DNA from: Octopus sinensis
Taxonomy: Eukaryota
Length of the DNA: 64,000 nt
Direction of reading: 5' to 3'
Assembly: GCF_006345805.1 (NCBI RefSeq)
Contig: NC_043009.1
Coordinates: 67,456,001 to 67,520,000, forward strand
In this document: piece after piece, positions 1-64,000 of the stretch
How positions within the stretch are numbered: the stretch's first letter is position 1
Layout: the number at the start of each line of letters is the position of its first letter
The notes under the pieces: model-generated
What the model was told of the DNA's origin: nothing
Database searches by the model: none
What the model saw: only the letters and a program-made list of their open reading frames with translations
Position numbers and translations under genes: made by a program

Positions 1-471
1 GGTTTAATGGTCAAAATATTCAAATCTTATATTTTCATTTGACTTTTATTGTTTACAGTTTCAAAATGTTTCTTTTTTTTTTTTTGTTTTACTTTGTTCT
101 GTTTTAATACAGAATTATTAACTTGGATTACGTTACTTGAATGTGTTAATATGTGAGCAAATACAATGCAATATATATTCAAAAATGCATGCTGATTTAA
201 AAAAGATCCACGTGCAAAATGTATCATGCCACTTAGGAAACAAACCATTATGCAAATTAGAAGAAGGCAGTCAACAGTTCACTTAAAAGGATATGAGGTG
301 AACGCCCGAAATAAAGCAGTCACCAAACTTAGTTCGATTCTTAGAACATAGAATTAAATTAGAGAGCAATAGGACATACCTTAAACTATTCCGTGTTTTG
401 TCTGATGGAATGTTGGACATGAATCACGTCAACACACAAATGATTTTATTTTTCTCTTTACTTTTCTTTAG

Positions 472-547
472 CCTCACCGGGACACACTTAAATATGGGCA
501 GTCTGAAGAACTGCCACTTTATGAAGGCGAAAAGAACCAAGGAATGG
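472..547 (+). CDS. MTMR2: Myotubularin (MTMR2/MTM1-like) coding exon, first in window (PHRDTLKYGQSEELPLYEGEKNQGM)
   Basis: ttctttag acceptor, G|gtaagt donor, 76 bp. Resembles human EEPPLLPGENIKDM and joins in frame to the 4918 exon. Confidence 0.85.
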
Positions 548-610
548 GTAAGTCAGAAAAGTGAACACCAAAAAAAAAAAAAAAAAAATTCTTTACTTCT
601 TTCTTTTACG

Positions 611-953
611 TTATTTACATTAGACAGATATTTCTCCTCATCTTGTTTGTTGTTAACACAAACACAACTGATATACCCTCCAGCCTTCATCAGGTGTCTT
701 GGGGAAATTTTGAATCTGGGTTCTCATTCCTAAGGTATTTTTCAATGTTGTTGTTGTTATTATTATTCAGGTCACTGCCCGAAATTGAACTTGGAATTTT
801 GGGGTTAGCAGCCCGTGCCCTTAACCACTATGCCATATGCCCATGGGTAATTATGGAGTGAATTTTAGGCTTATAAATCTTCGGGCATATGGCATAGTTG
901 TTAAGAGTGCGGGCTACTAACCCCTAGTTTCCTAGTTCAATTCCAGGCAGTGA

Positions 954-994
<41 letters not shown>

Positions 995-1133
995 TAGAAA
1001 AATACCTTAGGAATGAGAACCCAGGTTTGAAATTTCCCCAAGACACCTGATGAAGGCTGGAAGGGTATATCAGCCAAAATGTTGTGTTAACAACAAACAA
1101 GATGAGGACAAATATCCATCAAATGTAAATAAT
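611..1133. repeat. Inverted repeat made of two head-to-head SINE-like copies, arms 611-842 and 883-1133
   Basis: The arms are direct reverse complements, with a 40-bp spacer. Confidence 0.9.
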
Positions 1134-1992
1134 GTACATAATTCCTCATCTCCTAAATATAGAACTGTATTCTTTCCTTTAATTACAAAACTCATCACCA
1201 TTTTCTCTGTATAATTCTTTTCTTAATTGATTCCTAATACTTGTTACATTTTAATTGTTCCTGACACTCCGTTGATTACGATGATGCAGGTTCCAGTTGA
1301 ACAGTGGAACAGCCTGCTCGTGAAATTGATGTGCAAGTGGCTGAGCACTCCACAGTCACGCATACCTATAACGTAGTTCTCAGGGAGATTCAGTGTGGCA
1401 CAGAGTGTGACAAAGTTGGCCCCTTTGAATTACAAGTACAACTCATTTTTGCCATTCGAGTAGACTTTAGCAATATAAAATAAAGTGTCTTGCTCAAGGA
1501 CACAACATGCTGCCAGGAATTGAACTCATGACCGTATGATTGTGAACCAACTACCCTATCCACTAAGCCATTTGTTGCATTATGTTAATACTGACTTAAA
1601 TATTGTCATTTGGAACCCTCTAATTTTTGGGGCTTAAAATTTAGAAAAATGGTTGTGTAATGGGTTTATAACACTATCCATGTATAAGAAACTCCCATAT
1701 TTTTTTTAACCTAATTTTTTATGCAAAAGGGGTTCCTTATACGTGTTAAAAATACAGTAATTTCTTCCCCAGAATGAGCAAATTTCCTATGCTAACTAAT
1801 GTACAATAGCTTCTATCTTTTACTTGTTTCATTTGTTGGACTGTGGACATGCTGGGGCACTGCCTTGAAGGGTTTAGTTGAATAAATTGACCTCAGGACT
1901 TACGTCTGGTATTTATTCTATTGGTCTTTTGTTGAACTGCTATGTTACAGAGACATAAACAAACCCACACACATATGCACGCATGCACACAC

Positions 1993-2052
<60 letters not shown>

Positions 2053-2299
2053 CATCAAGAAAGATTTGAGCGAGGTCGTTGCCAGTACCGCCTGACTGGC
2101 CCCCATGCCGGTGGCACGTAAAAAGCACCCACTACACTCTCGGAGTGGTTGGCGTTAGGAAGGGCATCCAGCTGTAGAAACACTGCCAAATCAAGATTGG
2201 AGCCTGGTGCAGCCATTTGGTTTGCCAGCCCTCAGTCAAAATCGTCCAACCCATGCTAGCATGGAAAGCGGACGTTAAACGATGATGATATATATATAT

Positions 2300-3330
2300 A
2301 TATATAGGAAAAATTCATATTTTAGACCATCTTCAATGGATGTGAATAGAATTGAAAATGGAATGACATTGTTTGAAGTTCTGTCATTGCCTAAGCTTAC
2401 GGAAGAATCTAGATTTAATATTCTACTCTATGAACTGAGAAAACACTTGTCAATTTTACAGTGCTCATTCAAGCTAATGGTGCCCCAATCCATACAGTTA
2501 TGTCAATGTTGGTGGTCTGGAACTTGATTGTAGATTGTTCTCTCTCTCTTGAAGGATGTTACAACACATTCCTATGTGGGCATCATTGAGCTTTTTTTTA
2601 TCTTTTCGTTGCCCTTTCCATGCTTCAGTGATGTTACTTCTCTTATGTCATTGAGTGGTTACATTAACTGGACATGAATCAACATGGTTGACTGACCATC
2701 TATCTGCCTGACTTGTTTCAAGGGAGACACGATATTTCTTAATTTTCAAGGTCGTGACGCAGCAGGAAGTCTTCCAGATGCAACTGGGATTAGATCAGAG
2801 TGTCTTAAAGAGCCAAGAAAAAGTTTGCAATCGTCATCTTCGGTAATGTAAATGGAGTGCGTCCTCGTGTACTGGAACAAATTATGGAACTTGTTAGAAA
2901 GGAAACATAAAGAAGCTAAGATAAGGAAAGCTCATATGATGCCAATGTGTGATTTAGGGAAGTAGTACATGAAATGAAACTGAAAATCGATGTAGTAGAA
3001 GATAACTGGTAGAGCGATCAGTTCACTATTATGTGAGTCATACTTGTATTAAGAGTAAACTCTATTGACAACAACTACGGAGAATGTGCATAGAAAGATT
3101 GCCAAATTACTTATGTAGTTTATCACACAAGATGCAGTGAAGGGAAAAGTATATATTGGCGAAACCACCTGCAGTGTAGGTGAAAGAATTAGAAGACAAT
3201 AATGTGAAAAGAACGAAAAGAAACAAACATCTGTAGTCTATGAAACTTGCCATACAGAAACACAATAGATTAATAAACAATGTTGAAATAAACATTGTTT
3301 TCACATCCAAAAGAACAATCTTTACAGAAG
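2300..3330 (+). mobile_element. Highly decayed Penelope-like element
   Basis: Frameshifted VVY..RC..KVYIGETT..ERI (GIY-YIG-like) near 3110-3200, with faint RT-like residues upstream. Confidence 0.55.
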
Positions 3331-4757
3331 GTTACACATACGGGAAGTAAATTATGGTTCCGTATGCATCCTTTGTAGAAAGAATGAATGGAGTCATAAT
3401 GATGCCTCCTTCAGCCATGACCCACCCTTGGAGTAATACAAGGAGGAGGATACAATAACATTAAAGTTAACTAAAGTCAATTATCACACACAAACATACA
3501 CACACACACACTTGCTCTCACAGACCGGACAAACACTCTCTCATACACACGGCCTATGAAATACACACACATACGCATGCATGTGCACACATACACACAC
3601 TTACACAATCAAATGTTCTTTTGTTGACACCAACAAAGAACAAGCAAATGAAAATAAAAAAAAAGAAAAGCAACAATTTAAACGACAGCAAAGCAGTTAC
3701 ACAGCAACAACAACACAGAGATGATCTTTGACAACATAATGTCCAAAAATAAATCAGTTGGCAAATTTGAAATAATTGAAAAGGTCATTGTTATGTGATA
3801 AGAAGTTTCTGACAGTGTAACTAAAACTGAAGTGAAGCAGAAGCAGTGTGTGTGTGTGTTTACTGGTAGTATGACCTTCCCAACGTGTGACATTCACACA
3901 CAGATGCACATGCATATATTTACATATATGTACACTTATACATCTAGAAATTGATATAATGGTATGCTTCTACCTGCCAGCCTTTTATGGTCATGCTAAT
4001 CGGATTAACTCAAATAAAAAATGGGAGAGAGAGAGAGAGAGAGAAAGAGTGGGGGGAAAAGAAGAAAAAAGAGAGAGAAGAGATTAGCATGCACATTAAT
4101 AGAGACTGAGAGAGAAAACATGAGAGAAAAAGAGAGATAGAGAAAGCATATGGAAAATAAGACATGATAATGGTAAATGATAGTGGTGGTGGTAGTGGTA
4201 GCAGTGGTAGTGTTGTTTATTTGTGGGAGGAGGATAATCAATCACATCGACCCCAGTGCATATCTGGTACTTATTTTATCGATCCCGAAAGGATGAAAGG
4301 CAAAGTTGACCTTGAAGGAATTAGAACTCAGAATATAGCGATGGGCAAAATACCACTAAGCATTTCTGTCCAACGTGCTAACGATTCTGCCAGCTCACCA
4401 CCTTAATAATAATAACAATAATAATAATAATAATAATAGTAACTATAATAATGATAATAATAATAATAGTAACTATAATAATGATAATAATAATAATAAT
4501 AATGATAATAATAATGATGATGATGATAATAATAATAATGATAAAAAAATATTCAGACAAATACATAGCAAAAACACCAGGACTTACAAACACATATAAC
4601 ATACAGAAAATTGCACTACTAGGCACTGCACACATCCTACGCAGAACACTTTCCATACAATAACCATCAGAGCATCACAACAAATCACAGCACATACCCA
4701 AGGCACACACAGCTGCGCTCGGTAGTGAAGTGAAAGCACGCTATAGAAATAAAACTA

Positions 4758-4791
<34 letters not shown>

Positions 4792-4796
4792 GTAAC

Positions 4797-4836
<40 letters not shown>

Positions 4837-4917
4837 GTAGTAACAATAACTCATTTACATCTTTCTTTTTCTCTTCCTCTTACCAACCCACTAACAAACG
4901 AACCAACCAACCAACAG

Positions 4918-5012
4918 CTCATGATGTCACTTATCTGTGCCCTTACAGTGGGGCTGTAAAAGGAACCTTGACTGTCACAAATTACAGACTTCACTTCCGA
5001 AGTGCTGAAAGG
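4918..5012 (+). CDS. MTMR2: MTMR2 exon, PH-GRAM ([32 protein letters not shown])
   Basis: caacag acceptor, AGG|gtaaac donor, 95 bp. Matches the myotubularin [23 protein letters not shown] motif. Confidence 0.95.
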
Positions 5013-5380
5013 GTAAACTATTTCTTTTTTTCAGTTTTTTTATATAATCAGTTTTTCCTTATTTTATATTTAACCTAATTATGTATTTTATTCTCTGTTT
5101 TTTTTTATTCAATCCTTACTCAGCTGTTGGGTAGGTAGGCTTGAAGATTATTTATGTGTGAGCTGTGAGTAATTAGATTAGACCTTGATAATGATGATGT
5201 AATACTAATAATAATAATAATAATGACTCAGAGAGCGCAAACCTCTGCCAAGGCAATACCAACATCCTCTCAATGATTGGCCAGAGATGATTTTTAAAAT
5301 GAGAACATCTGGAATAAACTTGACTGCTCTCACACGCGAGAATACAAAACTGAACCCAACCTCCCTCAAAAATTAAATAA

Positions 5381-5777
5381 ATCATCATCATCATCATCAT
5401 CATCGTTTAACGTCTGTTTTCCATGCTAGCATGGGTTGGATGGTTCGACCAGGGTCTGGGAAGCCAGGAGGCTGCACCAGGCTCCAGTCTGATCTGGCAG
5501 TGTTTCTGCAGCTGGATGCCCTTCCTAATGCCAACCACTCCGTGAGTGTAGTGGGTGCTTTTTACATGCCACTGGCACAGGTGCTAGGCGAGGCTGGCAA
5601 CGGCTACGATCGGTTGGTGCTTTTTATGTGCCACCAGCACGCAAGCCAGTCAAGGCGGTGCTGGCAACGGCCACGTTCGGATGGTGCTTTTTACATGCCA
5701 CCGGCACAGGTATCACAACTACAATTTCCATTGATGTTTTGATCGATTTCGATTTCACTTGCCTCAACAGGTCTTCA
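5381..5777 (-). mobile_element. Isolated RTE 3'-UTR fragment; similar pieces at about 2060-2290, 13220-13640, 13760-13905, 16760-16900, 37590-37935
   Basis: Near-identical to 6901-7445, ending in CCATGCTAGCATGG...AACG(ATG)n. Confidence 0.85.
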
Positions 5778-6900
5778 AAATAATCCGGAATCCTTGTCTG
5801 GTACCAGATCAATCCCCAAATCTAATCAGTTTGTGCCAGTCACAAGGCCAAACATCCCTGAAAGTTTCATCCGAATCTATCCAGCGGTTCTTGAGATATC
5901 TTGTCAAATGACACAAACAAACACAACTGAAAACAACACCTCTGCCTTTGCTAAGGCAGCAGTAATAATAATAATAACAATAATAATCCATTCTACTATA
6001 GGCTCAAGGCCTGAAAATTTGGGGGAGGGGACTAGTGGATTACATCAACTCCAGTGTTTCACTGGTACTTAATTTATTGACCCTTGGTGGAATTTGAACT
6101 CAGAACATGAATACGGATGATATGCTGCTAAGCATTTTGCCTGGTGTGCTAACATTTCTGCCAGCTTGCCAGCTTAATAATAATAATAATAATAATAATA
6201 ACAACAACAACAACAACCGTTGTTTCAAATTTTGGCACACAATGGAGCAATTTTATCGGGAGAGAGTCAGTTGATTATATTGACTCCCCGGTACTTGACT
6301 GGTACTTTAATTTATTGACCCCGAGAAGATGAAAGGTAAAGTCAGCACACCAGACAAAATGGTCTGCAGCATTTCTTACAACTCTTTATATTCTGAGTTC
6401 AAATCCTGCTGAGGTCAGCTTTGCCTTTTATTCCCTTTTGGAGTCAATAAAATAAAGTACCAGTCATGCACTGGTCTGACCTCCTCTTGCTGGCCTTGTG
6501 CCAAAATTTGAACTAATTTTTACTGGAATCTGTTAGTTTTTGTTGTGGGAAAATTTGATGAAATATTCTTTGGTTTTTTCTCTTTGCAGATGCCAGGTTA
6601 TGAAGGCATTCATCACTTGTATTCAGAGCAGACATTGCTTAAGGTTGTTACTCTGTTTCTTTTGACTAATAGATATTTCTGTTGTGAGTTAGGGATTTAT
6701 ATGTTGTCTGGGAATCAGTGCAACTTCTAAAGAAGTCTTAGTCTGTGTAGGTGAGGAGGGCACTGGCAGGGAGAGGGGATGCTAAATAGATATGTTCACC
6801 ACTTTTTTAAAAGAAGATTTTTGTGGAAGAGGTGAGGAAAGAAGAAACTGGAGTTTTTTTTTGTCTATTTTGAACTGTTGGTGCTAATCACTATGTGGAT

Positions 6901-9900
6901 CATCATCATCATCATCGTTTAACGTCCGCTTTCCATGCTAGCATGGGTTGGACGGTTCAACTGGGGTCTGGCAAGCCCGAAGGCTACACCAGGCCAGTCA
7001 GATCTGGCAGTGTTTCTACAGCTGGATGCCCTTCCTAACGCCAACCACTCCGAGAGTGTAGTGGGTGATTTTTGTGCCACCGACACAGGTGCCAGACGAG
7101 GCTGGCAGACGGCCACGCTCAGATGGTGTTTTTTATGTGCCACCGACACAGGTGCCAGACGAGGCTGGCAGACGGCCACGCTCGGATGGTGTTTTTTTTT
7201 TTATGTGCCACCGACACAGGTGCCAGACGAGGCTGGCGAACGGCTACAATCGGATGGTGTTTGTTACGTGCCCACAGCACGGAGGCCAGTCGATGCGGTA
7301 CTGGCTACGGTCCCGTTCGGATGGTTTTCTTATGTGCCACCGGCACTGGTACCACAGGGATACAAATTCCATTGATGTTCATCTATTTTGATTTGGTTTG
7401 ACTTGATTCGATTTGACTTTGATTTGATTTGCCTCAACAGGTCTTCACAAGTGTCACAAGCAGGAAGGTATGCACAGGTGGACTGGCTACGTCCCAGGTA
7501 GGGGCCACGGGTTATGGCTTCACTAGTCTTGCCGGGTCTTCTCACGCACAGCATACTTCCATAGGTCTCGGTCTCTAGTCATTTCCATGGTGAGACCTAA
7601 CGTTCGAAGGTCGTGCTTCACCACCTCGTCCCAGGTTTTCCTGGGTCTACCTCTTCCACGGGTTCCCTCAACTGCTAGGGATTGGCACTTTCTCACACAC
7701 CTATCTTCATCCATTCTCGCCACATGACCATACCAGCGCAATCGTCTCTCTTGCACGCAACAACTGATGCTTCTTAGGTACAACATTTCTCTCAGGGAAC
7801 TAACGCTCTGTCGAGTAAGTACACTGACATTACACATCCATCGGAGCATACTGGCTTCATTCCTCATGAGCTTACGCATGTCCTCAGCAGTCACGGCCCA
7901 TGTTTCACTGCCATGTAGCATGGCAGTTCGAACACATGCATCATACAGTCTGCCCTTTACTCTGAGCGAGAGGCCTTTAGTCACCAGCAGAGGTAAGAGC
8001 TCCCTAAACTTTGCCCAGGCTATTCTTATTCTAGCAGTTACACTCTCAGCGCACCCACCCCCACTACTGACTTGGTCACCTAGATAACGGAAGCTATCAA
8101 CTACTTCTAATTTTTCCCCCTGGAAAGTGACGGAAGCTGTTTTCTGCAGATTTTCAGAGGTCAATGCTCCCGAGCATCTGCCACATATAAAAACTATCTT
8201 CCCAGTTAGCCTACCTTTGACATTGCTGCACCTCTTATGTGTCCATAGCTTACACTGGGTACATCTTATAGAGTTTCTACCTACACCTTTTCTACAGATC
8301 GAGCAGGGCCATCTTCCTGAGGACATTTGTGGATTGCCTACCTTTCTACTTATTAGTACTTTGGTTTTAGCTAGGTTGACTCTAAGGCCCCTCGCTTCTA
8401 AACCCTCCTTCCACACCTGGAACTTCTCCTCCAGTTCTGATAGTGACTCAGCAATTAGAGCGAGGTCGTCAGCATAGAGGAGCTCCCAGGAGCAACCTGT
8501 CTTGAATTCCTCTGTTATTGCCTGGAGGACTATGATAAATAGGAGGGGGCTGAGTACTGAACCCTGGTGGACCCCAACCTCTACTTTGAATTCTTCTGTG
8601 AACATGTTGCCAACCCTAACCTTGCTTACGGCATCTCTGTACATGGCTTGCACAGCCCTCACCAGCCATTCATCTATCCCTAGTTTCCTCATTGACCACC
8701 AGATGAGGGATCGGGGGACCCTATCAAAGGCTTTCTCCATATCAACGAAAGCCAGGTACAGGGGCTTATCTTTGGCTAGGTATTTCTCCTGCAGCTGCCT
8801 TACCAGGAATATAGCATCAGTGGTGCTTTTCCCTGGCACAAACCCAAACTGCATCTCATCTAAACTAACTCTCTCTCTAATTAGTTGGGCTATGACCCTC
8901 TCCGTAACCTTCATTACCTGATCCAACAGCTTGATACCTCTGTAATTATTTGTATCTAGGGCATCACCTTTACCTTTGTAGCAGTTGACTAGTACGCTGC
9001 TACAACCAGTCATTGGGTATGACTCCTTCGTGTATCACCTGGTTGACTATACGGGTGACTAGGTTATAGCCGACACTGCCAGATATTTTGAGCATCTCTG
9101 CAGTAATTCCTGATGGGCCTGGGGCTTTCCCTGTCTTCATGCTTCTGATTGCCTTAGCTACCACGGAACTATCAACTCGGATAGCTGGTCCCTCTGTTGG
9201 GTCAACATTCGGCAGACTCTCTTTATCCCATTCATTTTCTTTATTCAGCAACCTTTCATAGTGGCATCTCCAAACCTCTCTCTTTGCATCCTCATTTAGC
9301 GCAAGTGAACCATCATCCATGCGAACACACTTCTCTCCTACCACATCACGATTCTCTCTCACACACTGTCTTGCAACATGAAATACCTCAAGTCTTTCAT
9401 CCTCACGGCGCAGAACATTGGCAAATTTTTTCTTATCTGCTTCCCCTCTGGCTAAATAAACCTGTCTCCTAGCCTCCCTTCTGGCTGTCTGATACAATTC
9501 CCTGCTACCACCGTTCTTCCAGTCCCTCCAAGCCTGTCTCTTTTGTCTAATAGCCCTGTCAACCACAGTGTTCCACCACCATGTTACTCTGGGTTGAGAT
9601 GGTACTTTGCTCCATCCACAGATCTGGTCAGTGGCTGTCAGCAGATTGTCCCGTAGAAATCTCCAGTTGTCTTTCACATTAAGTGAAGCTATATCCCCTT
9701 CTATTTCGTCAAAGGCTTCGAGTAGTATGTCTCTAAATCTCTGTCCATTTGCGGGATCTTTAAGCTTCCAGACCCTTCTCCTCCAAGCAGGTCTTCTTCT
9801 GGGCAACCATTTAGCTCTGATCCTGAAGTCGCTAACTACTAATCTATGTTGAGGAGTGCATTCTTCGCCTGGAAAAGTTTTGGCATTTATAATCAGCCGT

Positions 9901-10035
9901 CTCTCCCTTTTTCTGGCAAGGATGTAGTCAATCTGGCTGGTGTGTCTGCCAGAACGGTAGGTGACTAGGTGAGAGGAGAGTTTCCTGAAGTTGGTATTGC
10001 AGACCATAAGGTCATTTGCATCGCAGATCTCTGTG
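6901..10035 (-). mobile_element. RTE-clade LINE, 5'-truncated: end of AP endonuclease, RT (YADD), 3' UTR with tandem repeats and (GAT)n tail
   Basis: ORFs 9000-10106 and 7523-9013 contain SQIDYIL, KAPGPSG, MQFGF, GVHQGSVLSPLLF and LLYADD. One frameshift near 9005. The 3' UTR matches many truncated copies in the window. Confidence 0.95.
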
Positions 10036-10827
10036 AAAAAAAAATAGAAGCCCAACTGGTTATGTGATTTAGAAGTTTGGTTTGGTTTGGTTTGTAACAG
10101 GCACATGCCATCAGTAATTACTCAGGGTAGGCATTTGGTGACCTTTATGTAGTAAAACACAGAAAAAGTCAAGTGAAACACATGCGTGCGACTGAGTTGA
10201 AGACAGATTTACTTCTGCCTTTATAGTGCATAAAGAAAATGTTGTTGTAGGAATGTATGCAGCATGTGTACTACAGCAGTCCTATGTGTAGCTTAAATAC
10301 TGAGATTGAAAGGTAGGGGCGAATTATGCCTACTAATCTATACTTGATTCCCAGGGGCGAATTATGCCTACCTAATTGTACTTGATTCCTATTAATTTCC
10401 AGGGGTTAATACAATAATCATTTGTAAATAGGGTCTGTTGTGATCAATAATTATCAACATATCAAGATGAAAGTCTCCAAATTATCAATAGATAACCCCA
10501 GGGTCATGAAGGTTTACAATTCTGACACAGTCTTATCAAAATAATCAAGTCTGGCTTAATTAGGCTCGTTAAGATTGAATGGTCTGACAAGTTCAAGGTA
10601 ATGCGATAATCAAATCTGTCAGGTTCAGAATTATTAATTGTGCAAATTGATTTCTTATGTGGTGGGGGAGGTGGCAAAGGTAGCTGCTGCTGTGGTTGTT
10701 TGTTGTTGTTGTTGTGTTGTTGTTGTTGTTGATGATGAGTTTGTTGTTATAAACCTCAATAAATCTCATCAATTTGTGATAATTGAAATTATGTAATTTG
10801 TCAGAATATAGACCTAAATAGAATGAA

Positions 10828-11277
10828 TTAACCCTTTAACCCTTTCGTTACTGTATTTATTTTGAGATGCTTCTGTGTTTCTTTCAATTATTTTAAATAT
10901 AACAAAGAATTTAGTAAAATAACTTAGTTACCATTAAGCTAGTGTTAGGAAAATAAACTAAGGTTTGGTGGAAGATCTTAATTCAAAACTGATGGAAACA
11001 AAACCTTTGTACTCAGAGCCAGAGCTGGTTCCAGCCAGGTTGGTAATGAAAGGGTTAACATTCAGATTAATCTGTCAAATGTAATGCTTACTTTGTCATG
11101 TTGTATCGAATTAATCCTGCATTATCTTGTGGCTTTGAGATTTCAATGTTGTGGCTGCTTATTTTCAGAATAATATTGTAGGATTGGTGTGAGAGGCCAG
11201 ATATAGCCAGCTTGAACATGAAAAAAAGTACAAGATTAGGGACCGGATATGGCTAGATCTAAATGCTAAAGGGTTAA
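10828..11277. mobile_element. Two nested TTAA-flanked MITEs (piggyBac-like ends)
   Basis: Outer TTAA-CCCTTT...AAAGGG-TTAA (10828-11277) and inner TTAA-CCCTTTCGTTAC...GTAATGAAAGGG-TTAA (10836-11058). Related ends at about 14150, 16681-17020, 27185 and 31545. Confidence 0.75.
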
Positions 11278-12745
11278 ATATCATTGTGTGTGAAATAATT
11301 ATTTTTGGGAGATGTCTGATAGAGCTGAATGTATCTGCATTCTTCAGCTAATAATTGGTACCGGTATGGCTATGGGGTTAAGGAGCTTACTTCTGAACCA
11401 TGTAACCTTGGGTTCAGTCTCCACTGCGTGACACCTTAGGCAAGTGTCTTGCTTCTGAATGGATTTGGTAAAAAGAAACTAAAGAATTCAGTCATACATA
11501 TGTATGTGTGTGCACGCATACATGGATGAGTGCGTATGTGTGTGTGTGTGTGTGTCTTGATATTACATAATGGTTGGCATTAGGAAGGACATCAAGCCGT
11601 AGAAACCATGCCAAAGCAGACAATTTGAGTGTGGGGTGTGGCTCTTGGCTTTGCAAGGCTCTTGTTGAACCTTCTAACTCATGCCAGCACGGAAAGCAGA
11701 TGCTACATGATGACAATGGCCAACCATGCCTGTGCTGGCATGGGTTGGATGGTTTGACTGAGGTCTGGAGAGCCAGGAGGTTGCACCAGGCTCCAATCTG
11801 ATCTGGTAGAGTTTCTACAGCTGGATGACTTTACCTAACACCAACCACTCTGAGAGTGCAGTGGGTGCTTTTTACATGCCACTGGCACAGGGGCCAGTAA
11901 GGCGGGCCTGGCATTGATCATGTTTGAATGGTGCTTTTTACGTGTCACCAGCACAGGAACCAGTCAGGGGGTACTGGCATCGGTCTATGTGTGTATGTGT
12001 GTGTGTTTGTCTTCTAAACATCACTTGACAACCAATGCTGGTGTGTTTACATCCCCGTAACTTAGCAGTTCGGCAAAAAAGGCTGACAGAATAAGTACTA
12101 GGCTTACAGAGAATAAATTCTGGGGTTGATTTGCTCGACTAAAGTTAGTGCTCCAGCATGGCCACAGTCAAATGACTTAAATAAAATAAAAATAAAAATA
12201 AAATTAACCTATTTGTTATTATTTCTCTTGGAGCCCTTAGTGGTCTCTTCAGGATCGTAGGGTTCCGAGGAGTCCTTGGTAGGGAACCACTCAGCCAGAC
12301 AAAGTCTGCTCCTTTGCTTTCACTCATCATTATGTGGGCGATTGTGGGATGTTGCGTGTGTTTGTCAGTGACTGGGTCGTAGTTTCAAGCGACTAAACTT
12401 GGCACCATATTTGGCGTTAGGACGGACACCCGACCAGGGAAGCTGTGCCAATACAAACTGGAGCCTGGTGCAGCTCTCCAGCTTACCAGTTCCAGTCAAA
12501 CCATCTGACCCATGCCAGCATGGAAAAACAGACGTTAAGTGATGACAATTCAAACTATAAATGTTTGAGTGAAGTGTGTCTCTCTGAACATCTCACTTGT
12601 GTCTTCCAAGCTGCACTTGGTAATAATTTTTGTTTTGGCTTTTTATTTTTTATTTTCTTGTTTGTTCTATATCTCCTTCTTTTGCTATCATTTTTTAATC
12701 AGTCAACTGATTTATATATTTATTTATTTTTTTATATATTTCCAG

Positions 12746-12856
12746 GATTCCTTTTTCATTCTGGATGTCCCTCTTGGAGTTATCTCCCGTGTTGAGAAGA
12801 TTGGTGGCGCTACAAGCAGAGGAGAGAACTCATATCGAATTGACATCCTCTGTAAA
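12746..12856 (+). CDS. MTMR2: MTMR2 exon ([37 protein letters not shown])
   Basis: ttccag acceptor, AAA|gtaagt donor, 111 bp. Contains the conserved [16 protein letters not shown] motif. Confidence 0.96.
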
Positions 12857-15400
12857 GTAAGTGACCCTCACTCCTTTCTTTTTATAGATTTTTTCCTCCT
12901 TTCTTTGATACGATGGTTGTGTTATAAGTAGGAAGTTGGTCAAGAGGACAGATTAGTGGGCAACCAATCGAGAGGTTACCAGTTCATGCATTGTACACAT
13001 TGTACCAGTGGCAATGGCCTTAGTTTGTATTTGTGTAATTACTGCAGAAAGTATTAAAAATCTAACAAGAAAAGAATTTAGGCTGCGTGGAGAGACCTGT
13101 CAGTCATTGACTAATATTATTTTGCAACAACCATGGAAGAAAAATCTGGGTATGTTTTAGTCTTGTTAAACCTTTTCAGCTAAACACATCCTTTGCTGCT
13201 CTTGCCACAATATCATTATCATTATCGTTTAATGTCTGCTTTCCATGCTGGCATGGGTTTGACGGTTTGACTGAGGACTGGTGAGCCAGAGGCTGCACCA
13301 GGCTCCAATCTGATCTTGCAAGGTTTCTACAGTTGGATGTCCTTCCTAACACCAACCACTCCAAGACCGTAGTAGGTGCTTTTATGTGCCACCGGCACGA
13401 GGGCCAGGCAGGTTGTAATGGCATCGACCCCTCTTGAATGTTGCTCTTTATGTGCTACTGGCATGGAAGCCAGGAGAGCCAGTCAAGCGGTACTGGCAAT
13501 GACCATGCTCAAATGGTGCTTTTTATGTGCCTCCGGTACGGGTGCCAGACATGTGGTCCTGGCATCAACCATGCTTGAATGGTGCTGTTTACGTGCTACT
13601 GGCATGACAATGATTTCACAGGACTCAACAGGTCTTCTCAAGCGCACTTCATTGCCCACTGATCGAAGGTTACTCTTAAATGGGCCAGAATCATTAAGTA
13701 TCACTTAGCATATGTTCACTGTCATGCATTTCTAGGCTAAGGAAATTAAAAATCTTCAGGAAGGACATCCAGCTGTAGAAACTTTGCCAGATCAGATTGG
13801 AGTCTGGTGCAACCTTCCGGCTTGCCAGCTCTCAGTCAAACCGTCCAACCCATGCCAGCATGGAAAGTGGATGTTAAACGATGACAATGATGATAATGAT
13901 GATGATGTTCTCCTGAAAAAACAAACAAACAATAGTTAGTGTTAACATATCTAATTTGGTGAGCATTAGTCATTTAGCATTTAAACTTGCAATATTTGGC
14001 CCAAATTTTCTACCTCTTTGATGTTCAAACTAGCCAGATCTAACCTCTCCCACCTACCCGACAATGTCATTCTAAAAGTGTTTAATCACATCATTAAACT
14101 CAAAACAATGTTAATAAATATGTCACATTCAACATAGTAATCTGAATGCTAAAGGGTTATAAAGCTGTTTAGGAAAAATTATGTGGTGAGGTGAAACAAT
14201 AGACAAATTACTAATCATTTGTTTAAATGAAAATGAATACTGTCAGTCTTAATTGCCAAGTGGTGCTTCGTTAGTGCTGGTGCTACGTAAAAAACACTCA
14301 GTCCACCCTGCTGAGTGGTTGGTGTTAGGAAGGGCGTCCAGCTGTAAAAACCCTGCCAAAACAGACACAGAAGTCTGGTGCGGGCTCCTACCTGGCCAGT
14401 TCCTGTCAAACCGTCCAGTCCCTGCCAGCATGGAAGATGGAGGTTTAACGATGATGATGATGATGATGTTAAAAGGCTGCAAGGTGGCAGAATCATTAGC
14501 ATGCCAGGCAAAATACTTCATGGCTTTTCATCCATCTTTACATTCTGAGTTCAATTTCTGCTGAGGTTGACTTTGCCTTTTAATCCTTTCGGGGTTGATA
14601 AATTAAGTACCAGTTGCGTACTGGGGTTGATTTAGTCAACTGGGCCCCTCCCCAAAAATTTCGGGCTTTGTGGCTAGAGCAGAAAAGAATAAAATAAGTA
14701 CCAGTCGAACAGTGGGGTTGGTGTAATTGGTTTGCCCCTCCCCTCAAATTTTCTGGCTTTATGTCAAATGTTTGAAACCAATATTAATAGCTGTGGTTAG
14801 TTGAGCAAGATGTATAATTCCCGGAAACCTTGCTAGTTGATTGGATTTGGCTGATGGGTACAATGGTTCATGTAATAGTCCGGTTCTGTATTAAATATCC
14901 TTTTCCACTCTAGGCACAAGGCCCGAAATTTTTGGGGAGTGGACCAGTCAATTAGATCACCCCCCAGTATGCAACTGATACTTAATTTATCGACCCCAAA
15001 AGGATGAAAGGCAAAGTCAACCTCGGCTGAATTTGAACCCAGAATGCAAAGACAGACGAAATACCGCTAAGCATTTTGCCTGGCGTGCTGACATTTCTGC
15101 CAGCTCACTGCCATTCTGTATTAAATATTGACACCCGCATCTAAGCATTGTAGTCACCATTTAGGTGAATTGATAAAGATATACTTAAGCAAGCCCCATC
15201 ATAGGTACAAAGTAAATATCTTTGATTACTAATCTAAGTTGCTGATTAAGATTAATAATATTGATTATATACTACGGAGTTGTTGTAAGCTGCTACTAGA
15301 AAGGTCAAAGCCAAATCTGTGAGTTAATTAAGACATCTTACCTCATTGTTAGTCATCGTACTTAAAGTTTTTTGGACAATAGCTCTCTCTTTCTCTAAAG

Positions 15401-15797
15401 ATGGAGTGGCTGTGTGGTAAGTAGCTTGCTTACCAACCACATGGTTCCGGGTTCAGTCCCACTGCGTGGCATCTTGGGCAAGTGTCTTTTACTATAGCCC
15501 CGGGCCGACCAATGCCTTGTGAGTGGATTTGGTAGACGGAAACTGAAAGAAGCCTGTCGTATATATGTATATATATGTATGTGTGTGTATATGTTTGTGT
15601 GTCTGTGTTTGTCCCCCTAGCATTGCTTGACAACCGATGCTGGTGTGTTTATGTCCCCGTTACTTAGTAGTTCGGCAAAAGAGACCGATAGAATAAGTAC
15701 TAGGCTTACAAAGAATAAGTCCCGGGGTCGATTTGCTCGACTAAAGGTGGTGCTCCAGCATGGTCGCAATCAAATGACTGAAACAAGTAAAAGAGAG
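15401..15797 (+). mobile_element. tRNA-headed SINE family A with internal (TA)/(TG) microsatellite; other copies at about 22989-23376(+), 27982-28322(+), 30382-30806(-), 30922-31300(+), 58945-59335(+), 59355-59826(-), 20680-21040(-)
   Basis: Repeated GGCTGTGTGGTAAG...GGTTCAGTCCC head, CTTGGGCAAGT CORE-like segment and common 3' end AATGACTGAAACAAGTAAAAGAG. Confidence 0.85.
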
Positions 15798-15812
15798 TAA
15801 TTATGTCTGTGC

Positions 15813-15845
<33 letters not shown>

Positions 15846-16499
15846 CAACCCTGCATATATTAATGAACAGGTTGTCAATGAATAAATAAATAGATAAATA
15901 AATCAATATTACATGTCTGTGTGTCTGGCAGCAAGGATTTGTTTGAACTTTCTGTAATATCATCATCATCATTTAACATCTGCTTTCCTTGCTAGCATGG
16001 GTTGGACGATTTTGACTGAGAGCTGGCGAACCAGATGGGTGCACCAGGCTCCAATGTGTTGTATCAAATTTAGAATAAATATTGGGGTTCTCTTAATGAA
16101 ATTTGCCCTTCATGACACTGCTCCAGCATGGCTTCTATCCAATTTTTTGCAGTAAGCAGAAGAAGAAAAGTATATCATCATCATTTAACATCCATTGTCC
16201 ATGCTAGCATGGGTTGTGGGAGTGAGAGAGAGAGCGAAACAGCCCTTCAAATTGGTGGTTAGTCAGATTAGCAACTATTTCATTAATAAAAGACATCAAA
16301 CTCTGTGGTACGTTGGTAATTGCTTTGTAACCGATGCCGATACAATATCCCTGAGGATAGAATGATCACATTGGGGATTAGGGAGTCTTGTCCATCATCA
16401 TCAACCGTCTTCGTTAAGAATCCTCGTTGTCTTCATTAAAAATCTGCCTCATCATTATCGTCATTGTCTCATTGTTCTGTTTTATTTTCCATTCTAAAG

Positions 16500-16601
16500 G
16501 ACATGAGGAATTTGAGATTTGCCCACAAACAGGAAAACCATTCTCGGAGACAAGTCTTTGAGAAGATTCAACTTTATGCTTTTCCAATTACCAACAAATT
16601 T
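16500..16601 (+). CDS. MTMR2: MTMR2 exon ([34 protein letters not shown])
   Basis: ctaaag acceptor, TTT|gtgagt donor, 102 bp. Contains the DxRNLRFA motif. Confidence 0.95.
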
Positions 16602-18206
16602 GTGAGTAGACACATGTTTTTTCTTCCTTTATTTCATATTGTTGTTGTTGTCACTGTTGTAACTGTCCGCCAAGATGTGTTAACCCTTTAGTCTTTGAAC
16701 CGGCCATATCCAACCAGCCAAAATATTCTACCTCCAGATCTGGTTTCTCACTCCGACAATATCATCATCATCATGATCATCGTTTAACATCCGTTTTCCG
16801 CGCTAGCACGGGTTGGACGGTTCGACCGGGGTCTGGGAAGCCAGGGGCTGCACCAGGCTCCAGTCTGATCTGGCAGAGTTTCTACAGCTGGATGCCCTTC
16901 TTATAAAGTAACAGTTGCCTCATCAAAACTTCAAAGCTACAAGATAATGCATGATTCATTCAAAACAAAGGGAATAAATAAGGATGCCATTCGACAGAGC
17001 AATCTGAATGCTAAAGGGTTTCAGAATGACACGTCACTTGTAGAATCCAATTTTGGTAAAATTTCAATGGCTGAATGCCCTTCTTAACCCTGGGGTACCA
17101 TTATTTTCATAGGATGTACTGGGTATATTTTATTGTAACATCACCATGAGAGCTTTGTAGGGTCTCTGTTGAAGGTAGTGAGACCAAGCAGGGGGTGAAT
17201 GGAAGAGCGAGTGGTTATAGGGGTAGAGTGAGTGTGTGATGAATGAGAAAGTGATTGGAGTTGGGGTGTGGAGTGTTGGGACAGTGGTGGTGGGCAGGGG
17301 AAAGGCAGACAGTCAGAAATAGCAGCTGTGTAATGTTGTGTGGGAGCAGGCATGGGCAACCTTTTTCATGGAGAAGTAGGCTGCGTAAGGCATGGCTCAT
17401 TATCAAGTGTGCCACTTTACTAACGAAGTTGCAAGGTAATTCTTTAATTAGGCATGCCACTCAGAAAGTTCCATGGGTTGCAGATTGCCCATGACTATGT
17501 TAGAGGGAGATTGTGTTGTAGATGATAACAGAGATAGGAGGAGGTGAGAGAGAGGAAGAAAATGTTGGATGTCAATAATTGATGGTTGTGGGAAGAGGGA
17601 ATGATAACAAGCAGCAGAGAAAGATTGAAGGGGGGGAGGGGCGGTGTGTCAGATTTGAACAGTTTTGGTGCTAATTCTCATCCCTATACATCTTGATGAG
17701 AGAGAGAGAGGAAGGAGGGAGGGTGAATGAGGTGGTGGTAGATGTAGATGCTAGAATATATCTGGGGCCCTAACAGGTGTTACCACTAAAGCTCAGAGTA
17801 GACCTGGGAACAACCATTGTGGCCAAGTGGTGGGTCCACACTTTTCAAAGCCCTGGAACTCATGCATCGAGGCCTGATTACTGGATGCAGTTTAAAGATG
17901 AAAGAGAGCAATGATTATGTCATATCAATTATACAGTATTAATTACATAATGAAAGAACCATAGGCATCCGGCCTTAACCCTGGGGAACATTATATATAT
18001 GTATATATAATAAACAAGCCAGAATTTGCTAGGTTCAGGGTTCAGTTCTCTGTAATGGCTACTAAGGATATTTACCTGATCTTCTAAGCTGTTTCCACAA
18101 CTATTCTGCATTTGAGATTTCCTTCGTATATATGCTTGTATATGTATGTATATATGTATGTAGATAAAATATATCTTCATTGAATATTTGTTATTTCTCT
18201 TTGCAG

Positions 18207-18290
18207 CCATTGTTTGCTTTCCAATTCAAAGCTAATTATGAAGAGGATGGATGGTCTATATCTGACCAACTTGCTGAATTTAAACGCCAG
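18207..18290 (+). CDS. MTMR2: MTMR2 exon (PLFAFQFKANYEEDGWSISDQLAEFKRQ)
   Basis: ttgcag acceptor, CAG|gtaact donor, 84 bp. Confidence 0.94.
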
Positions 18291-19200
18291 GTAACTTCAT
18301 TTTTTAATGATTACATTGTTTGTTGGGATCTGAAAATTGTGACTTCTGCTCTATATTATAGAAGAGTCAGTTTCCAAATCCAAATTCTTCTCCATGTCCC
18401 CTTATGTTTTACCCATGGTCTTAACAAAGCCCTATTATTATCAATAATTCAGTGTCAGTATATAGTTTGTTTCCTAAGTAAGGCGTTTAATTTTGCCTGT
18501 CCAAATTTCCCTGAATTAACAAAAGACAGGTTCCACACTTCATAAAGGAGTGGGTAACATCTGGCTGCAACCTGTCTTGCTTCAGTGAACATCTTCCCAT
18601 TCATAGAAGCATAGAAAAAAATGGAAGGAGGACAAAAAAACTCACCCCCAAATGCAGTAAGGTTACTGTGTTATTGATAATTATTTATTAAGCTTAATTT
18701 ATTCCCTTCCTTAAGCCCTTCACTTTCTATGAAGAAAAGGCCTTCAGTGACCCTTCTCTACTGTTCTCTGCTCTGACCTGTCTTTTCTGCTTCCCTCTAG
18801 TTGGGTCCCTACTTTTTCAGCCCTGCCTCAGTATTTCACCTCCAGCTCTTTTTAGGGTGTCCTCTCTTTTATTTCCCTTGTGAAATTCAGAGCAGGGCCT
18901 GGCATAGCATGTTTCCATAAGGAGTCACTGACTGACATAGTCTAACTGCAATTGTATCACTTCTCTACCAAATAGTATATCATCACTTGTACCTCTCTCT
19001 TTCATAATTTTCTTACATCCGGAGATTTGACCTCTCACAGCCTCTTCCCACTTCTATCCTCCGTCTTCCTCATTAACAGGCAAGCCATCACCAAGAGCAC
19101 ATTACACGTTTTCATCCAACACTCATTAACCATCTGCATTCATATGTCTATACCAGTGGAGTGGTCTCTATTAATGCATGCATCAGCCAATACCATAAAC

Positions 19201-19245
<45 letters not shown>

Positions 19246-19380
19246 TGTATAAATGTCTCTTTGAAGGCGTGGGTTCGTATCCCACCGCTGCCACAATAAA
19301 ATTTGTCCAACCCATGCCAGCATGGAAAATGGACGTTTCACGATGATGATGATGATGATGTATTTGTGTTTCCTTTGCAG

Positions 19381-19452
19381 GGTATACCGAACACTTGGCG
19401 AATCAGCCGTGTTAACGAGAACTATGAGCTGTGTGATACATACCCAAGTTTG
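19381..19452 (+). CDS. MTMR2: MTMR2 exon (GIPNTWRISRVNENYELCDTYPSL)
   Basis: ttgcag acceptor, TTG|gtaagt donor, 72 bp. Contains the YELCDTYP motif. Confidence 0.95.
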
Positions 19453-19779
19453 GTAAGTGTGTTGCTTTTATTTCTTTGTCTGCTTCCATTACCTCTCTCT
19501 CTTGGAACAGGTGGTCCATATGAGCCTGACCCCTATCCTCTGACCTGTCCAGCATAGGTGGTGGCTCCCTGCCAGGACCTTTTGCTCTGCTGGCATTGAG
19601 ACATACAGACCACCACAGCCTGACCGTGACTGGACCATGGAGTGGACAGAAAGGCTTTACACTGCAAGGATTTCGATGTCTGAATGATGGCACTCTCTTG
19701 TTGAAAAAAATGTGATAAAACGAAACAGCTGTAGTGAGACTTGAACACCTAATCCCATGAACTATTCTGTTCAGTATTT

Positions 19780-20180
19780 TCTCCACCTTTACATTATTTC
19801 ATCCATCATTGTTGACAATGACCCATGATGGGGAGATGACAAGGCATGGTGTGACTGACTGTGGCCAGTCAGTGTGGAAGGCTCTGCTGCAGGTCGGGCA
19901 TTTGTGGTCTGTTGGGGCTGAAGGCAAGGTGCTGGCTCTGGACTTGGGTAGTTCATGTTTTCCCTGTGCCATTGCAATCCTGTTCTATTCATGGCACTTC
20001 TGTTGGTGCTGCTTCACCAGGCACGGAACTCTTGTGCTTGCATTTCCCAGGTTTCAGGGTTGATTTCTTTGCTCTTCAGTGTAGCTTGATTCACAGCAAA
20101 CTGGCTTCCTGCCAGTTTGCTGTGAATCAGGCTCTTAGGGAGTTGCATGTCAGGCATTCAACCAAGGTCATTTTATAGTA
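19780..20180 (-). mobile_element. Decayed 3' end of a second RTE-like LINE
   Basis: Minus-strand KEINPETWEMQAQ and HKCPTCSRAF, like the C-terminal C2H2 region of RTE-type ORFs. Confidence 0.5.
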
Positions 20181-20544
20181 AAGATTGTTTGCCAACATAA
20201 CATGGCAGTCCTGGTTTAGGACTAATGTTGTTATAATTTAGCCCCAGGAGACCTCTTCTCCAGCTTGCTATATGACACAATCTGTGTCCTTACATTTTCA
20301 AACAAAGGAATCTAGCACCCCCACTCAGCTCAAAACAATATCTGTGAATCACGATTTCCAGGTTATTTCTCTTCATCAGCACAGAATAATTGTTCAGACT
20401 GCCATGTTATGTTGGTGACCAATCTTTACTACAAAGTACTGTTGCTGAATATCTCACGTTGTGAGATTAAAAATTAAAAAATTGTAATTTTCTCAGTCAT
20501 TTTATGTCTGATTCACTCCAGCTATCTCTTTCTTCATTTTTCAG

Positions 20545-20619
20545 CTGGTTGTTCCCAAAACGGCTTCCGATGAGTATTTGCGTCATGTTGCTGGATTCCG
20601 TAGCAGAGGACGTCTTCCA
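20545..20619 (+). CDS. MTMR2: MTMR2 exon (LVVPKTASDEYLRHVAGFRSRGRLP)
   Basis: tttcag acceptor, CCA|gtaagt donor, 75 bp. Contains the FRSRGRxP motif. Confidence 0.95.
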
Positions 20620-20806
20620 GTAAGTGTTTTTAAAAATTTTTATTCTGTTTTGTTATTTTGTTTCTTCGAACAAATCACCATATTTACAAGAATATGACTT
20701 ATAGTATAGTACTTATTCTATCGGTCTCTCTTGCTAAGTTACATGGACGTAAACCCACCAGCATCGGTTGTCAAGCAATGTTGCTGGGACAAACAGAGGC
20801 ACACAA

Positions 20807-20840
<34 letters not shown>

Positions 20841-20897
20841 TTTGGATTAACTGGTGCTAGAGTGAGCAATATAGTGACCACTCTCTTATATTTATTT

Positions 20898-20935
<38 letters not shown>

Positions 20936-21296
20936 CATACATACACGACAAGCTTCTTTCAGTTTCCGCCTACCAAATCCACTCACAAGGCTTTGGTCGG
21001 CCTGAGGCTATAGTAGAAGACATTTGCCCAAGGTGCCATAATTTTTAAACATAGATTGTACCATATGGGTGCATAAAATCATTTTAAGTGAGGTATGTTT
21101 GGGAATAAATTGCAATAATATAATAGGGTATGTTCTTACCTCAAAAGGGGTTGATTATTGTCTGAGGGGTGTTGTTAAAATGAGGGTTACTAGGAGAACA
21201 AGGGACTCTATCTTCCATATTAAGGTTCATCATCATCATCATCATCTACTTGATAGTTTATCCTTACCTATTCAGAGTATTTTTTTTTTTCAACAG

Positions 21297-21485
21297 GTGA
21301 TGTCATGGATCCACCCAGAGTCGCAGGCGACCATCACTCGTTCCAGCCAACCTTTGGTCGGAGTCACTGGCAAGCGGAACAAAGAAGATGAACAATACAT
21401 TCAGATGATTATGGATGCCAACGCCCAGTCGCACAAACTGTTCATCATGGATGCTCGACCCAGTGCAAATGCCATGGCCAACAAG
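21297..21485 (+). CDS. MTMR2: MTMR2 exon ([22 protein letters not shown]...[12 protein letters not shown])
   Basis: caacag acceptor, AAG|gtcact donor, 189 bp. Strong myotubularin similarity. Confidence 0.96.
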
Positions 21486-22327
21486 GTCACTGACTCTTCT
21501 TTACACATTCACACTCATTCTAGCCTTATCTCTTTCTCTCTTCCTCTCTTCTCTTTCCTCTTTCTCTTCCCTCTTTCTCTTCTCTTTTCTCTTTCTCTTC
21601 CCTCTTTCTCTTCTCTTTTCTTTTTCTCTCTTTCCTCTTTCTCTCTCCTCTTTTCCTCTTTCTCTTTCCTCTTCTTCTCTCTTCTCTTTTCTCTTTCCCT
21701 CTTCTTCTCTCTTCTCTTTTCTCTTCCCTCTTCCCTTTCTCTCGTTTCTCTTTTATTCCCTCTTTTTGCTTCCCCCCTTGTTGTTGTTGTTATGCTCATT
21801 TACAACTACCAAACAATGTCAAGACAAGGAGACACACACGCACACATAATCTAGCTGTAGAAACCATTCCAAAGCTAACATGTGTAGCCCAGCAGCTTGC
21901 AGGATTTCGGGTAAATCATCCAACCCATGACAGCATGGAAAACTGGTATTAAATGAGATAATGATGATATTTATATGTGTGTATGTATGTATATATATAT
22001 ATATATATTTGAAAAAACGAATAGAGATGGCTTTTGGGGGGATAATTTTTATTTTAATGATAATGTTTACAGTTACTCTAATGAGTTTCAAGCTTTTCGA
22101 TAGCCGTTTTCAAACTGAAATTCTGTGGTTTAGAAGACTGTGTATATAGCAACAGACATTTTTCTTACAAGTATACAAATAAAAAGTAAAAATAGGAAAC
22201 AAAAGATAGAAAAATAAGTAAAGTAATATATTTTATTTTTTATATTGGTTTTTTTTGCCAGATGGCAAAGAAAACTGGGAAAGTAGTTAATGGTCACAAT
22301 AATCCTGTCTTTTATGGTATTTTTCAG

Positions 22328-22419
22328 GCTAAAGGAGGGGGATATGAGAACGAGGATGCTTATCACAATGCTGAGCTGATTTTCTTTGATATTCCTAACA
22401 TCCATGTGATGAGAGAGAG
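22328..22419 (+). CDS. MTMR2: MTMR2 exon ([31 protein letters not shown])
   Basis: tttcag acceptor, AG|gtaaat donor, 92 bp. Contains GGGYE and NIHVMRES motifs. Confidence 0.96.
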
Positions 22420-23570
22420 GTAAATATGACTTGTTTTTTTTTTTTTACTTTCCATACGTGCACCCATATTCACACATTATAACACAGACAGACACACAAG
22501 CCCAATAATACACATATTTGCCCTCCTCCCACTGTCCACTTGCTCCAGATCTTAACACTGTCTTCCAAACATCAACACCTTTTGGATATCTTGCAGAATG
22601 ACACACAATGGTTTTTTTTTACGGTATACAAGTCAAATTTTTTCGATGAAAATTTTCAGCCAAACAGTAGGTCAGTTGACTTATAAATAAACCAAGACAA
22701 TTTTGGAGGACCAAAAAGTCTATGTGAACTACTGTAGGATTTGGAAAGACAACAATAATGTTTGGATGTTTACACATGTATCAGGACAATTACCTTTCTA
22801 GAACAATTCCCCCTGATGACAACTACCCCCCTAGGACAATTATCCCCCTTGGTTAATTACTCCCTCTCTAATATATTAAAAAGTTTTAAATCATCATCTG
22901 TTGTCCTTGAGGTGGGGTGGGGTATTGTCCATGGGGTGGTGAAGTAAATATCCTAGACTCATTTACACATTTACACAATATATACAGTAGTGGCTGTGTG
23001 GTAAGTAGCTTGCTAACCAACCACATGGTTCCGGGTTCAGTCCCACTGCGTGGCATCTTGGGCAAGTGTCTTCTGCTATAGCCCCGGGCCGACCAATGCC
23101 TTGTGAGTGGATTTGGTAGACGGAAACTGAAAGAAGCCTGTTGTATATATGTGTGTGTGTGTGTTTGTGTGTCTGTGTTTGTCCCCCTAGCATTGCTTGA
23201 CAACTGATGCTGGTGTGTTTACGTCCCCGTTACTTAGCGGTTTGGCAAAAGAGACCGATAGAATAAGTACTGGGCTTACAAAAGAATAAGTCCCGGGGTT
23301 GAGTTGCTCAATTAAAAGGCGGTGCTCCAGCATGGCCGCAGTCAAATGACTGAAACAGGTAAAAGAGTAAAAGAGTATATGATATGTTGGCTTGTATGCC
23401 ATAAAATATATTATACCACAATGTCCACAGTACTATGGTCAACCCTCAACATGTTACAGAGGGGCCAGCTGCTTATGTCCGGTCATCACACAACACTCGT
23501 TATTGTAATGTCTACAAAACCGATTGCTTGATTTGAAGATAAACCTTCTGTTTCTCTTTCTTTTTTTCAG

Positions 23571-23664
23571 TTTAAGAAAGTTAAAAGATGTCTGTTTCCC
23601 CAACATCAATGAGACTCATTGGTTGTCCAATATTGAGTCAACACGTTGGCTGGATCACATCAAG
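23571..23664 (+). CDS. MTMR2: MTMR2 exon ([31 protein letters not shown])
   Basis: tttcag acceptor, AAG|gtgagc donor, 94 bp. Completes the split Ser codon from the previous exon. Confidence 0.96.
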
Positions 23665-24787
23665 GTGAGCGAACAAACAGATTCCAAGTTCAAATTTCAC
23701 CATATGTCATTGTAACAATGTTTTTTTTTCTCTTTTAATCTCATGTGGAGGTTCATCATATTACTAATTACCAAAATGAAAAAACTAAGATGTAAGATAG
23801 CAAGTCAAGCAACTTTATGTGGTTCTCTCATGTGGTCTTTGTTTTCTGACAGCAACACCTGAAACGACACAAGTGCGAAATGCTATCAGCCTCAGCCAGT
23901 GGCATGAAGTGTGGAGACTTGCCTGCATTGACCAACTGCTGGTCTCCCTAGAAAAAATTAAAATTTTTGCTCAAGTCTGCACATATATGCACAGTCAACA
24001 TTGACCAATGGAGGTCCTACATAGTCACTCAGAAAGTGATAAATACATAACTTATGTCAGTGAGCCTGTTGTATTTGCTTTATCTCAATTTGGTTCTTAT
24101 AATTATCTGCTATCACCTGGATTTGTTTGTTATCAGTTTGTTAGAGTCTCTCTCCAAGTCTAGCGACTTCTTCTCTGCATGGAGAGGTCATAGCTCCTGT
24201 ACTATAAGACACGTGATTAGAATGTCACAGGAAAGAATTGCAAGACAGATTCTTCAAGAAAAGCTGACAGGCTGGAGACACTTGGGGCAGACCAAGAATC
24301 AGATGGTTGGATAATATTCATTGTCTCAGTTGGTAGAATTTGGGAATCCATCCGGGAAGTGTAAAGATGGTTTCTTCTGATGGAGTCCTGCAGAAAAGGT
24401 GCATGAAGACTCTACCCTGACAAATCCTCTCAGGAAGAGCAGCCAGAAAAGATGGATGAGTGCAGTTTGTCTGTGTCAGCTGGGTTTCTTGGATGCTTTT
24501 CCTTCTGTATTATGAGCTTGTGGTCATACAGAAACAAATTATTATCTGACACATTCAGAAATTGGATGTTAATTTGATTGAAAAAAAACCCAAACAAACA
24601 AAGAATTCATATTGATTATCTGTATAGATTGTTGTGCAGCCTTCTGGCTTGTCACTCATCAGTTCAACTCCTCCAACCCATGCCAGCATGGAAAGCGAAT
24701 GTGAAACGATAATGATAATGATGATGATGATTGTTATTCAAACGATCAAATCCCTGTTATTATTTTTTTCTTCTTCTTGGATTCCAG

Positions 24788-24886
24788 CAAATTTTAGCCG
24801 GCGCTGTTCGTATTGCTGACAAAGTGGAATATTACAAGACGTCTGTGTTGGTTCATTGCAGCGATGGTTGGGACCGAACTGCTCAG
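24788..24886 (+). CDS. MTMR2: MTMR2 catalytic exon ([33 protein letters not shown])
   Basis: ttccag acceptor, CAG|gtaatt donor, 99 bp. Intact CX5R active site HCSDGWDRT. Confidence 0.98.
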
Positions 24887-25075
24887 GTAATTTATAAATA
24901 ATTATTTGTGAATTTATATTTTCAGTTGGTTGTTGTTGTTGTTGTTGTTGTTTTAGTCTAGTCCAGCCCTGACCAAGCAGACTTACAATCAAAGGTTACA
25001 CGGTTGTTCATTTCTGTGATTTCCAGGAATAGTAAAAGACTACGTCATCTAACGTTTTCTTTCAGTGAAGGCGTG

Positions 25076-25390
25076 TGGCTTAGTGGTCAGGGTATCAGGA
25101 TCACGATTTTAAGGTCATGAGTTCAATTCCTGGCAGTTTGTTGTGTCCTTGAGCAAGACACTTTATTTCACATTGCTCCAGTTCACACAACTTGCAGAAA
25201 TGAGTGGGACTTATATTCCAAGGGGCCAACCTTGTAACATTGTGTGTCACTCTGAATCTCCCTGAGAACTACATTAAAGGTACGTGTGTGTGTGGAGTGC
25301 TCAGCCACTTGCAGGTTAATTTCTTGAGGAGTCTGTTCCATTGATCGGATCAACTGGAACCCTCGTCATCATAACCAATGGAGTGCCAGT
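25076..25390 (+). mobile_element. tRNA-headed SINE family C; reverse copy at about 1267-1571
   Basis: TGGCTTAGTGG A box, GAGTTCAATTCC B box and GTCCTTGAGCAAGACACT core. The two copies are clearly homologous. Confidence 0.75.
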
Positions 25391-26028
25391 TAATGCTTTC
25401 TTCCTTTTTTTTTTTTTCTAAGAGATTTGGTTCTTATGTTTAGCTGATCAAGAAATTAATAGAGGTACCTAATGTTGGTGTTGGGAAGCCCCAGTCTTTG
25501 AATCGATCTATAGTAGAGATGACCAGTCAAAGCGAGTCCTAGAACTATGCAAGAGGCAATTATCTCTATATATATAAAAGGCAAAATGTCTGTGTGTGTG
25601 TGTGTGTGTGCGTGCGTGTTCTTTATACAAATCCACAATTTTTCAGTTAGAGGGCTCGCACTTTCTATGGTCATTCAAAGCCGTCCAAGTGTGGTCGTGC
25701 ACATCTTTACATTTCCCCAGTCACCCCACAGAGCCATTAAAAAATCAATAGAAGTGACTTTTTTGTGAATTTTCTATCCAAAACCCAATCAAAATGCCCG
25801 AAACTTGATACGCCAATTGAATGCCAGCTAGCCGTATGTGATTGGTTGGAGATTTTGGACAGTACTCACGTGTATGTGCACACACACGCAGCTGTATATG
25901 CATGCACTAGCACCATGACCCGGCAACGCCAGGTCATAGTGCTAGTGTTGTTTATTTGATTCTTACCATAATGTTTCTAATTGTTTGATATTCCTGAGAT
26001 TTTCAATTTCTCTCTCTCTAATCCACAG

Positions 26029-26136
26029 CTCACCTCTCTTGCAATGATTATGCTGGATCCGTACTACCGAACTGTGAAGGGGTTTGAACTCCTGATAGAA
26101 AAAGAGTGGCTCAGTTTTGGACATAAATTTGCTCAA
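26029..26136 (+). CDS. MTMR2: MTMR2 exon ([36 protein letters not shown])
   Basis: ccacag acceptor, CAA|gtaagt donor, 108 bp. Confidence 0.97.
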
Positions 26137-27352
26137 GTAAGTGGAGACAAGATATTTGGTGACATATATCAAAATTAACTTCTTTACTTTTAATTACCAG
26201 AAAATATTATTGCTGAGAACCATTTTGTTTTGCAGCTGAAGTCTATAATTTTTTTTCTTTTTTTTTTATTGCCCACAAGGGACTAAACATAGAGGGGACA
26301 AACAAGGACAGACTAAGGGATTAAGTTGATTACATCGACCCCAGTGCGTAACTGGTACTTAATTTATTGACCCCGAAAGGATGAAAGGCAAAGTTGACCT
26401 TGGTGGAATTTGAACTCAGAACGTAGAGACAGACGAAATATCAATAAGCATTTCGCCCAGCATGCTAATGTTTCTGCCAGCTCGCCACCTTTGAAGCCTG
26501 TATAATGGTAACCTGAAGTTTGCAGGGAATTTTAAAATTGAATGAAATAGTGAAATATTACTCAGACACGTAGATATTTCTATGAAGAAAGTATCAAGTT
26601 CTTTGAAGAAAATCAGGCCAAAATCTTGAACATTTATGAAGCTGTTTCATTGTATTTAGATCTCCATTTTTACAACTTCCACATCAAGTTCAGATTTATA
26701 TTTGTGTTATTTTATATCAGTCTTGATAGGGAACACCCAGTTAAATGTATTTTATATTCAAACCCAGTATATCTTGGATTACATTATCAATGTGTTCTTT
26801 TCTTTTAACTCAAAAGAAAGTAATTTGGAGCACTTTTAGCTGCTATTTCTTGTATGCTGAGAATCACCATGTATGCGTCCTTGTTGTGTCCTCATTAAGT
26901 ACTGTATAAATGTAGTTGCCTGCGTATAACTTAAAAAAGGTTCGTACATAAAATTATAATCGGGTGTTCTAGTTTGACCATTTAGCAGTTAATCTAGTCT
27001 AAATATTCTGCCTGTTTTATGTTAAAACAGACCATATCCAACTTCTCACACCTACCCAACAATGTCAATCTAAAAATAAACAATCACATCATCAAAATCT
27101 CAAAGACATGAGATAATCCCTGATTAATTCCAAACAATGTGAATAAACTAGGAATACATTCAACAGAGTTACCTGAAAGCTGAAGGGTTAAACACGGCCG
27201 ATTAGAGAATGGCTTGATTTGTGTCATAGAAGCAGGTGGGGTCTTAGATATGTTGTTATGAAACAATTTAGTCTGGTTTAAGATTGAGTTAAAGTTTTAA
27301 TCAAATACACATCGTTGTAGGCTGAATTCCAATTTCAATTTTTTTCTTGCAG

Positions 27353-27445
27353 AGAATCGGGCATGGTGAAGACAAACACTCAGATGCTGACCGTTCTCCT
27401 GTATTTTTGCAGTTTATTGACTGTGTGTGGCAAATGGCCAATCAG
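27353..27445 (+). CDS. MTMR2: MTMR2 exon, SID region ([31 protein letters not shown])
   Basis: ttgcag acceptor, CAG|gtaatt donor, 93 bp. Confidence 0.97.
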
Positions 27446-28632
27446 GTAATTAATCTTAAAATCTGGACAATGGACAGGAGTACAGTAATAAGAACAATAA
27501 TAAATGATTGAAGAACAAATATATGGTGCATGTGTTTATTTGGCAAAAAAACCCAAAAAGAAAAAAAAATATTACCATTCTGAAATATAACAAAATCTTA
27601 AAATCACTGTTCTTTAATTAATGATGTAATACAAAGAACATTAGAGTGAAATGGTTATCGGTAATCACCTTCACTAATTAGGTTTGAGGGTGATTTGATC
27701 ATCATATTGTGACTTAAAGGGATGATAAAATACTGTACAGATTACAAGATTAAATGTATTGAGACTTGGAGAACTGATTAAAACTGATGGACTGGGGTTG
27801 ACTCCTTGTTACCTTTTTTAGTTCTGTGGCAGAAGTGCAGCTCAGCACTGAAGACTAACAAATATAAAACCCATGCTGTAGGTTCCCAAAGTACTTGTCT
27901 ACAGCCAAATAGACTGAGCTTTTATCGGCCCGGGGCTATAGCATAAGACACTTGCCCAAGATGCCACACTGTGGGACTGAACCACTGCGTGGCATCTTGG
28001 GCAAGTGTCTTCTGCTATAGCCCTGGGCCGACCAAAGCCTTGTGAGTGGATTTGGTAGACGGAAACTGAAAGAAGCCTGTCGTATATATGTATATATATG
28101 TATGTGTGTGTGTGTATATGTTTGTGTGCCTGTGTTTGTCCCCCTAGCATTGCTTGACAACCGATGCTGGTGTGTTTACGTCCCCGTCACTTAGCGGTTC
28201 GGCAAAAGAGACCGATAGAATAAGTACTGGGCTTACAAAGAATAAGTCCCGGGGTCGATTTGCTCGACTAAAGGCGGTGCTCCAGCATGGCTGCAGTCAA
28301 ATGACTGAAACAAGTAAAAGAGTATATATATATATATATATGTAGCTGTAGAAACCATGCCAAAGCAGACATTGTATTGATGCTCCAATGTCTGCTTTGG
28401 CATGGTTTCTACAGCTACGTGCCCTTATATATATATATATCATCATCATCATCATCATGGACGCTAAACGATGACGATGATGATGATGATGATATATATA
28501 TATATAAGGGCACGTAGCTGTAGAAACCATGTCAAAGCAGACATTGGAGCATCAATACAGGTGTCAGATCTTTCAGATTCTGTAAAACCATCCAACTCAT
28601 GCCAATAGAGAAGATGGATCTTAACAGATGAA

Positions 28633-28673
<41 letters not shown>

Positions 28674-28955
28674 TTTATTTGTGTGTGTGTCTGTGTGTGT
28701 GTGGTCCTCTGGTCACATGGCTGGTGTAAAGTATCTCTGTAAGCATTCTAGCATCAGGGAATTGATTGTAATGTCTTTATGTAGCACGTAAATAAGCACC
28801 AATTACTCTCATGGAAGGGCATCCGGCCATAGGAACCTTGCTAAACCAAACAGGTTACCGGTTTTCAGCCAAACCATCTAACCCATGCCAGCATGGAAAG
28901 CAGACGTTAAACGACGATGACGACCATTAATGCTTCTTTTTTTGTTTGATTTCAG

Positions 28956-29069
28956 TTTCCAATTGCTTTTGAATTCAACGAATACTTCTTGATTACCATC
29001 ATGGACCATCTGTATTCCTGCCTCTTTGGAACATTCTTGTACAATTCGGAACAACAACGAGTCAAAGAG
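28956..29069 (+). CDS. MTMR2: MTMR2 exon ([38 protein letters not shown])
   Basis: tttcag acceptor, GAG|gtacag donor, 114 bp. Confidence 0.97.
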
Positions 29070-29384
29070 GTACAGCATTCAGTTAGAATTTCTCCCTGAA
29101 CACCTCCCACCCCAACCCCCACCCTCCAACCTATTCCATTAATTTCCCATCTGTTGCTTTCTCGTTTTCTTTATCACTCTCTCATCTAAAACTCCCAGAC
29201 TCTCATCATATCATTCACCACTCTACTCTCGCTCTGTCTGCTTCTTTTGACGATGCCTGAAGCCAGCTCAACCCACCCCGGGTGGATGCTGTCTCAAGTC
29301 AAGTCAAGTCTCTGTTATAAGCGATGGAAAAGCATTCAATCTGTCTGTATTCCATTACTGTTTCTTTATTGCTAGCCATCACTC

Positions 29385-29990
29385 TTTCTCTCTCTCTCTC
29401 CCTTCCTTGATCTCTCTCCTTTCTCTCCCTTTATCTCTCTCCTTTCTCTCCCCTCTCCCTCCACCCCCTCTGCCTCTATTTCATTACCCCCTCTCTCTCT
29501 CTCCCTTCCTTTATCTCTCTCTCCTTTCTCTCCCTTTATCTCTCTCCTTTCTCTCCCCTCTCCCTCCACCCCTCTGCCTCTATTTCATTACCCCCTCTCT
29601 CTCTTTCCCTTCCTTTATCTCTCTCTCCCTTCCTTTCTCTCTCTCCTTTCTCTCCCTTCTCCCTCCACCCCTCTGCCTCTATTTCATTACCCCCTCTCTC
29701 TCTCCCTTCCTTTATCTCTCTCTCCCTTCCTTTATCTCTCTCTCTCCTTTCTCTCTCTCCTTTCTCTCCCCTCTCCCTCCACCCCTCTGCCTCTATTTCA
29801 TTACCCCCTCTCTCTCTCCCTTCCTTTATCTCTCTCCTTTCTCTCTCTCCTTTCTCTCCCTTTATCTCTCTCCTTTCTCTCTCTCCTTTCTCTCTCTCCT
29901 TTCTCTCTCTCCTTTCTCTCTCTCCTTTCTCTCCCCTCTCCCTCCACCCCCTGCCTCTATTTCATTACCCCCTCTCTCTCCCTCCCTCTC
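29385..29990. repeat. Polypyrimidine compound repeat with five copies of CCACCCC(T)CTGCCTCTATTTCATTACCCC
   Basis: Seen directly. Confidence 0.9.
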
Positions 29991-30123
29991 TCTGATTGCT
30001 CTGTCTTGCTGACAGTTTCTCTGGAAATATTCAAAGAACACAGATTTATAGAATTCCATGTTTACACTTGTCTCCTCACTCGCTGATCCCCTCTAATCTT
30101 CTCATTCTATTTATTGTATTAAG

Positions 30124-30303
30124 GAACTGAAGACAAAGACCCATTCCCTGTGGGGTTACATCAACAGCAGCGTGGAGGATTATCTTAATCCTCTCTATGC
30201 CACTTACCTAGACCAACATGTCTTACTACCAGTTGCAAGTATGAGGCAGTTAGAACTTTGGATTGGATATTACTGCCGATGGAACCCATGCCTAAGGCCA
30301 CAG
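30124..30303 (+). CDS. MTMR2: MTMR2 exon ([16 protein letters not shown]...[11 protein letters not shown])
   Basis: attaag acceptor, CAG|gtaatt donor, 180 bp. Confidence 0.95.
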
Positions 30304-30606
30304 GTAATTGTTTTGTTCTTCTTCTTAATATTCTTGGAGTTCTTTCGTAAATCTGTTTACCATTTTTTGGTGTGTGTGGATACTCTTTTACTCTTTTACT
30401 CTTCTACTTGTTTCAGTCATTTGACTGAGGCCATGCTGGAGCACCACCTTTAGTTGAGCATATCGACCCCGGGACTTATTCTTTGTAAGCCCAGTACTTA
30501 TTCTATCGGTCTCTTTTTGCCAAACCGCTAAGTGACGGGGACGTAAACACACCAGCATCGGTTGTCAAGCAATGCTAGGAGAACAAACGCAGACACACAC
30601 ACACAT

Positions 30607-30642
<36 letters not shown>

Positions 30643-32763
30643 ATATATACGACAGGCTTCTTTCAGTTTCCGTCTACCAAATCCACTTACAAGGCATTGG
30701 TTTGCCCGGGGCTATAGTAGAAGACACTTGCCCAAGATGCCACGCAGTGGGACTGAACCCGGAACCATGTGGCTGGTTAGCAAGCTACTTACCACACAGC
30801 CACTCCTTTAGCATTTAAACCAACCATGTCTGGCTCAAATATTCTCTCTGTTTTATGTTCAAACTGACCAGATCTGGCCTCTCACACCTATCCTACAGTG
30901 TCATTCTAAAAATAAGCAAAGGCTGCGTGTGTGGCTGTGTGGTAAGAAGTTTGCTTCCCAACCACGTGGCTCTAGGTTCAGTCTCACTGCGTGGCACCTT
31001 GGGTAAGTGTCTTCAGCTGTAGCCCCGGACTGACTGAAGCTTGTGTGTGGATTTGGTAAACGGAAACTGAAAGAAGCCTGTCATGTATACATGTGTGTGT
31101 GTGTGTTTGTTCCCCACCACCACTTGCCAACCGGGGTTGGTGTGTTTATGTCCCTGTGACTTAGTGGTTTGGCAGAAGAGATCAATAAAATAAGAACCAT
31201 ACTTAAAAAGAAAAAAGTACTGAGGTTGATTCATTCGACTAAGAATTCTTCACTGCGGTGCCCCAGCATGGCCACAGTCTAATGACTGATGCAAGTAAAA
31301 GGAAACAGATAAATGACATCATTGAAATCTTGAAGCTATCAGATAATGCCTGATTAATTTAATGCATAATTAATGCATTTAATGCATAATTAATGCATTT
31401 AATGCATAATTTAATGTCATAATTTAATGCATAAATTAATGCACAATTTAATGCATAATTTGATGCATAATTAATTTAATGCCTGATTAATTTAAAACAT
31501 GAATGGATAAGCATTTCATTAGAGAGAGTAATCCAAAGGCTGAAGGGTTAATGTGAGGACTGCATTTAAAGGCTGAGCAAAGAAAGACCCGGTTGGTTTG
31601 GCTGCACATTAAAGCTGTTGGCTGTTTATGTATGGAAGCCAATCACACTGGTAGCACCCAAGGCCTTCTACATGTTTCCCAGTCTACTGGCAGGAGTTGG
31701 AGGAAGAGAGGACGAAGCCACAACTCCCAGGCTGCTGTTGTTATAAAGAGCACCACAGGATGATAGCCATTACTTCCCTGCATTGTCATCATCCCATTGC
31801 CCTGGTCCTTTTCACTCAGTCTCTCTTCTAGCTGCCAAGGAGGAGACAACCCTTTGGTGCTGGGGAACAGACACCGAATGGACACAGAGCAGAGAGGACT
31901 CTTTAGTGTTGCTGTGGACATGGCAACCTCTCTGGTGTTGGTGCTATGATGAAATGCAACCAGCTCACATTGTCCAGTGGTTGGTCATACCTGTTCTCAG
32001 ACCATAGTCCTAGACTCCAACCTTTGCTGCAGCATGCTGGTTTCGTGCCCCATGTCCCATCTCCTGCCTCATCTCACTACTTTTCCTCTCTGTCTGATCA
32101 ACTCCCTTCGAATAAGTCTGCCACCCAGGCACAGGTAGGGTCCAGCTGATGAACTCCTGCAGCTTTTGTCCACCCATTCGTGCTGGCTGTGGTAAGTGCA
32201 GGCGTGGATGTGTGGTTAGCATGCTTGCTTCTCAACCACAGGGCTTTAGGTTCAGTCCCACTGTGTAACACTTTGGATGTGTATCTTTTACTGTTGCCCC
32301 AGGGTGACCAAAACCTTGTGAGTAGATTTGGTAGATGGAAACTGAAAGCAGCCCATCATCCTCACTATCATCATCATCATCATCATTTATCATTTGTGTT
32401 CCATGTTGGCATGGGTTGGATGGTTTGACAGGAGCTGATAAGGCCAAGGGCTGCATTGCGCTTCTGTATCTGTTTTGGCATGGTTTATATGGCTGAATGC
32501 CCTGCTTCAGATAAACACATACGTGCGTGTGTGTGAACACCATCTAAAGTGGTTGGCAACAAGCTGTAGAAACCATACCAAAACAGATACAGAAGCACAA
32601 TGCAGCCCTTGGCCTTATCAGCTCCTGTCAAACATGGAACTGTTTTGTTGGGAAGCAAGCTTCTTATCACACGGCCACGCCTATATCTAATTGTGAAAAT
32701 TATTATTATTATTATTATTTTTTTTTTAATCTTTTTGTCTTTTCGCTCCCATTTCTCTTTTAG

Positions 32764-32961
32764 GAACCAATCCATCTCCGGAATAACGTTTTGCTGAAGC
32801 TGAAGAACCATTTGCAGAAGGAGTACGAGAGTCTCATGAAGGAACAGGAAAGCAGGAACGCTCGCGGCACCAGCAGCAGCAGCAGCAGCCAGGCTGTCAA
32901 TTCCACAGCCTCAATATCTTCGAGTTCAGCTCAGAGGGTAGCATCTCCCGTCAGCACCTGA
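32764..32961 (+). CDS. MTMR2: MTMR2 last coding exon, coiled coil plus Ser-rich tail ([28 protein letters not shown]...RVASPVST*)
   Basis: ttttag acceptor, TGA at 32959-32961. The 16 exons total 1782 nt (593 aa plus stop) with no internal stop. Confidence 0.92.
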
Positions 32962-33099
32962 GACTAACGAAACGGTCTCCAGAAACGATTTTTAAAGAAT
33001 ATATAGAAAATGCAAAAATAAAACTAAAAATTATGTGTATTGAAGTATAAAAAAAACAAAAAAACAATGCGAGCATGCTTGTGTATATGCTTGTATGAG

Positions 33100-33362
33100 T
33101 GGTGCTTGTGTGTGTGTGTATATATATATATGTATATATATGTGTGTATGTGTGTGTGTGTGAATAAATAAATGCGTATGTGTTTTTACATATATGATTA
33201 TATATATGTATACATACATTGTTACATACGCATACAAGTACACTCTCAGACACATATATGAAACATAAACACTCACATATGTATATATGTATACACATGT
33301 ATGTATGCATGCATGTATATGTATGTACGTATGTGTATGTATATATATATGTGTGTGTATGT

Positions 33363-33397
<35 letters not shown>

Positions 33398-33768
33398 CAT
33401 GTATGTATATATATGTATGTATACATATATGTATGTATATATATGTATGTATACATATATGTATGTATATATATATATGTATGTATACATACATATATGT
33501 ATGTATGTGTGTATATATGTGTATGTATATATATATATATATATATGTGTATACATGTGTATGTATGTAATATGTATATGTATGTATGTATATATATTGT
33601 GTTTATGTATATATATATATGGATGTATATATATATATATATATGTGGGTATGTATGTATGTATGTATGTATATGTATGTATGTATGTATATATATATAT
33701 GTATGTATATATATATATGTATGTATATATATATATATGTATGTATATATATATATATTATATGTATG

Positions 33769-33803
<35 letters not shown>

Positions 33804-34225
33804 TATATACATACATATACATATATATATACATACATATACATATATATACATACATATACATATATGTATATATACATACATACATATATATATACAT
33901 ATACATATATATATACATACATATATGTATATATATACATATATATATATACATACATATATATATATACATACATACATACATATACATACATATACAT
34001 ACATACCCACATATATATATATATATATACATCCATATATATATACATAAACACAATATATATACATACATACATATACATATACATACATACACATGTA
34101 TACACATATATATATATATATACATACACATATATACACACATACATACATATATGTATGTATACATACATATATATATATACATACATATATGTATACA
34201 TACATATATATACATACATATATGT

Positions 34226-34259
<34 letters not shown>

Positions 34260-34678
34260 GTATATGTATATGTATATATATATATGTATATGTATGTATA
34301 TATATATATATATGTATATGTATGTATATGTATGTATATATATATATGTATATGTATGTATATATATATATATGTATATGTATATGTATATGTATGTATG
34401 TATATATATATGTATGTATGTATATATATGTATATGTATATGTGTATATGTATGTATATGTATGTATATATATGTATATGTATATGTGTATATGTATGCA
34501 TATGTATATATATATGTATATGTATGTATATATATGTATATATATGTGTACGTATATATATATATATATATATATACATACATACACATATATATATATA
34601 TACATACGTATGTATATATATATATGTATATATATGTATCTGTATGTATATATCTATATATATATATGTATATATTTG

Positions 34679-34730
<52 letters not shown>

Positions 34731-34834
34731 ATAATGTATGTATATATATATGTGTATGTATGTATGTATATATGTATGTATGTATATATAATATGTATGT
34801 ATATGTATATATATATTATATATATATATGTATG

Positions 34835-34876
<42 letters not shown>

Positions 34877-34980
34877 TGTATGTATGTATAAATATGTGTG
34901 TGTGTATGTATGTATGTATGTATATATATATGTATGTATGTATATGTATATATATGTATATGTGTATATATATTTATGTA
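33100..34980. repeat. Compound (TA)/(TATG)/(TACA) microsatellite containing a long internal inverted repeat
   Basis: Low-complexity sequence with unique marker words mirrored about ~33825. Confidence 0.9.
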
Positions 34981-35821
34981 TGAACTCCACTCTCGTATGA
35001 TTGAAGATCTTTTTTTGTAAATATTGGAAAACAAAAGCCTTAACAAATAACATTGAAATGCTGCAAAAAAACAAAACAAAAACTCGACATCACTTTCTTA
35101 TTTGAGCTACACATATTACTCCCATACACATACGCACATAAACATTTATAGGTCACGCATTTACAGATACACACATGTAAATCTATCTATCTGTCTGTCT
35201 GTCTACACACATATATAATTCACTTAATAGCGGGATGCGAAGCTCAACAAAAATGGCCTTTGTTATGAGATTACAAAACCATGATATTAGTCAGTATTCT
35301 TGTCTATTATAATATAATACTTGTATTTTATTTATTCTCTTTTGTTTTCTCTAAAAAATTCTTCAGTTAAGAATTCTGCCCTTTTTTTTGACTCTGGGAT
35401 ACCCAGCAAGTACGTGGTTTTACCAGTATGCATGTGGAATAAATGTCTGTTGATACTTCAAGTGCATCTTGCTTGCTCTTCTCCTTCATGTGCCCCATGG
35501 CCTGTTAAGGACTTTCTTTCTTCCTTGTAACCCACACCAGAACACAGGGGCAAAGCGAATAAAAATTTTAAACTGCACACAACAAGCAATCTTTCAAACG
35601 CTGCACTGATGCACTTGAAACTCTCTATGAGAGGCTGTGCTTTCTATGTGCCCTGATTGAGCAGGAAGAGCTAAGGTTCATCATATGGGTTATCATTATC
35701 TTAAGTTTGCCTTCATCTATTTAAGAACTCTGTGTGTGTGTGTGTGTGTGTGATTTTGCATACATATGGATACATACAAACATAAAGTTAAAAACTTGGT
35801 AATATCTTATATACACATGTA

Positions 35822-36050
35822 AAGGCGGTGAGCTGGCAGAAACGTTAGCATGCTGGGCGAAATGCTTAGCGGTATTTCGTCTGCTGTTATGTTCTGAGTT
35901 CAAATTCCGCCGAGGTCGACTTTGCCTTTCATCCTTTCAGGGTCAATAAATTAAGTACCAGTTACACACTGGGGTCGATGTAATCGACTTAATCCATTTT
36001 TCTGTCCTTGTTTGTCCCCTCTGTGTTTAGTCCCTTGTGGGCAGTAAAGA
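35822..36050 (+). mobile_element. tRNA-headed SINE family B; other copies at about 4240-4400, 5990-6175, 14480-14700, 14900-15110, 26290-26490, 45400-46000, 60495-60680
   Basis: Repeated GGCGGTGAGCTGGCAGAA...GAGTTCAAATTCC head and AATTAAGTACCAG body. Confidence 0.8.
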
Positions 36051-38984
36051 AACAAATATATTATATACACATGTAGAAGAGGTGTGTGTGTGTGTGTGTG
36101 TATCGAGTGCAATAGATGCCATGTGGCAACTGGGATTTCACTGATGGCATTAAATTTCTTTGTAATGTATAAAATACACACACATGCGTGCATACACATA
36201 TACCTTCATGCATGCACACACATATACCTTCATGCATGCACACACACAGACATGCTTGTGTTTGAAGTGTTTAGTTTGAGATTGGCATCTACTTCTATGC
36301 ATCTCTGAATATATTCACACGCATATACACATGAACATAAACATATTTTTACATATGCACACACACACACGCGTTACCATCAAATATACATACACTATGT
36401 ATGTGTGTGTGAGTGTAATGTTTGAGAGAGAGAGAGAGGGAGGGAGGGAGGGAGAAAAACTAGCTGTTTGTATGCAAATGAATCTTATCATATCTCTGAA
36501 CTATTATTTTAATTAAAAGCAGTGGGTGTTTCGAATAAGAACCATGGAGGTTAAATGCATTCTGGAATTCCTGTCCATTTCTCGTGGTTCCACATTCAAA
36601 TTCCATCCAGATAGGGTTGATAAAATAACTCTAAATGCTTAATTGGAATCAATCTAATTATAACTTTTCTTTCATCCCACCAAACACTTGTTGTTCAATA
36701 ATTACTCTTTTAATTATCATTGCAAAAATAAACCCAAAAAGCAAACAAAGACCCAAAAATTCAGTGCTTCATTTTTTTTTTTAAATAATTTTATACTGCA
36801 TTTTGTGTGCAAGCTTTTGTGTGTCAACAATAAATATATTTTATCTTAAATTTTACATGTTTAACCTTATTTATTGTAAAAAAATAATAAATCTATTCGA
36901 GATTTAGAAAACTTGTTTGACTTGACACTGTGAATATCAACCTTTGGATTACTCTCTCAAATGAAATGCTTATCCATTCATGTTTTAAATTAATCAGGCA
37001 TTATCTCATAGCTTCAAGATTTCAATGATGTCTTTTTGCCTGTTTCCTTTTACTTGCATCAGTCATTAGACTGTGGCCATGCTGGGGCACCGCAGTGAAG
37101 AATTCTTAGTTGAATGAATCAACCTCAGTACTTTTTCTAAGAGAAATAAACATGGGAGATGCCTTGCCCCATGTAAAAAGTACAGGAGCTACTCAGAGGT
37201 TTTATAGGCTCTTTTAAATCCACTGCAATGCTGGAATCCCTTCCATATCATCAGCAGGTGTCTCAGGGTCATTTTGTTCCTTAGTCTATATGCCTCACCT
37301 ATGTGGGGCAGCGGGAACAGAGCTTGCCTTTGCCTACAGAGAATATAACATATGCTAAGTTATATGCTATAGAAAGAGGTCTTAAGTAAAATCGTTATCA
37401 ATATAAAATGCTTAATGTGTTGTGTGTGTGCCATTCTGTATTTCACCGTTGTTGCAGCTTGTCAGTGTCTTGTTATATATATATACACACGCATACTAGC
37501 AGATATACTCGGCGTTGCTCAACATTTAAATAACATAGTTTGTATATATGTTACAGTTAAGCTGGAACATGTGATATGGGGAAGTACAACATCATCATCA
37601 TCATCATCATCATCACCATTTAACATCCGTTCTCCATGCTAGCATGGGTTGGACGGTTCGACCGGGGATCTGGGAAGCCAGAAGGCTGCACCAGGCTCCA
37701 GTCTTATCTGGCAATGTTTCTACAGCTGGATGCCCTTCCTAACGCCAACCACTCCGTGAGTGTAGTGGGTGCTTTTACGTGCCACCTGCACAGGTGCCAG
37801 GCGAGGCTGGCAACGGCCACGGTCGGATTTGTGCATTTTACGTGCCACAGGCACGGAAGCCAGTTGAGGTGGCACTGGCATCGGCCACGATTCGGATGGT
37901 GCTTTTTACGTGCCACCGGCACAGAAGCCAGTCGGCGATTGATGATAAAACATTTGTGGAGTAGATGAAGGGCTAATTTGATGAAATGACGTCATGCATC
38001 TGTTTGGAAGATTCCAGGCCTTAACCTTGTCATGGAAAAGTTGGTGGGGGTATTTGTTTTTTGAATGCGCCAAAAAGCTCTGAGGATATGCTCTCCTTTG
38101 TGGCTGTTGGCGCTGCTGCTACCATGCTGAATAATCAGCAGACATAGGAACTACATCTGTGTGATAAATTAAGCCTGTGGGTGTGCTCAGCAACCCCACA
38201 TGAAAGAAATGACATGGTAAGGGGGTGGGATTGACAAGGAAGCACTTGAAAACAACCACTGTCATGATATTTCGGTTCGGAATGAATAGTTGTGGCTAAA
38301 CCATGTACCCCTTCACGTAAGCATCATGTGACCATTCTGAGGACAGCTCAGCTCCCAAATGAAAACAGTTCTGCATGCAGCATAGGGGTATGCAAGGTCA
38401 CATTAAGGACACGGTCTGTAACAAATGTGTCCAAATGCAATTGCAATCACCCACTCGCACAAAAGTGCAGGATGTTACCAGGAAAGCTTCTAGATACCTG
38501 ATAAAGTTCAGACACCCCAACCCAATCTGAGCATGGATGGCCACTTGCCTAAATGCTCTGCTTTCACTGCCTCTCACAGCCAACATTACCAATTTTGTCT
38601 GGATCTAGAAAGACTTATTGTATCTGGAGATCCAAGCATTTCCAGAACAGTTTTGTCTCTGCACCACCCAATCGTGACTGATTACGTTTATCATTATACA
38701 TTATTGTTGTCACAAATGTGCACTCGCTGTAAATTCTTATCTTGCCAATGGCTACAACATCTATGCCCAGTTCCAAGGTCTGTAAAAGAATCTGGAAGGT
38801 TTGGCCTCCAACCAGGCCTTTCCCAAGACCCTTAAAGCCAGGAACTTTTCAGCAACCCCTTGTATGTTCTCTGCTTGTTTGCCTGCAATTCATTTGCACT
38901 TCATGCATCCATTGGGTACAGTATATGGAATTTACACCTTTTCTGCATACCAGGGTCCTGTATTTTGCCTAATTACTAAAACCT

Positions 38985-41515
38985 TAATATTTACTAACTC
39001 TAATGATTCTGCAAAGAAAGGGGCTTGAAAACGCCCCTATGAAAGGCTGCTAAATGTAGAGAATGAATGGGAAAAGGAGAATCTGCCAAATGTTGACCCA
39101 ACTGAGGGACCAGCTATCTGAATTGACAATAGCTTGGTAGATAAAGCAATTAAGGATATGAAGATAGGGAAAGTCCCTGGCTCATCAGGAATCATGGCTG
39201 AGATGCTTAAACGTTTCAGCAGAGTAGGATATAGCCTAGATACTCGTATTGTTACTCAGGTGGTCTGTGAAGAAGTCATACCCAACGATTGTGTTACAGC
39301 ATTATAGTCAACTGCTACAAAAGCAAAGGTGATGCCTTAGACGGAAATAATTACAGAGGCACCAAATTGTTGGAGCAGGTGATGAAAGTCACAGAAAGGG
39401 TCATAGCTCAATCAATTAGGAAGAAAGTTAAGTGTAGATGAGATGCAGTTGGGATTTGTGTCAAGCAGGAGCCTGGCTGATGCCATATTTCTGGTTAGGC
39501 AACTGCAGAAGAAATATTTAGCCAAAAATAAGCCTCTGTACTGTACCTGGCTTTTGTTGACATAGAGAAAACCTTTGACAAAATCCCCCGCTTCCTTATC
39601 TGGTGAGCAATGCAGAAGATGGGGATAGATGAGTGGTTGTAGAGAGCTGTACAAGCCAAGTACAGGAATGTTGTCAGTAAGGTGAAGGTTGGCAATGAGT
39701 GCAATGATGAATTCAGGGTACAAGTAGGGGTTCGCCTAGGATCAGTCCTCAGCCCCCTCTTGTTCATCATAGTCCTTCTGGCAATAACAGAGGAATTTAA
39801 GATGGGCTGCTCCTGGGAGCACTTCTATACTGATGACCTTGTTCTTATAGCCAAATCACCAGCAGCACTAGAGAAGAAATTTCATGAGGTTTTAAGAAAT
39901 GTCAATGGAAGCAAGGTCTAAAATCAAAGGGTCTTAGAGTCAATCTAGCAAAAACCAAAGTCTTAGTAAGTAGGAAAGGAGACAAATCACAAATCTCTTC
40001 AGGTAGATGGCGCTGCTTGATCTGTAGGAAAGGCATAGGTAGAAACTCTGTAAGATGTACCCGGTGTAAGTTATGGACACATAAGTGGTACAGCAATATC
40101 AAAGGAAAGTTAACAGGGAAAATAGTTTTTGCACGTGGGAGGTGCACTAAAAATGTAAAGAAAATTGATTCTATCGTATGTCAGTGGCAGAAGCTAGAAG
40201 TAGTTGATAGCTTCCATTATCTAGGTGATGGAGTCAGTAGTGGAGGCAGATGCTCTTAGAGCATAGCTGCTTGAAGAAGAATAGTCTGGGCAAGGTTCTA
40301 CCTCTGTTGGTAACTAAGGGTCTCTTCCCCAGAGTGAAAGGCAGACTGTATGATGCTGTGTGTGAACAGCCATGCTAAATGGCAGTAAAACATGGGCTGT
40401 GATCACCGAGGACATGCTTAGGCTTGAAAGAAATGAAGCTAATATGCTTTGCTGGATGTGCAATGTTGGTGTGCATGTATGATAAAAAGTTGGGCATAAG
40501 AAACCTCAACTGTGGTGCGCAAGAGAGACAACTCCACTGGTCATGTGATGCATATGGTCAAGGACAGCTCTGTAAAGAAGTTTGTTGTTTTTGTTTGTTC
40601 CTTCTTAAGCCATGCCTGGGTCATAGGGCCAGTTTCCTGGTTTCCTTGGCATATAAGTTCCCCACCTGGACAGGATGCTGGTCCATCGCAGGTGAGCTGC
40701 AAAATGCAGAAGGAAAGAGTGCGAGAAAGTTGTGGTGAAAGAGTCAGCAGAAGTTCACCATTACCTTCTGCCAGAGCTGTGTGGAGCTTAGGTGTTTTGC
40801 TCATAAACACACACATTGCCTGGTCTGATATTCGAACCCACAATCCCTCGACCACCAGTCTGCTGCTCTAACCACTAGGCCATGTGCCTCCACGTGTAAA
40901 GAAGTGCTGATCTCTAATTGAGGAGGGGACTTGTGGAAGAGGTAGACCCAGGAAGATGAAGTGGTAAAGCATGGTCTTCAAATGTTGGGCCTCACAGAGG
41001 TGATGACAAGTGGCTGTGCTTGAGAAGGGCCATGAAGCCAAGTGGAATCGTAGTTGTGTCCATTGCCAGTGTCATGCAAATGGCATCCATGAAATCGTAA
41101 TTGTGGCCATTAATGGTAGCATGATCTTTTGAGCATTGGGCCTCATGGAGGTGATGACAAGTGAGTGAGGCCTTTGGTGATTCTCTGCTGAGAAGACTTG
41201 TCAAACCAGGTGAAATTGCAGTCAGTCATGACTTGCCAGTGTCACTGTAAATGGCACCCTGCAGGTGTCGTCGTGTAAATGTCACCTGTAAAATCATAAC
41301 CATAGCAGCTGTTGCCAGTGTGATGCAAATGGCACCTGTGCTGGTGGAACGTAAAAGCACTCATTACAGTCTTGGAGTGGTTGGCATTGGAAAGGGGTCT
41401 GGCCGTAGAAACCATATCAAATCAGACTGGAACCTGGTGCAACTCCTTGGTTTACCAGTTCCAGTCAAACCGTCCAACACACACCAGCATGCAAAGCGGA
41501 CATTAAATGATGATC
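38985..41515 (+). mobile_element. Older decayed RTE LINE of the same family, interrupted by a SINE
   Basis: Degenerate homology to the 6901-10035 copy (ENEWEKENLPNVDPTEGP, GSVLSPLLFIIVL, CRKGIGRNSVRC) with stops and frameshifts; same 3' end. Confidence 0.9.
40582..40894 (-). mobile_element. tRNA-headed SINE with 11-bp target site duplication
   Basis: A box TGGCCTAGTGG and B box GGTTCGAAT on the minus strand. TGTAAAGAAGT is duplicated at 40571-40581 and 40895-40905. Confidence 0.85.
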
Positions 41516-42229
41516 ATGGTTTACCATGAGCCCTCAAGGATTTAAGGTTGAGCTTCCATGTCTGGAATTTCCTCTCTAATTCCACTTGAGATTCAGCTAT
41601 GAGAGAACTAGATTGTCTACATAACCAATCTTAACTGTTCTGAGGTAGTCTGTAGAACTGATGAAGAAGGCTGAGCCTCGATGATCTACCTTCTCACTGA
41701 ATTTGACACTGAAATCATATCTTTGCACATAGCTTTGACATCTCTCATCTCTCACAGGCCATTTAGTCTTCATCTATGGACTGCTTTATATTTTATGTTC
41801 CTCCCTCTCAGCTTCCCTGGAGCCGTTTCATCTCACTTTCATCTCCTATACTGAACTTTCAACTCTCCTTTTCTCCTGTGTTCCTTCTCGTTTTGTCCAT
41901 GGCAGCCCTACCCCCATTACCTCTGCTCGTCTCCCACAATTTCAACCCTTATGTATCTCTGACGTTGTCCCTTGACTGTGCATCTCCTGCATCCCACCCC
42001 TATTTCCTCCACCTTTCCCTCCAACCATGCCTCCAGTGTTTCCCACTCACTGTATTCCCCCCTATCCCATCCCATCCTCCACTCCTTTCACACTTACCTA
42101 CCCACTCACCCTCTCTAGTCCTCTGTATCACTTGTATTCACTCCCACCATAACTTCCTGATACATATTTCCCTGCTGGCGATGACCACATATCCCCTCCA
42201 CAGTGAGGCACCCGCTTCCCTGTATTGAG

Positions 42230-42470
42230 CTTGGTGCAATCCTCTGGCTTTGCTATTTCCTGTAACAAGTCAACCTCTATAATCATAAATATTCCACACC
42301 CGAGAGATCTCAAAATGAGACCAATTGTGGTGGCTGGTCCCTCTTGTGATGTCCTCCTCAAACCTATCCTCCAACATAAACACATGTGGATAATATACCC
42401 ATTCATCCATCCGTCTTTTCTGTCCACTATTCCAGGGAGAGTTGTGGGGGTAGGGTCCTTAGGCATCTCC
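42230..42470 (+). mobile_element. Penelope-like RT remnant
   Basis: IPHPRDLKMRPIVVAGPSC resembles the PLE PKIHK..RPIVA motif. Confidence 0.45.
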
Positions 42471-44062
42471 TAACCCTCCATAGGGATCTTAGAGGTAACC
42501 ATCATTAAACTGGATTTCCAAACATGACCAGCTGAGACTATATCCAATCATGTAGTTCTGATCTACCCCCAAGTCGCCTGCTAATAGTTTCAGCTTGAAG
42601 AATATGTCTTCCCAGGGACATTCTACTCATTTCCATAGTACTGGAGACGTGGCCTCCCAAAGCAGGTAAGTAGCTGCTTAACCTCCAGATTCTTTGATCT
42701 GAGTTATGCGCCCCTTTTGAGTAATGGAAGGGCCCCATTTCAGTCATATCTTTATCTGTCTGTCTGTCTATCTATCTATCTAATCATATATATATCATCA
42801 CTTAACGTCTGCTTTCCATGCTAGCATGGGTTGGACGATTTGATTTAGAACTGGCAAACCAGATGGCTGCACCCGGCTAAAAGCAACATTGAAGGAAGGT
42901 CACTTCACTACCATTTAATTAATGCATCTTGAGGTAACACGTTGCTGGGATTCATGATAATGGTGGCACTACATGACTTGTTTCAAGCTATCTTCAAAGC
43001 TGAGCTGTTTCACATAATTTATCCTGCAACATGTGAACATTTCTCTTTGACCTAATGGAACTGCATTACTCTAGACCAGCAGTTCTCAGCTAGAGATAGA
43101 GAGAGAGAGAGAGACTGGGAATACTGTATAGATGGTAGATGGCAGACTTTACCAAACTTCCAGATTCCAATGGCAACAATTTTATTAACTCTTCCGTGCA
43201 AAGGGTCCCTGAATAAGGTTTAAGGATGTTGAATGAAACACCCATGTCTCCAGATGTAAATTATTCTGCTCACAGACCTTACCAATCCCACCCCCTTACC
43301 ATATGGCCCTTAGAAGTCCGTATAAAATTTATTTCCAATAAATTGGCTGCACTTATACAATACAAACATTTTTATTCAATCCTAAATAGTATTTAATTAT
43401 AAAAAAATGTATTTTTTAAATGTGATTTGCTAGTCAACATTTTTAGTTATGATAAATTACTGCTGTCACGTTGCATCTGTGTATTCTGGCAGCATTAGAA
43501 CAGTCCACCATATTGGCATTTTTCTTGGTGATTCTTCATCCTTGGTTGTCACTAGTATTTCTTGATATTTATTTCTGAAACAAGACTATTTCCATCTACA
43601 TTATATACCTGCTCAGGACTTTTTCAACTGCTTCCATATCTTCTGAACATTTTTCACCTTACACTGACATATTGAGCTGCAGCCAACCCTCACTGTAAAC
43701 ACTAAATTTTGTCCTTATTCTTTAACAAAATTTTTGGGTATCACCTTCACTTGATATATAAAAACCACTTCAGGACATGATCCTAATTAGAACTTATTTC
43801 TGTCATTTTTGCTTCATGAAAAAAGCAAACAATTTTTTTTCTATTGGAAAGTCATTGCTGTATGAATCCCTGCTGTCAAGTTCAATTTCTACCTTTAAAA
43901 GGACAATGCCTGGGGTCTGATTGTTTATTCTTTCACGCCAAGGCTGGAGCTTTAAGCACATGTTTATAAAAAACACCGCCAAAAAACAAAACCAATTTGG
44001 AATGCCTTCGCTGTGTTTAGATCGATGCAGGATTACTAATGGACAAGTTAAGAGAGGATGAT

Positions 44063-44683
44063 CTAGGAATTAAAAGAGAAGTAACAAAAAGATCAAGAAA
44101 ATAACAGGAAATTGGTTTGTGTGGTTTTTTTTATATTTGTATATTTGTCAATAACGAAAAGGGTGTCGAAATTTAGACGGCTGTTTTTCACCAATTCACT
44201 GTTCATCTTTACTCTACGAACTTTTTTTCATCACAGTAATAGTGGCCGCTGGGTTTGGACATGGACAATGGTGATCACAGCAACCATGACAATTTGGAGC
44301 ATGACAATTTGAGCAAGGATTGCAGGGGCACGGATGACATATTGGTGTCACGTGGATTTGAGGTTCTGGTGCTAAGAATCAAAAGAGAAGCAACAAAAAG
44401 ATCAAGAAAAAATAACAGAAAATTGGTTTGTGTTTTTTTGTGTTATATTTGCATATTTGTCAATAACGAAAAGGGTGTCGAAATTTAGACAGCTGTTTTT
44501 CACCAATTCACTGTTCATCTTTACTCTACGAACCTTTTTTCGTCACAGTAATAGTGGCCGCTGGGTTTGGACATGGACAATGGTGATCACAGCAACCATG
44601 ACAATTTGGAGCATGACAATTTGAGCAAGGATTGCAGGGGCACGAATGGCATATTGGTGTCACGTGGATATGAGGTTCTGGTG
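44063..44683. repeat. Tandem duplication, two ~310-bp units (44063-44371 and 44372-44683)
   Basis: High identity along the whole unit by eye. Confidence 0.95.
44222..44371 (-). CDS. Cys-rich exon-like unit B (xPEPQIHVTPICHPCPCNPCSNCHAPNCHGCCDHHCPCPNPAATITVMKK)
   Basis: Acceptor tcttttgattcttag, phase 1, which fits the donor phase of unit A. All 10 Cys retained. Weaker AAA|gttcgt donor or TAG at 44214. Confidence 0.6.
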
Positions 44684-44687
44684 GATT
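44534..44687 (-). CDS. Cys-rich exon-like unit A (NPPEPHIHVTPICHSCPCNPCSNCHAPNCHGCCDHHCPCPNPAATITVTKK)
   Basis: Strong acceptor ttttttctttttttgttcttttctcag, open frame with 10 Cys, AAG|gttcgt donor (or reads on to TAG at 44526). Not in the ORF track because it has no ATG. Confidence 0.65.
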
Positions 44688-45311
44688 CTGAGAAAAGAAC
44701 AAAAAAAGAAAAAATTAGAAAATTCTCTTATAAGGTTGTCTCAAAAGTTCGTAGAAAGTCTTTGAAAATAATGGTCTTTATTTTGAGGAATAATTTTTGT
44801 TGTTTTTGTTAGTACTTGGCGTGTAAAAATTTAATTTTCGCAAGTGTTTACGAACTTTTGGGACAACCTAATATTAATGAATAATTTGCGCAGCAAAATT
44901 TCGTCATTAAGTAGAAATTAGAAATCAAGTTAAGGGGAATAACTCTCAGATAAGGGAGAGAACCCATAGATATTACGTCACGAAATTTTTTTAAATGTGT
45001 TTTGTAAGTAATTAAGCATCTTCATCCTCTTAACACATTTTCCTCGCTAATATAGTTGGGGAAATATTCAAAACCCGAGCAAGATTATGAATTATACCAA
45101 AGTGATTCAGTAATAATTCAGATTCACGTTTAATCCACACTACACAGCTTCAACAAGCAAATTTGCTATTCAACTGTATTTTTGATAGAAAAAAAAAGAA
45201 GAAATATACAAAGAATGAAAAAACAGTTACCTGGGTAACAGTAATTTTCGTTCGTTTTCTTTTTGGAGCTGCAAAAATAATAAGAATAATTATAATACCC
45301 AGCAAAATAAG

Positions 45312-45347
<36 letters not shown>

Positions 45348-47872
45348 GTACTACTTACTACTACTACTACTACTAATAATAATAATACTCCTTTCTACTA
45401 TAGGCACAAGGCCACAAGGAAGGAGTAAGTCTAGATTACCCCAGTACACAGCTGGTACTTAACTCCAAAAGGATGAAAGGCAACGTCAACCTTAGCGGGA
45501 TTTAATTTCAACTTTTGGCCCATGGCCTGCAATTTCGGTGGGTGGTTAAGTAAGTTGATCACATCGACCACAGGGCTCAACAGGCACCCATTTTATCAAT
45601 CTCGAAAGTTCACCTCGGCAACATTTTTTTCGTGTGTTATGGTTTCAAGTTTTGGAACAAGGCCGGCAACTCATTTGATCGACTCCCAAAAGAATGAAAT
45701 GCAGAGTTAACCTTTGCAGAATTTGAACTCAGAATGGATTGCCAGAAGAAATGCATCTTACCATTTCATCTTGGGCACTAAAGATTCTGCCGGTTCCCTG
45801 CCATCATATTAATGGTTTCAAAATTTGGAACAAGGCCTGCAGTTAGGACGAAAGGCAAAGTCGACCTCGGTAGAATTTGAACACAAAACACAAATACAGA
45901 CGAAATACCGCTAAGCATTTCGCATGCTAACGATTCTGCCAGCTTGCTGTCCTTGCAAAGCAGCCTATTCTATGCTGTTGTCCCTAGTATTTAACTGGTA
46001 CTTTACTTTATCAACCCTGGAGATATGAACGAGGCCTTCCAATGTTCTGTTGCAAGAGGATCAGAACCCTTAACTGTTCTGGACTGTCAAGGGGAATCAC
46101 ACCTTCACGAAGTATGAAAAAAGGGTCCAAAACCTTACAAAAGACTGTTGAATATAGAAAATGTGTAAGGTTTAAGAATAATTATCCTTTCTAGTATCTT
46201 TAACTCGAGACACAGGTGTCTTGGTAAATGTTTTCCTGTTGATTTAAATTGATGGGTGCATGTAGAAAACAAAGGATAAAGTGCCTAAAATTACTTTATT
46301 ATGTAAAAACATATGACAACTTGTGAACAGTACAATACATCTACCACAATAAGAAAACCTAAAAAAAATATATGTAAAGTATGTTTGTGAAAAAATAAGA
46401 AGCAAACTATGTACTGAGAGACGATCTCTGATTGGCTCTTACACTTCAAAACCAACCATTCACAACATTTATTCCATTGGGCTGATCAATTGGCCCAGTT
46501 ATCCCAATAGGGTCTAATAGAGGATTCAGCTACAGAAGAGGGAGTAGATGGTCTAGGAAGAGGCCAAAGCGAGGGACCCTGTTATGGAAAAACAAACAAT
46601 TTAATGAATTAGTTAAAATGCAGTTTGTACATGTGCCAGGTTGGGGGTAATACTCATGCTTCCCAGAGTGAGTGTCACTGTCTAGCAGTGTCTGCTGTGG
46701 TCTTAGCTAAATCCCATGATCTCTAGTGAAAGTTATGTACATGATGCATATGCTAGGTACAGTGCAAAAGCTATGACAGCGTTGGTAGGGACAGTTGAAT
46801 GTGATGACAAGTGGGTAAGAGAAATGTCTGGAAATATATGTGGATAGAAACTAAAAGAAGATATGGGATGAAAATGGAAGAATAATCTCAATGCTCACAA
46901 AAGATAATATAGGAATGCAACAAAGGAGCGTTACTTCATGGGAACAAGCAAATCTGAAGAATGTGATGTCTTTAAAAAAGAATTTAAGAGAAAAGGTAAT
47001 GTGGAGAAGACAAAGCTTGAATGAGCTGAGAAATAGTTGGAGGTTCAGAAAAGAATAATTTTCTAAGAGAGAAAAGATGGTGGCTAACTGAAAGTTTGTG
47101 ATAAATCTTCTGAACGTTGGAAACCTGATGCAAGGTGGTATGATGGTACTGTAGAGAACCACTAAAACGAAAGGGACAGACTTGAATGAGAAATTAGACG
47201 TCCAATATAATTAGGAAAGTGGAAAGTTAAAAGTAAAGAGCTTTGCCAATCTTTTCAAACATGAGGTATCCTGGATGGGAAGGAGTTTATGAAATGGAAT
47301 AATAATGGTACACTTCTCTTTAATGATGCTAAAAATACAAACGTATGTGCTATAATGAGGACACTGATCAAGAAGAATAATGCATAGTGGTGGAGGTGGT
47401 GGTGGTGATCTACTCAAGACAACAAAGGTAAGAAAGGCATCTGGACTTTCAAGAACGAGCTGTGTGTGTGTGTAAGTATTATTGAAGCTCTGCTATCACA
47501 TAAATGTAAAAGCCACATGTAGTGTTGAGGGTGGTGTGCCACCAGTGGTGGTGGTGAGAAGTCAAGCATGAGGTACCAGAAGGTGGAAGTGACAACATAG
47601 TGATGCAGGTCTTTCAATCAGCCTCTTTCTTGGATGAGCAGTTAATTCCTAAAATGTGTTGGAACTTGGTGGCCCTCTTCATTATTTGCACCACCGAACT
47701 AGGTGAGAAATGTTGTAAACAAATACAAATGAATTTAGAAGTGCAGAAAAGTATTTGCATGCATAACATACATACAACTGCTCACATATATTACAAATAG
47801 AATGCATTATATAAATCAGACCCACCGCCCACCATCACCACCAGGTCACAAATATCACAAGTTGAACATTTA

Positions 47873-48592
47873 TTAACATATATACAGTGACTCACCTGGC
47901 ACTGTTTGAATGGCAAGTTGTGGAGCACACGGGCAGTGGCATAGTTTCACAGTGGCTGGCTCACACTGTTCTAGATCAGATGTTGATGCGTCATTCATAT
48001 CGACTGTGACATTCTCCGGGCAAGGGCAAGGGCATGGACCGCAAGGCCCGCAAGGCCCACAAGGGCCGCAAGGCCCGCAAGGCCCGCAAGGGCCGCAAGG
48101 CCCGCAAGGCGCGCAACACTCCTTGGGCGCTACTTCAATTGAGTAAGTTTCACATGGTTTCGGTATCAGTTGTGATAACATGGTAGCCACCTTCGTTTGC
48201 TCGGCTGCCACCACAGCCTGTTGGGTCGCAACCACAGCCTGTTTAGCAGCTACTTTTGCTTGGTGTTTGGCTATCATAAATTTACAAGGCAGTTTGTGTA
48301 TGCAGACACAATGGTTGTGACAGTGACCGTGACCGTGGCAGTGACCATGACTGAGGCAGTGACCATGACTGAGGCAGTGACCATGAAAATGACAGTGACC
48401 ATGGCCATGGCAGTGACCGTGTCCGTGGCAATGACCGTGTCCGTGGCAATGACCGTGTCCGTGGCAGTGATGACCGTGCCCATGGCAGTGACCATAACCG
48501 TGACAGTGGCCATGATGCCCATGACAGTGATGATGGCATGGCTTATGGGTATGCATAATAATAGAATCACATGTTACAGAATCACAACTCAT
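47873..48592 (-). CDS. Unrecognised His/Cys-rich protein, 239 aa as unspliced ORF: (GHCHGH)-like x11, four heptads, (CGP)8, CPCP; no signal peptide
   Basis: ATG in AAG-ATG context with an in-frame TGA five codons upstream. Pyrimidine-rich acceptor near 48662. Repeat units vary mainly at synonymous positions. Possible CAG|GTGAGT donor after 47896, so the C-terminus is uncertain. Confidence 0.8.
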
Positions 48593-49652
48593 CTTTCTGC
48601 TAGTTCATGCAAAACGTCAAAATAGATAGATATTTTCTCCTGCAGGTTGACACAAATCTGCTGGTAAAAAAAAAGAAGAAAAAAAAGAAAAGAAAAATGT
48701 TAGAGTACATACAAAAATGTTAAGAGTACATACATTGTATACATACATTGTATACATGCATGTATGCATACACATAGCTTTATGCAAACCAATCACAAAA
48801 ATAAAGTTCTTTTATATACGTCAAAAAAAAAAAATTTAATCTGTGAATGTGTGTGTGCATATATATATATCATCATCATCATCGTTTTAATGTCCGCTTT
48901 CCATGCTGGCATGGGTTGGACGATTTGACCGAGGACTGGCAAGCCAGATGGCTGCACCAGGCTTATATTGTTTTATATATGGTTATGCCTGCACCCAAGT
49001 TGAGGAATGTATATCATGTATTGCGTTTAGTTGAATTGGCATCATCTTCATTGTTGCCTTCGCTTTGTTTTGGCTGTTGTCCGCTCCAGCCTTCTTCAGG
49101 TGCCTTGTGCTAAACTCAGTTCTATCTGAATTTCGAACCTGACCCTTTTTGATCTCCCGGGTTATGTTATTCTCAAGAGAGTTGGAATGAAAGCAGTGAT
49201 CCTTCTGAAGGTCAAATAAAAGATTAGGTTTGAAATTCGTTTACAGCTGAGTTCAACACAAGACACCTGAAGACGGCTGGAGTGTACAAAAGCCAAAACA
49301 GTGAAAAGCAACAAAATGAAGACACCATACATAACACAATTGTGTTTAAAAAGAAATTTAAATGGACAATATTTTGTTTACAAGATTTTTCTTCTGTACA
49401 TGTTTACATTTGCATGTACGCATCATTGTTCTAATGTCGAATTTTTCAAGCTTACATGAGTTAAACAAAATTTGTTGAGGTGGAATACCCTTCCTGTGAA
49501 ACAACTCACTTCAAGTAAAGGGTAAGATTTCTTGAAGAATACACATGCTTTCATGGAAGATTGGAAACAAAAGTACAGTTCAGGTAGAGAGAAAATAGAA
49601 AGATATAGTGCTGTGGGAGAGGATAACGGGGAGAAAGGGAGAGAGAGAGAGA

Positions 49653-49707
<55 letters not shown>

Positions 49708-50454
49708 GGAATTACTGTATAGATGGCAGACTTTACCAAACTTCCAGATTCCAATGGCAACAATTTTATTAACTCTTCCGCTCAAAGGGTCCTGAATAAG
49801 GTTTAAGGATGTTGAATGAAACACCCATGTCTCCAGATGTAAATTATTCTGCTCACAGACCATTCATCCATCCCTTCATGATGAGGATCCAAAGCAAGGG
49901 ACCTTGTCAAGGGCCTCTTCCTGTTTAGCAAATGTTAGATATAAAGGTTGTCTTCAAGTTAGCTACCGCCAACCCCTGCCCGATTAGTTGTCTCCCTTGG
50001 AAACTAGCATCAGTGGTACCGCTTTACCGCTCCCAGGCTCAAAGTTGAACTGCATCTCATTCAGGTTAATTCTGCTTATCTACTCTTAAGACTGTCTGTG
50101 TCTGTGTATGTCTCTCTCTCTCTTTTCTCTCTCTTCTCTCTCTCTTACTGGTGAAGGCCGTTTTATAGGGTTACTTTGGGTTTCTCGCTATAAAGGATAC
50201 CTTTATGGCGTATCTTCAGGCCATGAAACCTGTTGGCATATGATCTCTTTAAAAATGGAGGGGGAAATGATACGGATGTAATCAAGGGGATTATGTGTAT
50301 ATATATAATAGTGAGGGAGCAGAGAGAAGGGGAAGAGGGAAGAAGAAAGAAGAGGGAAGAAGGGAAAGAAGGGAAGAGGAGGGAAAGAGAGTAGGGGTGA
50401 AAAGATGAAGGACTGAAGAGAAGTAGGAGTCGGGGGGATGTTAGATGAAAAGCA

Positions 50455-51127
50455 GGGGGAGATTTGAGACAATATGGCGTAAAAGAGCGAAGAGAAGATT
50501 AATCCCTGTTCACGGCGCAAGCGGGAATCCGGATGACCTCTGTGCAAGGACAATCCGAACACAGACAGGTGTTGCAAGGAGTGACCGGTGGAGCGGAAAT
50601 GGCGTGAGACTGGTATGTCATTGGCAAGGCGGATGTCTCGGAGGTGTTCCGCGAACCGGTCAGCCAAGCGGCGTCCAGTTTGTCCGATGTACAGGAAATG
50701 GCAGAGAGAGCAAGAGACGCAATAGATGATATTGCTGGAGGTGCAGGTGAAGGAGTCGATGATGGGTGAGGAGGGTGGTGTTGGAGAGGTAAGGGCAAGT
50801 GCGGCAACGTGGGCGGGAGCAGAGAAACGAGCCAGGTTGGGAGGTAGGGTCAGGGAAGAAGCTGTGGACCAAGAGGTCTCGTAGGTTATGGGCTCGTTTG
50901 AAGGAGGGGAGGGGTCGGTTAGGGAAGAGGTGTGAAGTGGACGGGTCGGACTGGAGATGCCGGAAAGCTCGAAGAATGGTGCGTTGGAGAGGTAGGGTGG
51001 TGGGGTGGTAAGTGAGGGGAAAAGGGAAGCGGGTGACTGCAGGGCGGGTTCGGGGGAGAGAGCAGATGCACGGAACGTGCTCTGTCAAGGGCGGTGTGGA
51101 TAGTGGTGAGGGGGTATCCACGTAGGA
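50455..51127 (-). mobile_element. Penelope-like element fragment (RT thumb to GIY-YIG endonuclease), frameshifted
   Basis: RGYP, FKRAHNLRDLLV, CSRPRCRTC and ADRFAEHLRDI...VSRHF in overlapping minus-strand frames. Confidence 0.85.
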
Positions 51128-52581
51128 TGAAGTGGCGAGCCATGAGTCTCATATATATATATATATCTATATCTATATACTGGGCACAGGCATGGATGTT
51201 TGGTTACGAAGCTTGCTTCCCAACCATATGGTTCTGGGCGTCGCACACGCGTATGTTTGTGTGTGTGTGTGTGTGTGTGCCCTTGTCATGACACTGCGTA
51301 ATTGTTGTAAACGAACATCACTGCTATACAAGCGATGTTTCGTCATAGGGAAATGTTACCTTGCTTGGAAACAGGTGAAAGGTTGGTTATAGGAAGGGTT
51401 ATAGGAAATTGTCTGAACCCATCGTGTGTGTGTGTGCGTGCGTGTGTACCTAGGCGCGTCTGTGCTCGTCTCACCGGTTGACAACTGGTGTCTTGTTTAC
51501 ATACGTACAACATGGCGTCGGCTTGGCAAAAAGTCTGATAACAAGACTTTAAAATATAATTTAAAAAAATAGAATCTACAAACACAACGTTGAGTTTCTT
51601 TAAGGCAATGCATTTTTTATAACTTTATTGATATAACGCTTAATATGCATACACACGCATATATTTATCAGATTTATTATATAAAGAATGGGGAAACTGA
51701 AAATAAAAAATATTTACATATTCCCTCACAAAAGGGACAACAGAGATTCCCCTTTAAAAAAAGGAAATGGTTTTATTTGTTAACAAATAACAGTATTTTC
51801 TCATGTCGTTCAGTTGCGGAGGTGGTAACCCTCCATTTCAACCGCAACTAAACCGTCGCGTCTCATACGAGGCGTCTTGTTTTCAAGCTCAAGCGTAAAG
51901 ATAATCCATCGGGTTCCTATGTAAAACCGCCTATGTTAGTTTTATTTCATTTATACACTCACGTTACATTGAATTGCTTTTATCATTTTTCATCTGGAGG
52001 GATTATTCTTCAATGTTACGATGGGGTTGCGTCTCACATGGTCTGTTTTAAACCCCAAGGGCAAAAGAAAAGATCCACCGGGCTTTTTCCAAATCTGCCC
52101 CAGACAAACCCTGAACGGAACGTATTGTTTTGCTTAGGACACGTTGTTTAATAATTAGTAGCAATTTCAGTAGATATAACAATCCCTAAAGATCCCTAAA
52201 ATGGAACGGCTAATCAAATCCTGAACGGAGCGTATTGTTTTGCTTAGGACACTGTTTAATAATTAGTAGCAATTTCAGTAGATATAACAATCCCTAAAGA
52301 TCCCTAAAATGGAACGGCTTATCCTGTTTACTTCAGATCCCGATGTAAAGTAACCGATGTTTGTCACTGATAGAAAAGAGACAACTTTCCAATTGAGACT
52401 TGTAGAGCTTTCCTTATTGGCACTTGTCATTATACCTGTGCGTGTGTGTGTGTGTGTGTGTACATTATGTGTGTGTGTGTACAGTGCGTGTGTGTGTGTG
52501 TGTGTGTGTGTGCGTGTGTAGTATATATACAGGGCCGGTCCTAGGGTAGCTGATCCAGCCCAAGTATACACTACCTCCCAC

Positions 52582-58620
<6,039 letters not shown>

Positions 58621-59600
58621 ATATGTTGTGGTTTAGGCTCAGTTGAGTCTTGGGAGGAGGACAGACCTACAACCAAAGACTTCCGGCATAACCATGTAAC
58701 TTTAGAACATAAATCTACATGAAGGACTACAATCTCTAATGTGATTTTCAGAGGTCAGATGGGAGGAATTCCAAAGATTTGAAAACGGTCAGAAAGATTG
58801 CGGCGTTTAATAGAATTAAGATGCTGATGAGAATGTTGCAGGAAAGAATCGCAAGATGGATTCTTCATAGGACGCTCTGGATTCGGTGATTGAAGACTGT
58901 ATCCCCTACTGGCCTTCTAGGAATAGCAGATGGAGAAGATGTATCAGATGTGGCTGTGTGGTAAGATATTGGTTCCCAACCACATGGTTTCGGGTTCAGT
59001 CCTACTACGCGGCACTTTGCGCAAGTGTCTTCTACTATAGCCTCGAGTCGACTAAAGCCTTGTGAGTGGATTTGGTGGACGGAAACTAAAAGAAGCCCAT
59101 CGTACATATATCTATATCTATGCGTATGTGTGTTTGTCCCCCATCACATCTGGACATCCAGTGCTGGTTGTTTACGTAACTTTAGCGGTTCGGCAAAAAA
59201 GACCGATAGAATAAGTACAAGACTAACAAAAAAAAAAAAAAAGTATTAGGGTGATTCATTCGGCTAGAAGTTCTTGAAAAGAGGTACTCCAGCGTGGCCG
59301 CAGTCTAATAACTGAAACAAGTAAAAACTTAAAAGGTAAAGTATTTTCTTTTATTCTTTTATTTGTTTCAGTCATTTGACTGCGGCCATGCTGGAGCACC
59401 GCCTTTTAATCGAGCAAATCGACCCCAGGACTTATTCTTTGCAAGCCTAGTACTTATTCTATCGCTCTCTATTGCCGAACCGCTAAGTTATGGGGACGTA
59501 AACACACCAGCATCGGTTGTCAAGCAATGGTGGGGACAAACACAGATACACGAATATACACACACATACATGCATACGTACATATATACATTCATACATA

Positions 59601-59644
<44 letters not shown>

Positions 59645-61192
59645 ACACACACACACAATATATATATACAACGGGTTTCTTTCAGTTTCCGTCTACCAAA
59701 TCCACTCACAAGGCTTTGGTCGGCCCGAGGCTATAGTAGAAGACACTTGCCCAAGGTTCCACGCAGTGGGACTGATCCCGGAACCATGTGGTTGGTAAGC
59801 AAGCTACTTACAACACAGCCACTCCTGCGTATATATATATATAATATATATATATATAGATACACACACACACACATACATATACAGGGTGTGTGTGTGC
59901 ACAAGAGTAGGTATATAGTAAGTATCATATCAATGTTATAATATTTAATTCATTAGAATCATTAGCACATTAAATTAATTAGCCTCATCATAACTTTTCA
60001 TGTTTTGATAAAAACAAACGAGTAATGTACGTGTTGTCTTTTTCACGACCGTATCCCTGCTTCTGCACCCCGCTGTATTTGCATTTACACACATACAGGT
60101 TGTCCCTCTCTCAAATATGTATATACACATTAAATGATTGTAAAGTTAATGTTTATCGAAATATATTTCATTTAAAGATTCAATCGAATGTATTGGCAGA
60201 ATTCTATCTTTTATGAACGCTTCTTTTCAAACTGACGACCGTTCTGGTCCAGGCACTGCTGATAACGCTAAGCAATAGAGTCGTAACTCAGACCAATTTC
60301 TTTACGGCAATAAAGAAATTGGTATTTAAAAATTTGCTAAGAATGAAATTATTGTGTATAATGCTCAGGTGCACTACAACTCATTAAAGGTGCATCTATG
60401 GTGCATAGAATTATGTACAAAAGTCAGGAAAGGGAACAGTGTGCATTCTCCTTCTTCTGGCTACCATTAATTTGTCAATGTTACTATACTAGTAAAGGCG
60501 GTGAGCTGACAGAATCGTTAGCACGCCGGACAAAATGCTTAGCGACATTTCGTCCGTCTTTATGTTCTGAGTTCAAATTCTGCCGCGGTCCACTTCGCCT
60601 TCAGTCCTTCCGGGATCGATAAATTAAGTACCAGTTGCACTCTGGGGTCGGTGTAATCGATGCATTCCCCACCAAAATTGCCGATCTTGAGCTAAAAATT
60701 TGAAACTAATATTAACTATGCCAGTGTGGGAATATTTTATCTTGCTGGAAATAAAACTCGCGGCAAGGGACCTGTCAGAGTATCGCTATGGAACAAAAAA
60801 AAAGAGAGGATTCCATTAATCCTCTGATAATAATCTGCCCTTTATCGTAACATCTGGTAAATTACCAGATATTCTTCCATGGTATGCAAATTGATTTACT
60901 GAGTCATTTCAGTAGGATAGAACTAAACGTGGCCGTGTACAACTAAGCAATGTTGAAAGAAGCAATGAAATTTATTTAATTTCAGTGGATTTATCTTAAT
61001 TTCACGCTGTTTGATTGGTCCCGGCTCTGGATGTTCCATCAACACAGCTCCAAACATTAGCCAGCGTGGTTCAACGATAAGATTTAAAGAATATTAATTA
61101 TATTAACTTATCTCCCTTGAACTAATGAAGAGTTATCTCCCGTGTAATTAGCAAGTTATAAGTTATCTCTCATTGAGTACCGTATGAAAAAG

Positions 61193-61237
<45 letters not shown>

Positions 61238-61504
61238 TTATGTCTGTCTGTCTGTTTCTCCCTCTCTTCCTTCTCTTTATAGTTCTTTCTCTCTCTATCT
61301 CTCTCTGTCTCTCTCTTTCTCCCCCCCTCTCTCTCTCCAAAATAATACCAATCTTTATATTTTTTCCAGTTTTGCAACTGAAATATGTATCCATCGTCTG
61401 TTGCTGTCTTTTGGCTTTCTTTGAATTTAAGAATTAAAACGAATCCGAAAACAGAATTCGAAGAGAAGCGTTTATGCACGGACATGTGTACGCACATCTC
61501 TCTC

Positions 61505-61958
<454 letters not shown>

Positions 61959-63624
61959 CCGCGAGAATTGGGATGCGGGACGAGCGTGTCTGCATACGCG
62001 GACGACGTCACCGTCATAGTGTCTAGCCACGAGCACATCGAGCTGGTCGGCGAGACACTGAAAAACTACGAAGCGGTGACAGGAGCGAAAATCAACCGGG
62101 AAAAGTCAGTGGGCTTGCGACTAGGCACCTGGAGAAGCAAGCCCATGCCGTCCACCAGCGCCTCCGTCGTGGGACGCTGGACCGACGGCCCGGTTGAGTT
62201 GCTCGGGGTCTGGTTTGGTCCGGACCTCCAAGTGGAGAAGAACTGGAACGAGATAACGAGTAGGGTGGTCACTCTCGCCCGGCAATGGGCCGAGAGGAAA
62301 CTGTCCCTAAAAGGTCGAGCGGAGGTGGCGAACACGTACATCGCGTCCGTCATCTACTACCGCCTGACCGTCGTACCTTGTCCCGACCCTACCATCACCA
62401 AACTACAACGCATCCTCTTTCGCTTCTTGTGGAAAGGATGCGTCCCGATGGTCAGGCGATCATTTGCTGTCAACACACCGTTAAAAGGAGGGCTGGGCAT
62501 GCCGTGGTTGATGATGCGCAGACACGCGCTGAGACTGCGACATCTCTGGCTCTATGTAGACGACGGTGAACAGGTGTGGTCGCCGTTTGTGAGGCACGCT
62601 TTCCCGCAGCTCGTCTCCATGACCGAACTGCAGTCGTGGATCAAAAAGAGGCCGAGGAAGGGCGAATGGCACCGCGAGTGTCGCGTTGCTCTCAAGCAAC
62701 TCTGCCGTCCTGGGTCGACCTTAAGTGACTTCAACACAACCAAAGCATTCTATAGGGGTTTAGTGGAGGGGAGGTACGACGACGAGCTCGGGGCGAACCT
62801 GGACGTCGACGAGGAGTACCTGACCCGCCTGTTCGGGACGACTTTCGGGCCAGGGCCCATGGACAACTTCCAGAGATCCCTGGCCTGGGCCCATGGACAA
62901 CTTCCAGAGATCCCTGGCCTGGCAGTGCTACCGAGAAGCGCTACCCGTTCGGGATAAGCTCTACAGACACGGCTCGAGAAACACGGGGCCGACCTGCCCG
63001 AGATGCGGTCAGAGCGACGAAACCGTTCTGCACGCACTCGTTCAGTGTCCAACAATTTCCGACCTGTGGGCTTATGTCGAACAACTGCTGTCACGTGTGG
63101 GACGAGTCGGTTTATCAGCTGAGTCTATCGTCAATATTGTCACGCCTCCTTCCTTCAAACGGGAAGGAAGAGCTATTTTCATCATCCTTGTGGCTATGGC
63201 GAAAGAATGTATCTGGTGGACGCGTCTGAAAGGATTGGAGACAAACACTTTCCTCTCTGGTCAATCTCTCATCAACTTCTTCAAGTACCACTTGAAAAGG
63301 AAAGTGAGAGTAGAGAGGCAAGTTTTGTCTAGCGAATGTTTTAAAAAAAGATGGGTGAATGTAGCAAGAATGGCACGTATGAATGACGAAGCCACCTTGA
63401 GCATAGTCCTATGAACCCAGAAATCGAAAACAGAGAGTTGCTTATTTGCAAAAAAAAAAAAAAAAAAAAAAAAAGAAATATAAAATGTGACTTCATTGAC
63501 CGAGGTTACCGTGGTCTTTTCCGCAGGCTTTTCTTTCCACGGGTAAACCTCACCTGTCCTCCCCTTTACACTTCACATTGACATTTCTGTGATAACGATC
63601 CCTATTGATCTTTTTTTTTCCTCT

Positions 63625-63655
<31 letters not shown>

Positions 63656-63820
63656 TAACCCCCCCTTATTTTTGTCCTCTTTCTCTCCTTTTACGATCCC
63701 TTTTGATCGAACCTCCCCCTTCCTTTTTTTTTTTTTTTTTTTTTAATACCTTCAAAAGAAAAGCTCTACCTTGTAATTTGTTCTATCTGTGTGCAGCCCT
63801 GTGTGGCTAATAAAGAAACA
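61959..63820 (+). mobile_element. Tx1/L1-type LINE, 5'-truncated (RT C-terminal half, zinc finger, 3' UTR)
   Basis: SAYADDVTV, AKINREKS, LSLKGRA, FRFLWKG and CPRCGQSDETVLHALVQC. GC-rich relative to flanks. AATAAA at 63809. Confidence 0.92.
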
Positions 63821-63859
63821 TATCTATCTATCTATCTATCTATTTATTTCTCTCTCTCT

Positions 63860-63903
<44 letters not shown>

Positions 63904-64000
63904 AGTCTGTCTATCTACCTGTCTGTCTATGTCTCAAACGCTATACTACACACACGCACACACAACCACACAATCACACACACAAACACATACACACATA

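What the first reader, a model, noticed from the sequence alone, without database searches (positions are those of the whole stretch)
44063..44687. Hidden tandem duplication of a 10-Cys exon plus intron, missed by the ORF track
Seen: each ~310-bp unit encodes on the minus strand PEPxIHVTPICHxCPCNPCSNCHAPNCHGCCDHHCPCPNPAATITVxKK after a pyrimidine-rich AG acceptor. The unit A donor (AAG|gttcgt, phase 1) fits the unit B acceptor (phase 1), so the units can splice in frame. All 10 Cys are kept across the five nucleotide differences seen in or just after the exon. The CPC/CNP/CH vocabulary matches the ORF 3.2 kb upstream on the same strand, whose own possible donor is also phase 1 and could join unit B directly. 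Inference: a Cys/His-rich gene or small cluster growing by recent exon duplication, with a metallothionein-like or ODF1-like module.
Basis: partly seen in the sequence, partly recalled or inferred. Interest (0 to 1): 0.76.

Follow-up and report, generated by a model that had tools for sequence, protein, structure and literature searches.

The report
Duplicated cysteine-rich exon, orphan animal gene
A 312-base piece of an animal genome that holds a cysteine/histidine/proline-rich exon and the 160 bases after it has recently been copied in tandem, next to the first exon of a gene with no known relatives; the duplication is real but is an ordinary kind of event, and nothing yet shows that either copy is expressed.

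Summary
Window 44063-44683 is a two-copy tandem repeat of 312 bp, 94-96% identical. On the minus strand each copy carries an open frame with 10 Cys, 6-7 His and 10 Pro in about 50 residues. That composition never arose in 20,000 shuffles.

The 239-codon ORF 3.2 kb upstream on the same strand looks like a true first coding exon. It has an ATG, a perfect CAG|GTGAGT phase-1 donor and GC of 0.53. Variation among its 18-bp (HGHGHC) and 9-bp (CGP) repeats falls mostly on third codon positions (19 of 26).

Copy B joins this exon in frame. Copy A's best acceptor (tctcag|) is out of phase. Only a second AG, 10 nt further on, restores the frame.

The copies are equally diverged in "exon" (5/149) and "intron" (6/157). 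The ratio of protein-changing to silent change is about 1. Keeping all 10 Cys is expected by chance (p about 0.5).

The proposed donors are weak (GTTCGT), and a TAG follows two codons later. The unit may therefore be a last coding exon rather than a cassette exon.

No homologue was found in any library searched, including Pfam metallothionein, keratin-associated and HSP20 models. The resemblance to ODF1 and Drosophila Mst(3)CGP is compositional only.

This is an ordinary tandem exon duplication in an orphan low-complexity gene.

The parts
47896..48592 (-). First coding exon of the gene (232 codons plus 1 base). It runs from an ATG at 48592 to a donor CCAG|GTGAGT after 47896, phase 1. The product is Cys 16%, His 18%, Gly 12% and Pro 9%, with no Arg and no signal peptide.
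   Evidence: ORF 47873-48592 and its sequence. GC is 0.53 against 0.37 in the following intron. Of 26 variants among the repeat units, 19 fall on codon position 3, binomial p=4e-5. AlphaFold2 on the single sequence predicts only a helix at residues 103-142 and leaves the rest disordered.
48317..48515 (-). 18-bp repeat array inside exon 1, about 11 units, encoding HGHGHC and variants.
   Evidence: Tandem Repeats Finder: period 18, 10.9 copies. The repeat finder families D1/D2. Codon table of the units.
48032..48116 (-). 9-bp repeat array inside exon 1 encoding CAP-(CGP)8, followed by CPCPCP.
   Evidence: Tandem Repeats Finder: period 9, 8.7 copies. The repeat finder family D3. Five of six variants among the units are third-position changes.
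44688..44728 (-). T-rich acceptor tract upstream of unit A, ending tctcag|. It resembles the tracts before unit B and before 44062 only loosely.
   Evidence: The alignment scores 42 against a shuffle mean of 21. An unrelated polypyrimidine tract scores 35, so homology is suggestive only.
44534..44687 (-). Unit A exon-like segment (154 nt from tctcag|, phase 0 to 1). An alternative start at 44677 after caccag| gives 144 nt, phase 1 to 1. If it is not spliced, the frame stops at TAG 44528-44526 (...TVTKKGS*).
   Evidence: GC is 0.47.
44372..44533 (-). Unit A downstream segment (162 nt), which is either an intron or 3' UTR-like sequence. It starts GTTCGT and ends with a long pyrimidine tract and ttag|.
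   Evidence: GC is 0.30.
44222..44371 (-). Unit B exon-like segment (150 nt, phase 1 to 1), in frame with the exon 1 donor. If it is not spliced, the frame stops at TAG 44216-44214 (...TVMKKSS*).
   Evidence: GC is 0.46.
44063..44221 (-). Unit B downstream segment (159 nt). It starts GTTCGT after AAA and ends in a pyrimidine tract and cctag|, exactly at the right edge of the repeat.
43803..44062 (-). Candidate last exon. The frame set by a phase-1 junction stays open for 86 codons to TGA at 43803. It is not Cys-rich, and it holds one hydrophobic 19-residue stretch (IPNWFCFLAVFFINMCLKL, mean Kyte-Doolittle hydropathy 1.64).
   Evidence: GC is 0.365, which is intron- or UTR-like. Pfam gives no hit.
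43924..43929 (-). AATAAA 285 nt after unit B's TAG. It would serve as the poly(A) signal if unit B is the last coding exon.
44729..44873 (.). Small element resembling a miniature inverted-repeat transposon, with 25-nt terminal inverted repeats. It sits in the intron and abuts the acceptor tract of unit A.
   Evidence: the repeat finder inverted pair I1: arms 44729-44753 and 44849-44873, 92% complementary.

Best explanation
**What is there.** The window holds a taxon-restricted, protein-coding animal gene on the minus strand, lying between two SINE copies. Its first coding exon (48592-47896) encodes a cytoplasmic, largely disordered protein. That protein is built from HGHGHC repeats, one central helix, (CGP)8 and CPC motifs.

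**The duplication.** A second, Cys/His/Pro-rich exon and the roughly 160 nt after it were copied in tandem recently. The copies differ by about 3.5%. Gene conversion may instead be keeping older copies alike.

**How the copies splice.**
- The downstream copy (B) acquired the pyrimidine tract and AG that ended the duplicated segment. This is a phase-1 acceptor, so exon 1 joins B in frame.
- The upstream copy (A) keeps an older acceptor whose first AG is out of phase. A is therefore skipped, is unproductive, or uses the second AG (caccag|). In that last case the protein carries two 10-Cys modules in series.
- The unit may splice on to 44062 through its weak GTTCGT donor, or it may simply end at the TAG two codons later. 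The sequence does not decide this, and I rate the two roughly equal.

**Function (inferred, not shown).** The dense Cys and His side chains probably bind Zn or Cu and/or form disulfide cross-links in a structural matrix. That is how CGP-repeat sperm-tail proteins, keratin-associated proteins and metallothioneins work. Module number would change by slippage and unequal exchange.
For: **Duplication.**

**Composition beyond chance.** 0 of 20,000 shuffles matched the exon. These are the only Cys-rich frames in 64 kb that are not microsatellite, and all three lie on the same strand within 4.4 kb.

**Exon-like GC steps.** GC is 0.46-0.47 in the unit exons against 0.30-0.31 in the segments after them.

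**No independent start.** Neither unit has an in-frame ATG. They can only be read as exons of an upstream start.

**Exon 1 is coding.** It has an ATG four codons after an in-frame stop, and a donor that matches the consensus at 9 of 9 positions. Variation among its repeats concentrates at codon position 3, 19 of 26, p=4e-5.

**Frame compatibility.** Exon 1 with unit B, and unit A (second AG) with unit B, are in frame. The phase-1 frame after 44062 stays open for 86 codons, about 0.002 by chance at that GC.

**Background.** Tandem exon duplication is found in 7-17% of metazoan genes (PMC3342872). CGP-repeat proteins are sperm-tail components in Drosophila (PMC10645079).
Against: **No expression or splicing evidence.** None is available with these tools.

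**No constraint visible on the copies.** "Exon" and "intron" are equally diverged (5/149 against 6/157). Three changes alter the protein and one is silent. Cys retention has p about 0.49 under neutrality.

**Weak donors.** They match the consensus MAG|GTRAGT at 7 of 9 positions in unit A and 6 of 9 in unit B. A TAG follows two codons later in both.

**Unit A frameshift.** Unit A's best acceptor gives a frameshift with exon 1.

**No homologue to show conservation.**

**Other open frames.** One plus-strand frame has a single stop across the unit, and plus-strand ORFs of 64-81 aa overlap both units. An open frame alone therefore proves little.

**Downstream frame.** Its GC (0.365) is intron-like, and it runs past an AATAAA at 43929.
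Confidence: 0.55

Rival explanations
1. Last-exon version. The Cys-rich unit is the last coding exon. Translation ends at the TAG two codons past "KK" (...KKSS* or ...KKGS*). The 160 nt after it is 3' UTR, and polyadenylation uses the AATAAA at 43929. The duplication copied the coding part of the last exon plus the start of its UTR. Copy A then sits in the intron as a spare, or as a premature-stop decoy.
For: An in-frame TAG lies 6-8 nt after the proposed donor in both copies. The donors are weak: GTTCGT, with T at +3 and C at +4, and A at -1 in unit B. An AATAAA lies 285 nt downstream of unit B's stop. GC falls to 0.30-0.37 after the unit, and the downstream frame has no Cys/His character.
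Against: The right edge of the repeat coincides exactly with a long pyrimidine tract and AG. The phase-1 frame after it is open for 86 codons, about 0.002 by chance.
Confidence: 0.3
2. The units are not expressed coding sequence. They would be a dead exon pair, a pseudo-exon relic of a decayed gene copy, or non-coding DNA whose Cys-rich frame is a leftover. Only the upstream ORF would be functional, if anything is.
For: The ratio of protein-changing to silent change between the copies is about 1, and divergence is equal in "exon" and "intron". No homologue exists anywhere. Unit A is out of phase with exon 1 at its best acceptor. The donors are weak.
Against: The composition is far from chance and matches exon 1 in residue usage: Cys, His and Pro are high and Arg is zero. 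The units show an exon-like GC step. Both frames are intact. A high-quality in-phase acceptor lies before unit B.
Confidence: 0.12
3. Assembly artefact. Two haplotypes, or a mis-resolved repeat, were laid down in tandem, and the real genome has one copy.
For: Nothing positive. The possibility simply cannot be excluded without reads. The surrounding region is rich in repeats (16 SINE copies and many microsatellites).
Against: The copies differ by about 3.5% plus three indels. The junctions are crisp, at 44371/44372 and 44063, inside otherwise unique sequence. Haplotype duplications in assemblies are usually kilobases long, not 312 bp (general knowledge).
Confidence: 0.03

Closest known systems
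Tandem exon duplication in metazoan genes (Letunic 2002; Kondrashov and Koonin 2001; reviewed in PMC3342872)
   Same: There are two adjacent homologous exon-like segments with their flanking intron sequence. Both keep the same open frame, and the downstream copy is phase-symmetric (1-1). The two could be included together or used as alternatives.
   Different: The copies are very young (about 3.5% apart) and show no sign of divergence in function. The upstream copy's main acceptor is out of phase. No transcript evidence exists. The unit may be a terminal exon rather than an internal one.
Drosophila Mst(3)CGP family (Mst84Da-d, Mst87F, Mst98C): sperm-tail proteins built of Cys-Gly-Pro repeats (PMC10645079; PMC12584897)
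   Same: Exon 1 has an uninterrupted CAP-(CGP)8 array followed by CPCPCP. The protein is cytoplasmic, low in complexity, rich in Cys and lacks a signal peptide.
   Different: No sequence homology was detected. The protein also has a large HGHGHC array and a central helix, which that family lacks. The duplicated unit itself has no CGP triplets; it has CPC, CNP, CH and CC. Testis expression is unknown.
Mammalian ODF1/HSPB10 (outer dense fibre protein with C-terminal C-X-P repeats)
   Same: C-X-P repeats (CGP, CNP, CSP, CPC) occur in a protein without a signal peptide. A role in disulfide cross-linking or zinc binding is plausible (own knowledge of ODF1).
   Different: ODF1 is defined by an alpha-crystallin/HSP20 domain. 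No such domain was found here (Pfam).
Metallothioneins
   Same: The unit has a high density of C-x-C, C-x-x-C and CC motifs, and the product is cytoplasmic.
   Different: No metallothionein model matched. Cys is 16-20% rather than about 30%. His is 12-18% and Pro 9-20%, both of which are unusual for metallothioneins. The protein is also much longer, at 280 residues or more.
Keratin-associated proteins and SMCP (Cys/Pro-rich cross-linking matrix proteins)
   Same: The protein is built of short Cys/Pro-rich repeats whose number changes by slippage. Such proteins act as an intracellular structural matrix.
   Different: No Pfam Keratin_B2 or related hit was found. These are vertebrate families and are not expected in an invertebrate-like genome. 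His-rich arrays are absent from them.

Membership tests
Tandem exon duplication | Two adjacent segments that are homologous over the exon and its flanking intron | tested here: met
   Period 312, 2.0 copies, 94-96% identity. Exon core 144/149 identical and intron-like part 151/157 with 3 indels.
Tandem exon duplication | Both copies keep the same open reading frame and have usable, phase-compatible splice sites | tested here: inconclusive
   Both frames are open. Unit B is phase 1-1 with a good acceptor. Unit A's first AG gives phase 0 and a frameshift, and only its second AG is in phase. The donors are weak (GTTCGT).
Tandem exon duplication | Both copies are seen in transcripts, together or as alternatives | not testable with these tools
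   No transcript data are available for this organism. The protein collections hold no product of this locus.
Metallothionein | Match to a metallothionein family model | tested here: not met
   Pfam scan of exon 1, both units and the downstream frame at E<=10 gave no family. PDB sequence search gave none.
Metallothionein | A small protein with about 30% Cys and almost no His or aromatic residues | tested here: not met
   Cys is 16-20%, His 12-18% and Pro 9-20%. Any gene model gives 280 residues or more.
ODF1/HSPB10 | Alpha-crystallin (HSP20) domain | tested here: not met
   No Pfam hit of any kind. Only one helix is predicted, at residues 103-142.
ODF1/HSPB10 | C-terminal Cys-X-Pro repeats | tested here: met
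   CAP-(CGP)8-CPCPCP in exon 1. CPC, CNP and CPCPNP in the units.
Drosophila Mst(3)CGP | A protein dominated by tandem Cys-Gly-Pro repeats | tested here: inconclusive
   An 8-unit CGP array is present. It makes up only about 10% of the protein, and the duplicated unit has no CGP triplet.
Drosophila Mst(3)CGP | Male-germline-specific expression and sperm-tail location | not testable with these tools
   No expression data are available.
Keratin-associated proteins | Match to Keratin_B2 or other high-sulfur keratin-associated protein models | tested here: not met
   No Pfam hit at E<=10.

The most novel reading that the evidence does not exclude
This could be a lineage-specific His/Cys metal-binding and cross-linking protein, possibly of sperm or another hardened structure. 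It would have converged on the CGP-repeat design of the fly Mst(3)CGP and mammalian ODF1 proteins. It would also have been caught in the act of gaining a module. The tandem duplication handed the new exon copy the acceptor of the downstream intron. That made the copy phase-compatible with exon 1, while the old copy's acceptor decays.
Probability: 0.2. Interest if true: 0.45.

Novelty: new member of a known kind. Interest (0 to 1): 0.27.

Why it matters
If transcripts confirm it, this would be a clean, very young example of a low-complexity structural or metal-binding protein adding a module by exon duplication. It would include a swap of splice acceptor between neighbouring introns. It would also add an invertebrate case to the scattered set of Cys-X-Pro repeat proteins.

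In itself it changes no general picture. Tandem exon duplications are common, found in 7-17% of metazoan genes. Orphan Cys-rich repeat genes are frequent in invertebrate genomes.

Tried and rejected
**Homology searches that found nothing.**
- A full spliced model against 5.8 billion proteins gave only low-complexity hits to GP-rich and collagen-like frames.
- The same query with the repeat arrays removed gave no hit.
- The 51-residue unit against 1.84 billion representative proteins gave no hit.
- Pfam, NCBIfam and PDB sequences gave nothing relevant.
- Exact-product look-ups of the two raw ORFs gave nothing.
- DNA pattern scans of the metagenome and prokaryote genome collections gave nothing.
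- Rfam on the whole window gave nothing.
- A literature search for the peptide strings gave nothing.

**Naming the organism.** I tried to do this from the LINE reverse transcriptase. The best relative is only 74% identical. The named hits are a cnidarian, lancelets and a bivalve. The best hit's contig comes from an unnamed metagenome. The species is therefore not established. From memory, the SINE and microsatellite style recalls cephalopod genomes, but I did not test that.

**Ideas rejected.**
- The unit derives from the 3' end of exon 1: no homology beyond composition.
- A decayed third copy lies in the flanks.
- The unit is the high-copy SINE of this genome: the SINE is a different sequence, with 16 copies.
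- The plus-strand ORFs over the units (64-81 aa) are the real genes: no family hit, and no compositional signal.
- The plus-strand (GPQ)n frame opposite the CGP array is a collagen gene: it is a 78-aa ORF, against a 239-aa minus-strand ORF with a start codon, a donor and third-position variation.

Full report

Yes. Tandem Repeats Finder reports one array at 44063-44683 with period 312, 2.0 copies, 94% matches and score 1117. The repeat finder reports a 247-nt pair at 96% identity spaced 312 nt.

A pairwise alignment of the minus strand fixes the strict repeat as [CACCAG...TTAG]. The two copies are 44681-44372 (unit A) and 44371-44063 (unit B). Both outer edges are crisp.

A 35-nt core occurs only twice in the 64 kb, with none expected by chance. 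The flanks hold no decayed third copy.

The window's abundant SINE is a different sequence, with 16 copies.

**2. Is the Cys-rich frame more than chance?**

An open frame of 50-60 codons is not remarkable at this GC. One plus-strand frame has only a single stop across the unit, and plus-strand ORFs of 64-81 aa overlap both units.

The composition is remarkable. 10 Cys in any frame, or an open frame with 26 or more Cys+His+Pro, appeared in 0 of 20,000 shuffles of the 150-nt segment.

A scan of all six frames of the window for 6 or more Cys in 25 residues found only microsatellite frames and three other segments. These are the two units and the ORF at 47873-48592. All three lie on the minus strand within 4.4 kb.

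GC rises to 0.46-0.47 in the two exon-like segments and falls to 0.30-0.31 after them. Neither unit has an in-frame ATG. If they code, they do so as exons of an upstream start.

**3. The upstream ORF is a credible first coding exon.**

- It starts with an ATG (48592) four codons after an in-frame stop.
- It ends at CCAG|GTGAGT after 47896. This matches the general consensus MAG|GTRAGT at 9 of 9 positions and is phase 1.
- Its GC is 0.53, against 0.37 in the 3.2 kb that follow.
- It contains an 18-bp array (HGHGHC and variants) and a 9-bp array, CAP-(CGP)8 then CPCPCP.
- Among the repeat units, 19 of 26 variant bases lie at codon position 3 of this frame. Examples are CAC/CAT, GGA/GGC/GGT/GGG, TGC/TGT and CCT/CCA. 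The binomial p is 4e-5. The counts are not fully independent, but the pattern is what protein-level constraint produces.
- The N-terminus is not hydrophobic, so there is no signal peptide in this exon.
- AlphaFold2 on the single sequence predicts only one helix, residues 103-142, at pLDDT 74-80. Everything else is below 50. That fits a disordered repeat protein but is weak evidence.

**4. How the pieces can join.**

- **Exon 1 to unit B.** Exon 1 (phase 1) joins unit B at ttag|CA (44371, phase 1) in frame.
- **Unit A.** Its first AG after a very good pyrimidine tract is tctcag|AAT (44687). This is phase 0 for the Cys frame. Joined to exon 1 it shifts the frame and stops after 33 codons. A second AG 10 nt on (caccag|AA, 44677) is phase 1 and in frame. 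It is present in both units.
- **Weak donors.** Both donors are weak, with T at +3 and C at +4. Unit B also has A at -1. In both units an in-frame TAG follows two codons later, giving ...KKGS* and ...KKSS*.
- **After the repeat.** After the last AG of the repeat (cctag| at 44063) the phase-1 frame stays open for 86 codons to 43803. That is about 0.002 by chance at this GC. However, that stretch has intron-like GC (0.365), no Cys/His character and no family hit. An AATAAA sits inside it at 43929.

Two readings are therefore about equally good. In the first, the units are internal exons that splice on to 44062. In the second, the unit is the last coding exon, what follows is 3' UTR, and the AATAAA lies 285 nt after unit B's stop.

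**5. Age and selection.**

The exon core differs at 5 of 149 positions with no indel. The following segment differs at 6 of 157 aligned positions with three indels in A- or T-runs.

Three differences change the protein (H/Q, S/P, T/M). One is silent (TGC/TGT). One is the last exon base.

This gives a ratio of protein-changing to silent change near 1, and no contrast between "exon" and "intron". In simulation, four random substitutions leave all 10 Cys intact 49% of the time.

The copies are either young or are kept alike by gene conversion. The data cannot show constraint on either.

**6. Edges of the duplication.**

The pyrimidine tracts before unit B and before 44062 are near-identical to each other, 49 of 53. 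The tract before unit A is only loosely similar. It scores 42 against a shuffle mean of 21, and an unrelated pyrimidine tract scores 35.

The simplest history is that the segment from 4 nt inside the exon to the end of the next pyrimidine tract and AG was copied. Unit B then received that AG as its acceptor. It happens to be in phase with exon 1.

Unit A keeps the older acceptor, which is out of phase with exon 1. The pre-duplication gene must therefore have used the second AG or a further small exon that I did not find.

A 145-bp element resembling a miniature inverted-repeat transposon, with 25-nt terminal inverted repeats, abuts unit A's acceptor tract.

**7. Relatives.**

None were found.

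- A full spliced model against 5.8 billion proteins found only low-complexity matches to GP-rich frames.
- With the arrays removed there were no hits.
- The unit alone against 1.84 billion representatives gave no hits.
- Pfam gave no family for any piece at E<=10. That rules out the metallothionein, keratin-associated and HSP20/ODF1 models as far as sequence can.
- PDB and NCBIfam gave nothing relevant.
- Exon 1 and the unit share no homology with each other beyond composition.

The organism is not in the protein collection. The window's LINE reverse transcriptase finds only relatives at 74% identity or less. The named ones are marine invertebrates.

**8. What it most likely is and does.**

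It is a taxon-restricted gene for a cytoplasmic, mostly disordered protein. The protein is very rich in His and Cys (18% and 16% in exon 1) and carries a CGP array. Its Cys/His/Pro-rich second exon has been duplicated in tandem.

By analogy, I infer that the side chains bind Zn or Cu and/or form disulfide cross-links in a structural matrix. The analogues are:
- CGP-repeat sperm-tail proteins of Drosophila (PMC10645079; PMC12584897);
- ODF1, keratin-associated proteins and metallothioneins (own knowledge).

I also infer that module number drifts by slippage at 9-, 15-, 18- and 312-bp scales. The function is inference only. The gene structure is supported by sequence, not by transcripts.

**9. 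Novelty.**

Tandem exon duplication is common, found in 7-17% of metazoan genes (PMC3342872). Orphan low-complexity Cys-rich genes are also common.

This is a new member of a known kind. It is mildly interesting as a very young case with an apparent acceptor swap. It cannot go further without transcript and read data.

**10. Surroundings.**

- A myotubularin-type phosphatase gene lies on the plus strand, with exons from 21.3 to 29.1 kb. It converges on this gene.
- SINE copies at 42802-43278 and 48887-49861 bracket the gene.

Noticed in passing
window 21300-29100 (+): Exons of a myotubularin-family phosphatase gene. Pfam Myotub-related scores 2.4e-19 at about 21.3-21.5 kb. Other motifs are GGYENE at 22.3 kb, the active site [12 protein letters not shown] at 24.85 kb, DPYYRT...[11 protein letters not shown] at 26.05 kb, [13 protein letters not shown] at 27.4 kb and FEFNEYFL...FGTFL at 29.0 kb. 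The gene is convergent with the Cys/His-rich gene.
   Followed up: partly
window 7523-10106 (-): Two long overlapping ORFs (368 and 496 aa) of a LINE, with a reverse transcriptase domain and a PHD finger. They appear intact. The best database relative is 74% identical. The named relatives are from a cnidarian, lancelets and a bivalve.
   Followed up: partly
window 61968-63414 (+): Tail of a second reverse-transcriptase element, with the end of RVT_1 and a zf-RVT domain.
   Followed up: partly
16 sites across the window, e.g. 2244, 6930, 13843, 19305, 42813, 48898: A high-copy SINE-like repeat with core TTTCCATGCTRGCATGGGTTGGAC has 16 copies in 64 kb. Two of them, in the same orientation (42802-43278 and 48887-49861), bracket the Cys/His-rich gene.
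   Followed up: partly
window 44729-44873: A 145-bp element resembling a miniature inverted-repeat transposon, with 25-nt terminal inverted repeats that are 92% complementary. It lies directly upstream of unit A's acceptor tract.
   Followed up: no
window 32900-35100: A compound TA/CA-type microsatellite block of about 2 kb with GC 0.26. It gives spurious ORFs of up to 593 aa in several frames. Many other CTAT, TG and GA arrays are present (e.g. 54.3-55.6, 57.2-58.7 and 61.4-62.0 kb).
   Followed up: no
window 47910-48146 (+): The plus strand opposite the CGP array reads (GPQ)8. This explains why searches with exon 1 return collagen-like and GP-rich low-complexity hits. It is not a collagen gene.
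   Followed up: yes
window 48655-48700 (-): A long pyrimidine tract followed by ...ttaccag| lies about 70 nt upstream of the ATG of exon 1. The start-codon exon may therefore be preceded by a 5' UTR intron and an upstream non-coding exon.
   Followed up: no
window 50203-51121 (-): Two adjoining ORFs (153 and 154 aa) have Cys-x-x-C and ...RFAEHLRDIR... motifs. From memory these recall the GIY-YIG nuclease end of Penelope-like retroelements. Pfam gave no hit.
   Followed up: partly

What the first reader, a model, noticed from the sequence alone, without database searches (positions are those of the whole stretch)
47873..48592. Orphan modular His/Cys protein: (GHCHGH)-like x11, heptads and (CGP)8
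Seen: a 239-aa minus-strand ORF with an upstream in-frame stop, an upstream splice acceptor, about 11 hexapeptides GHC(H/L)xH, eight CGP triplets (48035-48106) and a CPCPCP tail. Repeat units differ mostly at third codon positions (GGG/GGC/GGT, TGC/TGT, CAT/CAC), which suggests selection on protein. There is no hydrophobic signal peptide. Established: CGP repeats define the Drosophila Mst87F/Mst84D sperm-tail proteins, and CxP repeats occur in mammalian ODF1 outer dense fibre protein; squid His-rich beak proteins are secreted and differ. Inference: an intracellular Zn-binding or disulphide-crosslinked structural protein, possibly a cephalopod sperm accessory-fibre component, or a new metal-sequestering protein.
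Basis: partly seen in the sequence, partly recalled or inferred. Interest (0 to 1): 0.82.

Follow-up and report, generated by a model that had tools for sequence, protein, structure and literature searches.

The report
Putative His/Cys-rich repeat protein gene
This stretch of an animal genome very probably holds a real, spliced gene for an intracellular protein made of histidine/cysteine, alanine-heptad and Cys-Gly-Pro repeats, most likely a metal-binding, disulphide-crosslinkable structural protein, but no relative or transcript could be found, so its proposed sperm-tail role is still a guess.

Summary
The 239-aa minus-strand ORF has 11 GHC(H/L)xH units, four 21-nt heptads, eight CGP triplets at exactly 48035-48106, a CPCPCP tail, an upstream in-frame TGA, a strong acceptor and no hydrophobic segment. 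Intrinsic evidence favours a real coding exon. All arrays have periods divisible by three. Only frame -0 makes most between-unit changes synonymous. The non-repeat codons show coding-type 3-periodicity (P=0.004). The ORF is therefore probably exon 1 of a protein of about 282-332 aa. There is no match to Pfam (including the Drosophila CGP family, HSP20/ODF1 and metallothioneins), to PDB sequences, or to 1.84 billion representative proteins beyond single-module low-complexity hits. The collections hold no close relative of this genome, so 'orphan' is untestable, and so are the cephalopod origin and the tissue of expression. Best reading: an intracellular Zn/thiol-rich, helix-oligomerised, disulphide-crosslinkable protein, analogous but not homologous to Mst(3)CGP and ODF1. 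The sperm role is inference only.

The parts
48661..48697 (-). 32-nt polypyrimidine tract plus ACCAG acceptor (AG at 48662-48661). It implies an upstream non-coding 5' exon that was not located.
   Evidence: Sequence. TRF poly-A on the + strand at 48666-48697.
47896..48660 (-). Proposed exon 1 (765 nt): a 68-nt 5'UTR part, the ATG at 48592-48590, 232 codons and the first base of a split codon (phase 1).
   Evidence: Coding-type 3-periodicity of its non-repeat codons: chi2 21.4, empirical P 0.004.
48605..48607 (-). In-frame TGA upstream of the ATG. It excludes an N-terminal extension, and hence a signal peptide, supplied through this acceptor.
48311..48535 (-). His/Cys array (aa 20-94): 11 in-register 18-nt units GHC(H/L)xH plus a degenerate HHHCHGHH lead-in. 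About 3 His and 1 Cys per unit.
   Evidence: syn:nonsyn 12:6 only in frame -0.
48170..48286 (-). Ala/Val-rich helix (aa 103-141) containing four 21-nt heptads at 48179-48262. It is the only confidently predicted structural element.
   Evidence: heptads. (AlphaFold2 helix 103-141, pLDDT 80-90).
48032..48112 (-). Nine 9-nt (A/G)PC units, which equal eight CGP triplets at 48035-48106.
48017..48034 (-). CPCPCP hexapeptide (6-nt period).
47890..47898 (-). Donor CAG|GTGAGT, last exon base 47896, phase 1. It is the only 9/9 consensus donor on this strand between 48600 and 43800.
47873..47895 (-). Read-through tail of the ORF (..GESLYIC*). It is probably intronic.
44534..44677 (-). Cassette exon A (144 nt, phase 1-1 if the second AG at 44679-44678 is used). 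It encodes EPHIHVTPICHSCPCNPCSNCHAPNCHGCCDHHCPCPNPAATITVTKK. The donor is AAG|GTTCGT. The first AG (exon start 44687) would shift the frame.
44222..44371 (-). Cassette exon B (150 nt, phase 1-1 with its first AG). It encodes APEPQIHVTPICHPCPCNPCSNCHAPNCHGCCDHHCPCPNPAATITVMKK. The stop TAG at 44216-44214 applies if the weak donor AAA|GTTCGT is not used.
44063..44724 (-). 312-bp tandem duplication of an 'exon + 165-nt intron' cassette (96% identity over 247 nt).

Best explanation
This is a real, spliced, protein-coding animal gene on the minus strand. Exon 1 (48660-47896) carries the start codon and 232 codons. It is spliced in phase 1 to one or both of two duplicated Cys/His/Pro-rich cassette exons (44677-44534 and 44371-44222), giving a cytosolic protein of about 282-332 aa with no signal peptide or membrane segment. 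The protein is modular. (i) An N-terminal array of about 11 GHCHGH units offers about 3 imidazoles and 1 thiolate per unit. This is inferred to chelate Zn(II), or Cu(I)/Ni(II)/Cd(II), within or between chains. (ii) A 39-residue Ala/Val heptad helix is inferred to drive self-association. (iii) (CGP)8, CPCPCP and the Cys-rich cassettes (10 Cys per 48 residues) are inferred to form intermolecular disulphides. The proposed mechanism is as follows. The protein assembles through the helix into a matrix whose thiols are first held by metal and then oxidised into an insoluble crosslinked material, as described for mammalian outer dense fibres. The tissue most consistent with that design is the male germ line (sperm-tail accessory material). 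Shown: the sequence anatomy, the coding signatures, the splice compatibility and the absence of family membership. Inferred: metal binding, oligomerisation, crosslinking and any tissue of expression. My sub-estimates are about 0.7 for a real coding gene, about 0.8 for metal binding and disulphide chemistry if it is expressed, and about 0.25-0.3 for a sperm-tail location.
For: The ORF and its modules are. All four tandem arrays have periods of 18, 21, 9 and 6 nt, and the only length variant is a 3-nt insertion. Only frame -0 makes most between-unit changes synonymous in all three arrays, at 12:6, 5:1 and 9:8. The other five frames have 7-26 stops, and P(no stop) is about 0.0015 for the 134 unique codons. 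3-periodicity of the unique codons gives chi2 21.4 (P=0.004), equal to the LINE reverse-transcriptase ORF controls. A strong acceptor and a unique 9/9 donor flank the exon. Across the whole 64-kb window, the only other stop-free Cys/His/Pro-rich stretches are the two cassettes. They lie on the same strand 3.2-3.6 kb downstream, have acceptor and donor sites, are symmetric in phase 1-1, and continue the frame from exon 1. Dispersed-repeat fragments fill the gap between them, as expected of an intron. There is no hydrophobic segment. A confident helix spans residues 103-141. For the analogues, Cys/Pro-rich ODF1 with zinc and disulphides is described in PMC8471410, and the Mst(3)CGP sperm proteins in PMC10645079.
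Against: There is no transcript, proteomic or comparative evidence of any kind. Tandem repeats stay open in several frames by themselves. The first AG upstream of cassette A would give a frameshift, so the in-frame model needs the second AG 10 nt downstream or skipping to cassette B. The cassette donors are weak, at 7/9 and 6/9. No 5' exon or promoter was located. The proximal TATA-like box would give a 5'UTR with about eight upstream ATGs. AlphaFold2 confidence is below 50 outside the helix. The sperm assignment rests on an analogy with proteins to which no homology could be shown.
Confidence: 0.45

Rival explanations
1. It is not a functional gene. A cluster of minisatellites happens to be open in one frame, or it is a very young de novo ORF that is transcribed little or not at all and has no selected function.
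For: Repeat arrays are open in 3-4 of the six frames. The window has 96 stop-free runs of 100 codons or more, mostly microsatellite translations. There is no homolog, gene model or transcript anywhere. The His/Cys units are not independent, so the third-position statistic is inflated.
Against: Four separate arrays all have periods divisible by three. Synonymous bias occurs only in frame -0. The 134 unique codons are stop-free (P about 0.0015) and 3-periodic (P=0.004). Consensus splice sites sit exactly at the ORF's edges, and phase-compatible cassettes of the same rare composition lie downstream.
Confidence: 0.25
2. It is a somatic metal-buffering or detoxifying protein, a functional analogue of metallothionein (for example in digestive gland or kidney). 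It would sequester Zn, Cu or Cd through the His/Cys array and Cys-rich tail and would have no structural role.
For: The protein is 33% His plus Cys, with repeated HxH, CxH, CxC and CC motifs and no signal peptide. Single-module matches are to His-rich metal-binding loops of transporters and the like.
Against: There is no hit to any metallothionein profile. The protein is 4-5 times longer than metallothioneins, has only 15% Cys, and is rich in His, Pro and Gly. The heptad helix and the CGP/CPC modules are features of self-assembling, crosslinked proteins and not of soluble chelators. This last point is an inference.
Confidence: 0.15
3. It is a secreted structural biomaterial protein, like the beak, jaw, sucker or egg-case His-rich proteins.
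For: Gly/His-rich repeats are typical of metal-hardened invertebrate biomaterials. Squid histidine-rich beak proteins are an example (PMC9068888).
Against: There is no signal peptide or hydrophobic segment. The in-frame TGA between the acceptor and the ATG rules out an N-terminal extension from an upstream exon. Those proteins are Cys-poor. According to PMC9068888, histidine-rich beak proteins were found only in decapodiforms.
Confidence: 0.05
4. The coding strand is +, and the CGP array is a collagen-like (GPQ)8 exon (ORF 47910-48146).
For: In the + QGP frame the CGP-array variation is also mostly synonymous, at 4:1. There are weak Collagen profile hits.
Against: The + ORF is only 78 aa. It is not in frame with any other module. 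The + frames of the His and heptad arrays are non-synonymous or closed by stops. The Collagen score of 13.4 bits is well below the 27.2 gathering score, and that score came from the minus-frame peptide.
Confidence: 0.02

Closest known systems
Drosophila Mst(3)CGP family (Mst87F, Mst84Da-d; Pfam 'MSSP', name and accession recalled from memory)
   Same: Both have tandem Cys-Gly-Pro repeats, lack a signal peptide and are Cys/Pro/Gly-rich low-complexity proteins. The Drosophila proteins are male-germline specific and needed for normal axoneme and sperm-tail structure (PMC10645079).
   Different: There is no profile match even at E<=10. The fly proteins are small (from memory about 55-70 aa) and consist almost entirely of CGP repeats. 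Here CGP is only 24 of 239-332 residues, alongside a His/Cys array, a heptad helix and Cys-rich cassettes. The family's 5'UTR translational control element (consensus recalled from memory) is absent from the proximal 5' region.
Mammalian ODF1/HSPB10 (outer dense fibre protein 1)
   Same: Both have C-terminal C-x-P/CGP-type repeats and a high Cys and Pro content. ODF1 is associated with zinc and disulphide stabilisation of an insoluble intracellular sperm-tail structure (PMC8471410).
   Different: ODF1 is a small heat-shock protein family member. No HSP20/alpha-crystallin domain is detected here. ODF1 has no His/Cys hexapeptide array.
His-rich metal-binding segments (ZIP/ZnT transporter loops, bacterial Hpn-type Ni/Zn storage proteins, Gly/His-rich jaw and beak proteins)
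   Same: All have runs of HxH / GH motifs. The best matches to the His module are such segments.
   Different: Those are Cys-poor (or, for Hpn, lack the regular hexapeptide; from memory). They are loops of membrane proteins or secreted proteins. None combines the His array with heptads and CGP repeats. Squid histidine-rich beak proteins are secreted, expressed in the buccal mass and restricted to decapodiforms (PMC9068888).
Metallothioneins
   Same: Both are intracellular, Cys-rich, metal-thiolate chemistry is plausible for both, and both contain CxC and CC motifs.
   Different: There is no metallothionein profile hit. Here Cys is 15% and His 18%, against about 30% Cys and almost no His in classical metallothioneins (established knowledge). 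This protein is 4-5 times longer and contains a long helix.
Keratin-associated proteins / SMCP (Cys/Pro-rich crosslinking matrix proteins)
   Same: Both are intracellular low-complexity Cys/Pro/Gly repeat proteins that work by disulphide crosslinking (established knowledge).
   Different: There is no sequence-family match. The His array and heptad helix have no counterpart in those proteins.

Membership tests
Mst(3)CGP / Pfam MSSP (Drosophila male-specific sperm proteins) | Tandem Cys-Gly-Pro repeats | tested here: met
   Eight CGP triplets at 48035-48106.
Mst(3)CGP / Pfam MSSP (Drosophila male-specific sperm proteins) | Significant match to the family profile | tested here: not met
   The Pfam-A scan at E<=10 returned no family for the ORF, the spliced model or the CGP-containing fragment, apart from a sub-threshold Collagen hit.
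Mst(3)CGP / Pfam MSSP (Drosophila male-specific sperm proteins) | 12-nt translational control element in the 5'UTR (consensus recalled from memory) | tested here: not met
   There is no match within 5 kb upstream. The one exact match, at 53963-53974 (-), lies in CA/TA simple sequence, and 7 of 100 shuffles give at least one match. The test is weak, because the element is known only from Drosophila.
Mst(3)CGP / Pfam MSSP (Drosophila male-specific sperm proteins) | Male-germline-specific transcription; protein in the sperm tail | not testable with these tools
   No expression data are available.
ODF1/HSPB10 | HSP20/alpha-crystallin domain | tested here: not met
   No Pfam hit.
ODF1/HSPB10 | C-terminal C-x-P repeats | tested here: met
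   (A/G)PC x9, CPCPCP, and CPCNPC / CPCPNP in the cassettes.
ODF1/HSPB10 | Localisation in outer dense fibres; zinc- and disulphide-dependent insolubility | not testable with these tools
   Needs fractionation or immunolocalisation.
Metallothionein | Match to a metallothionein profile; about 30% Cys, few or no His or aromatic residues; 60-75 aa | tested here: not met
   No Pfam hit. The ORF has 15% Cys, 18% His and 239 aa or more.
Squid histidine-rich beak proteins / secreted Gly-His biomaterial proteins | N-terminal signal peptide | tested here: not met
   Maximum KD(15) is 1.0 and the N-terminal 30 residues average -0.55. The upstream in-frame TGA blocks any extension.
Collagen-like (+ strand reading) | Collagen triple-helix profile at the gathering score; long uninterrupted G-x-y run in an ORF with exon context | tested here: not met
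   The score is 13.4 bits against 27.2. The + ORF is only 78 aa and is isolated.

The most novel reading that the evidence does not exclude
This is a lineage-restricted sperm accessory-fibre (or comparable cytoskeletal matrix) protein that evolved independently of ODF1 and Mst(3)CGP. It carries its own built-in 'zinc switch': about eleven His3Cys sites would keep the neighbouring CGP/CPC thiols reduced during assembly, and metal loss would trigger disulphide hardening. That would be a convergent, modular solution to stiffening a flagellum.
Probability: 0.15. Interest if true: 0.7.

Novelty: new variant of a known kind. Interest (0 to 1): 0.42.

Why it matters
If the gene is expressed as modelled, it would be a compact natural design that joins three functions in one chain: a regular His3Cys metal-binding array, an Ala/Val heptad self-association helix, and CGP/CPC disulphide-crosslinking modules. 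It would show that Cys-Gly-Pro repeat proteins, so far tied to sperm tails in flies and mammals, arose independently in another animal lineage. It would also give a tractable model for how zinc loading and thiol oxidation are coupled in insoluble intracellular matrices, and a template for metal-responsive protein materials. If it is not expressed, it is simply an unusually tidy repeat-derived ORF. At present the value is that of a well-defined, cheaply testable candidate, not of a discovery.

Tried and rejected
1. The word-indexed search of 5.8 billion proteins with the whole ORF returned only CGP/CNP low-complexity and wrong-frame hits. With the repeats removed it returned nothing.
2. The exhaustive HMMER search of 1.84 billion representatives had a best hit of 67 bits. 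Every hit covers one low-complexity module, and none shares the architecture.
3. Exact-product look-up found nothing on record.
4. Pfam, NCBIfam and PDB sequence searches gave nothing or noise.
5. Metagenome contig scans with degenerate peptide patterns and with an exact 42-mer found nothing.
6. I tried to identify the organism, or a close relative, through the neighbouring myotubularin exon. The best identity was 84-89%, in ENA metagenome-assembly eukaryote contigs with introns of about 110 nt and in one Logan contig. The collections therefore cannot speak to 'orphan' or 'cephalopod'.
7. Rfam and tRNA scans found nothing.
8. Literature searches for the motifs, for cephalopod testis genes and for sperm proteomes described nothing similar.
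9. I rejected the idea that the 188-bp direct repeats bracketing the locus are LTRs. They are elements of about 170 bp with a (CT)n tail.
10. I rejected the idea that the ORF is nested in an intron of the myotubularin-related gene. That gene's exons run from 19.4 to 30.3 kb on the + strand and nearly reach its C-terminus, so the two genes are tail-to-tail.
11. Homology between the 3' end of exon 1 and the cassettes (HCPC..A..TV) is only suggestive, with E=0.04 for a single comparison.
12. I did not run a fold search on the AlphaFold2 model, because its mean pLDDT of 46 would give meaningless matches.

Full report
**Observation**

The minus-strand ORF 47873-48592 exists and translates to 239 residues, with H42, C37, G28 and P21.

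- **Upstream context.** An in-frame TGA lies 15 nt upstream of the ATG. Fifty-four nucleotides further upstream, a 32-nt polypyrimidine tract ends in ACCAG at 48662-48661.
- **Modules.** Codon by codon the protein contains:
  - eleven in-register 18-nt units encoding GHC(H/L)xH (aa 28-94, with one extra His codon), preceded by a degenerate HHHCHGHH;
  - four 21-nt heptads, [28 protein letters not shown] (48179-48262);
  - CPCPCP (48017-48034);
  - a unique 40-residue tail.
- **No targeting signal.** No stretch is hydrophobic enough for a signal peptide or membrane segment; the maximum KD(15) is 1.0.

**Is it coding or a repeat artefact?**

Tandem repeats stay open in several frames by themselves, and here three or four of the six frames are open across the His array. 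ORF length alone is therefore weak evidence. Five other lines point to coding in frame -0:

1. All four arrays have periods divisible by three (18, 21, 9 and 6 nt), and the only length irregularity is a 3-nt insertion.
2. Differences among units fall at third codon positions: 20 of 29 in the His/Cys units and 5 of 6 in the CGP units. In a six-frame comparison, frame -0 is the only one in which most changed codons are synonymous in all three arrays, at 12:6, 5:1 and 9:8. The collagen-like + frame matches this only for the CGP array and is not contiguous with anything else.
3. The 134 unique codons are stop-free (P about 0.0015 at the local stop-triplet frequency), while the other five frames carry 7-26 stops.
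4. Those unique codons show coding-type base periodicity: chi2 is 21.4 against a null median of 5.7, giving an empirical P of 0.004. The window's reverse-transcriptase ORFs score 21.2 and 41.4.
5. Consensus splice signals sit at the ORF's two edges.

- **Donor.** Seven codons before the stop lies CAG|GTGAGT, with the last exon base at 47896 in phase 1. It is the only 9/9 donor consensus on this strand between 48600 and 43800. The final ..GESLYIC* is therefore probably intronic.
- **Cassettes.** A scan of all six frames of the 64-kb window for stop-free Cys/His/Pro-rich stretches finds only the ORF and two short blocks. Both lie on the same strand, 3.2-3.6 kb downstream. They belong to a 312-bp tandem duplication (96% identity) of an 'exon + 165-nt intron' cassette. 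Each block is preceded by a polypyrimidine tract and AG and followed by GTTCGT.
- **Phase.** Cassette B (44371-44222, 150 nt) is phase 1-1 from its first AG and continues the exon-1 frame. Cassette A is phase 1-1 (44677-44534, 144 nt) only from its second AG. Its first AG, 10 nt upstream, would shift the frame and end in an unrelated 33-residue tail.
- **Models.** In-frame models give 282, 284 or 332 residues ending ..CCDHHCPCPNPAATITV(T/M)KK(G/S)S*, with up to C56 H55 P39 and a pI of about 7.1.
- **Intron.** The space between exon 1 and the cassettes is filled with fragments of dispersed repeats, as expected of an intron.
- **Open points.** No 5' exon or promoter was located. A TATA-like box near 48815 would give a leader with many upstream ATGs. 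Which cassettes are used, and whether a further exon follows (acceptor at 44064-44063), cannot be decided without transcripts.

**Surroundings**

- The window is a repeat-rich animal genome with LINE-type reverse-transcriptase ORFs and abundant microsatellites. It has no Rfam or tRNA hits.
- A myotubularin-related phosphatase gene runs on the + strand, with exons at about 19.4, 21.3, 22.3, 24.86 (CSDGWDR active site), 26.1, 27.4, 28.97 and 30.15-30.3 kb. The last of these is close to the C-terminus.
- The candidate gene therefore lies downstream of it, tail-to-tail, and is probably not nested.
- Two 94%-identical 188-bp direct repeats bracket the locus (43092-43278 and 49682-49861). They are elements of about 170 bp with a (CT)n tail, so they are SINE-like copies and not LTRs.

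**Relatives**

- **Large protein collections.** None could be found. The whole ORF retrieves only CGP/CNP low-complexity or wrong-frame hits, and the repeat-free composite retrieves nothing. An exhaustive HMMER pass over 1.84 billion representatives gives a best score of 67 bits. Every hit covers a single module, and none shares the architecture.
- **Curated libraries.** Pfam (all of life) gives no family for the ORF, the 332-aa model or the cassette. NCBIfam and PDB sequences give noise.
- **Metagenomes.** Two metagenome scans were negative.
- **Caveat.** These negatives say little about orphan status. Even the highly conserved myotubularin exon finds at most 84-89% identity, in exon-sized fragments from ENA metagenome-assembly eukaryote contigs with introns of about 110 nt and from one Logan contig. 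No close relative of this genome is in the collections, and no annotated eukaryotic proteomes seem to be included.

**Mechanism (inferred)**

- **His/Cys array.** Each GHCHGH unit provides three imidazoles and one thiolate in HxH/CxH spacing, which is the ligand set of tetrahedral Zn(II) sites. Eleven units could hold roughly ten to twelve ions, or bridge chains.
- **Helix.** AlphaFold2 without an alignment predicts only one confident element, a helix at 103-141 (pLDDT 80-90) that coincides with the heptads. Ala occupies the positions spaced 3 and 4 apart, with Val alongside, which suits helix-helix packing.
- **Cys/Pro modules.** The CGP, CPC and cassette modules (10 Cys in 48 residues) resemble the Cys/Pro-rich modules of proteins that form insoluble disulphide-crosslinked intracellular matrices.
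- **Analogues.** ODF1 is a Cys/Pro-rich outer-dense-fibre protein. Dense fibres are zinc-rich and disulphide-stabilised (PMC8471410). The Drosophila Mst(3)CGP proteins carry the same Cys-Gly-Pro motif, are male-specific, and their loss disturbs axoneme assembly (PMC10645079).
- **Committed reading.** An intracellular, helix-assembled protein loaded with metal and later disulphide-crosslinked is the mechanism I commit to (0.45 overall). A sperm-tail location is the most consistent but least supported element (about 0.25-0.3).

**Comparison and membership**

- The protein works like Mst(3)CGP, ODF1 and keratin-associated proteins, but it is not a member of any of those families.
- The CGP-repeat feature is met. 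The Pfam profile test, the HSP20 domain test and the test for the fly 5'UTR control element (consensus from memory) are not met.
- Metallothionein membership fails on profile, size and composition.
- Secreted His-rich biomaterial proteins are excluded by the missing signal peptide and the upstream in-frame stop. Squid histidine-rich beak proteins are in any case buccal-mass proteins of decapodiforms (PMC9068888).
- No paper in the library prints these motifs or describes such a protein.

**Verdict**

- The most likely status is a real gene with an unusual modular design: a new variant of the known kind 'low-complexity Cys-rich crosslinking or metal-binding intracellular proteins'.
- Expression, conservation and function are all untested.
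- Interest is moderate (0.42). It would rise substantially with one RNA-seq mapping.

Noticed in passing
window 19400-30330 (+): A myotubularin-related (MTMR1/2-like) phosphatase gene. Recognisable exons lie at about 19.4, 21.3, 22.3, 24.86 (CSDGWDR catalytic motif), 26.1, 27.4, 28.97 and 30.15-30.3 kb, with introns of 1-2.5 kb. It converges tail-to-tail on the candidate gene and would serve as a synteny anchor.
   Followed up: partly
window 43092-43278 and 49682-49861: Two 94%-identical copies of an element of about 170 bp, each ending in a (CT)n tail on the minus strand. They are the only two copies in the window and they bracket the whole candidate gene in its orientation. They look like SINE-type retroposons and not LTRs.
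   Followed up: yes
window 48859-48963: A dispersed element of about 95 bp with more than 20 copies across the window in both orientations. It sits about 200 bp upstream of the exon-1 acceptor. Other dispersed-repeat fragments lie at 45365-45503, 45669-45752 and 45845-45947, inside the putative intron.
   Followed up: partly
window 47910-48146 (+): The reverse strand of the CGP array reads as a collagen-like (GPQ)8 in a 78-aa ORF. This explains why many database 'hits' are collagen-like or wrong-frame translations.
   Followed up: yes
window 43803-44062 (-): After cassette B there is a third acceptor-like site (tcctag| at 44064-44063). It opens an 86-codon frame, phase-compatible with cassette B's weak donor, that is not Cys-rich. 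It could be a further exon or chance. AATAAA signals lie at 43929, 43573 and 43376.
   Followed up: partly
window 53963-53974 (-): An exact match to the Drosophila Mst(3)CGP translational-control-element consensus (recalled from memory), on the gene's strand 5.3 kb upstream. It is embedded in CA/TA simple sequence, and 7 of 100 shuffles give at least one match, so I judge it chance.
   Followed up: yes
window 7523-10106 (-) and 61968-63414 (+): Long LINE-type ORFs (reverse-transcriptase-like, 496+368 aa and 329+173 aa). Together with very abundant (TATG)n, (CA)n and (CT)n microsatellites (for example 33-35 kb and 52.4-52.8 kb), they account for most long stop-free runs in the window.
   Followed up: no
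window 16613-16687 (+): An odd [13 protein letters not shown] stretch within a 98-codon stop-free run, in a region that probably lies inside the myotubularin-related gene. There is no ATG-initiated ORF in that frame.
   Followed up: no
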